34,774 bases of DNA. It comes from a virus. The DNA is taken from IMG/VR virus record IMGVR_UViG_3300010269_000155. One strand, 5' to 3'. The notes under the pieces are model-generated. The model did no database searches, had not been told where the DNA came from, and saw only the letters and a list, made by a program, of their open reading frames with translations. Below, piece by piece: positions 1 through 34,774 of the stretch. The stretch's first letter is position 1, and each line of letters opens with the position of its first letter. The position numbers were made by a program, and so were the translations under genes.

Positions 1-381
1 ATGACATCCGATTCAGAATCCTCCTATCTCGCAAAAACAAACGGCATGAAGATTGAGGAGATTGTCCAGACCCTCCTTCCAGAACTGCAGTATGTAGGGA
101 AGAACCTGGATGCAATCTATCATGACAGACCCCTTGAGATCAAGTCATGCCAGATGGTGTGTCGCAGATCTGATCGTGTTAAGGGTGAACGGACAGGAAG
201 GTTCTGGTTCAGAGGAGATCAGGACCATGTATTGAAGGAAAAAGACGGCCTCTATGCTCTCGTTGTTCACGAGAACGGAGATTGCAGGTTCTTCATCCTG
301 GCTGAGGCTCGTCAGCTGCTGAAGGACTTCTCTGGAGCTATGACTGTTTCCTGGAGGACAATTGCGAGGAGGGTTCTATGA
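1..381 (+). CDS. Small hypothetical protein, possible PD-(D/E)xK nuclease fold
   Basis: LDAIYHDRPLEIKSC resembles the D...E-x-K catalytic motif; ATGA overlap with the next gene. Confidence 0.45.
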   Translation: MTSDSESSYLAKTNGMKIEEIVQTLLPELQYVGKNLDAIYHDRPLEIKSCQMVCRRSDRVKGERTGRFWFRGDQDHVLKEKDGLYALVVHENGDCRFFILAEARQLLKDFSGAMTVSWRTIARRVL

Positions 382-1109
382 CAAATCACCTCAAAGAATT
401 CCAGAAAGGTATTGAAAGCCTGGCAGGAAGATACCATATCTGGCAAGTTTTTGAAGACTGGACAGAAGCAGCAGCAATTGAACTCCACCAGGCTACTCAT
501 GTGATGGTCACGGGCCAGAAGAACCCGGAGATCGAAAAGCAGTACATGGACATTGTGGGGAGATACAATCCGGACGATGTAAGGAAAGTGTTCCCCACAC
601 TTTTCCTCCATGTTGTTGAAGGTCTCCAGGAACCATGTGACTTCCTCGGACAGGCTTTCATGGAGCTGGACCTGGGCAGCCACTGGCACGGGCAATTCTT
701 CACTCCCTATCATCTGTCAAAGATGATGGCTCAGATGACCTTGCAGGAAGTCCCTGAGAAAGAAGTCCTTACGATCTCAGAACCTGCCTGCGGATCCGGA
801 GGGATGCTAGTGGCATGTGCAGAGGTCCTCCAGGAGAAGGGCATCAATTCCATGTACCGGATGCACGCAGTAGCCACGGATGTGGACCAGACGTGTTTCA
901 ATATGGCATATGTTCAGCTTTCCCTCTTGGGTATTTCAGCTGAGGTTTGCCTGGGGAATACTCTGTCCTGCGAAACCCGGAAATGCTGGAGGACCTTTGC
1001 GAGTGTGCTTACAGGGCATACGATAGCTTCTCTGACTAATAGAAAACGACTGATTGAGATGCCTAGAGAGATTAGACAGGATACGTTTGAAGCATGGGGG
1101 GCGTGCTGA
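378..1109 (+). CDS. N-6 adenine DNA methylase-like (HsdM-like SAM-binding) protein lacking motif IV
   Basis: GQFFTP (motif X), EPACGSGGML (motif I), ATDVD and GNTL are present; no NPP(F/Y) follows before the stop. Confidence 0.8.
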   Translation: MTNHLKEFQKGIESLAGRYHIWQVFEDWTEAAAIELHQATHVMVTGQKNPEIEKQYMDIVGRYNPDDVRKVFPTLFLHVVEGLQEPCDFLGQAFMELDLGSHWHGQFFTPYHLSKMMAQMTLQEVPEKEVLTISEPACGSGGMLVACAEVLQEKGINSMYRMHAVATDVDQTCFNMAYVQLSLLGISAEVCLGNTLSCETRKCWRTFASVLTGHTIASLTNRKRLIEMPREIRQDTFEAWGAC

Positions 1110-1270
1110 TGCCCCGGAAACCTGTTGAGAAATACATCGAAGAAATCCGGGATATTCACAACTCCTTCCTTTTCTATCCGGACTCCGAAACTCTCAGGAA
1201 AAGGCGCCATGATAAGCTTGAGGCTGAGTTGAGCTATGTGAATGATGCTTTGGGAGTTGTTCAGGAATGA
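1109..1270 (+). CDS. Hypothetical protein, 53 aa (MPRKPVEKYIEE...GVVQE), not in the ORF track
   Basis: TGATG overlap with the upstream gene and ATGA overlap with the downstream gene; fills the gap exactly. Confidence 0.7.
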   Translation: MPRKPVEKYIEEIRDIHNSFLFYPDSETLRKRRHDKLEAELSYVNDALGVVQE

Positions 1271-1884
1271 ACTCTCCCTTATATACTGATCAGGCAGGTT
1301 TCCCATTGTCTACAAAAGTCGAAGAATTCAAAGAACTCCTGAAAGACCCGGAAGTCCAGGAATGTCTCAAAGACATAATAAGGAACTGCCTGCATGAATC
1401 CGATGTTTTCACCAGACTTGATATGATTGAAGAAAATCTCGGAGCAGATGAATTCCATTGTGTAGGCCGAGATCTTGCTTTCGAAAAGGGTGTTTCTGAG
1501 TATGATGACGAAAGAGAACCTTTGCCGAAAATAACTGATAGGGTTGCTGAGATATACAAAGGTATTGACTCGATTCAGTTTATGGGCGAGACAAAGCCTG
1601 CTCTTGAAGTCAATACCCTTACCGACATCAGAGCAAGACTCCTAGTTGAGAAGCTTGAGAACATGGCCCCTCGTATTGGAGGTCGATACATGACCTCTAA
1701 GGAAGTAGGAGATTTCATTCAATATGAGCTACCAGAAGAATTCCGGTACAACGGGAAAGGAAACCCCAGAGAAGTCCGAAGCGAGTTGATGGCTCACGCA
1801 GTAAATAAATTTCCGAATAAAGTTAGAATGGGACAAAGCAAAAATGGGAATAAGCTGCTGCGTATCGAATTCATACAGGGGTAA
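1267..1884 (+). CDS. Hypothetical protein, possibly DNA-binding or a replication initiator
   Basis: 205-aa coupled ORF lying directly upstream of a repeat-rich non-coding region; function inferred from position only. Confidence 0.6.
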   Translation: MNSPLYTDQAGFPLSTKVEEFKELLKDPEVQECLKDIIRNCLHESDVFTRLDMIEENLGADEFHCVGRDLAFEKGVSEYDDEREPLPKITDRVAEIYKGIDSIQFMGETKPALEVNTLTDIRARLLVEKLENMAPRIGGRYMTSKEVGDFIQYELPEEFRYNGKGNPREVRSELMAHAVNKFPNKVRMGQSKNGNKLLRIEFIQG

Positions 1885-1911
1885 AAATGCAAAATCACTA
1901 TCATGATAATC

Positions 1912-2210
1912 AAGTGTCAGGAACTCCTGACGGAAAGCGTCAGGAAGTGTCAGTCCTGACAGACACTTTCACCAGATAAGGAGGTAAAAAACCATGAAAT
2001 GACGTAGAAACCTGAGATGAAAAATCTATAGCTTGGTTATTAAGAAGAATTCCAGTTAAAAAATGGAAAGAACTTCTTAGAATAATAGATAGAGATTGAC
2101 ACGAATAGAGATAGATATAAAAAAATTTCATGTAATAAATTGGTAAAAAAACGGTATCTTCCTGACACATCTTCGTAGAAGTGTCAGTGATTCCTGACGG
2201 TTTCTGACGG
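1912..2210. repeat. Two clusters of short direct/inverted repeats flanking an AT-rich spacer (candidate origin or operator)
   Basis: AAGTGTCAG at 1912, 1945, 2179; TCCTGAC at 1925, 1954, 2160, 2192; GTCAGGA at 1916, 1939; perfect hairpin TCCTGACG-gaaag-CGTCAGGA at 1925-1945. Confidence 0.6.
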
Positions 2211-2257
2211 TTTTATCACGACGAAACTTAGCACAAAAACATTAGAGGGTATGATCT

Positions 2258-2713
2258 ATGGAAGACGAGTGCAAACTACTCATTGAGAACAAGTGTTCTA
2301 AATTTGGGATTTCCTGCTCAGGCTGGAGGGAAGATAAAGAGAAGTGTCCTGTATGGGGTGAAGTTCTTGCAGCTGAGAACTACTTCTCTGAAAGATCCAA
2401 GTACGAACGTGGAGTTCATGATGAAGAGGATGAGGCGAAAGCAGAGGAATGGAGAGAATTGTGTAAGCAGCACAAGGAAAGTCTTGCCTATCAGGTGAAT
2501 AATGGAACAATTGACTGGAAAATAATCAAAGGCGTCTTTGATATGAGGTCAGAACGAATTGCAAAAAATTACGTCACTTCTTCCCTTAAAACAGAAGGTC
2601 TGATCTGCTGCATGAATTGTGCAAAATGGACGAAGGACGAGATCTGCAAGGAATCAAAGCAGAAAACCGATGCATCGTTCACATGTAAGAATTTCGCAAA
2701 ACTGAGATCATGA
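2258..2713 (+). CDS. Cys-rich hypothetical protein (putative Zn-binding)
   Basis: Cys clusters at both termini (CSKFGISC...CP; CCMNC...C...C); GAGGG RBS-like sequence upstream. Confidence 0.65.
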   Translation: MEDECKLLIENKCSKFGISCSGWREDKEKCPVWGEVLAAENYFSERSKYERGVHDEEDEAKAEEWRELCKQHKESLAYQVNNGTIDWKIIKGVFDMRSERIAKNYVTSSLKTEGLICCMNCAKWTKDEICKESKQKTDASFTCKNFAKLRS

Positions 2714-2889
2714 AACAACAACGCAGGTATTCTGGATACGAACCTCTTCACTCCAACCCAAACTTCAAAATGAAGTATCCTGAATTCTCAGCTTACAATC
2801 CAGAAGGCTCTATAGTTCACAACTCTCCTTGCATGTCTCGGTATTGGCGTGATCAAAACAATAGATCAGAAAAAAATAAAGGAGGTTAG
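2710..2889 (+). CDS. Hypothetical protein, 59 aa (MKQQRRYSGYEP...), not in the ORF track
   Basis: ATGA overlap with the upstream stop; open to TAG at 2887-2889. Confidence 0.5.
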   Translation: MKQQRRYSGYEPLHSNPNFKMKYPEFSAYNPEGSIVHNSPCMSRYWRDQNNRSEKNKGG

Positions 2890-3187
2890 TTAAGAAGGAA
2901 AATTGATGGAGATTAGACCCTATCCTCCTGTTCAGAGAGTAATAAGGGCAAATTACTCTCCGAATTTCGCGTGCCAAGGAAGAAGGTGAGTAAATCAAGC
3001 AAAATTGATTTACTAATAAATAAAACTACATAATAATAAATAAACGTTTCGAATGATCTAGGATTCATAATAATAATTCATTGAATGTTAAAACAAGTAA
3101 AAGTTATGAAGGAGGAAAGAACTTTGTGTGCAAGATTTACATCAGAATTCCAGTGAAAAATACGTCTTCGTTTTTTAATCTCATTTA

Positions 3188-3202
3188 GTTAACAGCGTTA
3201 AC
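3188..3202 (+). promoter_or_regulatory. Conserved operator GTTAAC-AGC-GTTAAC, copy 1
   Basis: Exact 15-mer, 39 nt upstream of the terS-like start; repeated before three other operons. Confidence 0.8.
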
Positions 3203-3241
3203 AATATTACACTTAAAAACAATATCTTAAAGGGAGTTCCT

Positions 3242-3706
3242 ATGGCCACAGTAAAGAAGACAAAGCCAAAAAAACAGGTTAAAAATAGTAAGGTTTTTAC
3301 ATGGACTCCAGCACGTAAAGCTGCGGCTTTAGCACTATCAACAGGCTTGAAAACCCAAAGGCAAGTTTGCAAAGAACTTAACATTACTGAAAAAACGATG
3401 TGTGAGTGGAAGAAGTCTCCTGTTTTTTTAGAAGAAGTTGATAGGCTCACTCTAAAAAACGAGCTGGCTACCAGGGCAGGTCTTCTTAGAGAATGCTTGA
3501 AAGGTCTTGACCTGAAGAGAGACCATATTGAAGGCGATAAGAACACTCACCTTCATTATGTGCAGGCCGTTGCAGATCTCCAGGGCCTGATAAAACAGAA
3601 AGTTGACATCGAAGGGAACATGAACCACACAGGTGGGGCTGTAACAATCTACATTCCTGACAACGGCCGGGATAAAAAACAAGATGAAGAGCAAGAACAG
3701 TCCTGA
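3242..3706 (+). CDS. Terminase small subunit-like HTH protein
   Basis: N-terminal HTH pattern (TQRQVCKELNITEKTMCEWKK); directly upstream of and overlapping terL. Confidence 0.7.
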   Translation: MATVKKTKPKKQVKNSKVFTWTPARKAAALALSTGLKTQRQVCKELNITEKTMCEWKKSPVFLEEVDRLTLKNELATRAGLLRECLKGLDLKRDHIEGDKNTHLHYVQAVADLQGLIKQKVDIEGNMNHTGGAVTIYIPDNGRDKKQDEEQEQS

Positions 3707-5180
3707 AGATCCTTCCGAAAAGGATAAGGAAATCCGTCCTCAGCCAGGACCCCAGGAAGCTTTCCTTAGTTCTCCAGCAGATATAATAATTTTTGGAGGT
3801 TCGGCTGGAGGGGGTAAGAGCTGGGTACTTCTTTTAGAGCCTCTAAGAAACATTGATACAAAAGGATTCACTTCAACTATTTTCCGGAGAACCTACCCTC
3901 AGATCATGAATGAAGGCGGTCTCTGGTCCACATCACAAGAGATCTATCCTTATGCCGGGGGATCACCCAGAGAAGCAGACCTTCGTTGGAAGTTCAAAAA
4001 CGGCAATTCTATCAAGTTCTCGCATCTGGAGTATGAGAAATCTAAGCTGGAATATCAGGGTTCTCAGATCTGCTACATTGGTTTTGATGAGCTCACGCAT
4101 TTCAGCGAGACGATGTTCTTCTATCTCCTGAGTAGAAACCGTTCGACGTGCGGCGTAAAGCCCTACATGAGGGCCACATGCAACCCGGATCCCGACAGCT
4201 GGGTTGCAGAGTTCATTGCCTGGTGGATTAACCAGGAAACTGGCTATCCAATCCCTGAAAGGTCTGGAGTGATACGATACTTTGTCAGGCACATGGACCG
4301 CATATACTGGGCTGACTCTGAAGCTGAATTATGGGACCAGGTCAAGAACTTGATGCCAGAAGAAGACTTTCATCCTCAGTCATTCACGTTTATTGCAGCC
4401 AAGCTGGACGACAATCCTGCACTCACAACAAAAGATCCTGGTTATAGGGGCAGGCTCATGGCTCTTCCTCTTGTAGAACGTGAAAGGCTCCTGGGAGGAA
4501 ACTGGAAGATCAGACATACTGCAGGGACAATGTTCCGGATGGAGTGGTTCCATTTCATAGACCGCTCAGAAGTCCCTTTCAGGTCTCTGAATGAGTCTGA
4601 GCCAGACATCTACGTCATCCCAGAAAATAGCCGGAAAATCCGTGGAAAAATGCGTCTGGTTCGCTGGTGGGATACAGCGGCTACAGAGCCAAGTCCTGAG
4701 AACAAAGATCCTGACTGGACTGCAGGGGTCCTCATGGGAGAGCTGGAAGGGAAGTTCTACATCCTCGACCTGGTTCACGTCCAGAAATCTCCTGGTGATG
4801 TTGAGGACCTCATGGCAGCAACAGCAGAGCTTGACGGGAAAAGCGTCGAGATCGGTATGGAGGTAGAGCCGGGGTCCGCGGGCAAGAGGGAAGCTGAAAG
4901 GTTCAGGAGAACAATCTTTTCAGGATACACTTTTCACGCAGAGCGCAGCTCAGGCGACAAAGTCACCAGGGCAAAGCCTTTCAGTTCAGCTGTTCAGCAT
5001 GGCCTTGTCTATGTTGTCCGGGCCCCTTGGAATAATGAGTATCTTAGCGACCTTGTAAACTTTCCTAACCCGAAATACCACGATGACTGCGTAGATGCAT
5101 CCAGCGCATCAAATGATTACCTGACAAGAAAAGGACCGAATAAAACAAGAGGGATTTCTGCTCTCGTCCGGACTCGATAA
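3684..5180 (+). CDS. terL: Terminase large subunit
   Basis: Q motif (PQPGPQ), Walker A GGSAGGGKS, Walker B YIGFDE, TCNP motif, nuclease acidic motifs WDTAA and HDDCVDA. Confidence 0.95.
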   Translation: MKSKNSPEDPSEKDKEIRPQPGPQEAFLSSPADIIIFGGSAGGGKSWVLLLEPLRNIDTKGFTSTIFRRTYPQIMNEGGLWSTSQEIYPYAGGSPREADLRWKFKNGNSIKFSHLEYEKSKLEYQGSQICYIGFDELTHFSETMFFYLLSRNRSTCGVKPYMRATCNPDPDSWVAEFIAWWINQETGYPIPERSGVIRYFVRHMDRIYWADSEAELWDQVKNLMPEEDFHPQSFTFIAAKLDDNPALTTKDPGYRGRLMALPLVERERLLGGNWKIRHTAGTMFRMEWFHFIDRSEVPFRSLNESEPDIYVIPENSRKIRGKMRLVRWWDTAATEPSPENKDPDWTAGVLMGELEGKFYILDLVHVQKSPGDVEDLMAATAELDGKSVEIGMEVEPGSAGKREAERFRRTIFSGYTFHAERSSGDKVTRAKPFSSAVQHGLVYVVRAPWNNEYLSDLVNFPNPKYHDDCVDASSASNDYLTRKGPNKTRGISALVRTR

Positions 5181-5252
5181 AATATTCCTGAAATTCTACG
5201 ACTTTTTCTGAGATATTTTTTGTTTTTTCTAAAAAAGATAATATTTTTATTT

Positions 5253-5267
5253 GTTAACAGCGTTAAC
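5253..5267 (+). promoter_or_regulatory. Conserved operator GTTAAC-AGC-GTTAAC, copy 2
   Basis: Exact 15-mer after an AT-rich TATA-like stretch, 19 nt before ATG 5287. Confidence 0.8.
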
Positions 5268-5286
5268 TTTACAAAAAGGCGATTTT

Positions 5287-5613
5287 ATGGATCTCTCCGA
5301 ACTCCAGGAACTCATCTATTTTATATCCGGTATTGCTGCAGCCCTGGCTACTGCATACGGCACGATGAAGGCTCAGGGCAAGATAGTCTATCCCGCAAAG
5401 AAGATAGATGCAGGCAGGGACAAAATCAAAGAACTCACCGAGTCAAACGCGCTCCTCGAAGGTGTAGCTGAACTTATCAGCGAAGTCTCAGCCGATGAAG
5501 TCTCTGCTATGATTGCGAAGAAGAAAGAGCTGGACGCTACTCCAGGGATTACAAAAGAGCAGAAGGCTCTGACTCTGGGTATGATGTTCATGAACGCTAT
5601 GAAAAATCCGTGA
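5287..5613 (+). CDS. Small N-terminally anchored membrane protein (holin-like candidate), 108 aa
   Basis: Hydrophobic LIYFISGIAAALATAYG followed by a charged helical region; start moved from TTG 5251 to ATG 5287 because the TTG abuts the operator. Confidence 0.55.
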   Translation: MDLSELQELIYFISGIAAALATAYGTMKAQGKIVYPAKKIDAGRDKIKELTESNALLEGVAELISEVSADEVSAMIAKKKELDATPGITKEQKALTLGMMFMNAMKNP

Positions 5614-5619
5614 TGAGAA

Positions 5620-6861
5620 ATGTCTGAACTCAATGCAGCTGCCCCTACTCCTAAAAGGAAATTATCCTTAGCAGCAGCAGTCGAACCTCTTAACAGGTCG
5701 AACACTTCTTCAACATCCGGGCCCTATGTAAATTTTGACCAGAACAACAGATTTACTTTTTACCAGCAGCTATCCACCTGCAACCCCCACGTTTCTACCG
5801 GTCTAAACAAACTGGGGCTTTCCTTGGTCAAAGGCATGTCCTTCGATGGAAAAAAGCAGGCAGTGAAAGAGTTCAAAGAATATTCTAAAAAATCAAACTT
5901 CACAAACCAGATACAGACAATTTCCCGCGTCCTCTGCAGGGACGGGACTTATCTTGCAAAACCTGTGTACGGGGCAAACGGTGGTAGTTTCCGCCTTGTG
6001 CCTTTCCTGATGCCTTATACAACAATCCTGCCTGAGGGGTATGCACCAGGTTCACGACCCACAAAAATAATGCAGCCTGGAAAAGATCTGGAAAAAACCA
6101 GGTTCTATGTATACGAGAAACAGCAAGCTCAGGAAGTCCTCGAATTCAACAAGGTTGTATATGGTAACTATAACGAATATGATTCAGTGCAGCTGGATGT
6201 CAAAAAGAGGAAAACATACGGGCTATACGGGTCGTCTCTTCTTGTTCCCTTGATTCCAAGCATTCAAAACCTCCTGGACATCGATCAGGGGTTCATTTCC
6301 TTTGTCAAAAAATATGGTAACGGGCGGTATATTTTCAATTTCAGGTTAGTCGAAGAGCTTGTGAAGCAGGATATAATCACTCCTGAGGAAGGACAGGAAA
6401 TCATCAATGATTGGTGTGAGAAACACAAGGACCTGTCCGAAAATGAGGACATTGTAGGGGCAGGCATTGATGTCTACACACCCGATCCAAAAGGCTCTCT
6501 TGATATTACAAAATTCAAGGAGAGTCTTGAGACTGAAATTCAGATAGGACTCTTCCAATCGCCTTTGAACATGGGTAAGGCTTCCGGCACGACTTATGCA
6601 AGTGCGTACATGGTCGAAGAAGACAGGATGTTAGTCCTCGAAGGGATTCAGGAAATTGTAAAAGGTCTTGCTCAGACAGCTGTAGATTTCAGGCAGGCTG
6701 CTGCAGGAAAACAGCCAGGTTCAGTGACAATTGAATTTGAGGAATTGTCGCTTGAAAAATTAACAGTGACTGAGATGCAGGAAATGTACAACACAGGCGT
6801 AATTTCAAAAGAGATGTTTTTGAAACGTACAGGATTCCCGGAAGAGGAAATGCAGGAGTGA
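5620..6861 (+). CDS. Putative portal protein
   Basis: 413 aa, located between terL and the MuF gene; helical character; no catalytic motifs. Confidence 0.7.
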   Translation: MSELNAAAPTPKRKLSLAAAVEPLNRSNTSSTSGPYVNFDQNNRFTFYQQLSTCNPHVSTGLNKLGLSLVKGMSFDGKKQAVKEFKEYSKKSNFTNQIQTISRVLCRDGTYLAKPVYGANGGSFRLVPFLMPYTTILPEGYAPGSRPTKIMQPGKDLEKTRFYVYEKQQAQEVLEFNKVVYGNYNEYDSVQLDVKKRKTYGLYGSSLLVPLIPSIQNLLDIDQGFISFVKKYGNGRYIFNFRLVEELVKQDIITPEEGQEIINDWCEKHKDLSENEDIVGAGIDVYTPDPKGSLDITKFKESLETEIQIGLFQSPLNMGKASGTTYASAYMVEEDRMLVLEGIQEIVKGLAQTAVDFRQAAAGKQPGSVTIEFEELSLEKLTVTEMQEMYNTGVISKEMFLKRTGFPEEEMQE

Positions 6862-6911
6862 GTGCATGACACTGTAAAATGCAATACAATTCAAAAACGG
6901 AGATAAAAACG

Positions 6912-7883
6912 ATGTTAAAACAACTGTTTATGATATTATTTTTAGTTATGCTCTTAGCAACACCGTCAGTCGCAAGTGAAAAAGGTGCTATAATCCAGAT
7001 GACCACAACATTAGAAAACAGCGATACTCAGCTACATTTTAATTATGCTGAAAACCTGGGAGATGGGCGTGGTGTTACATTTGGGTGTATCGGGTTCTGC
7101 ACTGGGACTTATGATGGGAACATCCTTGTCAAACATTATACTGAACTGAATCCAAATAACAATCTTGCAAAGTATATCCCGGCTCTGAATAAGATTGATG
7201 CTGGTCCTCACAATGCAGCAGGTGGAGACGGAAATCCAAGCTTAGAGGGATTATCTGGATTTATAAAAGACGTTCAGTCGTGCAATGACCCACTTTTCAA
7301 GACAGCTCAGATTGACAAACTGGATGAGCTCTACTATAATCCTGCAATGGAAATTGCAGATTCTATAGGCGCAAAAAATGCACTTACTAAAGCTTTCATC
7401 TATGATATGTGCGTCAGGCATGGAGTTGACGGGGCAGAAAGCATCATCAGGAAGGCAGGTACTACTCCGAAGCAGGGAGCTGATGAGAACACATATCTCG
7501 GAAAGTTGATTTCACTCAGGGACGCAAAACTAAAGCAGGAAGGCCTGGGAGATGTAAACAGAGATCAGGGATACAAAAACGTCCTCAACAGTGGAAATGT
7601 TAATCTTCAGACTCCCTTTACTTTCGTTGCTTATGGAGAATCTTTCACTATTGATGGCAACTTAGATCTCGGAGAATACCAGGAAGAAATCCCAGTTGAA
7701 GAACCACCGGAAGTAATCGAACCGGAAGAACCTGAAGAACCTGAAATTACACCAGAGGAACCTGTAATTACTCCAGAAGAGCCTGAAAACACGGAAGAAA
7801 AGGATAACAAATGGCATCATAAAAAATATCATAAACACGGCAGGCATCACAAAGAGTGTCACAGACACAGTAGAAGATGTTGA
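6912..7883 (+). CDS. csn: Secreted GH46 chitosanase homologue with Glu/Pro linker and His/Lys-rich tail
   Basis: LENS...YAENLGDGRGVTFGCIGFCTGT matches the GH46 signature (cf. Streptomyces AENSS...EDIGDGRGYTGGIIGFCSGTG); later similarity in YYNPA, YDMCVRHG, TPKQGADE, GNVNL. Signal peptide starts at ATG 6912 (alternative start 6879). Confidence 0.9.
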   Translation: MLKQLFMILFLVMLLATPSVASEKGAIIQMTTTLENSDTQLHFNYAENLGDGRGVTFGCIGFCTGTYDGNILVKHYTELNPNNNLAKYIPALNKIDAGPHNAAGGDGNPSLEGLSGFIKDVQSCNDPLFKTAQIDKLDELYYNPAMEIADSIGAKNALTKAFIYDMCVRHGVDGAESIIRKAGTTPKQGADENTYLGKLISLRDAKLKQEGLGDVNRDQGYKNVLNSGNVNLQTPFTFVAYGESFTIDGNLDLGEYQEEIPVEEPPEVIEPEEPEEPEITPEEPVITPEEPENTEEKDNKWHHKKYHKHGRHHKECHRHSRRC

Positions 7884-7923
7884 AACATAAGAATACCGGC
7901 TTCTGAAAAACAGATGTGAAAAA

Positions 7924-9558
7924 ATGCTTCTGAACACTCCTGAGATTCGTCGCATCGAATCCAGGTTCCTTTCTCTTTTTGAAAGAACTTTCCTTAAAGG
8001 AATCAAGGGAAAGCCTGCACCCTCTTACCTGAAATCAGTCAAGACTCAGTTCAAGTCAAAGACCTTCCAGATCCAGGCGGACAAAATCATTGATGATATC
8101 TACCTGCAGTCAATCGAACATACAGACAAACAAACAAAAAAGGCGCAGGCAAGTGTACTAAAAAAAGGCAGTAGGCACTTATCAGCTGCTTCAAAACCTC
8201 TTCCGATTACCGAGGAAGCCGTCAGGCAGGCTGTAGGATTATCGAAGGAAGTAACCGAATCAATCATCAAGTTCCTGAAGGATGATGGGATCTACCTTGA
8301 GCATCCAAACACGCTTGAGAAAAGAGTACGGGAACTATGGGGTGGACAGAAGTATAGAGCTGTAAGATTTGCCAGGACGTTCACAGCTGATGTGGCTACA
8401 AATACAGAGCTCTGGAGATATCAGGATGCAGGGATTGACGACCTGCAGTTCTATGCGAAGATAGATGACAAGACTTCTCCGCAGTGTCGCACTATGCATG
8501 GGACGGTTTTTAAGACTGATTCTCCTGAGGCTAGACGGTACCGTTGTCCTTTGCACCAAAATTGCCGCAGTAGCCTCCTTCCTGTGCCTATCACTCAGAA
8601 AGTAGATCCTAAGATGCGGTTCGAGAACAGGGACTTCACTAGGCAGATGGATCAAGAATTCAATATCCTTGATGACCGAACAGACAAGGACCTCATCAAG
8701 AAAACCTTTTCCGATATCGATACCTTCAATGAGAAGTACAGGATTGATCAGTTCATTCTTGACGAGGATGTAGAAGCCAGGCTGCAGAAGTTGAACATCC
8801 AGATCCTGAGTGAGATCCCAAAGGAGAAAACTAACTTAAAATATACGCCAGTAAAGACAGTTAAAAAGGCTGAGGAGTGGCTATTGGAAAACACTTCAGT
8901 GAAGTATGCCGATTTCAAAGGAGTGCATATAGACATTGTTAATGAGATGATTGAAAGTTTCGTATACCATCTGAATCTAGAACCTAAACTTGCTAACAAA
9001 ATGAAATTTTATGGAACAGGACAGGCACAATTCGAGCTGTGGTATCAGGATGAACTCAAGAAGGAAATCGAGTGGCTAAAAAAACTCCACCCAGAAGATG
9101 AAAAACTCATATTAGAAAGGGCAAAGAGGAGAATTAAAAAGCCAAAGATGGATGGCAAAACATACGCTCATTCGTGGAATCATCCCAAGTTTGGAGGCAT
9201 TGGAGTAAATAAAAAGTTCGGTAGCAACCCATTAACGTTTTCTGAATGTGCCGAAAAAGATGAGAGTGTAGGATGGCATCCTACAGGCTGCAAAACTATT
9301 AAATCGATATTCGATCACGAGTTTGGCCATGAGTTAGATAACATTTATAACATATCCAATTCAGATATAGTGTCAAATCTCTATACCAAAAAAAATATTG
9401 AAGAAATTCATAACAACCTTTCTAGGTATGCTCTGACTTCCAAACAAGAGCTTGTGGCAGAGGCATGGGCAGAATATCTAAATAATCCAAGTCCCAGAAA
9501 TATTGCAAAGGAAGTTGGAGAGTTTATAACGTCAGAAGTCAACAAGGGTAAATCATGA
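7924..9558 (+). CDS. MuF (SPP1 gp7-like) minor head protein with C-terminal HExxH metallopeptidase-like extension
   Basis: MuF motifs (DDKTSPQCRTMHG, PLHQNCRS) in the N-terminal half; HEFGH, LSRYA and ELVAEAW in the C-terminal domain. Confidence 0.85.
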   Translation: MLLNTPEIRRIESRFLSLFERTFLKGIKGKPAPSYLKSVKTQFKSKTFQIQADKIIDDIYLQSIEHTDKQTKKAQASVLKKGSRHLSAASKPLPITEEAVRQAVGLSKEVTESIIKFLKDDGIYLEHPNTLEKRVRELWGGQKYRAVRFARTFTADVATNTELWRYQDAGIDDLQFYAKIDDKTSPQCRTMHGTVFKTDSPEARRYRCPLHQNCRSSLLPVPITQKVDPKMRFENRDFTRQMDQEFNILDDRTDKDLIKKTFSDIDTFNEKYRIDQFILDEDVEARLQKLNIQILSEIPKEKTNLKYTPVKTVKKAEEWLLENTSVKYADFKGVHIDIVNEMIESFVYHLNLEPKLANKMKFYGTGQAQFELWYQDELKKEIEWLKKLHPEDEKLILERAKRRIKKPKMDGKTYAHSWNHPKFGGIGVNKKFGSNPLTFSECAEKDESVGWHPTGCKTIKSIFDHEFGHELDNIYNISNSDIVSNLYTKKNIEEIHNNLSRYALTSKQELVAEAWAEYLNNPSPRNIAKEVGEFITSEVNKGKS

Positions 9559-9728
9559 CAATCGGAGCGGCACCAGTTTGTTTGGAATGTAAACATTTAA
9601 TTGAAGATCTGGGTCCTATGCGATGCAAGGCATTTCCTGATGGCATTCCTGATGAGATCTGGAGAGGCAACAATGACCATAAGAAACCTTATCCTGGAGA
9701 TCATGGGATACAGTTCGAACACGTATGA
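9555..9728 (+). CDS. Cys/His mini-protein paralog 1 (57 aa), candidate cognate immunity protein
   Basis: [57 protein letters not shown]; ATGA overlap with the MuF stop; missed by the ORF track. Confidence 0.85.
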   Translation: MTIGAAPVCLECKHLIEDLGPMRCKAFPDGIPDEIWRGNNDHKKPYPGDHGIQFEHV

Positions 9729-9898
9729 CTATTGGACCCAGACCTGTATGTTTAGATTGCAAACATTTTATACACTAGAAGGGCTCGTTCAGGTGTGCCG
9801 CTTTCCCTGATGGTATCCCGGAAGAAATAGAGATGGGTGAGAACGACCACAAGAAGCCTTATCCTGGGGATCATGGAATTCAATTCGAGCACGTTTAA
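9725..9898 (+). CDS. Paralog 2 (57 codons) with in-frame TAG at 9776-9778 (pyrrolysine read-through or pseudogene)
   Basis: [56 protein letters not shown]; same length as paralogs 1 and 4. Confidence 0.75.
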
Positions 9899-9958
9899 AG
9901 GATGACTCAAGAAGCCATTAAGTCTTTAGCTTAGTGGCAGTTCGCCGAAGGAAGAAAC

Positions 9959-10171
9959 ATGACATGTATTGACGACCGGGAATTAGACAAAGTAACTTAC
10001 AGTTCGATCTGTCTTCCGTGCAAACATTTTCAGAGAGAAGCTTATTCTGAAACCGGTAAAAAGACATGTGATGCTTTTCCTGATGGTATTCCTGATGAGA
10101 TCTGGAGAGGCAACAATGACCATAAGAAACCGTACCCCGGAGATCATTGGATACAGTTCGAGCACTTATGA
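9959..10171 (+). CDS. Paralog 3 (70 aa, long form)
   Basis: CLPCKH...CDAFPDGIP...[18 protein letters not shown]. Confidence 0.85.
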   Translation: MTCIDDRELDKVTYSSICLPCKHFQREAYSETGKKTCDAFPDGIPDEIWRGNNDHKKPYPGDHWIQFEHL

Positions 10172-10341
10172 CTATTGGACCCAGACCTATCTGTTTTGAA
10201 TGCAAACATTTTATAGATGAAGAGGGACCTATGAGATGTGAAGCCTTTCCGGATGGCATCCCTGAAGATATCGTATTAGGAGATAACGATCATAAAAAGC
10301 CTTATCCTAGAGATAATGGAATCCAATTTGAGCATTTATGA
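10168..10341 (+). CDS. Paralog 4 (57 aa)
   Basis: ATGA overlap at 10168; MTIGPRPICFECKH...CEAFPDGIP...NDHKKPYP...IQFEHL. Confidence 0.85.
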   Translation: MTIGPRPICFECKHFIDEEGPMRCEAFPDGIPEDIVLGDNDHKKPYPRDNGIQFEHL

Positions 10342-10444
10342 CTACTTTCCTCTTTTTAATGAGGAGTATCTATTTTCGCATTTTATGAAACCTTATCTCA
10401 AAAGACCACGGTTTTAACTATATACAGATGGAGTAGTAAGCACG

Positions 10445-10657
10445 GTGGGAGAAAAATTCGTTTTGGATGACTCATCTGATGCAGAAATCATCTATAGCCC
10501 AATCTGCTCATATTGCAAACACTTCTATTGGAAAGGCAGAGGGATTCACGAATGTAATGCTTTTCCTGACGGCATCCCAGATGATATATGGAGAGGCGAC
10601 AACGATCACAAGAAGCCTTACCCTGGAGATCACATGATTCAATTTGAACACGTTTAA
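10445..10657 (+). CDS. Paralog 5 (70 aa, long form)
   Basis: GTG start after GGAG; CSYCKH...CNAFPDGIP...[18 protein letters not shown]. Confidence 0.85.
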   Translation: MGEKFVLDDSSDAEIIYSPICSYCKHFYWKGRGIHECNAFPDGIPDDIWRGDNDHKKPYPGDHMIQFEHV

Positions 10658-10961
10658 AAAAGCAAAATTTGTTTACTTACTTTCTTCTGCCATTCTGCTC
10701 TGTTTTATGTGGTGGACTTAGATATGAATTTCTAAGTTCTTCAGTGCAAATTTTTAAGGCTTTATCTATTTTTAAATCGGGAACTATCGTATTTTCTCAA
10801 CATATCTCGTATTTTCTCAATCCACTTTGGATAAAGAGCCATCTCTCGTTCACGTCTTTTACTTACCAAGAGCACCACGCATAGTATAATGACTTATCAT
10901 CTTATAAAAAAACTTATTACTACAGGGCTACCTTTGGTGTAATTCTTCTGTTTTTGAGCTG

Positions 10962-10984
10962 AAAAAAGGAAAAAAGAGAAAAAA
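10962..10984 (-). terminator. Oligo-U terminator for the minus-strand operon
   Basis: A-tracts on the + strand (U-tracts on -) about 20-45 nt after the stop at 11007, typical of archaeal intrinsic terminators. Confidence 0.5.
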
Positions 10985-11006
10985 GCTTTGCTGGGAATGC
11001 CTCTTT

Positions 11007-11846
11007 TTAATACGTTATCTTATTGTTTCTTGTTATAGCACTTGGTGCATCAATTCCCGGCTTCGCACATTTCTCAATTATGTTGTCCTCTATGATTACA
11101 TTTGACATTTTTGCCTCTATTGCTCGAACTCCTGGATAAGGTAGGTCCTTGATAGAATTCCCATAAGCTCGGATATCCTTGAGTTCTCCCTGCAACTGCA
11201 GACCAGTATGGCCACCTCCGGAGGTGCTGCATTTGTTGTTAAGAAACTCCCCTTTTGTCACGTTATAGAAGCGGCAGCTGGAATTTGTTCGGTTGATGAA
11301 CGTGGAATTTCTAACAGAGATGCCGTCCACGTAATAAGCGTATATCCCATCATGCCCACATTTGTTGACAGTTATTCGGTCTATGTCAACACCATAACAG
11401 TTGTTAAGCAGGATGGCATCATTGCAACCGTTCTGGAAAACACAATCCTCGAGAGTCAAACCGTTACAGCCTATCAGGGTTGCCATGTTATAAAGCGAAG
11501 TTCCGAGCCTGACGTCAGGATAATAATCACTCTGACTACCATCGACAGTGAAGTTCTTCAGGACCACATTGTTTGCGGAGTTTCCAGCGATCATCAGCAT
11601 AGCCTTTTCTTCTTTGATAGGACATCCACGGTAACCCCAGGCAGGCAGCCCTTTTGCGAGCTTTATTGTTGCACCATTTCCATCGAAGATGGTATGGCTA
11701 CGGAACAGGAGAGAATCTTCTATTGTGTAGATGACATCCGGATCCAGGATTATCGTCCCACCATGAGCAAGAGCTTGATTGATTGCTTCTGACGTGGTCC
11801 CACGATATGTCCTGAGCTTTCCATCTGCGCCGATAGCTTCAATCGT
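11007..11846 (-). CDS. Right-handed beta-helix (pectate-lyase-like, disaggregatase-related) protein; true 5' end is an ACG start at 11846 or read-through of TAG 11850
   Basis: Frame is open for 83 codons upstream of ATG 11600 and encodes a typical beta-helix cap (AINQALAHGGTIILDPDVIYTI...DGNGATIKL); GHDG and RTNS motifs. Confidence 0.7.
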   Translation of the reverse strand, partial: TIEAIGADGKLRTYRGTTSEAINQALAHGGTIILDPDVIYTIEDSLLFRSHTIFDGNGATIKLAKGLPAWGYRGCPIKEEKAMLMIAGNSANNVVLKNFTVDGSQSDYYPDVRLGTSLYNMATLIGCNGLTLEDCVFQNGCNDAILLNNCYGVDIDRITVNKCGHDGIYAYYVDGISVRNSTFINRTNSSCRFYNVTKGEFLNNKCSTSGGGHTGLQLQGELKDIRAYGNSIKDLPYPGVRAIEAKMSNVIIEDNIIEKCAKPGIDAPSAITRNNKITY

Positions 11847-11849
11847 GTT

Positions 11850-12431
11850 CTATCGCTTCAGTTTGACGTATATTTCAATACCTTCTGCCCGCTCCTTGAT
11901 CTTCTCGGATATCTCTTCGGCTTCTGACTCAGAGACACATGGAATTACCAGGTAGGCTGCATCGTCCGGCTGAGTAGGGATCTCGGGTGTTTCAGGCTCC
12001 GGTTCGGTTGGCTTTTCAGGCTCCACAGGCTGTTCTGGTTCAGGCTCAGGATCGACATAAGAATAAGTGTATGCCACGTTCATCATTCGGGATCTGGGTG
12101 TCCCAGAGGTTTTCAGATACCATCTGATGATAACAGGCTTTCCAACTCCGGCAACAAAATCTACTGCCTTGAGCTGCTCTTCATATTTTGTATTCTTTGT
12201 TGTGAATGTTGCCAGTTGTTCCTGCTTCCCATCGACTTCTATAGTAACTATGCATGTGCCTTCAATGCCTGAAGCCGAAACCTGAAATAACATGGAAAGC
12301 TTTTCAATCTTGATCCTCTTACCTTCCTGTGCTGGAATCGTTTCTTTTTTCTGCATTTCCCTTTCTGTCGAAAAATCGATTTCGGTGTAGATGGTCGAAT
12401 ATACTTTTTTTGTATCCTCAATGGTAGGCAT
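11850..12431 (-). CDS. Hypothetical protein: beta-rich domain, Pro/Glu linker, short C-terminal module
   Basis: PEPEPEQPVEPEKPTEPEPE linker; ATG 2 nt after the upstream stop with AGGAG RBS. Confidence 0.75.
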   Translation of the reverse strand: MPTIEDTKKVYSTIYTEIDFSTEREMQKKETIPAQEGKRIKIEKLSMLFQVSASGIEGTCIVTIEVDGKQEQLATFTTKNTKYEEQLKAVDFVAGVGKPVIIRWYLKTSGTPRSRMMNVAYTYSYVDPEPEPEQPVEPEKPTEPEPETPEIPTQPDDAAYLVIPCVSESEAEEISEKIKERAEGIEIYVKLKR

Positions 12432-12433
12432 GG

Positions 12434-13714
12434 TTATTTTCTCCTAAAAATCTGTTTTTCTGGTAATGAATTTCGAATAGCAGTAACCTGTTCAGAACTA
12501 CAAGAAATAAACAAGAAAGCTGGTCTTTCAGCTGGCTCTTCTTCTGGACCCTCAACTGTGCTGGATACATTTATTGCACCGTAGTAATCCCCAGATTCGT
12601 TATTCAGGAAAGTGTTCTCAGAAGCTTCAACGGTATAGTAATCCTTTCCAAGAACATTGGCAATTGCATATCCTGAAACTGCCCCTGGATAGAAGGCCTT
12701 CCTTGTATTGACAATTGAGTTCTTCCTGACTGTTGCTTTGCAGCCCTTCACCCCACCTTTCCCGATGTAGTTGTCAAAACTGACCGCATTTCCAGAGCAC
12801 CCATCAAAAATATTGTTCTCGATCAGAACATCCGTGAAACCATCAAAAACCATCCCACCTACTCCAGGGATCGTGTTCGCTGCTGGCATCATACCGCAGT
12901 TTCTGAATGTATTGTGATGGATGTACACTCCAGCTGCACCGCCCAGAGGCACGCTTGCTATACCCCAGACACCAGGTCCGTAAGTGTCCTGGACCAGGCA
13001 ATTCTTCATCTCGATATGCATGCATTTTGTCCCGTCCAGGATATTCTCAAGCTGCACAGGCGGAGCCCAGGCATTGTTCGTGAAGTCGTGGAACTGGCAG
13101 CTGTCAATCAGGACATTAGAAGAGGACCTTACCCGGACAGCATTGTTAGCCCGGATTTCAAAAGAACAGTTTTCAATCGTGGCTCCAGAACATTTGAAAA
13201 GGTGAATGAAGTCATGTCCCCCTTCTGCACCGGAGCAGTGGTCAAAGACAAGGTTTGAACCGCCGTTCAGCCTCCACCCATCCCCCTCATTCCGGTTCAC
13301 TTCCACATTCCGGAATACTGAGTTTGTGATATTTGAAAAGCCGAACAGGTTTCCATACCCTACTCCATGATCGTTCTGAGTGTTTCCCTGGTTTGCATAG
13401 TTCCCATCATAGACAAGGCCGTCAACTTCCAGGCCTGTAATCGAAGAGCCTTTCTGTCCTATGATAGGGACCTGTGCTCCAAAGTTAGGAGCGTTGTCCA
13501 TGAGCTTCCATGTCACTCCTTCCTCGAAAGTCATTTTTGTATTATCGTTCAAAAACAGCCGGGAGTTGAGGAGGTATTGTCCGGTATCGCCTTTCAAAAA
13601 ATGAACATGTGAGTACTGTAGCAGATCGCCGTTCACCGTTCCCGTTTTGTCAAGTGCCTTCTGTATGCCAGGGGAACTTGTTCCCTTAACCGGGGTTAGT
13701 ATGCAGGTTTCCAC
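12434..13714 (-). CDS. Right-handed beta-helix, disaggregatase-related polysaccharide depolymerase-like protein
   Basis: Repeating beta-helix turns; GHD, TYGPGVW, VYIHHNTF and IENNIFDG motifs as I recall them from Methanosarcina disaggregatase-related proteins; GTG start with GGTGG RBS. Confidence 0.75.
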   Translation of the reverse strand: METCILTPVKGTSSPGIQKALDKTGTVNGDLLQYSHVHFLKGDTGQYLLNSRLFLNDNTKMTFEEGVTWKLMDNAPNFGAQVPIIGQKGSSITGLEVDGLVYDGNYANQGNTQNDHGVGYGNLFGFSNITNSVFRNVEVNRNEGDGWRLNGGSNLVFDHCSGAEGGHDFIHLFKCSGATIENCSFEIRANNAVRVRSSSNVLIDSCQFHDFTNNAWAPPVQLENILDGTKCMHIEMKNCLVQDTYGPGVWGIASVPLGGAAGVYIHHNTFRNCGMMPAANTIPGVGGMVFDGFTDVLIENNIFDGCSGNAVSFDNYIGKGGVKGCKATVRKNSIVNTRKAFYPGAVSGYAIANVLGKDYYTVEASENTFLNNESGDYYGAINVSSTVEGPEEEPAERPAFLFISCSSEQVTAIRNSLPEKQIFRRK

Positions 13715-13739
13715 AAAACCACCGTTATGTTTTTACATT

Positions 13740-13754
13740 GTTAACGCTGTTAAC
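13740..13754 (-). promoter_or_regulatory. Conserved operator GTTAAC-AGC-GTTAAC, copy 3 (minus orientation)
   Basis: + strand reads GTTAACGCTGTTAAC, the exact reverse complement; 25 nt upstream of GTG 13714, after TTTATTAAA. Confidence 0.8.
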
Positions 13755-14216
13755 TTTAATAAATCATTTCTTCCTAAAGATCGCCACATTCACGAAAAAA
13801 GCCTGAACCTTCGGTGTTCGTCCTGAAGAATACAAAAACAGGTTGTGGGGATGATTCTCACCTGCGTAAAGAAGAATCAAAGGCAATGAAGGCAAAAATC
13901 ACTCTCTTTTTTACTTTCCTTTTTAGGAAAACAAATGTTCCGCGAACATCATATTAGTAATATTTCTTCTGAAATTTCTTTTTATAATTTGGCAATAAAA
14001 TATAACTGTGTGACACTTCTCTATGCTTTAGCAGTTTATCAGTGATCAAATACATCTTTTAATCATTAATTTTTGATAAAAATTGGCTAATTAAAATATA
14101 TATAATTATATTAGATAATATATAGGTAAAAAAATCTATATTTAGTATTTATAACTTAAATACATACTTAGACGAATTTAATTTTTATAAGATTATATTT
14201 TATATATATTTTTTGA

Positions 14217-14247
14217 ATATGAGTCAAGGCATATGCTCATATATAAA
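14217..14247 (+). promoter_or_regulatory. Inverted repeat ATATGAG-N12-CTCATAT overlapping a TATATAAA box, candidate promoter of the cargo gene
   Basis: Arms at 14217-14223 and 14236-14242; TATATAAA at 14240-14247. Confidence 0.4.
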
Positions 14248-14506
14248 TTTTTTAGCCAAATAATCGAAAGATAAAAAATTAAGAAATTTATTTCAATCAA
14301 AATAAATCTGAAAATTGTATTTTTTGACTATTTGGCCGAAAAACTTACAAAGGATGAGTAAATATGAATTTATGGAGTTCAAGAGTTTTCCAAGACCAAC
14401 TTAACTCCATAAAATATGCCAAAGAGGCATGATTAAGTTAGCTTTGCATATATTAAAGCTTACCTGATTCTGCCTCCTGGGTAAAATGCACAGGAGTGAG
14501 TAAATA

Positions 14507-15667
14507 ATGAAAGAATTTAGAACCGGAATTTTGCTTGTGACAATACTTTTGGCGAGTTTTGTTCTTGTACCAGCTACGAGTGCGGCTGCCGAGGATGCAA
14601 GTGTAAACAATCTCTCTGATAGTGAGGTTGAAACTTACGGCATCGATGGGCTAACTCCTCAACAGGTTAAAGAAATAGAAGCTGAAATCAGCCGTATAAG
14701 GGACATGCCAGATATTGTCAATAACTGCCCTTATATGCCTCTGCTTGTGGCCACTGACGAGCAAAAAGAGATTTTCTTAGGGTATATAGACAATTTATCA
14801 GTCTCGGACTCTGAGAAAAAGGAAATGAAAAAAGAATTGAAAGATATTTGGAGTCGTGTTCCAGACAAAATCACGGAAAAAGATTATCCAGTGATGGAAA
14901 AAATCGGAAAGGCAATAACCACACATGTTGAAGAGACATATTGGGCAGAAGATCAAAGTGTTAGATGGATGTCATATGCACACCGTAACTTAATTTCTGC
15001 CGGTGTCAATTTGGTTTATGGAAATCCTACTTGGGCAGGCTGGGCTTATGATACTGCTATGGATCCCGATACCTCCATTGATACAGGTTCAATCTATGTC
15101 CCTGTACCTACTCCGCTTGGTTTTGTGACGATTTCGCTTCCTAAAAAATGTTACTACCATTATTATAACCCAGATCTCAGTTTCGGAGGAGCTCCAGGGA
15201 AATGTTCTTCCTACGCAGCACAAGCAAAAACCTATTATGGGAATCAGGAATACCAAAATGCTTTTGAAACACTTGGAATAGCCAGCCACTACCTTTCAGA
15301 TGTAGCGCAGCCAATGCACTCGGGTGGAGAACTTGGGTCACTTGTGGATTATTTGCTAAATTGGGACGTTACTTACCATATCAGATACGAACAATATGTG
15401 AACAATAATTGGAACACTGGCCGTAATTTCGGTAGATGGGTTACTCGAAACACCAATGTAAATACTGTAACCGACCCCGCTGAAGCAGTAAGATCCATGG
15501 CAGCATATAGTAATCCTTACTCCTCTTTATTATGGGACGAAATTTATGCTCATCCAGACTTTGATGTACCGGGTCAAGATACGACATATATACAATACGT
15601 AACGATAATTATGAATCAGGAGGCAGCAAAGTATAATGCAGGTCTAGCAGAGTATATAAGTAGTTAA
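14507..15667 (+). CDS. Secreted zinc-dependent phospholipase C / S1-P1 nuclease superfamily protein
   Basis: Signal peptide; W154-x4-H159 (WMSYAH), HYYNP, HYLSDVAQPMH and HIRYE metal-ligand pattern. Confidence 0.75.
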   Translation: MKEFRTGILLVTILLASFVLVPATSAAAEDASVNNLSDSEVETYGIDGLTPQQVKEIEAEISRIRDMPDIVNNCPYMPLLVATDEQKEIFLGYIDNLSVSDSEKKEMKKELKDIWSRVPDKITEKDYPVMEKIGKAITTHVEETYWAEDQSVRWMSYAHRNLISAGVNLVYGNPTWAGWAYDTAMDPDTSIDTGSIYVPVPTPLGFVTISLPKKCYYHYYNPDLSFGGAPGKCSSYAAQAKTYYGNQEYQNAFETLGIASHYLSDVAQPMHSGGELGSLVDYLLNWDVTYHIRYEQYVNNNWNTGRNFGRWVTRNTNVNTVTDPAEAVRSMAAYSNPYSSLLWDEIYAHPDFDVPGQDTTYIQYVTIIMNQEAAKYNAGLAEYISS

Positions 15668-15949
15668 TAAAGCAGATTATGGAAACTGAAAACAAAGATG
15701 TCATTCGACTTATGAGCTGAAAAATCAGACATCAATACGTAGATAGGCTGCTTAGCTATAGGTTTAGCAACATCAGGCTCCTGCTCGACAAGAAGGAATG
15801 TTTTATTGTCCAGATATTTTTGGATCTGATTTTAATCTTATATTGATCACAATAGGCGCTCTATTGAAAAAAGTAAGCACAATACAGAACTCATAAAATA
15901 TTAGTGAAATAATTATTATATTTTATAAAAAATATAAGGTTGGATAAGC

Positions 15950-16849
15950 GTGACAAGAAAAAATCTATTGCTCATTCCTATCTTTTTTACCCTTTTGGTT
16001 ACAAGCGTACTATTTTTCTATGTTGTTTATGCCATAAACACGGGTACGTACCTTAACAGGGAGCCTGTTGAGAGATACTATTTTGAGTATGATATCAAAG
16101 TTACAGGACTTTCTGGAAAGGAAGTGGGTGGAACGACTGTGATAATGGTTCCTATCCCTGCATCTAAGGAAGGCAAATTTTTTACTCCCTTTACGCAGAA
16201 ACCTGATTTTATCCAGAGGTTTCTACTTAAAATCATGCACAAACCTGAACAAGATCGTATAGGTCCTTATTTTGAAAATATAAGTGAAACACTTGATAAT
16301 AAAGAAATAATGGGGAACTGGGTAACTTTCATTGCAGAAACCGACAAAGGTCACATGCTTGGATTCAGAACCAACGAGACAAGGCTCGAGGATATCTCGT
16401 ATGGTGGTTGTTTTGTTGCAGATTACTTTGATATTTTTGATCCTATAAACAATGGAAGTCCAATGTTGTTTCCTGTTGAAAATATGTCTGATGTTTATTC
16501 TACCCCTTATGGAGACTACACTAAGTATGCCTCAAATCCGAAATATAATACTTATATCTACTTAAGCGATAATCTAAAAGGAGGAGAAAATGTGTCTTTC
16601 TTTGTCTATTTGACTGCAAATAATGATCCATATGAATGGCCTGAAAAATACAGAGGTAGGTATAATAATCTGCTATTGGCGAAGGTTAATGACACAGGCT
16701 ATGTAAAAGTCAGGACTATTATGGGACAGGAAATACCATGGGGAAATGACAGTCTTGAAGTAATGAGTACTCAGTATTTTTCAGATTTTTATGCTGATGA
16801 AACATCTGACAATGTAAATGTAACTCCCAGCTACACAGTAGTTGCATGA
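15950..16849 (+). CDS. Membrane-anchored hypothetical protein (cargo)
   Basis: N-terminal TM segment (LLLIPIFFTLLVTSVLFFYVVYAI); AT-rich codon usage. Confidence 0.7.
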   Translation: MTRKNLLLIPIFFTLLVTSVLFFYVVYAINTGTYLNREPVERYYFEYDIKVTGLSGKEVGGTTVIMVPIPASKEGKFFTPFTQKPDFIQRFLLKIMHKPEQDRIGPYFENISETLDNKEIMGNWVTFIAETDKGHMLGFRTNETRLEDISYGGCFVADYFDIFDPINNGSPMLFPVENMSDVYSTPYGDYTKYASNPKYNTYIYLSDNLKGGENVSFFVYLTANNDPYEWPEKYRGRYNNLLLAKVNDTGYVKVRTIMGQEIPWGNDSLEVMSTQYFSDFYADETSDNVNVTPSYTVVA

Positions 16850-16973
16850 AGTCCTTAATTACGGGCATGTTTCTGTCATTCATTACAAACGGAAAAACGG
16901 CAGTGTTTGATTCCATAAAAAATTTATTGAAAAAAGAATAAATTAGCTGATAAATAGAACGAACAGATTCAGC

Positions 16974-17009
16974 TTTTCCTTTGCTTCTTGTAATTCCTTT
17001 TTTCTTTTT
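16974..17009 (+). terminator. U-rich terminator after the cargo genes
   Basis: Runs of T (cttttcctttg...ttccttttttcttttt) before the next promoter. Confidence 0.45.
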
Positions 17010-17056
17010 AGATCTTCCTACAATTATACAGTTTAATAATAGATATATTTATAATT

Positions 17057-17071
17057 GTTAACAGCGTTAAC
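17057..17071 (+). promoter_or_regulatory. Conserved operator GTTAAC-AGC-GTTAAC, copy 4
   Basis: Exact 15-mer after TTTATAATT, 8 nt before ATG 17080. Confidence 0.8.
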
Positions 17072-17079
17072 ATTGTAAA

Positions 17080-18081
17080 ATGTCACTTTTTATCGAGGGG
17101 ACAGCGTTCCCCCTGGGCATATTAAACACGAATGGTTGGGGCGTACCGTTCGCTGAAGCAGATAACGCTATCAAAAGCCTCAAAACATCCGTTGTCCGGA
17201 TCTGTTCTCGCGTCGATCCTCACGTTTGTGACATCATGGGCGACCCTAAATCCGAAATTGGTCACGCTGTCGATGCTGGTCGAGATGGTGACAACGTATC
17301 CTGCAAGGCTGAGATCACTGACTCGATAGCAGTTCAGAAAATCGAGGATGGAACCTGGAAACCTTTCTGGAGTATTTTTGCCGGCATACAGGAAATAGAC
17401 TCCGGAGGGTGGGCACACGGTATAACCATCGAATCAATCACAATCGTAAATAATCCTGCCTGGGAAGGCGCAAAATGGAGTGTCGTTTCAGCGTCTGCTG
17501 ACGGCAAAAAGAAAGTTCACATCACCTCTCCTTTCAAAATCGCAGCATCAGGAGATGAAACCATACCAGACGAAACAATTGAGGATCTGAAAAAACAGAT
17601 CGCGGAAAAAGACAAGCTCATTGAAGAGCTCAAGCCGAAGGCTGAGAGCGTTCCTGCGCTTGAAACACAGGTTGCGGAACTGACTGCAAGTAACCAAAAA
17701 ATTACCAAAGAACTTGCAGACAAAACAAAGCTTGCAGCCTCACTTGAACTTGAGAAGGCGGAGTCCATACCCATGAAAGAACTGGATGAAAGAATTGCAG
17801 CTGCCATAGCGGACCACGACAAGGAAGTTGAAGCAAGGAATAATCTTGCTGCAGCTCGTGCCAGATTCGTAGCTGCCAGAAAAGCACATCTTGGAATTGA
17901 TACGAAACCGGATGAATTCACAACCCTATCTGCAGCAGACTTTGAAAAGCTCGCTGCTGATCATGAGAATAAAGTGAGCGCATCTGGGAGTGACCCAATC
18001 CAGTATAATGTGAGTGGGAGCGGTGGAAACAAGAGTCCAATCTTTGACCCGTTCTCAAAATCGTTCTCACAGGGGGCCTGA
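17080..18081 (+). CDS. Prohead protease / scaffold-like protein
   Basis: Position before the capsid genes; N-terminal beta-rich domain followed by a long coiled coil (IEDLKKQIAEKDKLIEELK...). Confidence 0.6.
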   Translation: MSLFIEGTAFPLGILNTNGWGVPFAEADNAIKSLKTSVVRICSRVDPHVCDIMGDPKSEIGHAVDAGRDGDNVSCKAEITDSIAVQKIEDGTWKPFWSIFAGIQEIDSGGWAHGITIESITIVNNPAWEGAKWSVVSASADGKKKVHITSPFKIAASGDETIPDETIEDLKKQIAEKDKLIEELKPKAESVPALETQVAELTASNQKITKELADKTKLAASLELEKAESIPMKELDERIAAAIADHDKEVEARNNLAAARARFVAARKAHLGIDTKPDEFTTLSAADFEKLAADHENKVSASGSDPIQYNVSGSGGNKSPIFDPFSKSFSQGA

Positions 18082-18085
18082 GCAG

Positions 18086-18547
18086 ATGGCAGTACAACCA
18101 GGATTTAGGCCTGTAGACAACATGACCAGACAGGGTCCAGGCATTGATGTTGAATATTTCCAGATAGGGCCTAATGCAACAGCCTCTAAGTGTTTACCTG
18201 GTATCCGTGTAATGATAGATACGACTGACAACTATGTCAAAGAGTTCACAGGCACGGGAAACGCGATAGGATATCTATCGTATGAAGCTTCCCCTGACAA
18301 GCCAAAAACCATTGACACTGCTTTTGCGGTTGGCGACTGGGCAGCTGTTGAAATGGGTGCAGGTAAGAGAATAAGAGGCCGACTTGCATCAGGTCAAAAT
18401 GTAACAAAAGGACAGCCTCTGAAGGAAGTTGCTGACGGCTTCTTGAGTGCTGGAACTCCTGGTACTGATGATATCGTAGCTGATGCGGATCAGTCAGTAG
18501 ACGCTTCAAGCGCAGCAGCTGCAATCTGGGTACTTACGAGGAAGTGA
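18086..18547 (+). CDS. Head decoration / cement protein-like (153 aa)
   Basis: Small Gly/Ala-rich protein between scaffold and capsid; ATG 18086 lies 4 nt after the upstream stop. Confidence 0.6.
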   Translation: MAVQPGFRPVDNMTRQGPGIDVEYFQIGPNATASKCLPGIRVMIDTTDNYVKEFTGTGNAIGYLSYEASPDKPKTIDTAFAVGDWAAVEMGAGKRIRGRLASGQNVTKGQPLKEVADGFLSAGTPGTDDIVADADQSVDASSAAAAIWVLTRK

Positions 18548-18551
18548 AATC

Positions 18552-19481
18552 ATGACAGGTGGAAACGCACTTCTCACACATCTCAAGGATCTGTTTGATC
18601 CGACTATTATTTCGGTACTGACTGCTCAGTCGGTCGGTAGACAGCTCATGCCAATCAATCCAGAACTCTCAGGTCAGGGGCTCGGTGTCCTCACCGTCGA
18701 AACGCTGCGTTATGTAGCTCGTAGCGGCGCAATCACAAACTACGACATCCAGAAAGACATCGAGGACACTATTGACATCGAGAGTCTTCAGGTTCGCGTC
18801 CCTGTCCAGCAAGACATGGTGCGTATCAAGTACCGTGATTGGCTGGCATATCAGAAGAAGAAAATCCCGATTGAGGCAGACATCAGTACCGATATGACTG
18901 CAAAAATCGCAAGGGAGCAGGACAAAATCATTGCTGATGGTTGGAAACCGCAGGGTACAAATTACCTAATCAAAGGGATGTACCAGGTGGCTGGAAACTC
19001 TGTTATCGGGGAAGATTCTGGAAGTTATGGAAACGTTAAATCTGCAGTCGTCGCTGCAATTTCAAAACTCAAGCTGAGTGGCGTCTATTCCCGTGGATAC
19101 AACCTTTCCCTTGCTCCTTTCAACTATGCTGAGCTCATGGACTCCGAGAATGACACAGGAAAAGAAGAAACCGCTGCAATCCTGAAAATCCTTAACGCCG
19201 CAGCACCAAACGGATCACAGCCAGGACAGATCTATGAAGTCCCTGATCTCGCAGCCGGAACCGCAATGGTAAGCCCCATAGCTTCTCAGGAGAACCTCAG
19301 ATTCTTCGACATCATTGAACTTCAGGTCCCGGAAAATGATCTCTGGTATGATGGCGGCAGACCGAAGGGCGACATCATGATGGAGCAGGTCGGTGCTCTG
19401 GTTCCACGGTTCAAACACCTTGATCCGGACACGTTGACCGACCCATGTGTCTGTAAGATTACCAGCCTTGGAACAAGCTAA
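18552..19481 (+). CDS. Major capsid protein (HK97 fold)
   Basis: 309 aa; AREQDKIIADG and AVVAAISKLK...GYNLSL segments typical of HK97/encapsulin-like shells; position in the module. Confidence 0.8.
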   Translation: MTGGNALLTHLKDLFDPTIISVLTAQSVGRQLMPINPELSGQGLGVLTVETLRYVARSGAITNYDIQKDIEDTIDIESLQVRVPVQQDMVRIKYRDWLAYQKKKIPIEADISTDMTAKIAREQDKIIADGWKPQGTNYLIKGMYQVAGNSVIGEDSGSYGNVKSAVVAAISKLKLSGVYSRGYNLSLAPFNYAELMDSENDTGKEETAAILKILNAAAPNGSQPGQIYEVPDLAAGTAMVSPIASQENLRFFDIIELQVPENDLWYDGGRPKGDIMMEQVGALVPRFKHLDPDTLTDPCVCKITSLGTS

Positions 19482-19493
19482 ACGGTGAGCTGA

Positions 19494-19877
19494 ATGGTCC
19501 TGTGTTCCGTCTCTGAAGTTCGTGCTGAAGTCAATCCCAGGTCAGTTACAGACGAGGGTATTGCTGAACTCATAATAAGGACCTCAAGAGCTGTAGCTAC
19601 GCAGACTGGAGGAAATGTAGATGACAGCGACAACGATCTCCTTAATCTGGCCTGCATTCATCTCTCAGCAGCTGCCGTCCTTCGTAAGATGAGGATTAAC
19701 GGAGAACTTCCTGCCAGAGTCAAAATAGGAAATAGTGAGCAACAGAACACTATCGACCAGGACATCCAGGACCATGAAAATGAAGCCGCGAAGTACATGA
19801 AAAAGTACAGGTACGCAGGCAAACTCCGCATACCTTACGGACGAGTTGGGATCAGGACTGTGAACCACGAGGACTGA
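19494..19877 (+). CDS. Head-tail connector (gp6/gp15-like)
   Basis: Size, helical pattern (CSVSEVRA...IAELI), first gene after the capsid. Confidence 0.6.
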   Translation: MVLCSVSEVRAEVNPRSVTDEGIAELIIRTSRAVATQTGGNVDDSDNDLLNLACIHLSAAAVLRKMRINGELPARVKIGNSEQQNTIDQDIQDHENEAAKYMKKYRYAGKLRIPYGRVGIRTVNHED

Positions 19878-19879
19878 AC

Positions 19880-20497
19880 ATGATCGGATCTCTAATGCTT
19901 GGAATGATTCACACCTGCAACATCCTGAGCAGTACCCAGGACCAGAAACTTTCCTTTGAGTCCGGATCCTCAGCTTTTCTGGAAGAAGATCTTCTGATAG
20001 GGGTAGCCTCTGGAGCAAAGGGGACCATCAAGGAAATAGTTCTTGAGTCAGGGTCCTGGACCGCTGGAGATGCAGCTGGTTATCTGATCCTCTCGAATGT
20101 TTCCGGAACTTTCCAGGAAGGCGAAACAATTCATGATGAACACGAGGGGACCTCACTTGCCTCCGGACCGGCAGAACCTGTAACAAATGGAGTGGGGACT
20201 CCCCAACTCACTACAACCTCCAACCCTAGCTCATGCAGGTTCTCACAGGCTTCCAGGTCCGGAGGCATTCAGTCTCTTGAAAGTGGGGATTACATCGTTT
20301 CTGAGCCTCTTCTATTTCTCCCTCCTGAAACCGTGATCCAAGAAGGAGATATTGTCACAAGCAATGTCCATGGGTATGAAGGCCCTTACAAGGTACTGCA
20401 TGTCGAAGTCCTGTACGAGCTTTTCATGAACGCAAGCGGCGAGTACGAGATAGATCATCTCGAGGTTGAACTGAAAGCTGTGAAAAAACGCGGCTGA
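19880..20497 (+). CDS. Head-closure protein-like with an inserted Gly-rich beta domain
   Basis: C-terminal half resembles closure proteins (IQEGDIVT...YKVLHVE...HLEVEL); extra ~90 aa Gly-rich N-terminal insertion. Confidence 0.5.
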   Translation: MIGSLMLGMIHTCNILSSTQDQKLSFESGSSAFLEEDLLIGVASGAKGTIKEIVLESGSWTAGDAAGYLILSNVSGTFQEGETIHDEHEGTSLASGPAEPVTNGVGTPQLTTTSNPSSCRFSQASRSGGIQSLESGDYIVSEPLLFLPPETVIQEGDIVTSNVHGYEGPYKVLHVEVLYELFMNASGEYEIDHLEVELKAVKKRG

Positions 20498-20511
20498 TCT
20501 TGGGGGCAAAA

Positions 20512-20760
20512 ATGGTAGAATGTGGTACAGTGACCCATGAGCAGTGTGAGAAGTACAGAGAAAAGCTTAGGGGCGAGGTACAAGGTTGCATATTTCAGGA
20601 AAGGGAAGACAGGAAAGAAGACCAGGATAGACTTGAAAAAGGAATGGAGAGGCTTGAGAACAGAATGGAACGGATGAATTCAAAACTTTCAGCTGTTGTT
20701 CTCGAGCTTTTAGTAGGGCTGATTCTTGGAGTCATTGCTTTCCTTCTAGGGAGGACTTGA
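20512..20760 (+). CDS. Coiled-coil protein with a C-terminal TM helix (XhlA/holin-like candidate)
   Basis: RLEKGMERLENRMERMNSK followed by VVLELLVGLILGVIAFLLG; ATG 20512 preferred over TTG 20500. Confidence 0.55.
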   Translation: MVECGTVTHEQCEKYREKLRGEVQGCIFQEREDRKEDQDRLEKGMERLENRMERMNSKLSAVVLELLVGLILGVIAFLLGRT

Positions 20761-21191
20761 TGGCTGAAATGTTCCGGGTCAAGGTAAAGGGCATCAAGGA
20801 TTTACAAGCGAAGTTTCGGCAAATCGATGCAGAAATGCAGGCCGTACTCCCTCAGGCCACCTCAGCTGGAGCAGCAGTCGTTGTCAGGGAAGCTAAGATC
20901 AATGTAGGCAAGGGTCACCCAGATTTTCCTGAAGTAATCACAGGTGCTACGAGGCGTAACATCAGAGAAGTCAGAAAAGAAAACTCTCCTGACAGATGTG
21001 TTTCTCAGGTGGGTGGTACTCTGAGTCATATGATGAGGCTCGAAAAGGGTTTCATGGGTACAGATAGACTTGGCCGTAGATTCCACCAGCAGCCAAGACC
21101 CTTCCTTAGACCTGCCCTTGACGAGAATGAAGAGGAGATCCAGAAAGCCTTCGAAGAGAGCATCAAGCGAGTCCTGAGGAAACGCAAATGA
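20757..21191 (+). CDS. HK97 gp10-like tail completion protein
   Basis: VKGIKDLQAKF, GATRRNI, LEKG and PRPFLRPAL motifs. Confidence 0.85.
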   Translation: MMAEMFRVKVKGIKDLQAKFRQIDAEMQAVLPQATSAGAAVVVREAKINVGKGHPDFPEVITGATRRNIREVRKENSPDRCVSQVGGTLSHMMRLEKGFMGTDRLGRRFHQQPRPFLRPALDENEEEIQKAFEESIKRVLRKRK

Positions 21192-21562
21192 CGATCATAG
21201 ATGAAGCGATCCGGACCATTCTGACAAGCAATACAGCTGTCAAGAGTTTTGTAGGCACTCGGATCCACCCTTTCAAGCTCCCTCTTGGATGCACTCTTCC
21301 TGCCTTGTCAATTCACAAACCCTCGAATCCTTACCGCCAGATTTCAGGATCCCCAAGATTTCAGATTTCCTGCTGGGCAGAAGATTACCTGCAGGTTCAG
21401 CAACTCTCTCAGGTCGTTGAGGCTGCCCTTGAAGGATTCTCCGGGATTGTTTCAGGCATTGAAATTATCCGAATTATCCCTATCGAAGCTCCGGACCAGT
21501 ATGAGGACCTGCCCGGAGTGTATCATATTCCGTATGATTTCAAAGTAATATTCAGGAAGTGA
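21188..21562 (+). CDS. Tail terminator (DUF3168 / gp17-like)
   Basis: VGTRIHP, LPAL, RFQISCWA, QQLSQVVEAAL pattern; position. Confidence 0.75.
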   Translation: MTIIDEAIRTILTSNTAVKSFVGTRIHPFKLPLGCTLPALSIHKPSNPYRQISGSPRFQISCWAEDYLQVQQLSQVVEAALEGFSGIVSGIEIIRIIPIEAPDQYEDLPGVYHIPYDFKVIFRK

Positions 21563-21569
21563 AAAACAA

Positions 21570-22370
21570 ATGGTCAACTACCAGACAACTGTTCAGAAGC
21601 CGAATACGATCCGTTTCGGGTCTGCAAAGATCGAGGTAGGTGAGGATGTAGACAACCTCACAAACATCGGAGTTGCAACCGGCATAGAATTCACAGAAGA
21701 ATTTGAGGCTGCAGTATTCAAGCCGAGTAACGCTCCAGAGATTCAGGGGCCTGTGATAAACCACACCGCGACTGTGAAGGTTGAGATGTGGGAAGTGGAT
21801 CTTGAGAACCTTGCCCTTATCAGAGGTGGAATGGATCTTGTAGATACTGTGGCTGGAGATGCCGTCTCAGTTGAAAATGAAGCCCACACTCTAACAGGAA
21901 CCGGACTTGTCAGGCTGAACCACAAAATGGGTGACGGCTCAGAAGTTGAGTCTATCGTTGTCACGGATGCTTCTGGGAATGCAGCTGTCCGGAATACAGA
22001 TTACGTAGTCGCCGTGGATGCATCCGGGTTTACCTGTATCGGCAGGGTAGCAGCTTCTACAGTGATTACATCCGGAGAAGGTATTCTCGTTGACTATTCT
22101 TACACACCAAATGCTTCAGTGAAACTCTCAAGCGGTGGTCTCAACACCATTAACCCGCGTGTGGTCCGGCTGACGAATACCAACGCAGCCGGGAAGGAGT
22201 TCAGGATCACTGTCTATGCAGCAAAGAACCAGGGAGGTCTGGAGCTATCTCTGCCTGACGATGACGGAGACGAACCAATGAAACCGCCAATCGAACTCAG
22301 AGGTATTATCGATCCAACCAGGACTGCTGGCGATCAGTTGTTCGAGATCTACGATGAACAGGGGGTCTAA
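21570..22370 (+). CDS. Major tail (tube) protein with an internal accessory beta domain
   Basis: N-terminal FGSAKIEVG...IGVATG; position before the chaperones and TMP; internal segment ending VDYSYTP. Confidence 0.8.
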   Translation: MVNYQTTVQKPNTIRFGSAKIEVGEDVDNLTNIGVATGIEFTEEFEAAVFKPSNAPEIQGPVINHTATVKVEMWEVDLENLALIRGGMDLVDTVAGDAVSVENEAHTLTGTGLVRLNHKMGDGSEVESIVVTDASGNAAVRNTDYVVAVDASGFTCIGRVAASTVITSGEGILVDYSYTPNASVKLSSGGLNTINPRVVRLTNTNAAGKEFRITVYAAKNQGGLELSLPDDDGDEPMKPPIELRGIIDPTRTAGDQLFEIYDEQGV

Positions 22371-22372
22371 TC

Positions 22373-22756
22373 CTGACTGACCTCCTTGACCATTTTGAAA
22401 TTCTCGAACCCCCGAAAAGGACAGCTGACCTGAGAGGTGAGCAGGTTGATCTTTCCTTTATTCCGGCAAGGACAACCCTCAAATTCATTGATTTCTCGAA
22501 AAAATATGATGTGAAGAAGCTGGAGAACGTCACTGAGGAAAATCTTGACATGTCAGTCCTTGAGGACATGCTTGAAATCGTAGCTATGATTTGCCAACAC
22601 TCAAATAAAAAAATCACAAAGGATTGGCTTCTTGACAATATCCCGGCTAACAAACTGTTAGGTTTTGTCAAGTTCGTTTTCTCCGGAATGACTCAGCTGA
22701 AAGATGAGGGAGAAGCTGGAGGCGAAGACGGAAAAAACTCACCATCTGGGACATAA
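22373..22756 (+). CDS. Tail assembly chaperone (gpG-like), probable CTG start, 127 aa
   Basis: Frame open from 22358 with no ATG; GGGGGT RBS-like sequence 6 nt before CTG ACT GAC; the ORF-track start at 22511 truncates it. Confidence 0.65.
   Translation: MTDLLDHFEILEPPKRTADLRGEQVDLSFIPARTTLKFIDFSKKYDVKKLENVTEENLDMSVLEDMLEIVAMICQHSNKKITKDWLLDNIPANKLLGFVKFVFSGMTQLKDEGEAGGEDGKNSPSGT
22732..22738 (+). other. -1 programmed frameshift slippery site A_AAA_AAC
   Basis: X_XXY_YYZ heptamer at the end of the gpG-like ORF; the -1 frame (LTIWDIISQLGE) runs into the 22774-23025 ORF. Confidence 0.8.
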
Positions 22757-23025
22757 TCTCCCAACTCGGAGAGATGTATGCCTGGGCGACAAAGGACTAC
22801 CTGCTTGATGAAATGACCCTTGACCAGATCATAATGTATTATCGGAAAGGATGGGAAGCTCGAAAGTTGTCAGCTCAGGTATTCTGGGGAGTCCTCGGAG
22901 AAATCATGCAGGGCAAAGATCCTGCTGAAGCCGTGAAATCCAGTGGTGTTTCAGGACTGGAGAAATTCAAAGAGGCACATCCAGAAGGCCAAAGCGAGAA
23001 CGGAGCTTGGAAAGTTTCTAGGTAA
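22738..23025 (+). CDS. gpT-like part of the G-T chaperone fusion
   Basis: In the -1 frame from the slippery site; directly upstream of the tape measure gene. Confidence 0.75.
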   Translation, partial: LTIWDIISQLGEMYAWATKDYLLDEMTLDQIIMYYRKGWEARKLSAQVFWGVLGEIMQGKDPAEAVKSSGVSGLEKFKEAHPEGQSENGAWKVSR

Positions 23026-23090
23026 TCAAAAACTGTTCCGACTAAAACACGGTCAAAAAACGAGTAACTTTATAATAAAACGGTGGAAAA

Positions 23091-26000
23091 ATGAGTGCTG
23101 GTGAACTGGTTGTTTCCATTATCGGAGATATGAAAGAACTGTCCCGTGTCTTCTCTCAAGTTCAGACTGAAGTTGGGAAAGTGGGAAAACAGTTCGAGAC
23201 GATGGGGAAATCACTCAGTTCAGCCGGAACCAGTATGGCAGCCGGGATAACTGTTCCGATCCTTGCTATTGCCGGTACTGGTGCTCTTCTGGTTAATTGG
23301 GCTAACGATGTTGGAAAATCTCAGGGACAGGTAAAGGCTTCCCTCGGCCTTACAGCAGAAGAAGCAAACAAGCTTACAGACGCAGCAATGAACGTCTGGA
23401 AAAACGGCTTCGGAGACTCAATAGACGCGGTTAATCAGGTTATTGTTTCAGTCCGGCAAAACATGGGTGACCTCGCCGGTCAAGAACTTGAATCAGTCGC
23501 TTCTGGAGCAATCACAATATCTGAACTTTTCGGGGATGATGTCAACGAAGTAACAGCAGCTGCAGGCGTCCTAATGCGGAACTTCGGGATAGATGGACAG
23601 CACGCCCTGGACATCATCACAACAGGCTATCAGCAAGGCGGGGATTTTTCAAAAGAACTCCTGGATACCCTCCGGGAATATGCTCCGCAGTTTCAGGCCA
23701 TGGGTGTTTCTGCAGACGAGTTTCTAGCTATTCTGATTTCGGGTGCAGAGGCGGGAGCCTGGAACCTTGATAAAGTAGCTGACGCAGTCAAAGAGTTCAA
23801 TATTCGTGCCCAGGACGGTTCAGATCTTACAATAAGCGGGTTCGCAGCTATCGGTTTAAGCGCGGACGAGATGTCCCAGAAAATAGCAGCCGGTGGGGAC
23901 TCTGCAAAAGAGGCTTTTATTGCTACTGTTGCCGGACTTATGGCTATCGAGGACCCTGTAAAACGTAATATAGCCGGGGTTGCCCTGTTCGGAACTCAAT
24001 GGGAGGACGTAAAAGCTCAGGTAATTGATGCCACAGCCTCCGGGATACAAAACGTCCAGGACGTTGCAGGCGCGACGGATAAGGCTGCTAAAGACGTTGC
24101 CGATTCGAATCCAATGCTCGCGCTTACGGAAGCCGCACGGGATCTTCAGGCCGACCTGCTTCCAATTATACAAGGGCAGATAATTCCACTTATCACCCAG
24201 GATCTGCTTCCGATCCTGACAGGAACACTGATTCCTTTCATCGAGAATGTCGCACTCCCGGCTATATCTGCATTTGTAGAAGGATTTGCAGCGCTGCCTG
24301 AACCAGTCCAATTGGGAGCAATTGCGTTTACAGCATTCATTACCGCACTCGGTCCGATCCTCATGCTTGTGGGCGCGGTAGTATCCTCAATCGGAACTCT
24401 CGCTACTGCCGTGGGAACTGGCGGAGTGCTGGCCACAGCTTTTGCCTCTGCCAAACTCGCTATTACTGGATTCCTGACAACTCTCTCAGGCTTGGCTCTC
24501 CCTATTGCAGCTATCATTGCTGTGGTTGCTGCTCTTGCGCTTGCCTGGAAAAACAATTGGGGAGATATTCAGGGCAAAGCAAAAGCTGTATGGGACTGGC
24601 TACAGTCCGAAATGAATAAGCTTGTAAACAGGCTTGAATACTATTATCACGCCCTTGTTATGGCGATTAGTGCAGCCGACCTTGAGGATAAATGGGATCG
24701 CATTAAAAACCGGCTCGAATACTACTATCATGCTCTTGTGATGGGTGCGAGTGGTCTGTACAACGACCTGAAAAAGTATTGGGATGAACTGTCTACCGCA
24801 CTCGAACCCGCAAAGGAAAGTCTCAGTTCAGCATGGGACAGTATAAAAACGATCTGGGAAACGTTCAAAACCTCGTTCCTTGACAGCATGAGTACCCTGT
24901 ATGAGAACGTGAAGAAAGCTCTCGAACCCCTATGGGACACCCTTGATGAACTGTGGCAGCAACTCAAAGAAGACGTAATTCCTGTCGTCCTTGACTTCCT
25001 TGGCTCTTTTAGCGGCTCGGCCATGGACGACGCACAGGGCGATATCGATTCACTCACGGGTATCATTAATTTCCTTAGCGAGAAACTCAGTGAGTTCCTC
25101 GATTGGGTAGCACGTCACCCCGAAATCACCGAATTTGTTGCCACAGTTGCGGCTATGGCTGTAGCTATACCGGTTGCTCTCGGTCTTTTAGCTGCCGGTA
25201 TTGTCCTGTTTGTCGCAAAAGTCGTAAGCCTGTTTATTGAGCTTGTCAAAGCCGCATATGACCTGTATACTGATTGGAAGGCTCATTTTGAAAATTTGAA
25301 GACTACAGTAACCCAAGCTATTGATTATATCATTGCAAAGGTTCGGGGTTGGTATACTGAAAACGTAAACAAATTCAACCTGATTAAATCTGCCGCGTTG
25401 GATTTACTGAATAACTGGCGTACGCATTGGGACAATATCAAGACCACTCTAACGCAGGCCGTTTCTGATATCGTCACAAGATTACAGGGCTGGTATAATG
25501 ACACCCAGGCCAGATTTACCCAAGTAAAAACAGCCGCTCTAGCCCTTCTCATTGACTGGCGTACTCACTGGGAGAATTTCAAATCAACATTAACACAAGC
25601 AGCAGCTTATATCATGACCAAACTGCAGGGCTGGTACACTGATACTCAAAATAAATTCAATCTGGTCAAAGCAGCTGCCCTTGATATTCTCAATAACTGG
25701 CGTACACACTGGGAGAATTTCAAGACCGCTCTCAATCTAGCTGTAGCTAACATTATTGCCAAGTTGCAGTCCTGGTACACGGACGTACAGAACAGGTTTA
25801 ATCAGGTCAAGGCGGCGGCTCTTGCTTTTTATAACAACTGGAAAGCAAGGTGGGATTCGATATGGAAGACCCTCAGCGATGCTAAGGACTACATTATCAA
25901 TACCGCTCAGATGCTTTACAACGATCTGCTAAACCGGTATAACCGGATTAAAGCGGAGCTTTCTAACCTGCTTACTGAATGGAAGGCAAGATGGAACGAA

Positions 26001-26744
26001 ATATATACGTCCGTAAAAACGAAGGCTACCGAGATCGTTAATGAGGTTTACGGGATTGTAACCAAACTTAAAAACAAGGCAACCGAGTTTTATAACGCAG
26101 GAAAGAACCTTGTCCAGAACTTGATAGACGGGATCAACGACAAAATTTCTTCTCTCAGGAAAAAAATAGACGAACTAACCTCAATGATAGCCGACTATTT
26201 GCCTATGAATAGTCCGTCATTGAAAGGTGCTCTTTCAAAACTCCCAAAATGGGATGACGTTGTTTCAAGTCCAGTCGCTAAATCGCTTTCTTCTACAGTT
26301 TCAGCAGCTAAAAGCGCAGGGTCCTCCATAGTAAGCTCTATCGCGAGCGGAATATCCTCAGCTGCAAAAACTGCATACAACGCTGCCTCTTCTGCCCTTA
26401 AAAAAGTCAAGAGCCTGCTCCCTCACTCTCCTGCGGAAGAGGGACCTTTCTCAGAAATCCCTAACTGGGACTCTATTTTCGTTGACCCCATGAAGGAATC
26501 AATCGCAAGGACAGCCGAGCTTGCAAAACCTCTCAGTCAGGCTCTTAGTAGTGTTCGTTCTCCTATCGATTCCCTTTCTGGTGGACTCGGTCAGGTTGCA
26601 GCTGTCACAAACAACAGCTTTGCAGGAGACACGATCACAATCGGACCGAACACGCTGGCAAACAGTGTAGATGTCAGGATGCTGATTGAAGAACTGAACA
26701 AATACACGGCAAACAAGAGAAGGGCAAGGGGGCTGTACTCATGA
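23091..26744 (+). CDS. Tail tape measure protein
   Basis: 1217 aa, Ala/Gly-rich; minor-tail motif LDTLREYAPQF...GAWNLDKVADAVKEF; Trp-spaced repeats. Confidence 0.95.
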   Translation: MSAGELVVSIIGDMKELSRVFSQVQTEVGKVGKQFETMGKSLSSAGTSMAAGITVPILAIAGTGALLVNWANDVGKSQGQVKASLGLTAEEANKLTDAAMNVWKNGFGDSIDAVNQVIVSVRQNMGDLAGQELESVASGAITISELFGDDVNEVTAAAGVLMRNFGIDGQHALDIITTGYQQGGDFSKELLDTLREYAPQFQAMGVSADEFLAILISGAEAGAWNLDKVADAVKEFNIRAQDGSDLTISGFAAIGLSADEMSQKIAAGGDSAKEAFIATVAGLMAIEDPVKRNIAGVALFGTQWEDVKAQVIDATASGIQNVQDVAGATDKAAKDVADSNPMLALTEAARDLQADLLPIIQGQIIPLITQDLLPILTGTLIPFIENVALPAISAFVEGFAALPEPVQLGAIAFTAFITALGPILMLVGAVVSSIGTLATAVGTGGVLATAFASAKLAITGFLTTLSGLALPIAAIIAVVAALALAWKNNWGDIQGKAKAVWDWLQSEMNKLVNRLEYYYHALVMAISAADLEDKWDRIKNRLEYYYHALVMGASGLYNDLKKYWDELSTALEPAKESLSSAWDSIKTIWETFKTSFLDSMSTLYENVKKALEPLWDTLDELWQQLKEDVIPVVLDFLGSFSGSAMDDAQGDIDSLTGIINFLSEKLSEFLDWVARHPEITEFVATVAAMAVAIPVALGLLAAGIVLFVAKVVSLFIELVKAAYDLYTDWKAHFENLKTTVTQAIDYIIAKVRGWYTENVNKFNLIKSAALDLLNNWRTHWDNIKTTLTQAVSDIVTRLQGWYNDTQARFTQVKTAALALLIDWRTHWENFKSTLTQAAAYIMTKLQGWYTDTQNKFNLVKAAALDILNNWRTHWENFKTALNLAVANIIAKLQSWYTDVQNRFNQVKAAALAFYNNWKARWDSIWKTLSDAKDYIINTAQMLYNDLLNRYNRIKAELSNLLTEWKARWNEIYTSVKTKATEIVNEVYGIVTKLKNKATEFYNAGKNLVQNLIDGINDKISSLRKKIDELTSMIADYLPMNSPSLKGALSKLPKWDDVVSSPVAKSLSSTVSAAKSAGSSIVSSIASGISSAAKTAYNAASSALKKVKSLLPHSPAEEGPFSEIPNWDSIFVDPMKESIARTAELAKPLSQALSSVRSPIDSLSGGLGQVAAVTNNSFAGDTITIGPNTLANSVDVRMLIEELNKYTANKRRARGLYS

Positions 26745-27103
26745 GTGAATTAAGTGATTATCTGATCCCGGTTACCTTTGCTGGTCTACCGGTCTCAGCC
26801 TGGCAGGATTCTGAAATTAACTACACGATCACGGCAAAGGAAGTACAGCTGTACTCCGGTGATATTCACGCTTCCCTCAGCTCGAAAAAACGGTCTTTCC
26901 CTCGGAGTTTTGACTGCTACACAGAGGACTATTCGGAAATTGAAAATCTCGTTGACCAGATAGGAAATTTCGATATTCTTGTTATTAACGGTGAGAGCTT
27001 CACGGACTGTTACATTTCGGGATTCGGCAGCATCAAAGAAGTTGTCAGGGGTTCCGGAAAATTCGTTTACAATATAAAATTTTCACAGGCTGATCAACAT
27101 TGA
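26741..27103 (+). CDS. Distal tail (Dit)-like protein
   Basis: ATGA overlap with TMP; small beta-rich protein. Confidence 0.55.
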   Translation: MSELSDYLIPVTFAGLPVSAWQDSEINYTITAKEVQLYSGDIHASLSSKKRSFPRSFDCYTEDYSEIENLVDQIGNFDILVINGESFTDCYISGFGSIKEVVRGSGKFVYNIKFSQADQH

Positions 27104-27234
27104 GTGGACAAGGTACAGGCGTGGTCCCTGCAATTGCAATTGACATAATTTCCAGGGACAGGGAAGGAAATGTGACAGAACATATCAGGATTCATCCTAA
27201 TGGACGTGAGGAAGTGATAAAACGGCGACAATAA
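27100..27234 (+). CDS. 44-aa ORF (MSGQGTGVVPAIAIDIISRDREGNVTEHIRI...), not in the ORF track
   Basis: TTGA overlap with the upstream stop; fills the gap. Confidence 0.55.
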   Translation: MSGQGTGVVPAIAIDIISRDREGNVTEHIRIHPNGREEVIKRRQ

Positions 27235-27602
27235 CGGCAGATGGTCTTGAAGCAATGGCAAGAATGTTGAACGGTGTTTCTGCCCCTGATCCATTTATTT
27301 ATATTGCTACTGGGACAGGAGCAACGGCAGAGAGCACATCAGATACAGCTCTCGAAAATGAAAACGCTCAGTATGGGGCACAGAGAGTACAGGCAAATTG
27401 TAGTTTCACAAGTCCTGGGACTTCCGTCTGGTCTTATCTTTTCGCGTTTACCGGCTCGGTAATCATCAGAGAACTTGGAATATTAAATGCTGCCTCTGGA
27501 GGAACTCTGCTTCTCAGGCATGTTTTGAGCGAAAATAAACCGTACTCAGATGGCGAGTCAGTGGAAATTGCGATAACAAACACTATGATGAGAAATTCAT
27601 GA
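27222..27602 (+). CDS. Tail/baseplate structural protein; probable start ACG 27222 (MATITADGLEAMARML)
   Basis: YIATGTG...ESTSDTALENE and IRELGIL motifs typical of tail structural proteins; the conserved-looking ITxxG N-terminus lies upstream of ATG 27255. Confidence 0.6.
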   Translation, partial: TATITADGLEAMARMLNGVSAPDPFIYIATGTGATAESTSDTALENENAQYGAQRVQANCSFTSPGTSVWSYLFAFTGSVIIRELGILNAASGGTLLLRHVLSENKPYSDGESVEIAITNTMMRNS

Positions 27603-27611
27603 GGTAGAAAA

Positions 27612-27995
27612 ATGGCACTTAACAAAACAGCAACACAGATTTTAAGCGGTGCAACTGTAGCAGCAAACAGTTCCAGCTCTGCCAGCACGGGAGTTGACCT
27701 TTCCCAGGCTGTGGATTTTGGTATTGGTTATCAGATGACATTCCACGCATCGGCGACAAAAGGAGCCAGGGTTGAGCTGTTCGCGGATCCAGAAGGAGCT
27801 TCTGTCTCTTTCACTGTGGGTACTTATGCAGATCCGTGTGACAGCGGTGATGTAGATGTAGATGCTGGACACCAGGTCCAGGGATTCGTTCAGATGCAGC
27901 GGGCAGCTAAATTTGTCAAGGCGAAGGTAAGAAACCTGGATACAGGCCAGAGCATTACCGGAGCAAGCCTGTGGGCTATTGTGCAGACTCCGTAA
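27612..27995 (+). CDS. Hypothetical beta-rich virion protein
   Basis: GAGGT RBS; within the tail-tip operon. Confidence 0.65.
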   Translation: MALNKTATQILSGATVAANSSSSASTGVDLSQAVDFGIGYQMTFHASATKGARVELFADPEGASVSFTVGTYADPCDSGDVDVDAGHQVQGFVQMQRAAKFVKAKVRNLDTGQSITGASLWAIVQTP

Positions 27996-28004
27996 GGTGA
28001 GACT

Positions 28005-31000
28005 GTGCAGCGTTACCTCGCCTGGAAGTATAAAAAGGAGCTTCTGATCTCGAACCCTTCAGCTACCGAAGGTCTTCAGGTTTTTTTCACCCTGCCGTAC
28101 TATCCTGGCATGAGGTATGATTTTAGGGACATCAGGTTTACAACAGTTAGCGGAACTGCTATTCCGTACTTCATAGAGAGCGTAATTAATTTTACTTCTG
28201 CTTTTGTGTGGCTGAAACTACCGGCTAACACAGATTTAATCTTATTATATTATGGAAACGGAAGCGTAACTTCTGCAAGTGATGCATCAACTGTATTCGA
28301 ATTGTGGGATGATTTCTTAGGGACATCCATAAACACTTCTGTCTGGAACGTTGGAGGCAGTGGAGGATCAGTATCCGGCTCAATCCTGACTTTACAGCAC
28401 TCATCTTTGAGCGGATACATCGAGAGTAAAACTCTGTATGTTCCCAATTCTCTGGTTGAAATGCGGATAGCACATCAGTCAGGACAAAGAGGACCGTTTG
28501 GATTCCGGAGCACGAGCACACAAAAAGCAGCTGCCTGGCAGGGTGCAGCTGGTAGCCTCCTGACAGACCACAGGTTTGCACACAATGGTTCGTCAGGGGA
28601 TTGGGACAACGATGGCGTAAACCGGTCTGGATCGGTTTACAACATATACGGAGTCGCACATGTAGCTGCAGGCCCCCGATACTATGTTAATTACTCGTAC
28701 AGGGGAGAGATTACGACCACAGTACCGGGTGCTGTAAACCTCCCTGTTCAGATTTATTCTTATTATGGAGAAGGATATATCAAAGTAGATTGGGTTCGTG
28801 TTCGGAAATATTCAGCCTCGATGCCCGCAATCAGTGTAGGTAGAAAACATATCAATCAACCGAAAACTTTCACGTTGCCTGAACCTATAACTGCATCAAC
28901 TGCAGTTGAGATGGTACCAGAAGTTTCCCTAAAAGGATTCGTCAATGCTTCGACACAGGTATCAATGGTTCCTGTTGCCATGTTCAGGCAACCACTATTC
29001 TATCAGCCTGCAGTCACGGGCCCTTACCAGCAGTGGAAGTTCAGGGGAGATGTCCGGATCGAAACTCTGGACAGACCTGTCCAGATCAGCATACCGTTGT
29101 CCCCGGGGATGGCTGTAGATGGTAGGGACCTGAGATTCTCTGACACTCGAGGAAACATTCTAAGATACAACCTCGAGTCTGCAGAAAACAGCATGTTTTC
29201 CTTTTGGGTTGATGTTCCGGAAGATGCAACAAAAATCCATTACTATTATGGCAACGGAGTAGCTGTATCTGAAAGTGACGACAGCATAACAGGCGAGCCC
29301 TCTCTACTCACTGAATATTACCTCCCTGAGATTCCAGGCCCTTATCAAAAGTGGAAATTCTTGGGAGATATTGAAATTACTGACATCCCTGCAGGGGAAA
29401 CTGTCCAGAGGGTGAACATCGACCTTCTTCCAGGAATGAACTTGGACGGGAGAGACCTGCGTTTCTCAAGCACTGAAGGACAGGAAATCCCGTATAGAAT
29501 AGAGTCCCTGGAGAGCGGGGTTTTCACCTGTCTCGTTGAGTGGCCTGCAGGGACTTCAAAAATACATTTCCATTATGGTAACGGAACGGCTGTTTCAGAG
29601 AGTGACGGCAGTATAACTCTGGATCCTATTGTTACCACGATGTCTATGCCGTCCTCGATTGCATATCCTCGCTGGAAATACCGGGGGGATATCCGGATAA
29701 GTGCAGTTCCTGCTGTGGATACTCAGATCCTTGTAGATATTCCCAGGCTTCCCGGGATGACTCTGGATGGCAGGGATCTGAGGTTCTCTGACAATGCAGG
29801 AACTGCAGTCAAGTACTTCCTGGAGTCCTCGGATTCAGACTCGTTTTCCGTATGGATCAGGTGGCCGGCAGGATCCTCAAAGATTCACTTCTACTACGGT
29901 AACGGTGCAGCAGTTTCTGAAAGTTCTGCAGCAGATGTTTTCAATTTCTGGGAAGATTTCGACAGCCTGGACCCCGGTGTCTGGACTACATTGGCAGGCT
30001 CTCCTGTGATATCTGATTCAAAATTGTACCTCAGCAGCACAACTGTCAACTCCCTGCTCAGATCGGTTTCAATGTTTGGGACAGGGACGTTGCTGGAAAT
30101 GAGGATGTATCACGCTCAGAACAACCAGATGATATGCGGGTACTGGTCCTCGGCAAATCAGAGGGCCTGCTGGCTGGGTGCAAGTGGCACGTCTAATTAT
30201 GATTATATGCACACCCACAATGGCAGCACGTCGACCTCTGTAAACGATAACGTATACCGTTACGGGACAACGTTCTACAAGTACGGAGTTGCATATAATT
30301 CAGGTAGCGTTGTATTCTACGTGGATGACGCGCTGAGGGGCACGATCACAACCAACGTACCATCTGGGGACCTGCCTATAAGTCTATATAGCGAGGTCAA
30401 TGCCGGAGAGCTGGTCATTGATTGGATCCGGGTCAGACAGCAGACAGATGCTGTGGCTGCTGTGGAGAAACATTATCCTCAGAGTGTTTCAGGTTTCCAG
30501 ATTGAAGAGGTGCAACCAATCACGGCTTTTGTTTCCAGGCATCACCCGAGGTGGCAGGTTCCGCTCAAAATAGATACACCTGTTGCAACTGCTGTCCTTG
30601 AACGGCACTACCCCAGGTGGCAAACTGCGATTCGGTACTATGACTATATTGCTCCACAGGCATACGTTTTCATGCAGCCTGACGTGGTAAAATGGAAGGA
30701 ACGCAAGGAGCTTAGAGATTACTCTGTAGGAGCCATTGAGGTTTCGAAATCCATCAATGATACTTACCTGCAGTTGTCTACTGAGTTTGTGGACCTTGTC
30801 GTACCTCCGGAGGACTCGACGATCAAACACGTTGCCAATGATTCGCAAGGCAACCCTCACCTTCTCTTCAATGGAAAAGTTGTTGCAAACAGCTCTGTAA
30901 TGAGATACAATGGAAATTCGGTATCCATGCAGGCAGCTGACCTTTCAAGAAACCTTGTGGTCCAGAAGGTCCCTTGGAACTATCAGGTGGTGGATGGCGA

Positions 31001-32060
31001 GACTGCCTCATGGCCTTCCTGGATCCAGACTTTGCTGGCGCCAGAAGAAACTGGTGTATATGCGAAAACTTTGACAGACACTCATAAAGAGCCTAAACAG
31101 TTTGTTTTCAACCCGAAGACAACCCGGCTGGAAGCAATCAAGGAAATAGCTGGCTATGTTGGCTGCATGATCCATATAAAGCTCATTACCCGGGAGATTT
31201 CCGGGCTTACAGTTACCAGGCCAGAGTTCTACCTCGTGCAACCTGAGAACATAGACCTGAGCGCAAACGGGTTTGATCTTCCCGCTCCCATCACCCTGAT
31301 TTATCCTGATCCCTCTCTTGTAGATGAACCAAAGATAGTTTCGGAACCTGAAGAAAAGTACAACAAAGTGACGGTTCACGGGATCCTGAGCGAGACCGGG
31401 GAAACTGTTGTTGCCTCTGCTTTTTCTGCGGCTGTCTACTCAGGTGAACAGAAGGCAAGAGAGTACATGATAGAGGACAATTCAATTTCTGAGAAGGGTA
31501 GCACAGCCGAAAGAGAGGCAGTCAAGTGGTTGTTGTATTTCCTGACACCCCGGGCAAAGGTGTCTATGCAGTTCGTTGACCGGTTCGACCTGGAACTATA
31601 TCAGAGGATCCGGTTTGGCTCTGGATTCTCCAGGGGTCTACAAGCTCTTACAAGCTCCGTTCAGGTCCCCGTGGTCTATGCCTGTGACCCCAGGGATGCA
31701 GCGAACAGTACACACTCAGTTGATGTCTCAAGAGTTCCGCGTCCATCATGGTTAAGGATTTCAGAAATGAAATATCACAGTGAACACGCTCTTGAAACGG
31801 TTGATGTTACTGCAATTACAGATTTCATCTATTCCTCGGTTGATCCGGTTGTCCCTGATCCTTACTCCCAGTACCTCAGTCCCGGGTACATGAAACCAAT
31901 CATCGATGACCTGGTCCAGACTACACAGACGATAGTGGACGATACCATCGAAAAGCAGTTGACTCCCCAGAGCGGTACTGTCCTGTCAGTGAACGAAGAA
32001 ACGAAAACGGCAGTCGTGCAATTGGCGGACGGAAAAATTGTGACGGTGTCACTGGCATGA
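28005..32060 (+). CDS. Large tail-tip protein: four DUF2341-like repeats, two lectin/ConA-like domains, C-terminal hub-like region
   Basis: Repeats of W-K-(Y/F)...PGM...D.RF...(I/V)..YYGNG.A.SES; lectin-like ends VDWVRVRKY and IDWIRVRQ. Confidence 0.75.
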   Translation: MQRYLAWKYKKELLISNPSATEGLQVFFTLPYYPGMRYDFRDIRFTTVSGTAIPYFIESVINFTSAFVWLKLPANTDLILLYYGNGSVTSASDASTVFELWDDFLGTSINTSVWNVGGSGGSVSGSILTLQHSSLSGYIESKTLYVPNSLVEMRIAHQSGQRGPFGFRSTSTQKAAAWQGAAGSLLTDHRFAHNGSSGDWDNDGVNRSGSVYNIYGVAHVAAGPRYYVNYSYRGEITTTVPGAVNLPVQIYSYYGEGYIKVDWVRVRKYSASMPAISVGRKHINQPKTFTLPEPITASTAVEMVPEVSLKGFVNASTQVSMVPVAMFRQPLFYQPAVTGPYQQWKFRGDVRIETLDRPVQISIPLSPGMAVDGRDLRFSDTRGNILRYNLESAENSMFSFWVDVPEDATKIHYYYGNGVAVSESDDSITGEPSLLTEYYLPEIPGPYQKWKFLGDIEITDIPAGETVQRVNIDLLPGMNLDGRDLRFSSTEGQEIPYRIESLESGVFTCLVEWPAGTSKIHFHYGNGTAVSESDGSITLDPIVTTMSMPSSIAYPRWKYRGDIRISAVPAVDTQILVDIPRLPGMTLDGRDLRFSDNAGTAVKYFLESSDSDSFSVWIRWPAGSSKIHFYYGNGAAVSESSAADVFNFWEDFDSLDPGVWTTLAGSPVISDSKLYLSSTTVNSLLRSVSMFGTGTLLEMRMYHAQNNQMICGYWSSANQRACWLGASGTSNYDYMHTHNGSTSTSVNDNVYRYGTTFYKYGVAYNSGSVVFYVDDALRGTITTNVPSGDLPISLYSEVNAGELVIDWIRVRQQTDAVAAVEKHYPQSVSGFQIEEVQPITAFVSRHHPRWQVPLKIDTPVATAVLERHYPRWQTAIRYYDYIAPQAYVFMQPDVVKWKERKELRDYSVGAIEVSKSINDTYLQLSTEFVDLVVPPEDSTIKHVANDSQGNPHLLFNGKVVANSSVMRYNGNSVSMQAADLSRNLVVQKVPWNYQVVDGETASWPSWIQTLLAPEETGVYAKTLTDTHKEPKQFVFNPKTTRLEAIKEIAGYVGCMIHIKLITREISGLTVTRPEFYLVQPENIDLSANGFDLPAPITLIYPDPSLVDEPKIVSEPEEKYNKVTVHGILSETGETVVASAFSAAVYSGEQKAREYMIEDNSISEKGSTAEREAVKWLLYFLTPRAKVSMQFVDRFDLELYQRIRFGSGFSRGLQALTSSVQVPVVYACDPRDAANSTHSVDVSRVPRPSWLRISEMKYHSEHALETVDVTAITDFIYSSVDPVVPDPYSQYLSPGYMKPIIDDLVQTTQTIVDDTIEKQLTPQSGTVLSVNEETKTAVVQLADGKIVTVSLA

Positions 32061-33526
32061 CCACTGTATATGTTTCGAGCCTGGGAACGGACGAATATAC
32101 TGTTGACGGGATAGACGATAATGCCCAGATCAACCAGGCTCTTGAATATGCACGTCTTAATGCTTCTGACGAAGAGCCTATCACTGTCTACCTCAGAGGT
32201 CCTTTCACCTATCAGCTCTCATCCTGGCTTCTTATCGGGGACAATACTATCCTGACTGGAGACTTTACGGCGATTCTCAGGCTCAAGGATAATGCGAGCT
32301 GGGCGAACATCTATACTGAAGCAGATCCTGGCACTGAGCCTTTTATCAAGCAGGCTGTAAGTCCTATCCGGAACGTGGAGGTACACGGCTTTGAGATTGA
32401 CGGAAACGATGTCAATCAGAGCGGGTATGTTGGCGGGAAGATGAATTACATTGTAATGTTTTTCACTTACGGAACTAACATCTCCATGCACGATATGTAC
32501 ATCCATGACTGCCTTTCGGATGGCATGAGAATGGATCGAGGAAACAACCTTTATTTTTACAATAATGTTGTCAAGCGGATGGGACACGACGGGAGTTACT
32601 TTATCAGGTCACAAAATTTCCTGGTATTCGGGAACAATACCGAGATAAGAAGAAACTCTGCACACCGGGTATGGAATACCGGACATGGAATGATTTTCAA
32701 CAACTACATGAAGCCTTATGCACTTACTTCGATTTCCGGAAATCCCGGGATCCAGATAGAACATTCAGATGTCGCTTATGACATGTCAGGGGTAGAGGTT
32801 TTTGATAATGAGATCGAAGACCCTTGGGGAGAAGGCTTCTGGATAATTGAGTACGGCACAGGTTATCAGCAGAGCGATAAGGGGCTCTATATCCATGACA
32901 ATATTATCAGGAGAGCTGGACGGATTACCACAATTAACTATAACGCAGGAATCGCCATAGGTGGCTGGAACGGTACAAGGATAGAGAAAAACATCATTGA
33001 AGACTGTTATAACTGCGGGATTCTTGTCAACACGTCTCCTGTTTCCGGGACTTCCAAACTTTACCTTATCAACAATACAATATCAGGAACTGTAGAAACT
33101 CTTAACTCCACTAAGCAAGCCTGGACTGGTTGGGGGATAGTCAATACTGATCCCACTAACACAAAACTCTACATTGCCAACAATACTGTTTCTGACAACG
33201 AGAACGGGAACTACTACGACGAGCTGACAATGATCCCGTCAACGTTTGTCAGCATGTACGTCCCGGAACCTACCTTTACCGCTCAGGACACACAGCTCGG
33301 AGTCCAGCCTGGAGATTGGGGAATAGTCCTGCCTGCTGACAGTGGGAAGTATAAGTACATTTTTTACCCGGTCAAACTCCCTCGAGTAGGAGCGAAGGCT
33401 TTGATTTACCCTGCTCATAGCAGGCAGTATTACCTGCTGAGGCTGGCAGAAGGAGCGAAGCCTGGTGAGCGGATCATTTCAGTGCATGACAAAAAAGGGA
33501 ATTATTGGGGGATATCCGCGCAGTGA
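32057..33526 (+). CDS. Tailspike-like right-handed beta-helix, disaggregatase-related
   Basis: VYVS...DG.DD..QINQAL...VYLRGPFTY...LIGDNTILTGD, GHDG and PGIQIE motifs as recalled from the Methanosarcina disaggregatase-related family; last gene of the tail operon. Confidence 0.8.
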   Translation: MTTVYVSSLGTDEYTVDGIDDNAQINQALEYARLNASDEEPITVYLRGPFTYQLSSWLLIGDNTILTGDFTAILRLKDNASWANIYTEADPGTEPFIKQAVSPIRNVEVHGFEIDGNDVNQSGYVGGKMNYIVMFFTYGTNISMHDMYIHDCLSDGMRMDRGNNLYFYNNVVKRMGHDGSYFIRSQNFLVFGNNTEIRRNSAHRVWNTGHGMIFNNYMKPYALTSISGNPGIQIEHSDVAYDMSGVEVFDNEIEDPWGEGFWIIEYGTGYQQSDKGLYIHDNIIRRAGRITTINYNAGIAIGGWNGTRIEKNIIEDCYNCGILVNTSPVSGTSKLYLINNTISGTVETLNSTKQAWTGWGIVNTDPTNTKLYIANNTVSDNENGNYYDELTMIPSTFVSMYVPEPTFTAQDTQLGVQPGDWGIVLPADSGKYKYIFYPVKLPRVGAKALIYPAHSRQYYLLRLAEGAKPGERIISVHDKKGNYWGISAQ

Positions 33527-34774
33527 TTACAACCTTAGTTCTTTTTTCTTTTCTTCTGAAATCGCTATGAGCTTCATCTGAAACTCCGGATCTTCCATTG
33601 CATACCTGAGCGTCTGAATAAGATCATTCTTTTGTTCCTGGACTTCCTGGAAAGCATCGTTGCTCAGAACTAAAGAGCACTGAGAACAGAACCTGTCTTC
33701 CGGTTTGAGGACGTTGTTACATCGAGGACATTTCTTTAGAACGATCTGCCTGCGGTCATCTGTTTTGAGTCCATAATGCTCGAATATCCTCATATTCATA
33801 TCGTCATCTGCGAAGTTCCCGTATGTCGAAAACATCTGTTTTGAGTCCTTCGTCCAGCCTGCTCTGTAATTGATATCCTGCTCTCTGAGCCCGTCAAGGA
33901 TCCAGCACGTGACAGCATAGTGTCTGAGAGTGTGAGGGTGAACATGTTTTGATTTATCTAACTTTTTCTCGACCTGTTTAAACACATAGCATGCCCCTTC
34001 ATAACTCAGAGCTTCATACTGCAGAGTACCAGTGTTTGGTTGTCTGATCCTTCGTAACGTAGTCCACAACGGTGCGTTAGGATCATTTCTGAGTGGATGT
34101 ATAGCGAGCCATTGCTGTAGGTATCCTGCACTCCATGTCAAAGGTACTCCTTTCGCTGGCGTGGTCTTATTAGCTCCGGTCTTTGATAAATACAAAACTA
34201 CTCCATGTGGGGTTTCAGTAACGGAATTAGTACAGCAGGCCAATAAAGCTCCTATCCTGATACCTCCATCGGCACACACAGCAATTATGGCCTTGTCGCG
34301 AGGATGTGGTGCTGCTTCTAAAAACTCTGTAAATTCTTCTCGCGTTGGTAGATCTTGAGGTTGTACAGGGGTAGGGGCATGTACCATCTTAACTTCGTTG
34401 AGTACCCAGGAAGGTACACCGTCCCCATATTTCCACTTCATAAAACTGCGAATCGATTTCTTACACTGGTTTATGGTGCCGGTTTTATAACCCATTTCGG
34501 TTTCTAAAAATTCAAGGAGCCTGTCATAATCAAAGAGATCAATTTCATAGAGAGGTTTGATGATGCCGATTTTTAAAATATGCTCACAAGTCCTTTTTAG
34601 CGTGTTTATGTGCGTAATTTGTGTGCTAATCTTCATGTTTTTCCTGCGAAGTGAAAAATAGAACTCTTGTATTGCTTTTTTGTCCTCTGCAGAAATTGTC
34701 TCCGAATCAACCACCAGTTTGATAGCGGCTTTCAGCTTTTTTTCAAAATTAGAGGGATCTTCAACTCGCGCCAT
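33527..34774 (-). CDS. int: Tyrosine recombinase / integrase with C-terminal Zn ribbon
   Basis: Catalytic R (GIRIG), HPHTLRH, GW...Y (RAGWTKDSKQMFSTY); CPRC...CSQC. Confidence 0.93.
   Translation of the reverse strand: MARVEDPSNFEKKLKAAIKLVVDSETISAEDKKAIQEFYFSLRRKNMKISTQITHINTLKRTCEHILKIGIIKPLYEIDLFDYDRLLEFLETEMGYKTGTINQCKKSIRSFMKWKYGDGVPSWVLNEVKMVHAPTPVQPQDLPTREEFTEFLEAAPHPRDKAIIAVCADGGIRIGALLACCTNSVTETPHGVVLYLSKTGANKTTPAKGVPLTWSAGYLQQWLAIHPLRNDPNAPLWTTLRRIRQPNTGTLQYEALSYEGACYVFKQVEKKLDKSKHVHPHTLRHYAVTCWILDGLREQDINYRAGWTKDSKQMFSTYGNFADDDMNMRIFEHYGLKTDDRRQIVLKKCPRCNNVLKPEDRFCSQCSLVLSNDAFQEVQEQKNDLIQTLRYAMEDPEFQMKLIAISEEKKKELRL

What the first reader, a model, noticed from the sequence alone, without database searches (positions are those of the whole stretch)
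6912..7883. Catalytically intact-looking, secreted GH46 chitosanase in an archaeal virus packaging operon
Seen: GH46 signature with residues equivalent to the catalytic Glu (LENS), Asp (GDGRG) and the Arg/Thr auxiliary residues, plus a signal peptide, an EPEE linker and a His/Lys/Arg tail (KWHHKKYHKHGRHHKECHRHSRRC). Established: GH46 enzymes cut beta-1,4 hexosamine polymers and occur in chloroviruses; the Methanosarcina methanochondroitin matrix is built of galactosamine and glucuronic acid. Inference: an endolysin-equivalent acting on methanochondroitin or another amino-sugar polymer, with the cationic tail binding the polyanionic matrix. I know of no characterised lysis enzyme of this type for Methanosarcina viruses.
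Basis: partly seen in the sequence, partly recalled or inferred. Interest (0 to 1): 0.8.

Follow-up and report, generated by a model that had tools for sequence, protein, structure and literature searches.

The report
Secreted GH46 glycanase in Methanosarcina virus
A tailed virus of Methanosarcina-type methanogens carries an intact, secreted chitosanase-family enzyme picked up from its hosts, and the same enzyme recurs in at least eight such viruses, probably to cut through the sugar matrix around host cells.

Summary
Window 6912-7883 (+) encodes a 323-aa protein with a full-length GH46 match (Pfam E 4e-46). Every catalytic residue of the Streptomyces N174 chitosanase is present, as is the -2 subsite Asp that reads a free amino group. 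It also has a Sec-type signal peptide, an acidic Pro/Glu linker and a His/Lys/Arg/Cys tail.

The gene is cargo inserted between the putative portal and MuF genes. In eight related viral contigs those two genes abut.

- **Origin:** the catalytic domain is 87% identical in DNA to a four-gene chromosomal GH46 array in Methanosarcina horonobensis.
- **Recurrence:** GH46 genes sit at different positions in at least eight Methanosarcinales virus contigs.
- **Links to matrix enzymes:** relatives are fused to disaggregatase repeats (CBM96-like, uronate-binding) or lie next to CE4 polysaccharide deacetylases. This virus also carries three disaggregatase-like beta-helix genes.

Best reading: a late-expressed, exported matrix depolymerase that helps virions escape from and spread through cell aggregates. 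It most likely acts on de-N-acetylated hexosamine stretches, not on fully acetylated methanochondroitin.

The substrate and the timing of expression are inferred, not shown. I found no prior description in the searched literature.

The parts
6912..7883 (+). GH46 gene (323 aa plus stop). An alternative upstream ATG at 6879 would give 334 aa.
   Evidence: ORF. Pfam PF01374 E 4.3e-46. Identical to P0001, 323 aa. GGAG 9 nt upstream of 6912.
6912..6977 (+). Sec-type signal peptide (residues 1-22, predicted cleavage VAS|E)
   Evidence: Sequence inspection. Hydrophobic N-termini are conserved in homologues. Near-identical in the M. horonobensis provirus copy. No predictor was run.
6978..7667 (+). GH46 catalytic domain (residues 23-252). 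Glu35 codon is 7014-7016 and Asp51 codon is 7062-7064.
   Evidence: HMMER alignment to 1CHK. Residue roles from Table 1 of PMC4663542. AF2 core pLDDT above 90. Foldseek TM 0.79-0.84 to GH46 structures.
7668..7805 (+). Acidic Pro/Glu-rich linker (residues 253-298: 20 Asp+Glu, 10 Pro, 1 Lys+Arg)
   Evidence: Composition. Predicted disordered. A similar EPEEPEI-repeat linker occurs in L021.
7806..7880 (+). Cationic His/Lys/Arg tail with two Cys (residues 299-323: 9 Lys+Arg, 8 His)
   Evidence: Comparable tails occur in 12 of 125 homologues, mostly viral where the context is known.
5620..6861 (+). Putative portal protein, the upstream neighbour
   Evidence: No Pfam or PHROG hit. Protein-atlas nearest clusters are portal families at score 0.97. 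Lies between TerL and MuF. Homologues in 30 of 177 Methanosarcinaceae genomes.
7924..9558 (+). MuF-like minor head protein, the downstream neighbour
   Evidence: PF04233 E 1.7e-9. PHROG head-morphogenesis families. Directly follows the portal gene in related contigs L013-L020.
3684..5180 (+). Large terminase subunit
   Evidence: Terminase_6N and Terminase_6C. 54% identical to Methanoculleus virus Blf4 TerL.
5253..5267 (+). Palindromic 15-mer GTTAACAGCGTTAAC, the nearest copy upstream of the GH46 gene (about 1.65 kb upstream); three more copies lie at 3188, 13740(-) and 17057. A possible operator; its function is not tested.
   Evidence: Four exact copies, none in 100 shuffles. Only 17-50 nt separates the portal stop from the GH46 start, and 40 nt separates the GH46 stop from the MuF start.
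12434..13714 (-). Disaggregatase-related beta-helix protein (companion matrix-enzyme candidate)
   Evidence: PF08480 E 4.3e-23 and PF13229.
11007..11600 (-). Right-handed beta-helix protein (companion candidate)
   Evidence: PF13229 E 2e-13.
32057..33526 (+). Disaggregatase-related beta-helix protein at the end of the tail operon (likely tail spike)
   Evidence: PF08480 E 1.8e-19 and PF13229. Follows the DUF2341-repeat giant at 28005-32060.

Best explanation
The gene encodes an active, Sec-exported GH46 endo-glycanase that the virus acquired from Methanosarcina hosts. It sits as cargo inside a late (head/packaging) transcription unit.

Proposed mechanism:
1. Late in infection the protein is exported across the membrane ahead of lysis.
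2. The cationic His/Lys/Arg tail, on its flexible acidic linker, holds it on the polyanionic, glucuronate-containing matrix. It does the job that Disaggr_repeat/CBM96, PKD or Fn3 modules do in cellular paralogues.
3. The catalytic domain cuts beta-1,4 hexosamine linkages where a residue with a free amino group occupies the -2 subsite. These would be de-N-acetylated stretches of methanochondroitin, or of an associated exopolysaccharide, produced by host (or in other viruses, viral) CE4 deacetylases.
4. Together with the virus's disaggregatase-like beta-helix proteins, this loosens the matrix so that progeny can leave the cell packet and reach neighbouring cells.

Shown: family membership, conserved catalytic and -2 subsite residues, predicted fold, cargo status, exchange with host genes, recurrence in viruses, and linkage to disaggregatase and deacetylase genes.

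Inferred: export, late expression, tail function, substrate identity and a role in egress.
For: **Family and active site**
- Pfam E 4.3e-46 over the full profile; 1CHK E 1.4e-34.
- CsnN174 residues E22, D40, R42, T45, D57, Y122, D145, R190, E197 and R205 align with E35, D51, R53, T56, D68, Y141, D165, R203, E210 and R217. Their roles come from Table 1 of PMC4663542.
- AF2 model plus Foldseek hits to solved GH46 structures.

**Cargo status**
- In L013-L020 the MuF gene starts 2-90 nt after the portal gene. L010/L011 carry an unrelated 3.5-kb insert at the same site.

**Host origin**
- 87% DNA identity over 729 nt to M. horonobensis chromosomal GH46 genes 3 and 4.
- In the tree, the window copy groups with the M. 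horonobensis provirus copy and array genes 1, 3 and 4 (SH-aLRT 90). The L022 viral copy lies in a separate clade (99), so there were at least two acquisitions.

**Recurrence in viruses at different positions**
- L021: deacetylase then GH46, 88.6% identical, with the same signal peptide, linker and tail.
- L022: after the tail fibre and a Disaggr_assoc gene.
- L023: fused to Disaggr_repeat/CBM96.
- L040/41 and L042: beside terminase genes.
- L043/44 and L045: further viral-looking contexts.

**Matrix link**
- GH46-Disaggr_repeat fusions occur in M. horonobensis, a Methanosarcinales MAG and a Methanomethylovorans MAG.
- CBM96 is an alginate (polyuronate)-specific module (PMC9971899).
- Three beta-helix or Disaggr_assoc genes lie in the window.

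**Deacetylase link**
- A PF01522 gene lies within 0.7-9 kb of a GH46 locus in all 5 GH46-positive genomes tested, and in L002 and L021.

**Tail**
- Strongly basic tails occur in 12 of 125 homologues. Of the 7 with a resolved context, 5 are clearly viral and one more (P0003) lies in a viral-looking element.

**Weak hint of activity**
- Contigs from four digester RNA libraries match parts of the operon exactly, including inside the GH46 gene at 7084-7290 and 7448-7704. DNA carry-over is not excluded.
Against: - No biochemical data exist for any member of this archaeal clade.
- Methanochondroitin as described is N-acetylated and built on GalNAc, not GlcN. No GH46 enzyme is known to act on galactosamine polymers.
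- GH46 occurs in only 6 of 177 Methanosarcinaceae species genomes. If the target were the generic matrix, a wider distribution would be expected.
- This virus has no deacetylase of its own that I could find.
- The -1 subsite His (H200 in CsnN174, H203 in OU01) aligns with a gap followed by Gly, so subsite chemistry may differ from characterised enzymes.
- The signal peptide was not checked with a predictor.
- Expression timing rests only on gene packing and the shared upstream motif.
- A temperate virus (integrase at 33527-34774) could also carry the gene for the lysogen's benefit.
Confidence: 0.55

Rival explanations
1. Lysogenic-conversion or passenger gene. The GH46 is host-derived cargo that benefits the lysogen (self-disaggregation, dispersal, matrix remodelling) or is nearly neutral, and has no role in virion entry or egress.
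For: - Near-identity to chromosomal host genes.
- The virus carries an integrase, so it is temperate.
- The insertion site also holds unrelated cargo in relatives.
- Hosts themselves keep multi-copy GH46 arrays, so the enzyme has a cellular role.
Against: - The gene is tightly packed between portal and MuF, with no room for a promoter of its own (17-50 nt upstream). A prophage would be expected to keep it silent.
- Independent acquisition and retention in at least eight different viruses, often beside late genes, argues for selection within the viral cycle.
Confidence: 0.15
2. The target is not the host's own matrix. The enzyme is a true chitosanase, or a lysozyme-like enzyme, acting on foreign polymers. 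Candidates are fungal or zygomycete chitosan and de-N-acetylated peptidoglycan of neighbouring bacteria. Its role would be antagonism or niche clearing in digesters.
For: - All chitosan-specific residues are conserved.
- The nearest non-archaeal relatives are in Clostridium and in candidate-phyla bacteria.
- GH46 belongs to the lysozyme-like clan, and antifungal roles are documented for it (PMC4663542).
- GH46 has a patchy distribution in Methanosarcinaceae.
Against: - It is hard to see why at least eight archaeal viruses would keep an anti-fungal or anti-bacterial enzyme in late operons.
- Fusions to disaggregatase repeats, and co-carriage with disaggregatase-like genes, tie the family to Methanosarcina envelope enzymes.
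- Methanogens do not feed on amino sugars (PMC9723712).
Confidence: 0.12
3. Receptor-destroying or superinfection-control enzyme. The secreted GH46 strips a polysaccharide receptor from the infected cell and its debris. Progeny are then not lost by re-adsorption, and rival viruses are excluded.
For: - Export signal and a matrix-binding style tail.
- Aggregated Methanosarcina resist another virus, so the surface polymer controls access (PMC12369344).
- Tail-fibre and disaggregatase modules in the same viruses suggest that polysaccharide is the first contact.
Against: There is no direct evidence. This reading overlaps the main explanation mechanistically and differs only in which step benefits. 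Nothing identifies the receptor.
Confidence: 0.1
4. Virion-packaged enzyme. Because it lies in the head module, the protein is loaded into or onto capsids, with the basic tail binding DNA or capsid, and acts at entry, like the virion-associated chitosanase of chlorovirus CVK2.
For: - Position between the portal and MuF genes.
- A virion-associated chitosanase is documented in chlorovirus CVK2 (PMC4663542).
- Streptomyces phages carry GH46 about 15 kb into their genomes, annotated as gene 20-21; I did not check the neighbouring genes.
Against: - A strongly hydrophobic cleavable-type signal peptide, conserved in the provirus copy, is incompatible with cytoplasmic capsid assembly.
- In relatives the portal and MuF genes abut, so this is not a conserved head component.
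- Other viral copies lie in quite different modules.
Confidence: 0.05

Closest known systems
Streptomyces sp. N174 chitosanase CsnN174 (PDB 1CHK) and other cluster A/B GH46 enzymes (4ILY, 7C6C, 4OLT)
   Same: - Same family by HMM and by sequence search of solved structures.
- Same predicted two-lobed helical fold: TM 0.79-0.84, rmsd 2.0 A, 30-36% identity.
- The general acid Glu, general base Asp, Arg, water-positioning Thr, -2 subsite Asp and the Arg-Asp-Arg network are all conserved.
- Secreted through an N-terminal signal peptide.
   Different: - Encoded by an archaeal virus rather than a bacterium.
- Carries an acidic Pro/Glu linker and a cationic His-rich tail.
- The -1 subsite His aligns with a gap and Gly.
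- The natural substrate is unlikely to be environmental chitosan taken as food, since methanogens do not use sugars.
Chlorovirus GH46 chitosanases (PBCV-1 A292L, CVK2 vChta-1; GH46 cluster C)
   Same: A virus-encoded GH46 thought to help breach a glucosamine-containing host wall during infection or lysis (PMC4663542). This is the best functional analogy.
   Different: - Eukaryotic algal host and giant virus.
- Chlorovirus enzymes share a private N-terminal domain, and one form is found in virions.
- The enzyme here has a signal peptide and C-terminal tail instead, and it derives from host Methanosarcina genes, not from the chlorovirus cluster.
GH46 'chitosanase/glycoside hydrolase' genes of Streptomyces phages (for example DrGrey, Ponzi)
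   Same: A tailed-virus GH46 gene, which shows that Caudoviricetes can carry this family.
   Different: Only 32-36% identical. The hosts are bacterial, the function is uncharacterised, and they were acquired independently.
Sec-exported (signal-peptide) phage endolysins, e.g. Oenococcus phage fOg44 Lys44 (recalled from memory, not checked here)
   Same: A virus-encoded wall or matrix hydrolase exported by the host Sec system before lysis, rather than released through a holin.
   Different: Those enzymes cut peptidoglycan. Here the presumed target is an archaeal extracellular polysaccharide lying outside the S-layer, so the enzyme alone could not lyse the cell.
Methanosarcina mazei disaggregatase (Disaggr_assoc beta-helix plus Disaggr_repeat)
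   Same: An extracellular enzyme that dissolves the methanochondroitin matrix (PMC12369344). Its repeat domain is fused to close GH46 homologues, and its beta-helix domain is encoded three times in this virus.
   Different: The window GH46 has neither disaggregatase domain. Its fold is unrelated and its chemistry different: an inverting lysozyme-like hydrolase that needs a free amine.

Membership tests
Glycoside hydrolase family 46 | Match to the family profile above the curated threshold | tested here: met
   PF01374: 157.6 bits against a 27-bit cut-off, profile positions 2-210 of 210.
Glycoside hydrolase family 46 | General acid Glu, general base Asp, its partner Arg and the water-positioning Thr (E22, D40, R42, T45 of CsnN174) | tested here: met
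   They align with E35, D51, R53 and T56. All four columns are invariant in a 52-sequence alignment. Roles are from Table 1 of PMC4663542.
Glycoside hydrolase family 46 | -2 subsite Asp that binds the substrate amino group (D57 of CsnN174, D60 of OU01) | tested here: met
   Aligns with D68, which is invariant in A2.
Glycoside hydrolase family 46 | Arg-Asp-Arg network stabilising the cleft (D145, R190, R205) | tested here: met
   Aligns with D165, R203 and R217. All three are invariant among the ten closest homologues.
Glycoside hydrolase family 46 | -1 subsite His (H200 of CsnN174, H203 of OU01) | tested here: not met
   The HMMER alignment places a one-residue gap followed by Gly here (EGL-GD against EAAHDD). 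This residue is not universal in the family: MH-K1 has Asn. It does not exclude membership, but it may alter the -1 subsite.
Glycoside hydrolase family 46 | Two-lobed, mainly helical lysozyme-like fold with a three-strand sheet in the minor lobe | tested here: met
   AF2 model, core pLDDT above 90. Foldseek top 13 hits are all GH46 chitosanases. This rests on a predicted model only.
Glycoside hydrolase family 46 | Endo-hydrolysis of chitosan | not testable with these tools
   Needs an enzyme assay.
Sec-exported viral endolysin or matrix lysin | Virus-encoded and placed in a late transcription unit | tested here: inconclusive
   The gene lies between the portal and MuF genes with 17-50 nt and 40 nt gaps, about 1.65 kb downstream of the 15-mer motif at 5253. 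Contigs from RNA libraries match it, but they cannot prove transcription or its timing.
Sec-exported viral endolysin or matrix lysin | Cleavable N-terminal signal peptide | tested here: inconclusive
   A typical n/h/c layout with VAS|E is seen by eye and is conserved in homologues. No predictor was available.
Sec-exported viral endolysin or matrix lysin | Degrades the host envelope and is needed for release | not testable with these tools
   Needs biochemistry and virus genetics.
Virion tail-spike depolymerase | Beta-helix or similar domain attached to the virion through an N-terminal adaptor | tested here: not met
   No beta-helix or adaptor is present, and there is a signal peptide instead. 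The virus has separate beta-helix candidates at 32057-33526, 12434-13714 and 11007-11600.
Methanosarcina disaggregatase family | Disaggr_assoc (PF08480) and/or Disaggr_repeat (PF06848) domains | tested here: not met
   Only PF01374 is found in this protein. The repeat is fused to homologues elsewhere.
Viral cargo gene (moron) | Inserted between genes that are adjacent in related viruses, with closest relatives in host chromosomes | tested here: met
   Portal and MuF genes are adjacent in L013-L020, and different cargo sits there in L010/L011. 87% DNA identity to M. horonobensis chromosomal genes.

The most novel reading that the evidence does not exclude
GH46 enzymes and CE4 deacetylases together form a previously unrecognised 'deacetylate-then-cleave' pathway for the Methanosarcina matrix. 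Surface deacetylases would expose free galactosamine or glucosamine in methanochondroitin, or in a companion exopolysaccharide. A GH46 clade with an altered -1 subsite would then cut there. Cells would use the pathway for remodelling and dispersal. Tailed viruses have captured it repeatedly, adding a cationic matrix-anchoring tail, as their way out of and into cell aggregates. This would be the first matrix-lysis system defined for Methanosarcina viruses, and a new substrate class for GH46.
Probability: 0.25. Interest if true: 0.8.

Novelty: new variant of a known kind. Interest (0 to 1): 0.6.

Why it matters
How viruses cross or escape the thick methanochondroitin matrix of Methanosarcina is unknown. 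These are key methane producers in digesters, landfills and paddies. The 2024 review of archaeal virus entry and egress names no enzyme for it.

This gene gives a concrete, expressible candidate. The wider pattern of GH46, CE4 deacetylase and disaggregatase domains gives a testable model for matrix turnover in the cells themselves. The biosynthesis and degradation genes for that matrix are largely unidentified.

The virus is common. Fourteen DNA runs from at least eleven studies of digesters, bioreactors and a landfill hold the whole 5200-9600 stretch, though the tool flags all of them as possible sources of this window, so they are not independent confirmation. The enzyme could therefore matter for aggregate stability and methane output in engineered systems, and could serve as a tool to disperse Methanosarcina aggregates for genetics.

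Tried and rejected
- **Whole-genome search of the window's own assembly:** none is held.
- **Deacetylase inside the window:** tblastn with the L021 656-aa CE4 protein found nothing. The family was not searched by HMM against the window, so this means 'not found with this query' only.
- **Shared partner protein:** the L021 deacetylase has close homologues only in M. horonobensis itself. The CE4 neighbours of GH46 in other genomes share the domain, not the whole protein.
- **Blf4 annotation:** checked to name the portal, but the genes there are 'hypothetical'.
- **RNA evidence:** only assembled contigs of RNA libraries were available. They match the operon exactly, but they cannot show transcription, strand, ends or level, and gaps in cover mean nothing.
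- **Papers not held:** the two primary disaggregatase papers (PMC2685598, PMC185053). Statements on disaggregatase rest on the 2025 review and on Pfam family names.
- **Virion-packaged enzyme reading:** considered and largely rejected because of the signal peptide and the variable genome position.
- **Chance ORF or pseudogene:** rejected on the HMM score, intact residues and conservation.
- **Not run:** complex prediction, because no specific protein partner is claimed.
Full report
**1. The observation**

The ORF listing gives an ORF at 6879..7883 (+) of 334 aa. The finding starts at the second ATG, 6912. That codon has a GGAG 9 nt upstream, and it gives a 323-aa protein identical to database cluster P0001. 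I use 323-aa numbering below.

- Pfam PF01374 (Glyco_hydro_46) matches at E 4.3e-46, 157.6 bits against a 27-bit cut-off, across profile positions 2-210 of 210.
- Against PDB sequences the best hits are chitosanases 1CHK (E 1.4e-34), 4ILY and 7C6C.
- An AlphaFold2 model built on 52 homologues has mean pLDDT 84.9, with the core above 90 and the linker and tail disordered.
- The 13 best Foldseek hits are all GH46 chitosanases, at TM 0.79-0.84 on the target and rmsd 2.0 A to 1CHK and 4ILY.

**2. Active site**

I read residue equivalences from the HMMER alignment to 1CHK and took their roles from Table 1 of the GH46 review PMC4663542.

| CsnN174 residue | Role | This protein |
|---|---|---|
| E22 | general acid | E35 (codon 7014-7016) |
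| D40 | general base | D51 |
| R42 | partner of the base | R53 |
| T45 | positions the water | T56 |
| D57 | -2 subsite, binds the substrate amine | D68 |
| Y122 | -2 subsite | Y141 |
| D145, R190, R205 | cleft-stabilising network | D165, R203, R217 |
| E197 | -1 subsite | E210 |

One difference stands out. The -1 subsite His (H200 in CsnN174, H203 in OU01) aligns with a one-residue gap followed by Gly.

The review states that the -2 Asp gives GH46 its decisive preference for a de-N-acetylated sugar. This enzyme should therefore need a free amino group in its substrate.

**3. Other parts of the protein**

- Residues 1-22 form a classical signal peptide by inspection: Lys in the n-region, a 12-residue Leu/Phe/Ile/Val/Met core, and VAS|E.
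- Residues 253-298 are an acidic Pro/Glu linker (20 Asp+Glu, 10 Pro).
- Residues 299-323 are a cationic tail (9 Lys+Arg, 8 His, 2 Cys).

No signal-peptide predictor was available, so export is inferred.

**4. Genomic setting**

The window is a tailed virus or provirus.

| Coordinates | Feature |
|---|---|
| 3242-3706 | TerS |
| 3684-5180 | TerL |
| 5620-6861 | putative portal |
| 6912-7883 | GH46 |
| 7924-9558 | MuF |
| 18552-19481 | HK97-like capsid protein |
| 23091-26744 | tape measure protein |
| 28005-32060 | DUF2341-repeat giant |
| 32057-33526 | Disaggr_assoc beta-helix protein |
| 33527-34774 (-) | integrase |

The putative portal has no Pfam or PHROG hit. Its nearest protein-atlas clusters are portal families at score 0.97.

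- The TerL is closest to Methanoculleus virus Blf4, at 54% identity.
- Portal homologues occur in 30 of 177 Methanosarcinaceae species genomes. The best is 62% identical, in a Methanosarcinales MAG.
- A minus-strand island encodes two more beta-helix proteins, at 11007-11600 and 12434-13714. The second has a Disaggr_assoc domain.
- The palindrome GTTAACAGCGTTAAC occurs four times and in none of 100 shuffles. The copy at 5253 is the nearest one upstream of the portal, GH46 and MuF genes, and those three genes are tightly packed.

**5. The gene is cargo**

In eight related viral contigs (L013-L020) the MuF gene begins 2-90 nt after the portal gene. The two closest relatives (L010/L011, portal 62% identical) carry an unrelated 3.5-kb insert at the same junction. 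The portal|MuF junction is therefore an insertion site, and the GH46 gene is not a packaging component.

**6. Origin**

The nearest homologues are Methanosarcina genes.

- M. horonobensis HB-1 has a chromosomal tandem array of four GH46 genes. The last is fused to two Disaggr_repeat domains.
- The window's catalytic domain is 87% identical in DNA, over 729 nt, to array genes 3 and 4.
- A maximum-likelihood tree of 123 catalytic domains puts the window copy in a six-member group with the M. horonobensis provirus copy (L021) and array genes 1, 3 and 4 (SH-aLRT 90). That group is nested in a 32-member clade with 99 support. The L022 viral copy lies in a different clade with 99 support. Virus-host exchange therefore happened at least twice. 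The direction of transfer is not resolved.
- GH46 is rare in the family, at 6 of 177 species genomes.
- Beyond Methanosarcinales, the next relatives are in candidate-phyla bacteria (61-66% identity) and Clostridium (about 50%).

**7. Recurrence in viruses**

GH46 genes of this clade lie in at least eight distinct viral contexts.

| Context | Position of GH46 | Notes |
|---|---|---|
| Window | portal \| GH46 \| MuF | the finding itself |
| L021 (M. horonobensis provirus, about 1.75 Mb) | right after a 656-aa CE4 polysaccharide-deacetylase protein | 88.6% identical; same signal peptide, EPEEPEI-repeat linker and basic tail ending HGRC; Disaggr_assoc and Disaggr_repeat/CBM96 genes upstream |
| L022 (same portal family, 45%) | after the DUF2341 fibre and a Disaggr_assoc gene | basic Cys-containing tail |
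| L023 | upstream of the head genes | fused to Disaggr_repeat/CBM96 |
| L040/L041 | TerS \| GH46 \| HNH \| TerL | basic tail |
| L042 | GH46, then a 198-aa ORF, then TerL | basic tail |
| L043/L044 | near a Disaggr_assoc gene and a methylase | GH46-PKD with a basic tail; viral-looking element |
| L045 (PolB-encoding 52-kb contig) | after a DUF2341/LamG fibre | |

Strongly basic tails (at least 10 Lys/Arg/His in the last 25 residues) occur in 12 of 125 homologues. Of the 7 whose context I resolved:

- 5 are clearly viral;
- one more (P0003) is in a viral-looking element;
- one (P0038) is cellular.

A weaker basic tail also occurs on a chromosomal M. horonobensis gene. A Cys near the C-terminus recurs in several of these tails.

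**8. Links to matrix enzymes**

- Disaggr_assoc and Disaggr_repeat are, by their Pfam names, disaggregatase-related families. Disaggregatase is the M. mazei extracellular enzyme that dissolves methanochondroitin (review PMC12369344). I could not read the primary papers to confirm that the enzyme itself carries these domains.
- The repeat overlaps CBM96, a module shown to bind alginate, a polyuronate (PMC9971899).
- GH46-Disaggr_repeat fusions occur in M. horonobensis, a Methanosarcinales MAG and a Methanomethylovorans MAG.
- In all five GH46-positive genomes tested, a PF01522 (CE4 deacetylase) gene lies 0.7-9 kb from a GH46 locus. By my rough estimate, random placement would give about 3-16% per genome. 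The genomes are related, however, so these are not independent trials.
- In metagenomic Methanosarcina contigs, two GH46 genes sit beside giant multi-CE4/PKD surface proteins with PGF-CTERM.

**9. Interpretation**

The -2 Asp requires a free amine, while methanochondroitin is described as [GlcA-GalNAc-GalNAc]n, fully N-acetylated. The simplest model that fits all the data has two steps. CE4 enzymes de-N-acetylate the matrix or a companion exopolysaccharide, and GH46 then cleaves it.

In cells this would serve remodelling or dispersal. In viruses, the exported enzyme would loosen the matrix around the infected cell. It would be made from a late operon and anchored by its cationic tail to the glucuronate-rich polymer. 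Progeny could then escape and reach neighbouring cells.

The beta-helix disaggregatase-like protein at the end of the tail operon is the better candidate for a virion-borne entry depolymerase. The closest functional precedent is the chlorovirus GH46, which is thought to help lyse glucosamine-containing algal walls. Streptomyces phages also carry GH46.

Steps shown:
- family membership, conserved residues and predicted fold;
- cargo status and exchange with host genes;
- recurrence in viruses;
- gene linkage to disaggregatase and deacetylase genes.

Steps inferred:
- export;
- late expression;
- tail function;
- substrate identity;
- benefit to the virus.

I give this reading 0.55.

**10. Rivals**

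- A lysogen-benefit or passenger gene: 0.15.
- Action on foreign chitosan or de-acetylated peptidoglycan: 0.12.
- Receptor destruction or superinfection control: 0.10.
- A packaged virion enzyme: 0.05, made unlikely by the signal peptide and the variable position.

Points against the main reading:
- There is no biochemistry for this clade.
- No GH46 enzyme is known to act on galactosamine polymers.
- The family has a patchy distribution in Methanosarcinaceae.
- No deacetylase was found in this virus.
- The -1 subsite is altered.

**11. Occurrence**

The 5200-9600 stretch is held in full by 14 DNA runs from at least 11 studies: anaerobic digesters, bioreactors, a landfill, and one run labelled with a single organism. 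Six digester metatranscriptome runs hold it in part. The tool flags all 14 DNA runs as possible sources of this window, so they are not independent confirmation that the virus is widespread. Contigs from four RNA libraries match the operon without a mismatch, including 7084-7290 and 7448-7704 inside the GH46 gene. This is only a weak hint of transcription, because DNA carry-over cannot be excluded. An identical 6.8-kb contig comes from a biogas-fermenter metagenome.

**12. Novelty**

- The 2015 GH46 review does not contain the word 'archaea'.
- Full-text searches for chitosanase with Methanosarcina, disaggregatase with virus, and methanochondroitin with virus returned nothing that describes such genes in archaeal viruses.
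- The 2024 review of archaeal virus entry and egress names no matrix-degrading enzyme for Methanosarcina viruses.

The library is incomplete, since subscription papers are missing, so 'not described' is provisional. I class the finding as a new variant of a known kind: a virus-encoded, exported glycanase. What is new is the archaeal-virus setting, the modular cationic tail, and an implied, uncharacterised hexosamine substrate in the Methanosarcina envelope. Interest: 0.6.

Noticed in passing
L008:6385-14835 (M. horonobensis CP009516, about 4.42 Mb): A tandem array of four GH46 paralogues in a methanogen chromosome. The third has a Glu/Asp-rich linker and a weakly basic tail, and the fourth (871 aa) is fused to two Disaggr_repeat domains. 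Two further copies lie elsewhere in the genome, making six in all.
   Followed up: partly
L021:6014-9035: An M. horonobensis provirus with a Mu gpT-like capsid carries a 656-aa CE4 polysaccharide-deacetylase protein immediately upstream of a GH46 with the same signal peptide, linker and tail as the window's. Disaggr_assoc and Disaggr_repeat/CBM96 genes lie upstream on the opposite strand.
   Followed up: partly
G001:C20, G002:C36, G120:C1 4.14 Mb, G129:C16; L002:11890-16903: A conserved neighbourhood of GH46 with CE4 deacetylase-domain surface proteins: forms of about 700 aa, and giants with PKD and PGF-CTERM. It occurs in every GH46-positive Methanosarcinaceae genome tested.
   Followed up: partly
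L011:7257-10750 (also L010): The closest viral relatives carry a different 3.5-kb cargo at the same portal|MuF junction. It holds five ORFs, including a 458-aa and a 249-aa Ser/Thr-rich protein, so the junction looks like a cargo hot spot.
   Followed up: no
L026:6001-6708; L027:6001-6819: GH46 genes 61-66% identical to the window's lie on ~50-kb contigs binned as Candidatus Saccharibacteria and Paceibacterota (GC 0.54 and 0.47 in the flanking loci fetched). This could be real transfer to episymbiotic bacteria or a binning error. I did not examine it.
   Followed up: no
window 3188, 5253, 13740(-), 17057: Four exact copies of the palindrome GTTAACAGCGTTAAC and none in 100 shuffles. They may mark operator or promoter sites, but I did not check their distance to start codons or test any function.
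   Followed up: partly
window 7806-7880; L021, L022, P0027, L008 third gene: The basic tails of several GH46 homologues carry a Cys at or near the C-terminus (SRRC, HGRC, RHCKKR, MWCR, STCAKRH). Its purpose is unknown: disulfide, metal binding or lipid attachment are all possible.
   Followed up: no
window 7924-9558: The C-terminal half of the MuF protein matches a PHROG 'zinc-finger protease' family (phrog_7153, residues 404-517), in addition to its head-morphogenesis families.
   Followed up: no
window 14507-15667: A 386-aa ORF in an AT-rich stretch (GC 0.32) has a weak, sub-threshold match to zinc-dependent phospholipase C (E 0.0031). If real, it could be the membrane-attacking partner of the matrix enzymes.
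   Followed up: no
window 5200-9600: This stretch is held in full by 14 DNA runs from at least 11 studies (digesters, bioreactors, a landfill, 2016-2022), so the virus looks widespread in engineered anaerobic systems. The tool flags all 14 as possible sources of this window.
   Followed up: partly

Follow-up and report, generated by a model that had tools for sequence, protein, structure and literature searches.

The MuF gene and its C-terminal protease domain

The window, i.e. the whole stretch of DNA analysed here (34,774 nt, IMGVR_UViG_3300010269_000155), has a GC content of 44.6% and carries genes encoding an integrase, an HK97-like capsid protein and a tape-measure protein. Disaggregatase-related domains are also encoded, and the nearest relatives of the window are Methanosarcinales genomes and viral contigs. 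Because the disaggregatase-related domains are found together with the integrase, the head and tail genes and the Methanosarcinales relatives, the archaeal-virus setting proposed in the original prediction is supported, and the window represents a temperate Methanosarcina-type virus. The large terminase is encoded at 3684-5180 (phrog_979, E 3.5e-162). A portal-like gene at 5620-6861 was assigned by a weak phrog_3753 match and by conservation with the portal position in relatives. A GH46 gene is located between the portal-like gene and a MuF gene, which sits within a terminase-portal-MuF head module. The stretch comprising the MuF gene and the small genes downstream of it (7924-10657) gave no match to the phage collection with blastn.

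The gene product of the MuF gene (7924..9558, plus strand) is a MuF/SPP1-gp7 head protein of 544 aa with a C-terminal zincin metallopeptidase. Phage_Mu_F (PF04233) was detected at aa 130-218 with Pfam (E 1.7e-9; 38.8 bits, cut-off 29.6) and TIGR01641 (phageSPP1_gp7) was matched with 113 bits (E 7.7e-33, cut-off 39.65), while the match to phrog_324 ('head morphogenesis', E 8.7e-22) spans aa 295-537. The MuF core domain was located at 8233..8604 (plus strand) with an HMM built for this analysis. On the same strand, the conserved MuF backbone extends from 7924 to approximately 8840, its N-region being 72-73% identical to those of P0242, P0244 and L011. A MuF domain fused to a C-terminal HEFGH domain, with more AT-rich DNA from about 8820, had been predicted originally, which is in line with the two matches above their cut-offs, the position of HEFGH at aa 465-469 and the decrease in GC content from 45.5% (GC3 51.5%) in 7924-8820 to 37.1% (GC3 36.7%) in 8821-9558. 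This drop coincides with the junction between the MuF and protease domains.

The swappable zinc-protease domain covers 8827..9534 (plus strand). The HEFGH motif is encoded at 9316-9330, Tyr502 at 9427-9429 and Glu509 at 9448-9450, all on the plus strand. Across 34 homologs, no variation is seen at H465, E466, H469 and E509 and hardly any at S500 and Y502, and the HEFGH helix with the downstream Tyr and Glu (S-x-Y...E-x-x-A-E) aligns with the lethal factor motif. The profile of the domain matched the catalytic region of anthrax lethal factor (E 6.4e-9, only about 75 residues covered) and the Pro-Pro endopeptidase PPEP-1/Zmp1 (approximately 2e-3); the Pfam family ATLF scored 14 bits, which is below its cut-off of 27.4 bits. 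An AF2 model was obtained with a pLDDT of 94, for which lethal factor and PPEP were the best folds, although the matches are weak (Foldseek E 0.015, probability 0.98, TM approximately 0.4). Judged from profile and model, this is an intact HExxH protease domain that is probably related to lethal factor and PPEP, with which it shares the catalytic core only. The lethal factor/PPEP group including this domain we take to be peptidase family M34.

Five small genes downstream of the MuF gene

Five co-oriented genes on the plus strand, p1 to p5, follow the MuF gene. They encode small Cys3-His proteins that fall into two clades of the family, one linked to zincins (clade A) and one of the type found after JAB-like domains (clade B). 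The products of p1 (9555..9728) and p4 (10168..10341) are 57 aa long and belong to clade A, as does p2 (9725..9898, 57 codons). Tree position and identity to the partners of other viruses place p3 (9959..10171) and p5 (10445..10657, GTG start), both 70 aa, in clade B. The predicted ATGA coupling of the MuF gene to the array was confirmed, as the start of p1 overlaps the MuF stop at 9555-9558; the same overlap is found between p1 and p2 (9725-9728) and between p3 and p4 (10168-10171). A scan of the array for sigma-70 promoters and terminators gave results at chance level, sigma-70 models not being applicable to archaeal promoters.

Thirty columns are invariant in all five copies, including CxxCKH, C-x-AFPDGIP and NDHKKPYP. 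The original description of five paralogs with invariant motifs stands in this respect; what it overlooked is an in-frame TAG in the second copy (9776-9778), downstream of which p2 keeps all family motifs. The phrog_33375 profile matched p1, p3, p4 and p5, the four TAG-free copies scanned (E 7.8e-8 to 2.2e-9), and these four gave no Pfam or NCBIfam match at E<=0.1, known Imm families included. The TAG might indicate either a pseudogene or pyrrolysine read-through. Methanosarcina can decode TAG as pyrrolysine, and TAG is seldom used as a stop codon in the window (3 of 41).

The array might also consist of leftovers of duplication that are decaying and no longer functional. In line with this are the TAG in p2 and the frameshifts or truncations in several chromosomal homologs (L111, L113, L114 and L115). 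Decay is nevertheless highly improbable here, since every invariant residue is kept in all five copies, the TAG is decodable and rare as a stop, and synonymous sites are saturated between copies with dN at 0.14-0.36. The latter values indicate old copies under purifying selection, neither chance nor a recent repeat, and dN/dS between p2 and p4 is as low as 0.08.

Within the array, identity to p1 is 67-75%. The p1 product is 98% identical to P0001. L095, the closest MuF-zincin relative, has a single partner, which is 89% identical to p4 and 72% identical to p1. The designation of paralog 1 as the possible cognate partner is based on its position. The nearest array neighbor of p4 in the tree is p2 (72%). 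The p3 product is 81% identical to the partner in L016 and 74% to that in L011; p5 is 86% identical to the partner in L012, and the tree joins it to L012/L013 with 99/80. For p3, p4 and p5 alike, the lone partner of another virus is thus nearer than the array neighbors. No JAB domain was found in the window by HMM search, and for this reason p3 and p5, being of the JAB-linked type, look like orphans, as had been suggested for the additional copies. The mixture of three zincin-type (p1, p2, p4) and two JAB-type (p3, p5) copies would fit polyimmunity, which lends partial support to the original interpretation.

Family neighborhoods and exchange of the cargo domain

The family phrog_33375, of unknown function and without Pfam assignment, comprises more than 2,500 clusters, mostly viral, and the ESM Atlas matches of the small protein are likewise unnamed, mostly viral clusters. 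Three cysteines are invariant and two histidines nearly invariant. A survey of the AFPDGIP family, as called for in the original prediction, found the small gene mostly beside protease domains. At 78 of 98 loci it is located just after a zincin or JAB-like domain, with a distance of at most 200 nt to a zincin in 42 cases and to a JAB-like domain in 33; a zincin is nearby in three more. A gene ending in an ADP-ribosyltransferase (ART) precedes it at about eight loci. The small gene starts directly behind the part of a MuF or portal gene that encodes the enzyme domain, to whose stop it is consistently coupled in the ATGA manner, and a stop-coupled small ORF is also present in L095, L097 and L098. 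The JAB-like domain, compared with the E...H-x-H-x(n)-S-x-x-D motif of JAB/JAMM (RadC-like) metallopeptidases, has E27, H66, N67, H68, P69, S75 and D78 invariant in 25 sequences (HNHP-x5/6-S-x-x-D); it gave no Pfam match and only chance matches in a PDB sequence search.

Subtypes of the small protein track the class of the enzyme domain. A 97/99 branch of the small-protein tree parts 36 rows, among them 26 zincin-linked rows and p1, p2 and p4 (clade A), from 50 rows that contain nearly all JAB-linked rows as well as p3 and p5 (clade B). The zincin label changes 10 times on this tree, compared to 25 times in shuffles, and the ART-linked small genes form a sub-branch. The tracking spans both bacteria and archaea and has a few exceptions, with four zincin loci placed in clade B and a single JAB locus in clade A.

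The predicted variability of the MuF C-terminus is seen directly among close relatives. On N-regions that are 72-73% identical, the window, P0242 and P0244 carry a C-terminal zincin and L011 a JAB-like domain; L011 nests at 95/98 inside the zincin clade formed by the other three MuF N-regions, and its small gene is of clade B. Taken together, these alignments and trees show an exchange of cargo domain and small gene together between closely related MuF backbones. In a family survey of 151 Methanosarcinaceae genomes, every small gene next to MuF goes with an open frame of 468-541 aa, and at least ten MuF frames of approximately 295 aa, which have no cargo domain, occur in genomes where no match to the small family was found. 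The latter finding supports, at the level of gene content, that the small gene is tied to the cargo domain and not to MuF as such.

The small protein as a generic, cargo-independent partner of MuF or the head module was first suggested by the differing upstream C-termini and the many effector fusions (see below). This reading was dropped, as the genomes with short MuF frames have no small-family match, the clades track cargo class, a protease domain also precedes the fusions and different small ORFs accompany the other subclades of the zincin. In viral contigs, most of the related zincin domains precede small ORF families unrelated to the one studied here: all 50 related zincin loci examined that are devoid of the Cys3-His family have another small co-oriented ORF at the stop, and these ORFs represent several families that are unrelated. 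On the zincin tree, loci with the same partner family tend to lie together (15 changes compared to 48 in shuffles). Since adjacent genes are co-inherited by linkage alone, neither tree tracking nor cassette exchange nor partner clustering is proof of contact between the proteins.

Linkage of a purely physical kind is assumed in an improbable alternative, according to which the small proteins are autonomous metal-binders (Zn knuckle or HiPIP-like [4Fe-4S]), for instance a regulator or moron, gathered at a recombination hot spot. The model of the small protein is confident (pLDDT 84) and nearly devoid of secondary structure, which would suit such a protein, and its only fold matches are all small [4Fe-4S] subunits or HiPIPs. 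However, these matches are weak and at chance level (4pkf_B and 1eyt, Foldseek E 7-9; 2y8n_B, Z 2.0), and the small-protein profile gave only chance matches to PDB sequences. Fusions to ArsR HTH domains and chromosomal copies beside the metal regulators NikR and ArsR point in the same direction, as does the gene of Brevibacillus phage Jenst, which is located in a DNA-metabolism region; yet even there a zincin-bearing 'virion structural protein' is encoded 310 nt upstream. Autonomy is also difficult to reconcile with the consistent coupling to the enzyme-domain stop, with the restriction of MuF-adjacent small genes to the long MuF frames and with clade-to-class tracking in two domains of life.

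Possible roles of the small proteins and relation to known systems

In approximately 85 of 120 longer homologs, the small domain forms the N-terminal part of a different protein, namely ART, ART with SAM lyase, topoisomerase IB, ArsR HTH, Zeta toxin, MuF or the zincin itself (direct small-zincin fusions P0164, P0185, P0198 and P0202). Three fusion loci were examined, and in each the gene directly ahead of the fusion has a protease domain at its end: portal-JAB is followed by small-ART-SAM lyase in L091, and a zincin by small-ART in L092 and by small-topoisomerase IB in L093. The metallopeptidase link of the original prediction is too narrow, as the family also follows ART domains and occurs in fusions with ART, SAM lyase, topoisomerase IB, ArsR and the zincin. 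Such N-terminal fusions to other effectors are unexpected for a plain antidote.

They favor a possible, though rather unlikely, alternative: the small domain might be a binding handle or 'header' that docks on the MuF/portal protease and tethers itself and any fused effector to the packaging vertex. Release of the cargo could then follow through cleavage by the protease, and standalone copies would be co-packaged regulators instead of antidotes retained in the cell. The position of the fusion genes behind protease-domain genes and the direct small-zincin fusions would be expected on these grounds, and ArdC-N is a published precedent of an N-terminal header domain in polyvalent proteins (PMC5512222). 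Docking of this kind leaves unexplained the five cargo-less copies, two of them of the type for a domain this virus lacks, and the use of unrelated small ORFs by most zincin-bearing MuF genes. The same applies to intact orphans that sit among cellular genes away from any protease. Small genes on host chromosomes were found inside a type I restriction-modification locus (L002), between an AMP-ligase and NikR/ArsR (L005) and between transporter genes (L001), and further orphans are present in L099, L103, L104, L106, L108 and L110. In L100, L102 and L105 the neighboring MuF/JAB fragments are decayed, and these copies are relics of proviruses.

The reading we prefer, with a probability of about one in two, is that the MuF protein carries a swappable zinc-protease cargo and that the small genes encode class-specific, immunity-like partners, the array being a mixed polyimmunity set. 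The cargo on MuF would probably be packaged in the virion, and the five small proteins would bind MuF-borne enzyme domains according to class, standalone copies most likely being neutralizing and immunity-like. The small protein might fold around a metal of its own via Cys9, Cys12, Cys24 and either His14 or His42, and its variable N-terminal half might bind the cognate enzyme domain and thereby silence it in the producing cell. In a lysogen, the array could blunt the cargo, zincin or JAB, that related viruses bring in upon superinfection, and the orphans on host chromosomes could do the same neutralizing job for the cell. A bolder extension is offered tentatively and is, in our estimation, doubtful: the Cys3-His family could be a retargetable neutralizer of virion-delivered zincin, JAB-like and ART domains, of which viruses stack diverged copies against rivals and Methanosarcina hosts captured copies, including the one in the restriction-modification locus, to disarm viral effectors upon injection. 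If this were true, anti-effector immunity would be a shared currency of archaeal viruses and their hosts. Against the preferred reading, it can be said that a single homologous family goes with enzyme domains of three unrelated folds, its most conserved half being the same in all, and that phage polyvalent-protein zincins were proposed to be processing peptidases instead of toxins (PMC5512222).

The locus resembles MuF polymorphic toxins (Zhang et al. 2012, PMC3482391; Jamet et al. 2017, PMC5576092) in the combination of a MuF N-terminus with a variable enzyme C-terminus in a temperate-virus head module, in the stop-coupled small ORF and in the exchange of domain and ORF as a cassette. The metallopeptidase class is known among these toxins, being found in 20% of predicted MuF toxins (PMC5576092), and Euryarchaeota are already within their listed phyletic range. 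Different here are the archaeal host, the single Cys3-His family for three enzyme classes, the mixed five-gene array and the fusion of the partner domain to other effectors. The two MuF toxins tested so far, Apk2 and Bxa, are bacterial, neither is a protease, and both are neutralized by adjacent small proteins; polyimmunity was proposed for MuF clusters as well (PMC11699363). Whether MuF-borne "toxins" serve competitor killing, host takeover or self-processing is the question to which this locus adds an archaeal example, with a large unnamed partner family whose subtypes track cargo class. The presence of matched and mismatched partners in one array makes partner specificity testable with a small protein matrix.

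Tandem diverged paralogs beside a toxin, some of them matched to absent toxins, are also known from polyimmunity loci of the SUKH/SuFu type, in which one superfamily serves unrelated toxin folds and orphans occur in toxin-less genomes (PMC3482391). The small proteins studied here have no sequence relation to these, and the setting is viral and archaeal instead of a bacterial secretion system. The immunity protein listed for a lethal-factor-type toxin is Imm-SuFu and not the Cys3-His family (PMC3482391). Neutralization of injected viral enzymes might thus be a means of defense for hosts and for the proviruses residing in them.

A further parallel is the zincin-like MPTase hub of polyvalent proteins (Iyer et al. 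2017, PMC5512222). In that study, an HExxH zincin distantly related to lethal factor is fused to MuF/portal and ART, and its packaging and delivery together with the DNA are predicted; the domain network described recurs here in the fusions to ART, SAM lyase and Zeta toxin. Processing or effector roles are proposed for these zincins there and a downstream partner is not described; the Cys3-His domain was not found there under cysteine or zinc-ribbon wording. A reusable module for binding proteins or metal is suggested by the Cys3-His site together with the fusions to ART, SAM lyase, topoisomerase IB and ArsR. With lethal factor and PPEP, the MuF-borne domain has in common the HEFGH helix, the downstream Tyr and Glu and a catalytic region recognized by its profile; only the catalytic core is shared, and the domain is part of a virion head protein and not of a secreted toxin.

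Virus and MuF-zincin gene

Judged from its sequence, the window represents a tailed, temperate virus of archaea or a provirus, with its closest relatives in Methanosarcinales genomes and in viral contigs. Its genes specify a large terminase (3684-5180), a portal-like protein (5620-6861), an HK97/linocin-like capsid protein (18552-19481), a tape-measure protein (23091-26744) and a tyrosine integrase (33527-34774, minus strand), with an N6 DNA methylase domain protein near the left end (378-1109, plus strand). A GH46 chitosanase-family protein (6879-7883, plus strand; E = 4.3e-46), with a hydrophobic N-terminal stretch (putative signal peptide), a linker rich in Pro and Glu and a tail rich in His, Lys and Cys, is encoded between the portal-like gene and the MuF gene. 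Such a gene is unusual for a head module; its target may be a methanochondroitin-type envelope. Three beta-helix proteins, two of them containing disaggregatase-related domains (PF08480), are encoded at 11007-13714 (minus strand) and 32057-33526 (plus strand).

The MuF gene product (7924-9558) is a 544 aa protein, the N-terminal ~305 aa of which represent a MuF/SPP1-gp7 head protein (PF04233, TIGR01641) and the C-terminal 240 aa a zincin. Across 34 homologs, H465, E466, H469 and E509 do not vary. The zincin-domain profile matches the catalytic region of anthrax lethal factor (E = 6.4e-9) and the Pro-Pro endopeptidases (E ~2e-3), which were also the best, albeit weak, matches in a fold search (AF2 model, pLDDT 94). 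The original prediction of AT-richer DNA from about position 8820 was borne out (GC 45.5%, GC3 51.5% before; 37.1% and 36.7% after). MuF-metallopeptidase fusions, and Euryarchaeota within the phyletic range of MuF systems, are already described (PMC5576092, PMC3482391). Processing roles were proposed for such zincin domains by Iyer et al. (PMC5512222), and the zincin is only a putative toxin.

Small Cys3-His family and its upstream domains

As originally predicted, five small paralogs (p1 to p5, 9555-10657) follow the MuF-zincin gene, with an ATGA overlap at three junctions. No model for this family was found in Pfam or NCBIfam; it matches phrog_33375, a family of unknown function. A profile search matched 2,566 protein clusters and 202 viral contigs, and most of the family's nearest clusters in the Atlas are viral. 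All 121 members compared have C9, C12 and C24, and nearly all have H14 and H42. The AF2 model (pLDDT 84) is almost devoid of secondary structure, as is usual for a mini-domain organised by a metal. Fold searches returned only chance-level matches, all to small [4Fe-4S] subunits or HiPIPs, a possible resemblance to be taken as a lead only. Three variants in one genome (L112, L117 and L118 of G109; ...NARDAFPDGIP) do not contain the third invariant cysteine; one is located after a MuF-JAB gene matching in two pieces and one after a fragment of MuF, and the last is an orphan.

With a probability of about one half, the small gene is an immunity-like partner neutralising the cargo domain, the exchangeable C-terminal enzyme domain of the preceding protein, by putative binding. 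This reading fits because of cassette behaviour, cargo-domain dependence, class tracking, the mixed array and orphans, and has a precedent in tested MuF toxins (PMC11699363; PMC5576092). Apparently new is the recognition that one Cys3-His partner family tracks the class of its cargo, whether zincin, JAB-like or ADP-ribosyltransferase (ART), as are its fusion repertoire, the mixed five-gene array in an archaeal virus and the orphans borne by hosts.

A large co-oriented ORF terminates at the small gene in approximately 80 of 88 loci. The predicted association with the metallopeptidase was recovered with HMMs made for this analysis: of 98 loci, 42 have a zincin domain directly upstream of the small gene and 33 a domain of a second type. 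The latter, with an invariant E...HNHP-x5/6-S-x-x-D, appears JAB/RadC-like by motif; comparison with Pfam and PDB gave no supporting match. In about 8 loci the upstream protein ends in an ART instead. In the close relative L097, the only small gene is directly followed by an AbiJ_NTD4/Abi_C abortive-infection-type gene of opposite orientation (3205-4086, minus strand).

That the C-termini upstream are so diverse was initially taken to speak against a cognate relation, a view reversed by the tree split, joint exchange, a genome survey and fusion loci. The small-protein tree splits (97/99) into 26 zincin-linked rows plus p1, p2 and p4 (clade A) and, as clade B, p3, p5 and almost all of the JAB-linked rows. 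In the MuF N-region tree, L011, a JAB-type locus with a clade B partner, is nested (95/98) among the zincin-type window, P0242 and P0244, with 72-73% identity between their N-regions; the partners of the related viruses L095 and L097 resemble clade A copies. It follows that domain and partner have been swapped jointly on two or more occasions. In 151 Methanosarcinaceae genomes, small genes adjoining MuF always occur with open frames of 468-541 aa, while at least 10 MuF frames of ~295 aa lie in genomes without a small-family match. The fusion loci comprise a portal-JAB followed by small-ART-SAM lyase, a zincin followed by small-ART and another zincin followed by small-topoisomerase IB; small-domain fusions thus also follow the rule of a preceding protease domain.

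Against the immunity-like reading, three folds are served by one homologous family, the conserved half of which is the same for all three, and the small domain is often N-terminal to other effectors or to the zincin itself. The same observations favour a possible but less likely reading, a binding handle tethering the cargo to the MuF or portal protease, again by putative binding. Physical binding to the cargo domain is required by both models.

Viewed from the zincin, only 11 of 68 distinct loci with a related zincin, all drawn from viral contigs, adjoin a small-family gene; one locus, at a contig end, was left unscored. Seven more (L178, L184, L189, L191, L192, L194 and L197) have a divergent homolog (CxxCxHF...C[KR]AFDxIP...GQKG) on the opposite strand, 20-40 nt past the zincin ORF in convergent arrangement. 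In each of the remaining 50, a small ORF of another kind, in the same orientation, lies at the stop; these ORFs come from several unrelated families, the largest being a ~50-aa acidic helical protein (27 loci). On the zincin tree, the partner families are strongly clustered (15 label changes versus 48 in shuffles), the same many-to-many, clade-tracking pattern as in toxin/immunity networks. However, much of this pattern would also arise by linkage alone; that the small protein is an unrelated metal protein carried along in this way is considered improbable.

Mixed five-gene array

The five-copy array was found in the window only, with a single copy in 85 of 90 loci. Its members share 30 invariant positions; in pairwise comparisons synonymous sites are saturated and dN is 0.14-0.36, so the copies are old and under selection. 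The saturation rules out recent duplicates, and decay debris is a highly implausible explanation of the array. The lone partner of L095, the closest MuF-zincin relative, shares 89% identity with p4; p2 is 73-75% identical to the L097 and L095 partners, p3 81% to the partner of the JAB-type locus L016 and p5 86% to that of the JAB-type locus L012. p1 has 98% identity to P0001, a singleton from metagenomic data, and 72% to the partner in L095. As no JAB domain was found across the window, even at lenient thresholds, and the copies resemble partners of other viruses, the array looks accreted from different viruses. It looks to contain partners for a cargo domain absent from this virus. A two-gene version is present in the Methanosarcinaceae provirus L116, where a MuF-zincin is followed by a copy without the clade-B-type N-terminal extension and a clade-B-like copy, both assigned by eye from the sequences, outside the tree.

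p2 contains an in-frame TAG (9776-9778), absent from the original prediction, beyond which all family motifs are intact. A second, independent TAG occurs at another position in a chromosomal homolog of a Methanosarcinaceae genome (L101, 4000-4215, minus strand). Of 41 crude ORF calls in the window, only 3 end in TAG; the two in-frame codons may encode pyrrolysine, or each may have arisen recently as a nonsense mutation. Directly beyond the array, one beta-helix block is convergent with the head genes, and an equivalent block is kept after the lone small gene of L095 and L097.

Orphan copies in host genomes

Among the 151 Methanosarcinaceae genomes, 23 contain matches to the small-family profile, at 35 places in all. 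About 11 adjoin a long MuF, and several (L100, L102 and L105) are provirus relics, lying beside frameshifted MuF/JAB or zincin fragments. At least 10 copies have no protease within 4-6 kb. The annotated orphan contexts are cellular: in Methanosarcina hadiensis (L002, 5953-6153, plus strand) the orphan is located inside a chromosomal type I restriction-modification locus, between hsdR and a DUF3644/REase-like gene plus hsdS; two copies are flanked by an AMP-ligase and NikR/ArsR (L005), and two have a solute symporter gene on one side and that of an ABC-transporter binding protein on the other (L001). Near-identical single-copy orphans (...EAPECxxCKHFIESIGMPACKAFPYGIP...) were found in four different Methanosarcinaceae genomes (L103, L104, L106 and L107) and may belong to a shared provirus or be a conserved cellular gene.

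Follow-up and report, generated by a model that had tools for sequence, protein, structure and literature searches.

In the genus Methanosarcina, the closest described system is the disaggregatase of Methanosarcina mazei together with the other proteins of the Pfam families PF08480 (Disaggr_assoc) and PF06848 (Disaggr_repeat), and two of the viral proteins described here (of 426 and 489 aa) share with them the PF08480 beta-helix domain of catalytic type. Among bacteriophages, several beta-helix glycanase-like proteins per virus are known from the multi-tailspike phages (for example CBA120 TSP1-4, Klebsiella K64-1 and Sf6/P22), the tailspike genes being located where the tail module ends. Beta-helix enzymes acting on uronic-acid or other acidic polysaccharides include the A-modules of AlgE4/AlgE6, PL6, GH28 and RbmB. 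Read-through of the Qbeta A1 kind yields mostly a short protein and, in smaller amounts, a longer one with an extra functional domain, and in Methanosarcina acetivorans UAG is decoded both as a stop and as pyrrolysine (Pyl) with no required signal, Pyl decoding being established for the genus (PMC12626013). How most archaeal viruses overcome the S-layer was still called a mystery in a review of 2024, which also asked whether further archaeal virions bear enzymatic activities (PMC10791045). In addition to that, M. mazei cells inside aggregates resist the spherical virus MetSV (PMC12369344).

The stretch of DNA analysed here (34,774 nucleotides, IMG/VR virus record IMGVR_UViG_3300010269_000155, hereafter the window) represents a provirus, a temperate tailed virus with hosts of the Methanosarcina thermophila type. 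A protein identical to that of the window is also found in M. thermophila DSM 11855 (GCA_900116525) and in the digester strain OTU795 (CP011449), and the index of the collection lists it in 212 blocks, the provirus being widespread in digester Methanosarcina. The envelope of DSM 11855 is given as "MC + S-layer" (PMC10658910), which is read here as methanochondroitin plus S-layer. The GenBank phage collection gave zero matches at both the DNA and the protein level, and so did a scan of viral contigs with the 426-aa protein as the query. No tRNA was detected in the tRNA scan of the window, so the virus itself carries neither a suppressor tRNA nor a Pyl tRNA. In full-text literature searches enzymes of the kind described below were not reported for Methanosarcina viruses; many subscription papers lie outside the coverage of these searches, which leaves absence unproven.

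Overall, we consider it fairly probable that the window encodes a late-expressed, signal-peptide-less set of beta-helix proteins of the tailspike/depolymerase kind, predicted to degrade glycans and encoded partly by a mobile cassette with UAG read-through. The three related proteins are probably enzymes that cut the sugar coat of the host, the activity being a predicted one. In contrast to the M. mazei disaggregatase, they are viral, proposed to be expressed late and devoid of both an export signal and the PF06848 repeat, which was absent from every window protein in the Pfam search; the relatives P0175 and L018, unlike the window proteins, carry PF06848 as disaggregatase does. With the multi-tailspike phages the window shares the number of beta-helix proteins, matches to PHROG 2234, Foldseek matches to the structures of Sf6, CBA120 and phi29 gp12, and the tail-module end as the position of the 489-aa gene and, in relatives, of the cassette. 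It differs from them in its archaeal host, in having a beta-alpha-beta mini-domain (C-terminal or internal) and a separate jelly-roll partner, in the displacement and inversion of one cassette, and in one enzyme that relies on a proposed UAG read-through; no N-terminal virion-adaptor domain could be recognised on reading the beta-helix proteins.

Table 1. Features of the window that are discussed in the text.
Feature	Position	Strand	Description
GH46 glycanase gene	6879..7883	+	PF01374 E 4.3e-46
Candidate cassette terminator	10960..11006	-	T-rich tract after TAA stop (sequence reading)
280-codon beta-helix extension	11007..11849	-	In frame past TAG
193-aa small protein	11850..12431	-	8-strand jelly-roll (residues 3-126), Pro/Glu linker, beta-alpha-beta mini-domain
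426-aa beta-helix protein	12434..13714	-	Disaggr_assoc + Beta_helix, acidic/Pro linker, C-terminal beta-alpha-beta mini-domain
Cassette promoter/operator region	13731..13764	-	TATA-like tract, GTTAACAGCGTTAAC palindrome, ATTGTAAAA
1351-aa tail protein	28005..32060	+	Four DUF2341 repeats; PF10102 E 8.8e-47, 4 stretches
489-aa beta-helix protein (Disaggr_assoc)	32057..33526	+	Last tail-operon gene; PF08480 E 1.8e-19

Beta-helix proteins and their relatives

Right-handed beta-helix coding regions are found at the three places where the initial annotation had put them (Table 1). In BLASTP comparisons the 426-aa and 489-aa proteins are 26% identical (E 3e-19), and the 280-codon helix matches them with E values of 2e-5 and 5e-9, respectively. 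Profile-profile comparison (hhalign) of the 426 and 280 families gave a probability of 98.7% (E 4e-16), the homology to the 280-type helix covering the N-terminal two thirds of the latter's larger partner, the 426 family. The three had been described as paralogous, and homologous they are; at 22-26% identity, however, they are not recent paralogues, and judged by these alignments each is an old subfamily with a history of its own. Membership of the disaggregatase-related family, suggested for all of them, applies to two. The 426-aa and 489-aa proteins scored 82.7 and 70.9 bits against PF08480, the gathering cut-off of which is 22.6 bits, whereas the 280-codon helix had no match to this model at E values up to 0.1 and was recognised only by PF13229 (Beta_helix, E 2.1e-13) and PF05048 (NosD, E 1.1e-5).

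The 426-aa protein (PF08480 E 4.3e-23; PF13229 E 1.7e-15) is also similar to PHROG 2234, "tail spike" (E 4.9e-12), and a second match to this PHROG within the beta-helix set has an E value of 4e-7. The AF2 model of the 426-aa protein is a beta-helix with a mean pLDDT of 87.2, and its best Foldseek matches in PDB and BFVD are the AlgE4/AlgE6 epimerases, GH87, the lyase RbmB, GH28 and phage tailspikes. For AlgE4/AlgE6, PL6, GH28 and RbmB the E values range from 1.6e-9 to 1e-5, but the identity is only 11-16%, a likeness of fold with which hydrolase, lyase and epimerase chemistry are all possible. A sequence search of solved structures yielded weak matches alone (5olp, E 3e-4; 4mxn, E 0.025). Identity to P0175, which has the PF06848 + PF08480 architecture, is approximately 31%.

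The motifs GHD and R-x-N-[NS]..R, which had been pointed out as shared, can be read in the translations of all three helices. Their spacing is identical (D-22-H and H-21-R, approximately one helix coil each), and D, GHD and R-x-N-[NS] stack in register in all three. Across 17 homologues of the 426-aa protein 36 columns are invariant, D115, H116, D145, H167, D168, H171, N191, R194, R196, Q221 and E223 among them, and a polar core is conserved in the 280 family as well. The active site is probably formed by the shared D / GHD / R-x-N stack, which occupies three successive coils, and we infer that the substrate is probably a uronic-acid-containing surface glycan, for which methanochondroitin is the obvious candidate. 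No hydrophobic leader was seen on reading the N-termini of the 426-aa, 193-aa, 280-codon and 489-aa products; the lack of signal peptides reported for the two minus-strand products thus extends to the 489-aa protein.

A link to the host, also proposed earlier, was found for the 280-type helix. Secreted beta-helix proteins of approximately 298 aa (for example M. mazei DU86_02190), present across Methanosarcina genomes, are approximately 58% identical to it over approximately 85% of the 280-codon extension and have the same invariant motifs. In the host these are free-standing proteins with a signal peptide; the viral type has none and is attached to a mini-domain or a binder. The viral 280-type helix is either derived from this secreted host enzyme family or has a common ancestor with it. 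The helix is also tied indirectly to the disaggregatase family by L018, where it is joined through a TAG to a full Disaggr_repeat. Taken together, the three regions, their homology and their motifs stand as first observed, while the gene boundaries of the third and Disaggr_assoc for all do not.

The minus-strand cassette and the tail-end gene

As initially annotated, the cassette is inverted; it occupies the minus strand, flanked by the small-gene array on one side and by the cargo and head genes on the other. In addition to the 426-aa gene it contains a 193-aa ORF that was absent from that annotation and has its stop, TAG, at 11850-11852. The AF2 model of the 193-aa protein has a pLDDT of 92.1, and with VIA-align the jelly-roll gave Z scores of 10.3 to 9.0 to the TNF-like domain of Pgp3, CBM36, PLTL lectin, CBM6/16 and phage fibre tips, values just below which many unrelated jelly rolls score, the fold arrangement being very common. 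The family comprises 45 clusters of almost exclusively free-standing proteins of 160-190 aa, and in the loci of relatives its member is always paired with a Disaggr_assoc gene. It is proposed to be a glycan- or receptor-binding protein, again as a prediction. A chaperone or a spurious ORF, which were also considered, are ruled out by the confident fold (pLDDT 92) and the 45-cluster family. The beta-alpha-beta mini-domain is common to the C-termini of the 426-aa and 193-aa proteins, in each case behind a flexible linker; complex prediction for pairing of the two proteins through their mini-domains (score 0.18, mark 0.32) gave no verdict.

The promoter element of the cassette is common to the terminase, portal and head operons. 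A 15-mer of this region occurs four times in the window, with zero occurrences expected from shuffles, and the 34-nt arm formed by the region is 88% complementary to positions 17047-17080, in front of the head operon. Having a copy of the head-operon promoter, the cassette is proposed to be expressed late with the structural genes. The T-rich tract at its other end is probably its terminator. A search for flanking inverted repeats that could explain the inversion yielded the copies of the promoter and A/T tracts of low complexity, and nothing else.

In relatives the pair of enzyme and small protein has the strand of the tail genes and either closes the tail module (L008/L009, L010) or is located just beyond it, with small genes in between (L011, L081); the cassette is part of the tail module only in relatives and lies outside the tail operon in the window. 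It has the appearance of an accessory tailspike module after relocation and inversion. The mobile unit would consist of two genes, for the 426-aa Disaggr_assoc enzyme and for the 193-aa jelly-roll binder, and in the window it would have come to lie, in inverted orientation, downstream of a duplicate of the head-operon promoter.

The 489-aa gene has a fixed position. Its start overlaps the end of the upstream 1351-aa gene by 4 nt, the two being translationally coupled, and the 489/495 type follows the giant DUF2341 gene directly in L080 and L081 too. Homologues of the 489-aa protein, the C-terminal region of which (approximately 100 aa) is swappable, were found on virus-sized contigs. As a fixed terminal tail gene product, it is most likely the resident tailspike.

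The TAG junction

The third helix had been annotated as an ordinary gene (11846-11007), but it lacks a normal start, no ATG, GTG or TTG being present for 83 codons. The 280-codon frame runs unbroken from the 193-aa ORF through the TAG at the end of the latter. This is the sole TAG at the 34 ORF ends of the window, the other stops being TGA (22) and TAA (11). The same junction is found in two other lineages, L008/L016/L017/L020/L021 and L018, and the codons devoid of ATG, GTG and TTG past the TAG number 86 in L008 and 103 in L018. The linker following the TAG varies in length, from 0 residues in the window to approximately 30 in L008 and 22 in L018, with both junction and frame kept. The domain preceding the TAG is a different one in L018, namely a full Disaggr_repeat (PF06848 E 6e-81; CBM96-like). 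Over the start-less codons dN/dS is 0.145. In three relatives (P0022, P0024 and P0027) the mini-domain is fused to the helix in sense codons. The window thus has an in-frame TAG followed by a conserved and selected coding region, as a UAG read-through protein would.

A 474-aa read-through (pyrrolysine) fusion of the 193-aa protein and the helix is likely. The ribosome of the host would read UAG as pyrrolysine instead of stop, thereby appending the helix to the 193-aa protein, and two forms would be made, a short one with the binder only and a long 474-aa one with binder and enzyme. Pyl supply depends on the growth substrate, and the long form may accordingly be a rare product. The short major and long minor forms proposed here resemble those of Qbeta A1, but a complete glycanase domain would be added, the virus is an archaeal DNA virus, and the inserted residue would be pyrrolysine.

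It could also be argued that the TAG merely ends the 193-aa gene. The 280-codon helix would then either be translated separately, with initiation at a non-canonical codon (ACG at 11846 or ATT at 11843), or be a remnant that is not translated. Stand-alone 280-type helices started by ATG do exist (P0035-P0040), and by eye their ATG aligns with the ACG at 11846-11844 of the window. Furthermore, the small gene of L081 ends with a TAG at this site and has no extension, a TGA following three codons on, so that a TAG here is not always a fusion. The remnant version is contradicted by the dN/dS value, however, and separate initiation fits poorly with the linker codons of L008 and L018, beyond which the first canonical start is so distant, with the frame preserved through changes in linker length, with the sense fusions of mini-domain and helix, and with the avoidance of TAG as a stop elsewhere in the window. 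We therefore regard either version as unlikely and prefer the read-through fusion.

Roles in the infection cycle

The set had been suggested to act together with GH46 in a multi-enzyme system. One relative, P0008, is a single chain of 685 aa composed of the helix (Disaggr_assoc), the mini-domain and GH46, which gives this co-operation Rosetta-stone support. Concerning the time of action, the initial annotation assumed a division of labour in which only the 489-aa protein is virion-borne and serves entry, while the cassette products are soluble and are released at lysis with GH46, dissolving the matrix so that progeny can escape. Free depolymerases are commonly released at lysis among phages. 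Consistent with such a model, the cassette has its own promoter outside the tail operon in the window, no adaptor domain is seen at the N-terminus of the helix proteins, and small genes come between the pair and the tail genes in L011 and L081. The relatives speak against it, as they keep the pair at or just past the end of the tail module, in L008/L009 and L010 directly after the tail genes and on the same strand. Moreover, the C-terminal mini-domain common to both proteins and the presence of a binder as partner resemble parts for assembly rather than features of a free enzyme, and the related helix-GH46 fusion lies in a baseplate-type module beside YQBQ. Release at lysis is thus rather doubtful as the role of the cassette, and we infer instead that the cassette and the tail copy together are probably a late, virion-associated depolymerase set. 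Of the earlier interpretation, the family (for two of the three proteins), the host link and the co-operation with GH46 are retained, but not the split between entry and lysis.

Two further readings dispense with a virion-borne enzyme set. The beta-helix proteins may instead serve as non-catalytic receptor-binding fibres or adhesins, several copies of which would widen the host range with no degradation of the matrix, and the beta-helix adhesin PfbA is indeed found with the epimerases among the best fold matches. An acidic, His and Arg set that is invariant and in register across three subfamilies of such low identity makes this very unlikely, as do the fusion of a relative to a GH46 hydrolase and the fact that the family takes its definition from an enzyme that does degrade a matrix (Pfam PF08480; PMC12369344). 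In the case of lysogenic conversion, the prophage would express the cassette as a borrowed disaggregatase and steer aggregation and dispersal of its host, for which the wide distribution of the provirus in digester Methanosarcina (the 212 blocks) and the control of host dispersal by a related enzyme (PMC12369344) could be cited. This we hold to be highly improbable, given that the promoter element is that of the terminase, portal and head operons and that proteins having no signal peptide are unlikely to leave an intact lysogen.

More speculatively, and with considerable reservation, the UAG junction may be seen as a metabolic dial, as Pyl supply follows methylamine metabolism, and the mini-domain as a new modular docking system. 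The diet of the host would then set the fraction of binders with a depolymerase domain and thus the enzyme load of virion or lysate, and the beta-alpha-beta mini-domain would join binders, beta-helix enzymes and GH46. If true, a virus would be exploiting the ambiguous codon of the 22nd amino acid for making two forms of a structural/enzyme protein. The gene joined through the amber codon would offer a tangible case of a virus exploiting Pyl/UAG ambiguity. A tailed virus with several disaggregatase-like enzymes would show how a virus handles the aggregate matrix, and a possible application of these enzymes is the dispersal of Methanosarcina granules in digesters.

The temperate virus and its probable host

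The gene content (table) identifies the window as a virus, or provirus, of the temperate tailed kind. The 426-aa protein has an identical copy, in the same gene context, in both GCA_900116525 and CP011449. The former belongs to Methanosarcina thermophila DSM 11855, with an envelope given as 'MC + S-layer' (PMC10658910), where we read MC as methanochondroitin; the latter is Methanosarcina OTU795 from a thermophilic digester (PMC4703610). The protein is also found on many biogas metagenome contigs, and in the index it occurs in 212 blocks of the collection. In the older assembly CP011449.1 (2625860-2647140, locus L005), the provirus genes that are split or uncalled include the capsid gene, GH46, the tape measure and the helix extension, reflecting either a decayed provirus copy or assembly indel errors.

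Features of the window and the evidence for their assignment
Feature	Coordinates	Strand	Basis
Large terminase	3684-5180		Pfam
GH46	6879-7883		Pfam
MuF-like protein	7924-9558		Pfam
280-codon open frame	11007-11849	minus	PF13229 Beta_helix E 2.1e-13; NosD E 1.1e-5
193-aa ORF	11850-12431	minus	ends in TAG
426-aa ORF	12434-13714	minus	PF08480 Disaggr_assoc E 4.3e-23; PF13229 Beta_helix E 1.7e-15
HK97-type capsid protein	18552-19481		Pfam
Tape-measure protein	23091-26744		Pfam
1351-aa protein, four DUF2341 repeats	28005-32060		Pfam
489-aa protein	32057-33526	plus	PF08480 Disaggr_assoc E 1.8e-19; PF13229 Beta_helix E 5.3e-10
Integrase	33527-34774	minus	Pfam

Three beta-helix proteins and their likely substrate

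The initial annotation described an inverted block of two beta-helix genes and a third such gene at the end of the tail operon, all disaggregatase-like. The inverted block is largely as described, except that it comprises three open frames (426 aa, 193 aa and 280 codons), the 193-aa partner gene and the amber junction behind it having been overlooked. Affiliation with the disaggregatase-related family PF08480 was recovered for the 426-aa and 489-aa proteins, while the Pfam search gave no PF08480 match for the 280-codon helix. The three helices are homologous yet distant (23-26% identity; pairwise E 3e-19, 5e-9 and 2e-5), and aligning the 426 and 280 family profiles with each other gave a probability of 98.7% (E 4e-16, 239 columns). 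The GHD and R-x-N motifs pointed out earlier are real in all three proteins, where they lie with a conserved Asp in register on three consecutive coils: from the Asp, 22 residues lead to the His of GHD and a further 21 to the Arg of R-x-N-[NS]..R. These Asp, His and Arg residues are invariant within each family. As had been noted for the minus-strand genes, no signal peptide is present, and this holds for all cassette products and for the 489-aa product.

The model of the 426-aa protein (pLDDT 87.2) is a right-handed beta-helix. Its nearest structures are the mannuronan epimerases AlgE4/AlgE6, an alginate epimerase/lyase, GH87, the RbmB lyase, GH28 polygalacturonases and phage tailspikes; among the best matches are many enzymes acting on polyuronates. 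A hit to PHROG 2234 ('tail spike') was obtained with the 426-aa and also with the 280-codon product. Methanochondroitin includes glucuronic acid, and the disaggregatase of M. mazei disperses M. thermophila too (PMC12369344). Together with the polyuronate-enzyme folds, this makes methanochondroitin the leading candidate substrate of the helices, whose chemistry may be that of a hydrolase or of a lyase. In the 489-aa product, residues about 395-489 (~100 residues) have no family match, and in the relatives of 541-546 aa (P0159-P0161) the alignment is limited to about 80% of the query. The differing C-terminal region in these relatives suggests a swappable module.

The Methanosarcina genomes sampled nearly all have homologues of the 280-type helix, about 58% identical, at 57 loci and often with several in one genome. 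In a crude leader test, a signal peptide was seen in 84 of the 120 homologues listed but not in the closest 27 of them. The 426 and 489 families turned up almost exclusively on contigs of viral size or in the present provirus, their nearest named host-type relatives being 31-35% identical.

The proposal of a multi-enzyme matrix-degrading system including GH46 gains support from a gene fusion. The 685-aa protein P0008 (locus L007), whose gene has as neighbours a further beta-helix gene and one for a baseplate-type YQBQ protein, joins a Disaggr_assoc helix, a C-terminal module of the 193-aa type (here the mini-domain) and GH46 in one chain, in support of the idea that helices and GH46 share one target.

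The small partner and the amber junction

The 193-aa protein is modelled (pLDDT 92.1) with a jelly roll of eight strands at residues 3-126, followed by a linker and the short mini-domain. In the latter, DSSP assigned just a helix (residues 168-179); the hydrophobic stretches flanking it suggest a beta-alpha-beta module. Fold matches of the jelly roll, at Z about 10, are TNF-like lectin domains (Pgp3, PLTL), CBM36/6/16 and phage fibre tips, and an Atlas search gave similar leads. Since this fold is common, we regard the domain as a putative binder, a reading strengthened by locus L018, where the N-terminal slot of the corresponding ORF is taken instead by a complete Disaggr_repeat domain (PF06848, E 6e-81) that also matches CBM96. 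The 193-aa family forms 45 clusters, nearly all of free-standing proteins of 160-190 aa. The mini-domain HMM matches between the helix and GH46 domain of P0008 (E 5e-6) and gives weak scores, positioned as expected, C-terminally in the 426-aa family, whose alignment ends in linker and mini-domain as the 193-aa protein does, and N-terminally in the sense-fused helices. With such placements the mini-domain behaves as a modular joint or putative docking piece.

The TAG ending the 193-aa ORF (11850-11852) is followed in the same frame by the helix. The next 83 codons, which encode its N-terminal cap and first coils, hold no ATG, GTG or TTG. Of the window's 34 principal ORFs, 22 end in TGA and 11 in TAA, leaving this TAG as the only one. 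Other lineages have the same TAG, followed by linker codons (about 30, Pro/Glu-rich, in L008/L016/L017/L020/L021; about 22 in L018) and then the helix, the first canonical start lying 86 and 103 codons past the TAG, respectively. Over the start-less region, dN/dS between the window and L018 is 0.145, with dS saturated. In P0022, P0024 and P0027, a mini-domain of the 193-aa type is sense-fused to the helix in a single ATG-started gene. In Methanosarcina acetivorans, UAG serves as both stop and pyrrolysine codon with no signal required, so that truncated and extended forms result (PMC12626013). Taken together, these observations make a 474-aa read-through product likely. One caveat is that the helix could be translated alone from a start near ACG 11846-11844, with which the ATG of existing stand-alone helices (P0035-P0040) aligns by eye; the linkers that separate TAG and helix in the L008-type and L018 lineages speak against this.

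Another caveat comes from L081 (17079-17615), where the small partner gene ends in TAG, with an in-frame TGA three codons on and no helix extension; this may be what is left of a read-through extension since lost, or a second stop guarding against UAG ambiguity. The extension-less small genes of L010 and L011 stop with TGA and TAA.

Position, mobility and novelty of the cassette

In every relative, a Disaggr_assoc gene (417-443 aa) remains paired with a gene for the small protein. The L008/L009 pair, together with its TAG-joined helix, lies on the tail-gene strand directly after the tape measure, a tail protein of 1635 aa and a 387-aa gene, with the integrase coming next. In L010 the pair follows the tape measure and proteins of 1605 aa, 375 aa and 666 aa (tailspike-like), and in L011 and L081 it lies slightly past the tail genes. 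Because of this recurrent place at or near the tail-gene end, the pair appears to be a mobile, accessory module that belongs to the tail region, displaced and inverted in the window. The 489/495-aa type always stands directly behind the DUF2341 giant gene, whose end its start overlaps by 4 nt in the window. A Disaggr_assoc beta-helix is embedded in the giant 1605-1635-aa tail protein itself in L008 (3805-8712) and L010 (1918-6735), the window counterpart having DUF2341 repeats. Synteny of relatives lends no support to the suggested split between a tail-borne entry enzyme and enzymes released at lysis.

Upstream of the cassette, 13731-13764 is a 34-nt inverted copy (88%) of 17047-17080, which precedes the head operon; the cassette is therefore probably expressed late, with the structural genes. 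The 15-nt palindrome GTTAACAGCGTTAAC within this copy also precedes 3242 and 5620 (4 copies versus 0 expected), and a T-rich tract follows the last cassette stop. The region 13731-17080 between the two promoter copies forms an AT-rich island of 32-38% GC in which the 386-aa and 299-aa cargo genes lie; recombination between the copies is a possible cause of the inversion or insertion of adjoining segments. L002 and L004 (13300-21281) share the cassette and head/tail genes and continue with Methylase_S, type I restriction HsdR, YgjP-like and PolB-like genes, whereas the window (about 10450 and leftwards) has the small-gene array, MuF, GH46, portal and terminase. The recombination boundary falls immediately past the 52-aa gene downstream of the cassette. 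P0024, a mini-domain and beta-helix protein, is encoded in the L012/L013 element (e.g. L012:6093-7046, 12276-17046) alongside fragments of a resolvase and an integrase and a set resembling type IV CRISPR-Cas (Csf1, Csf3, RAMP), so that non-tailed mobile elements carry the helix gene too.

No description of such a system was found in the literature searched. Several depolymerase tailspikes in one virus are already well known from bacteriophages; what is new here, in comparison, is the archaeal, disaggregatase-related setting, the architecture of putative binder and mini-domain, and the predicted UAG-dependent extension by an enzyme.
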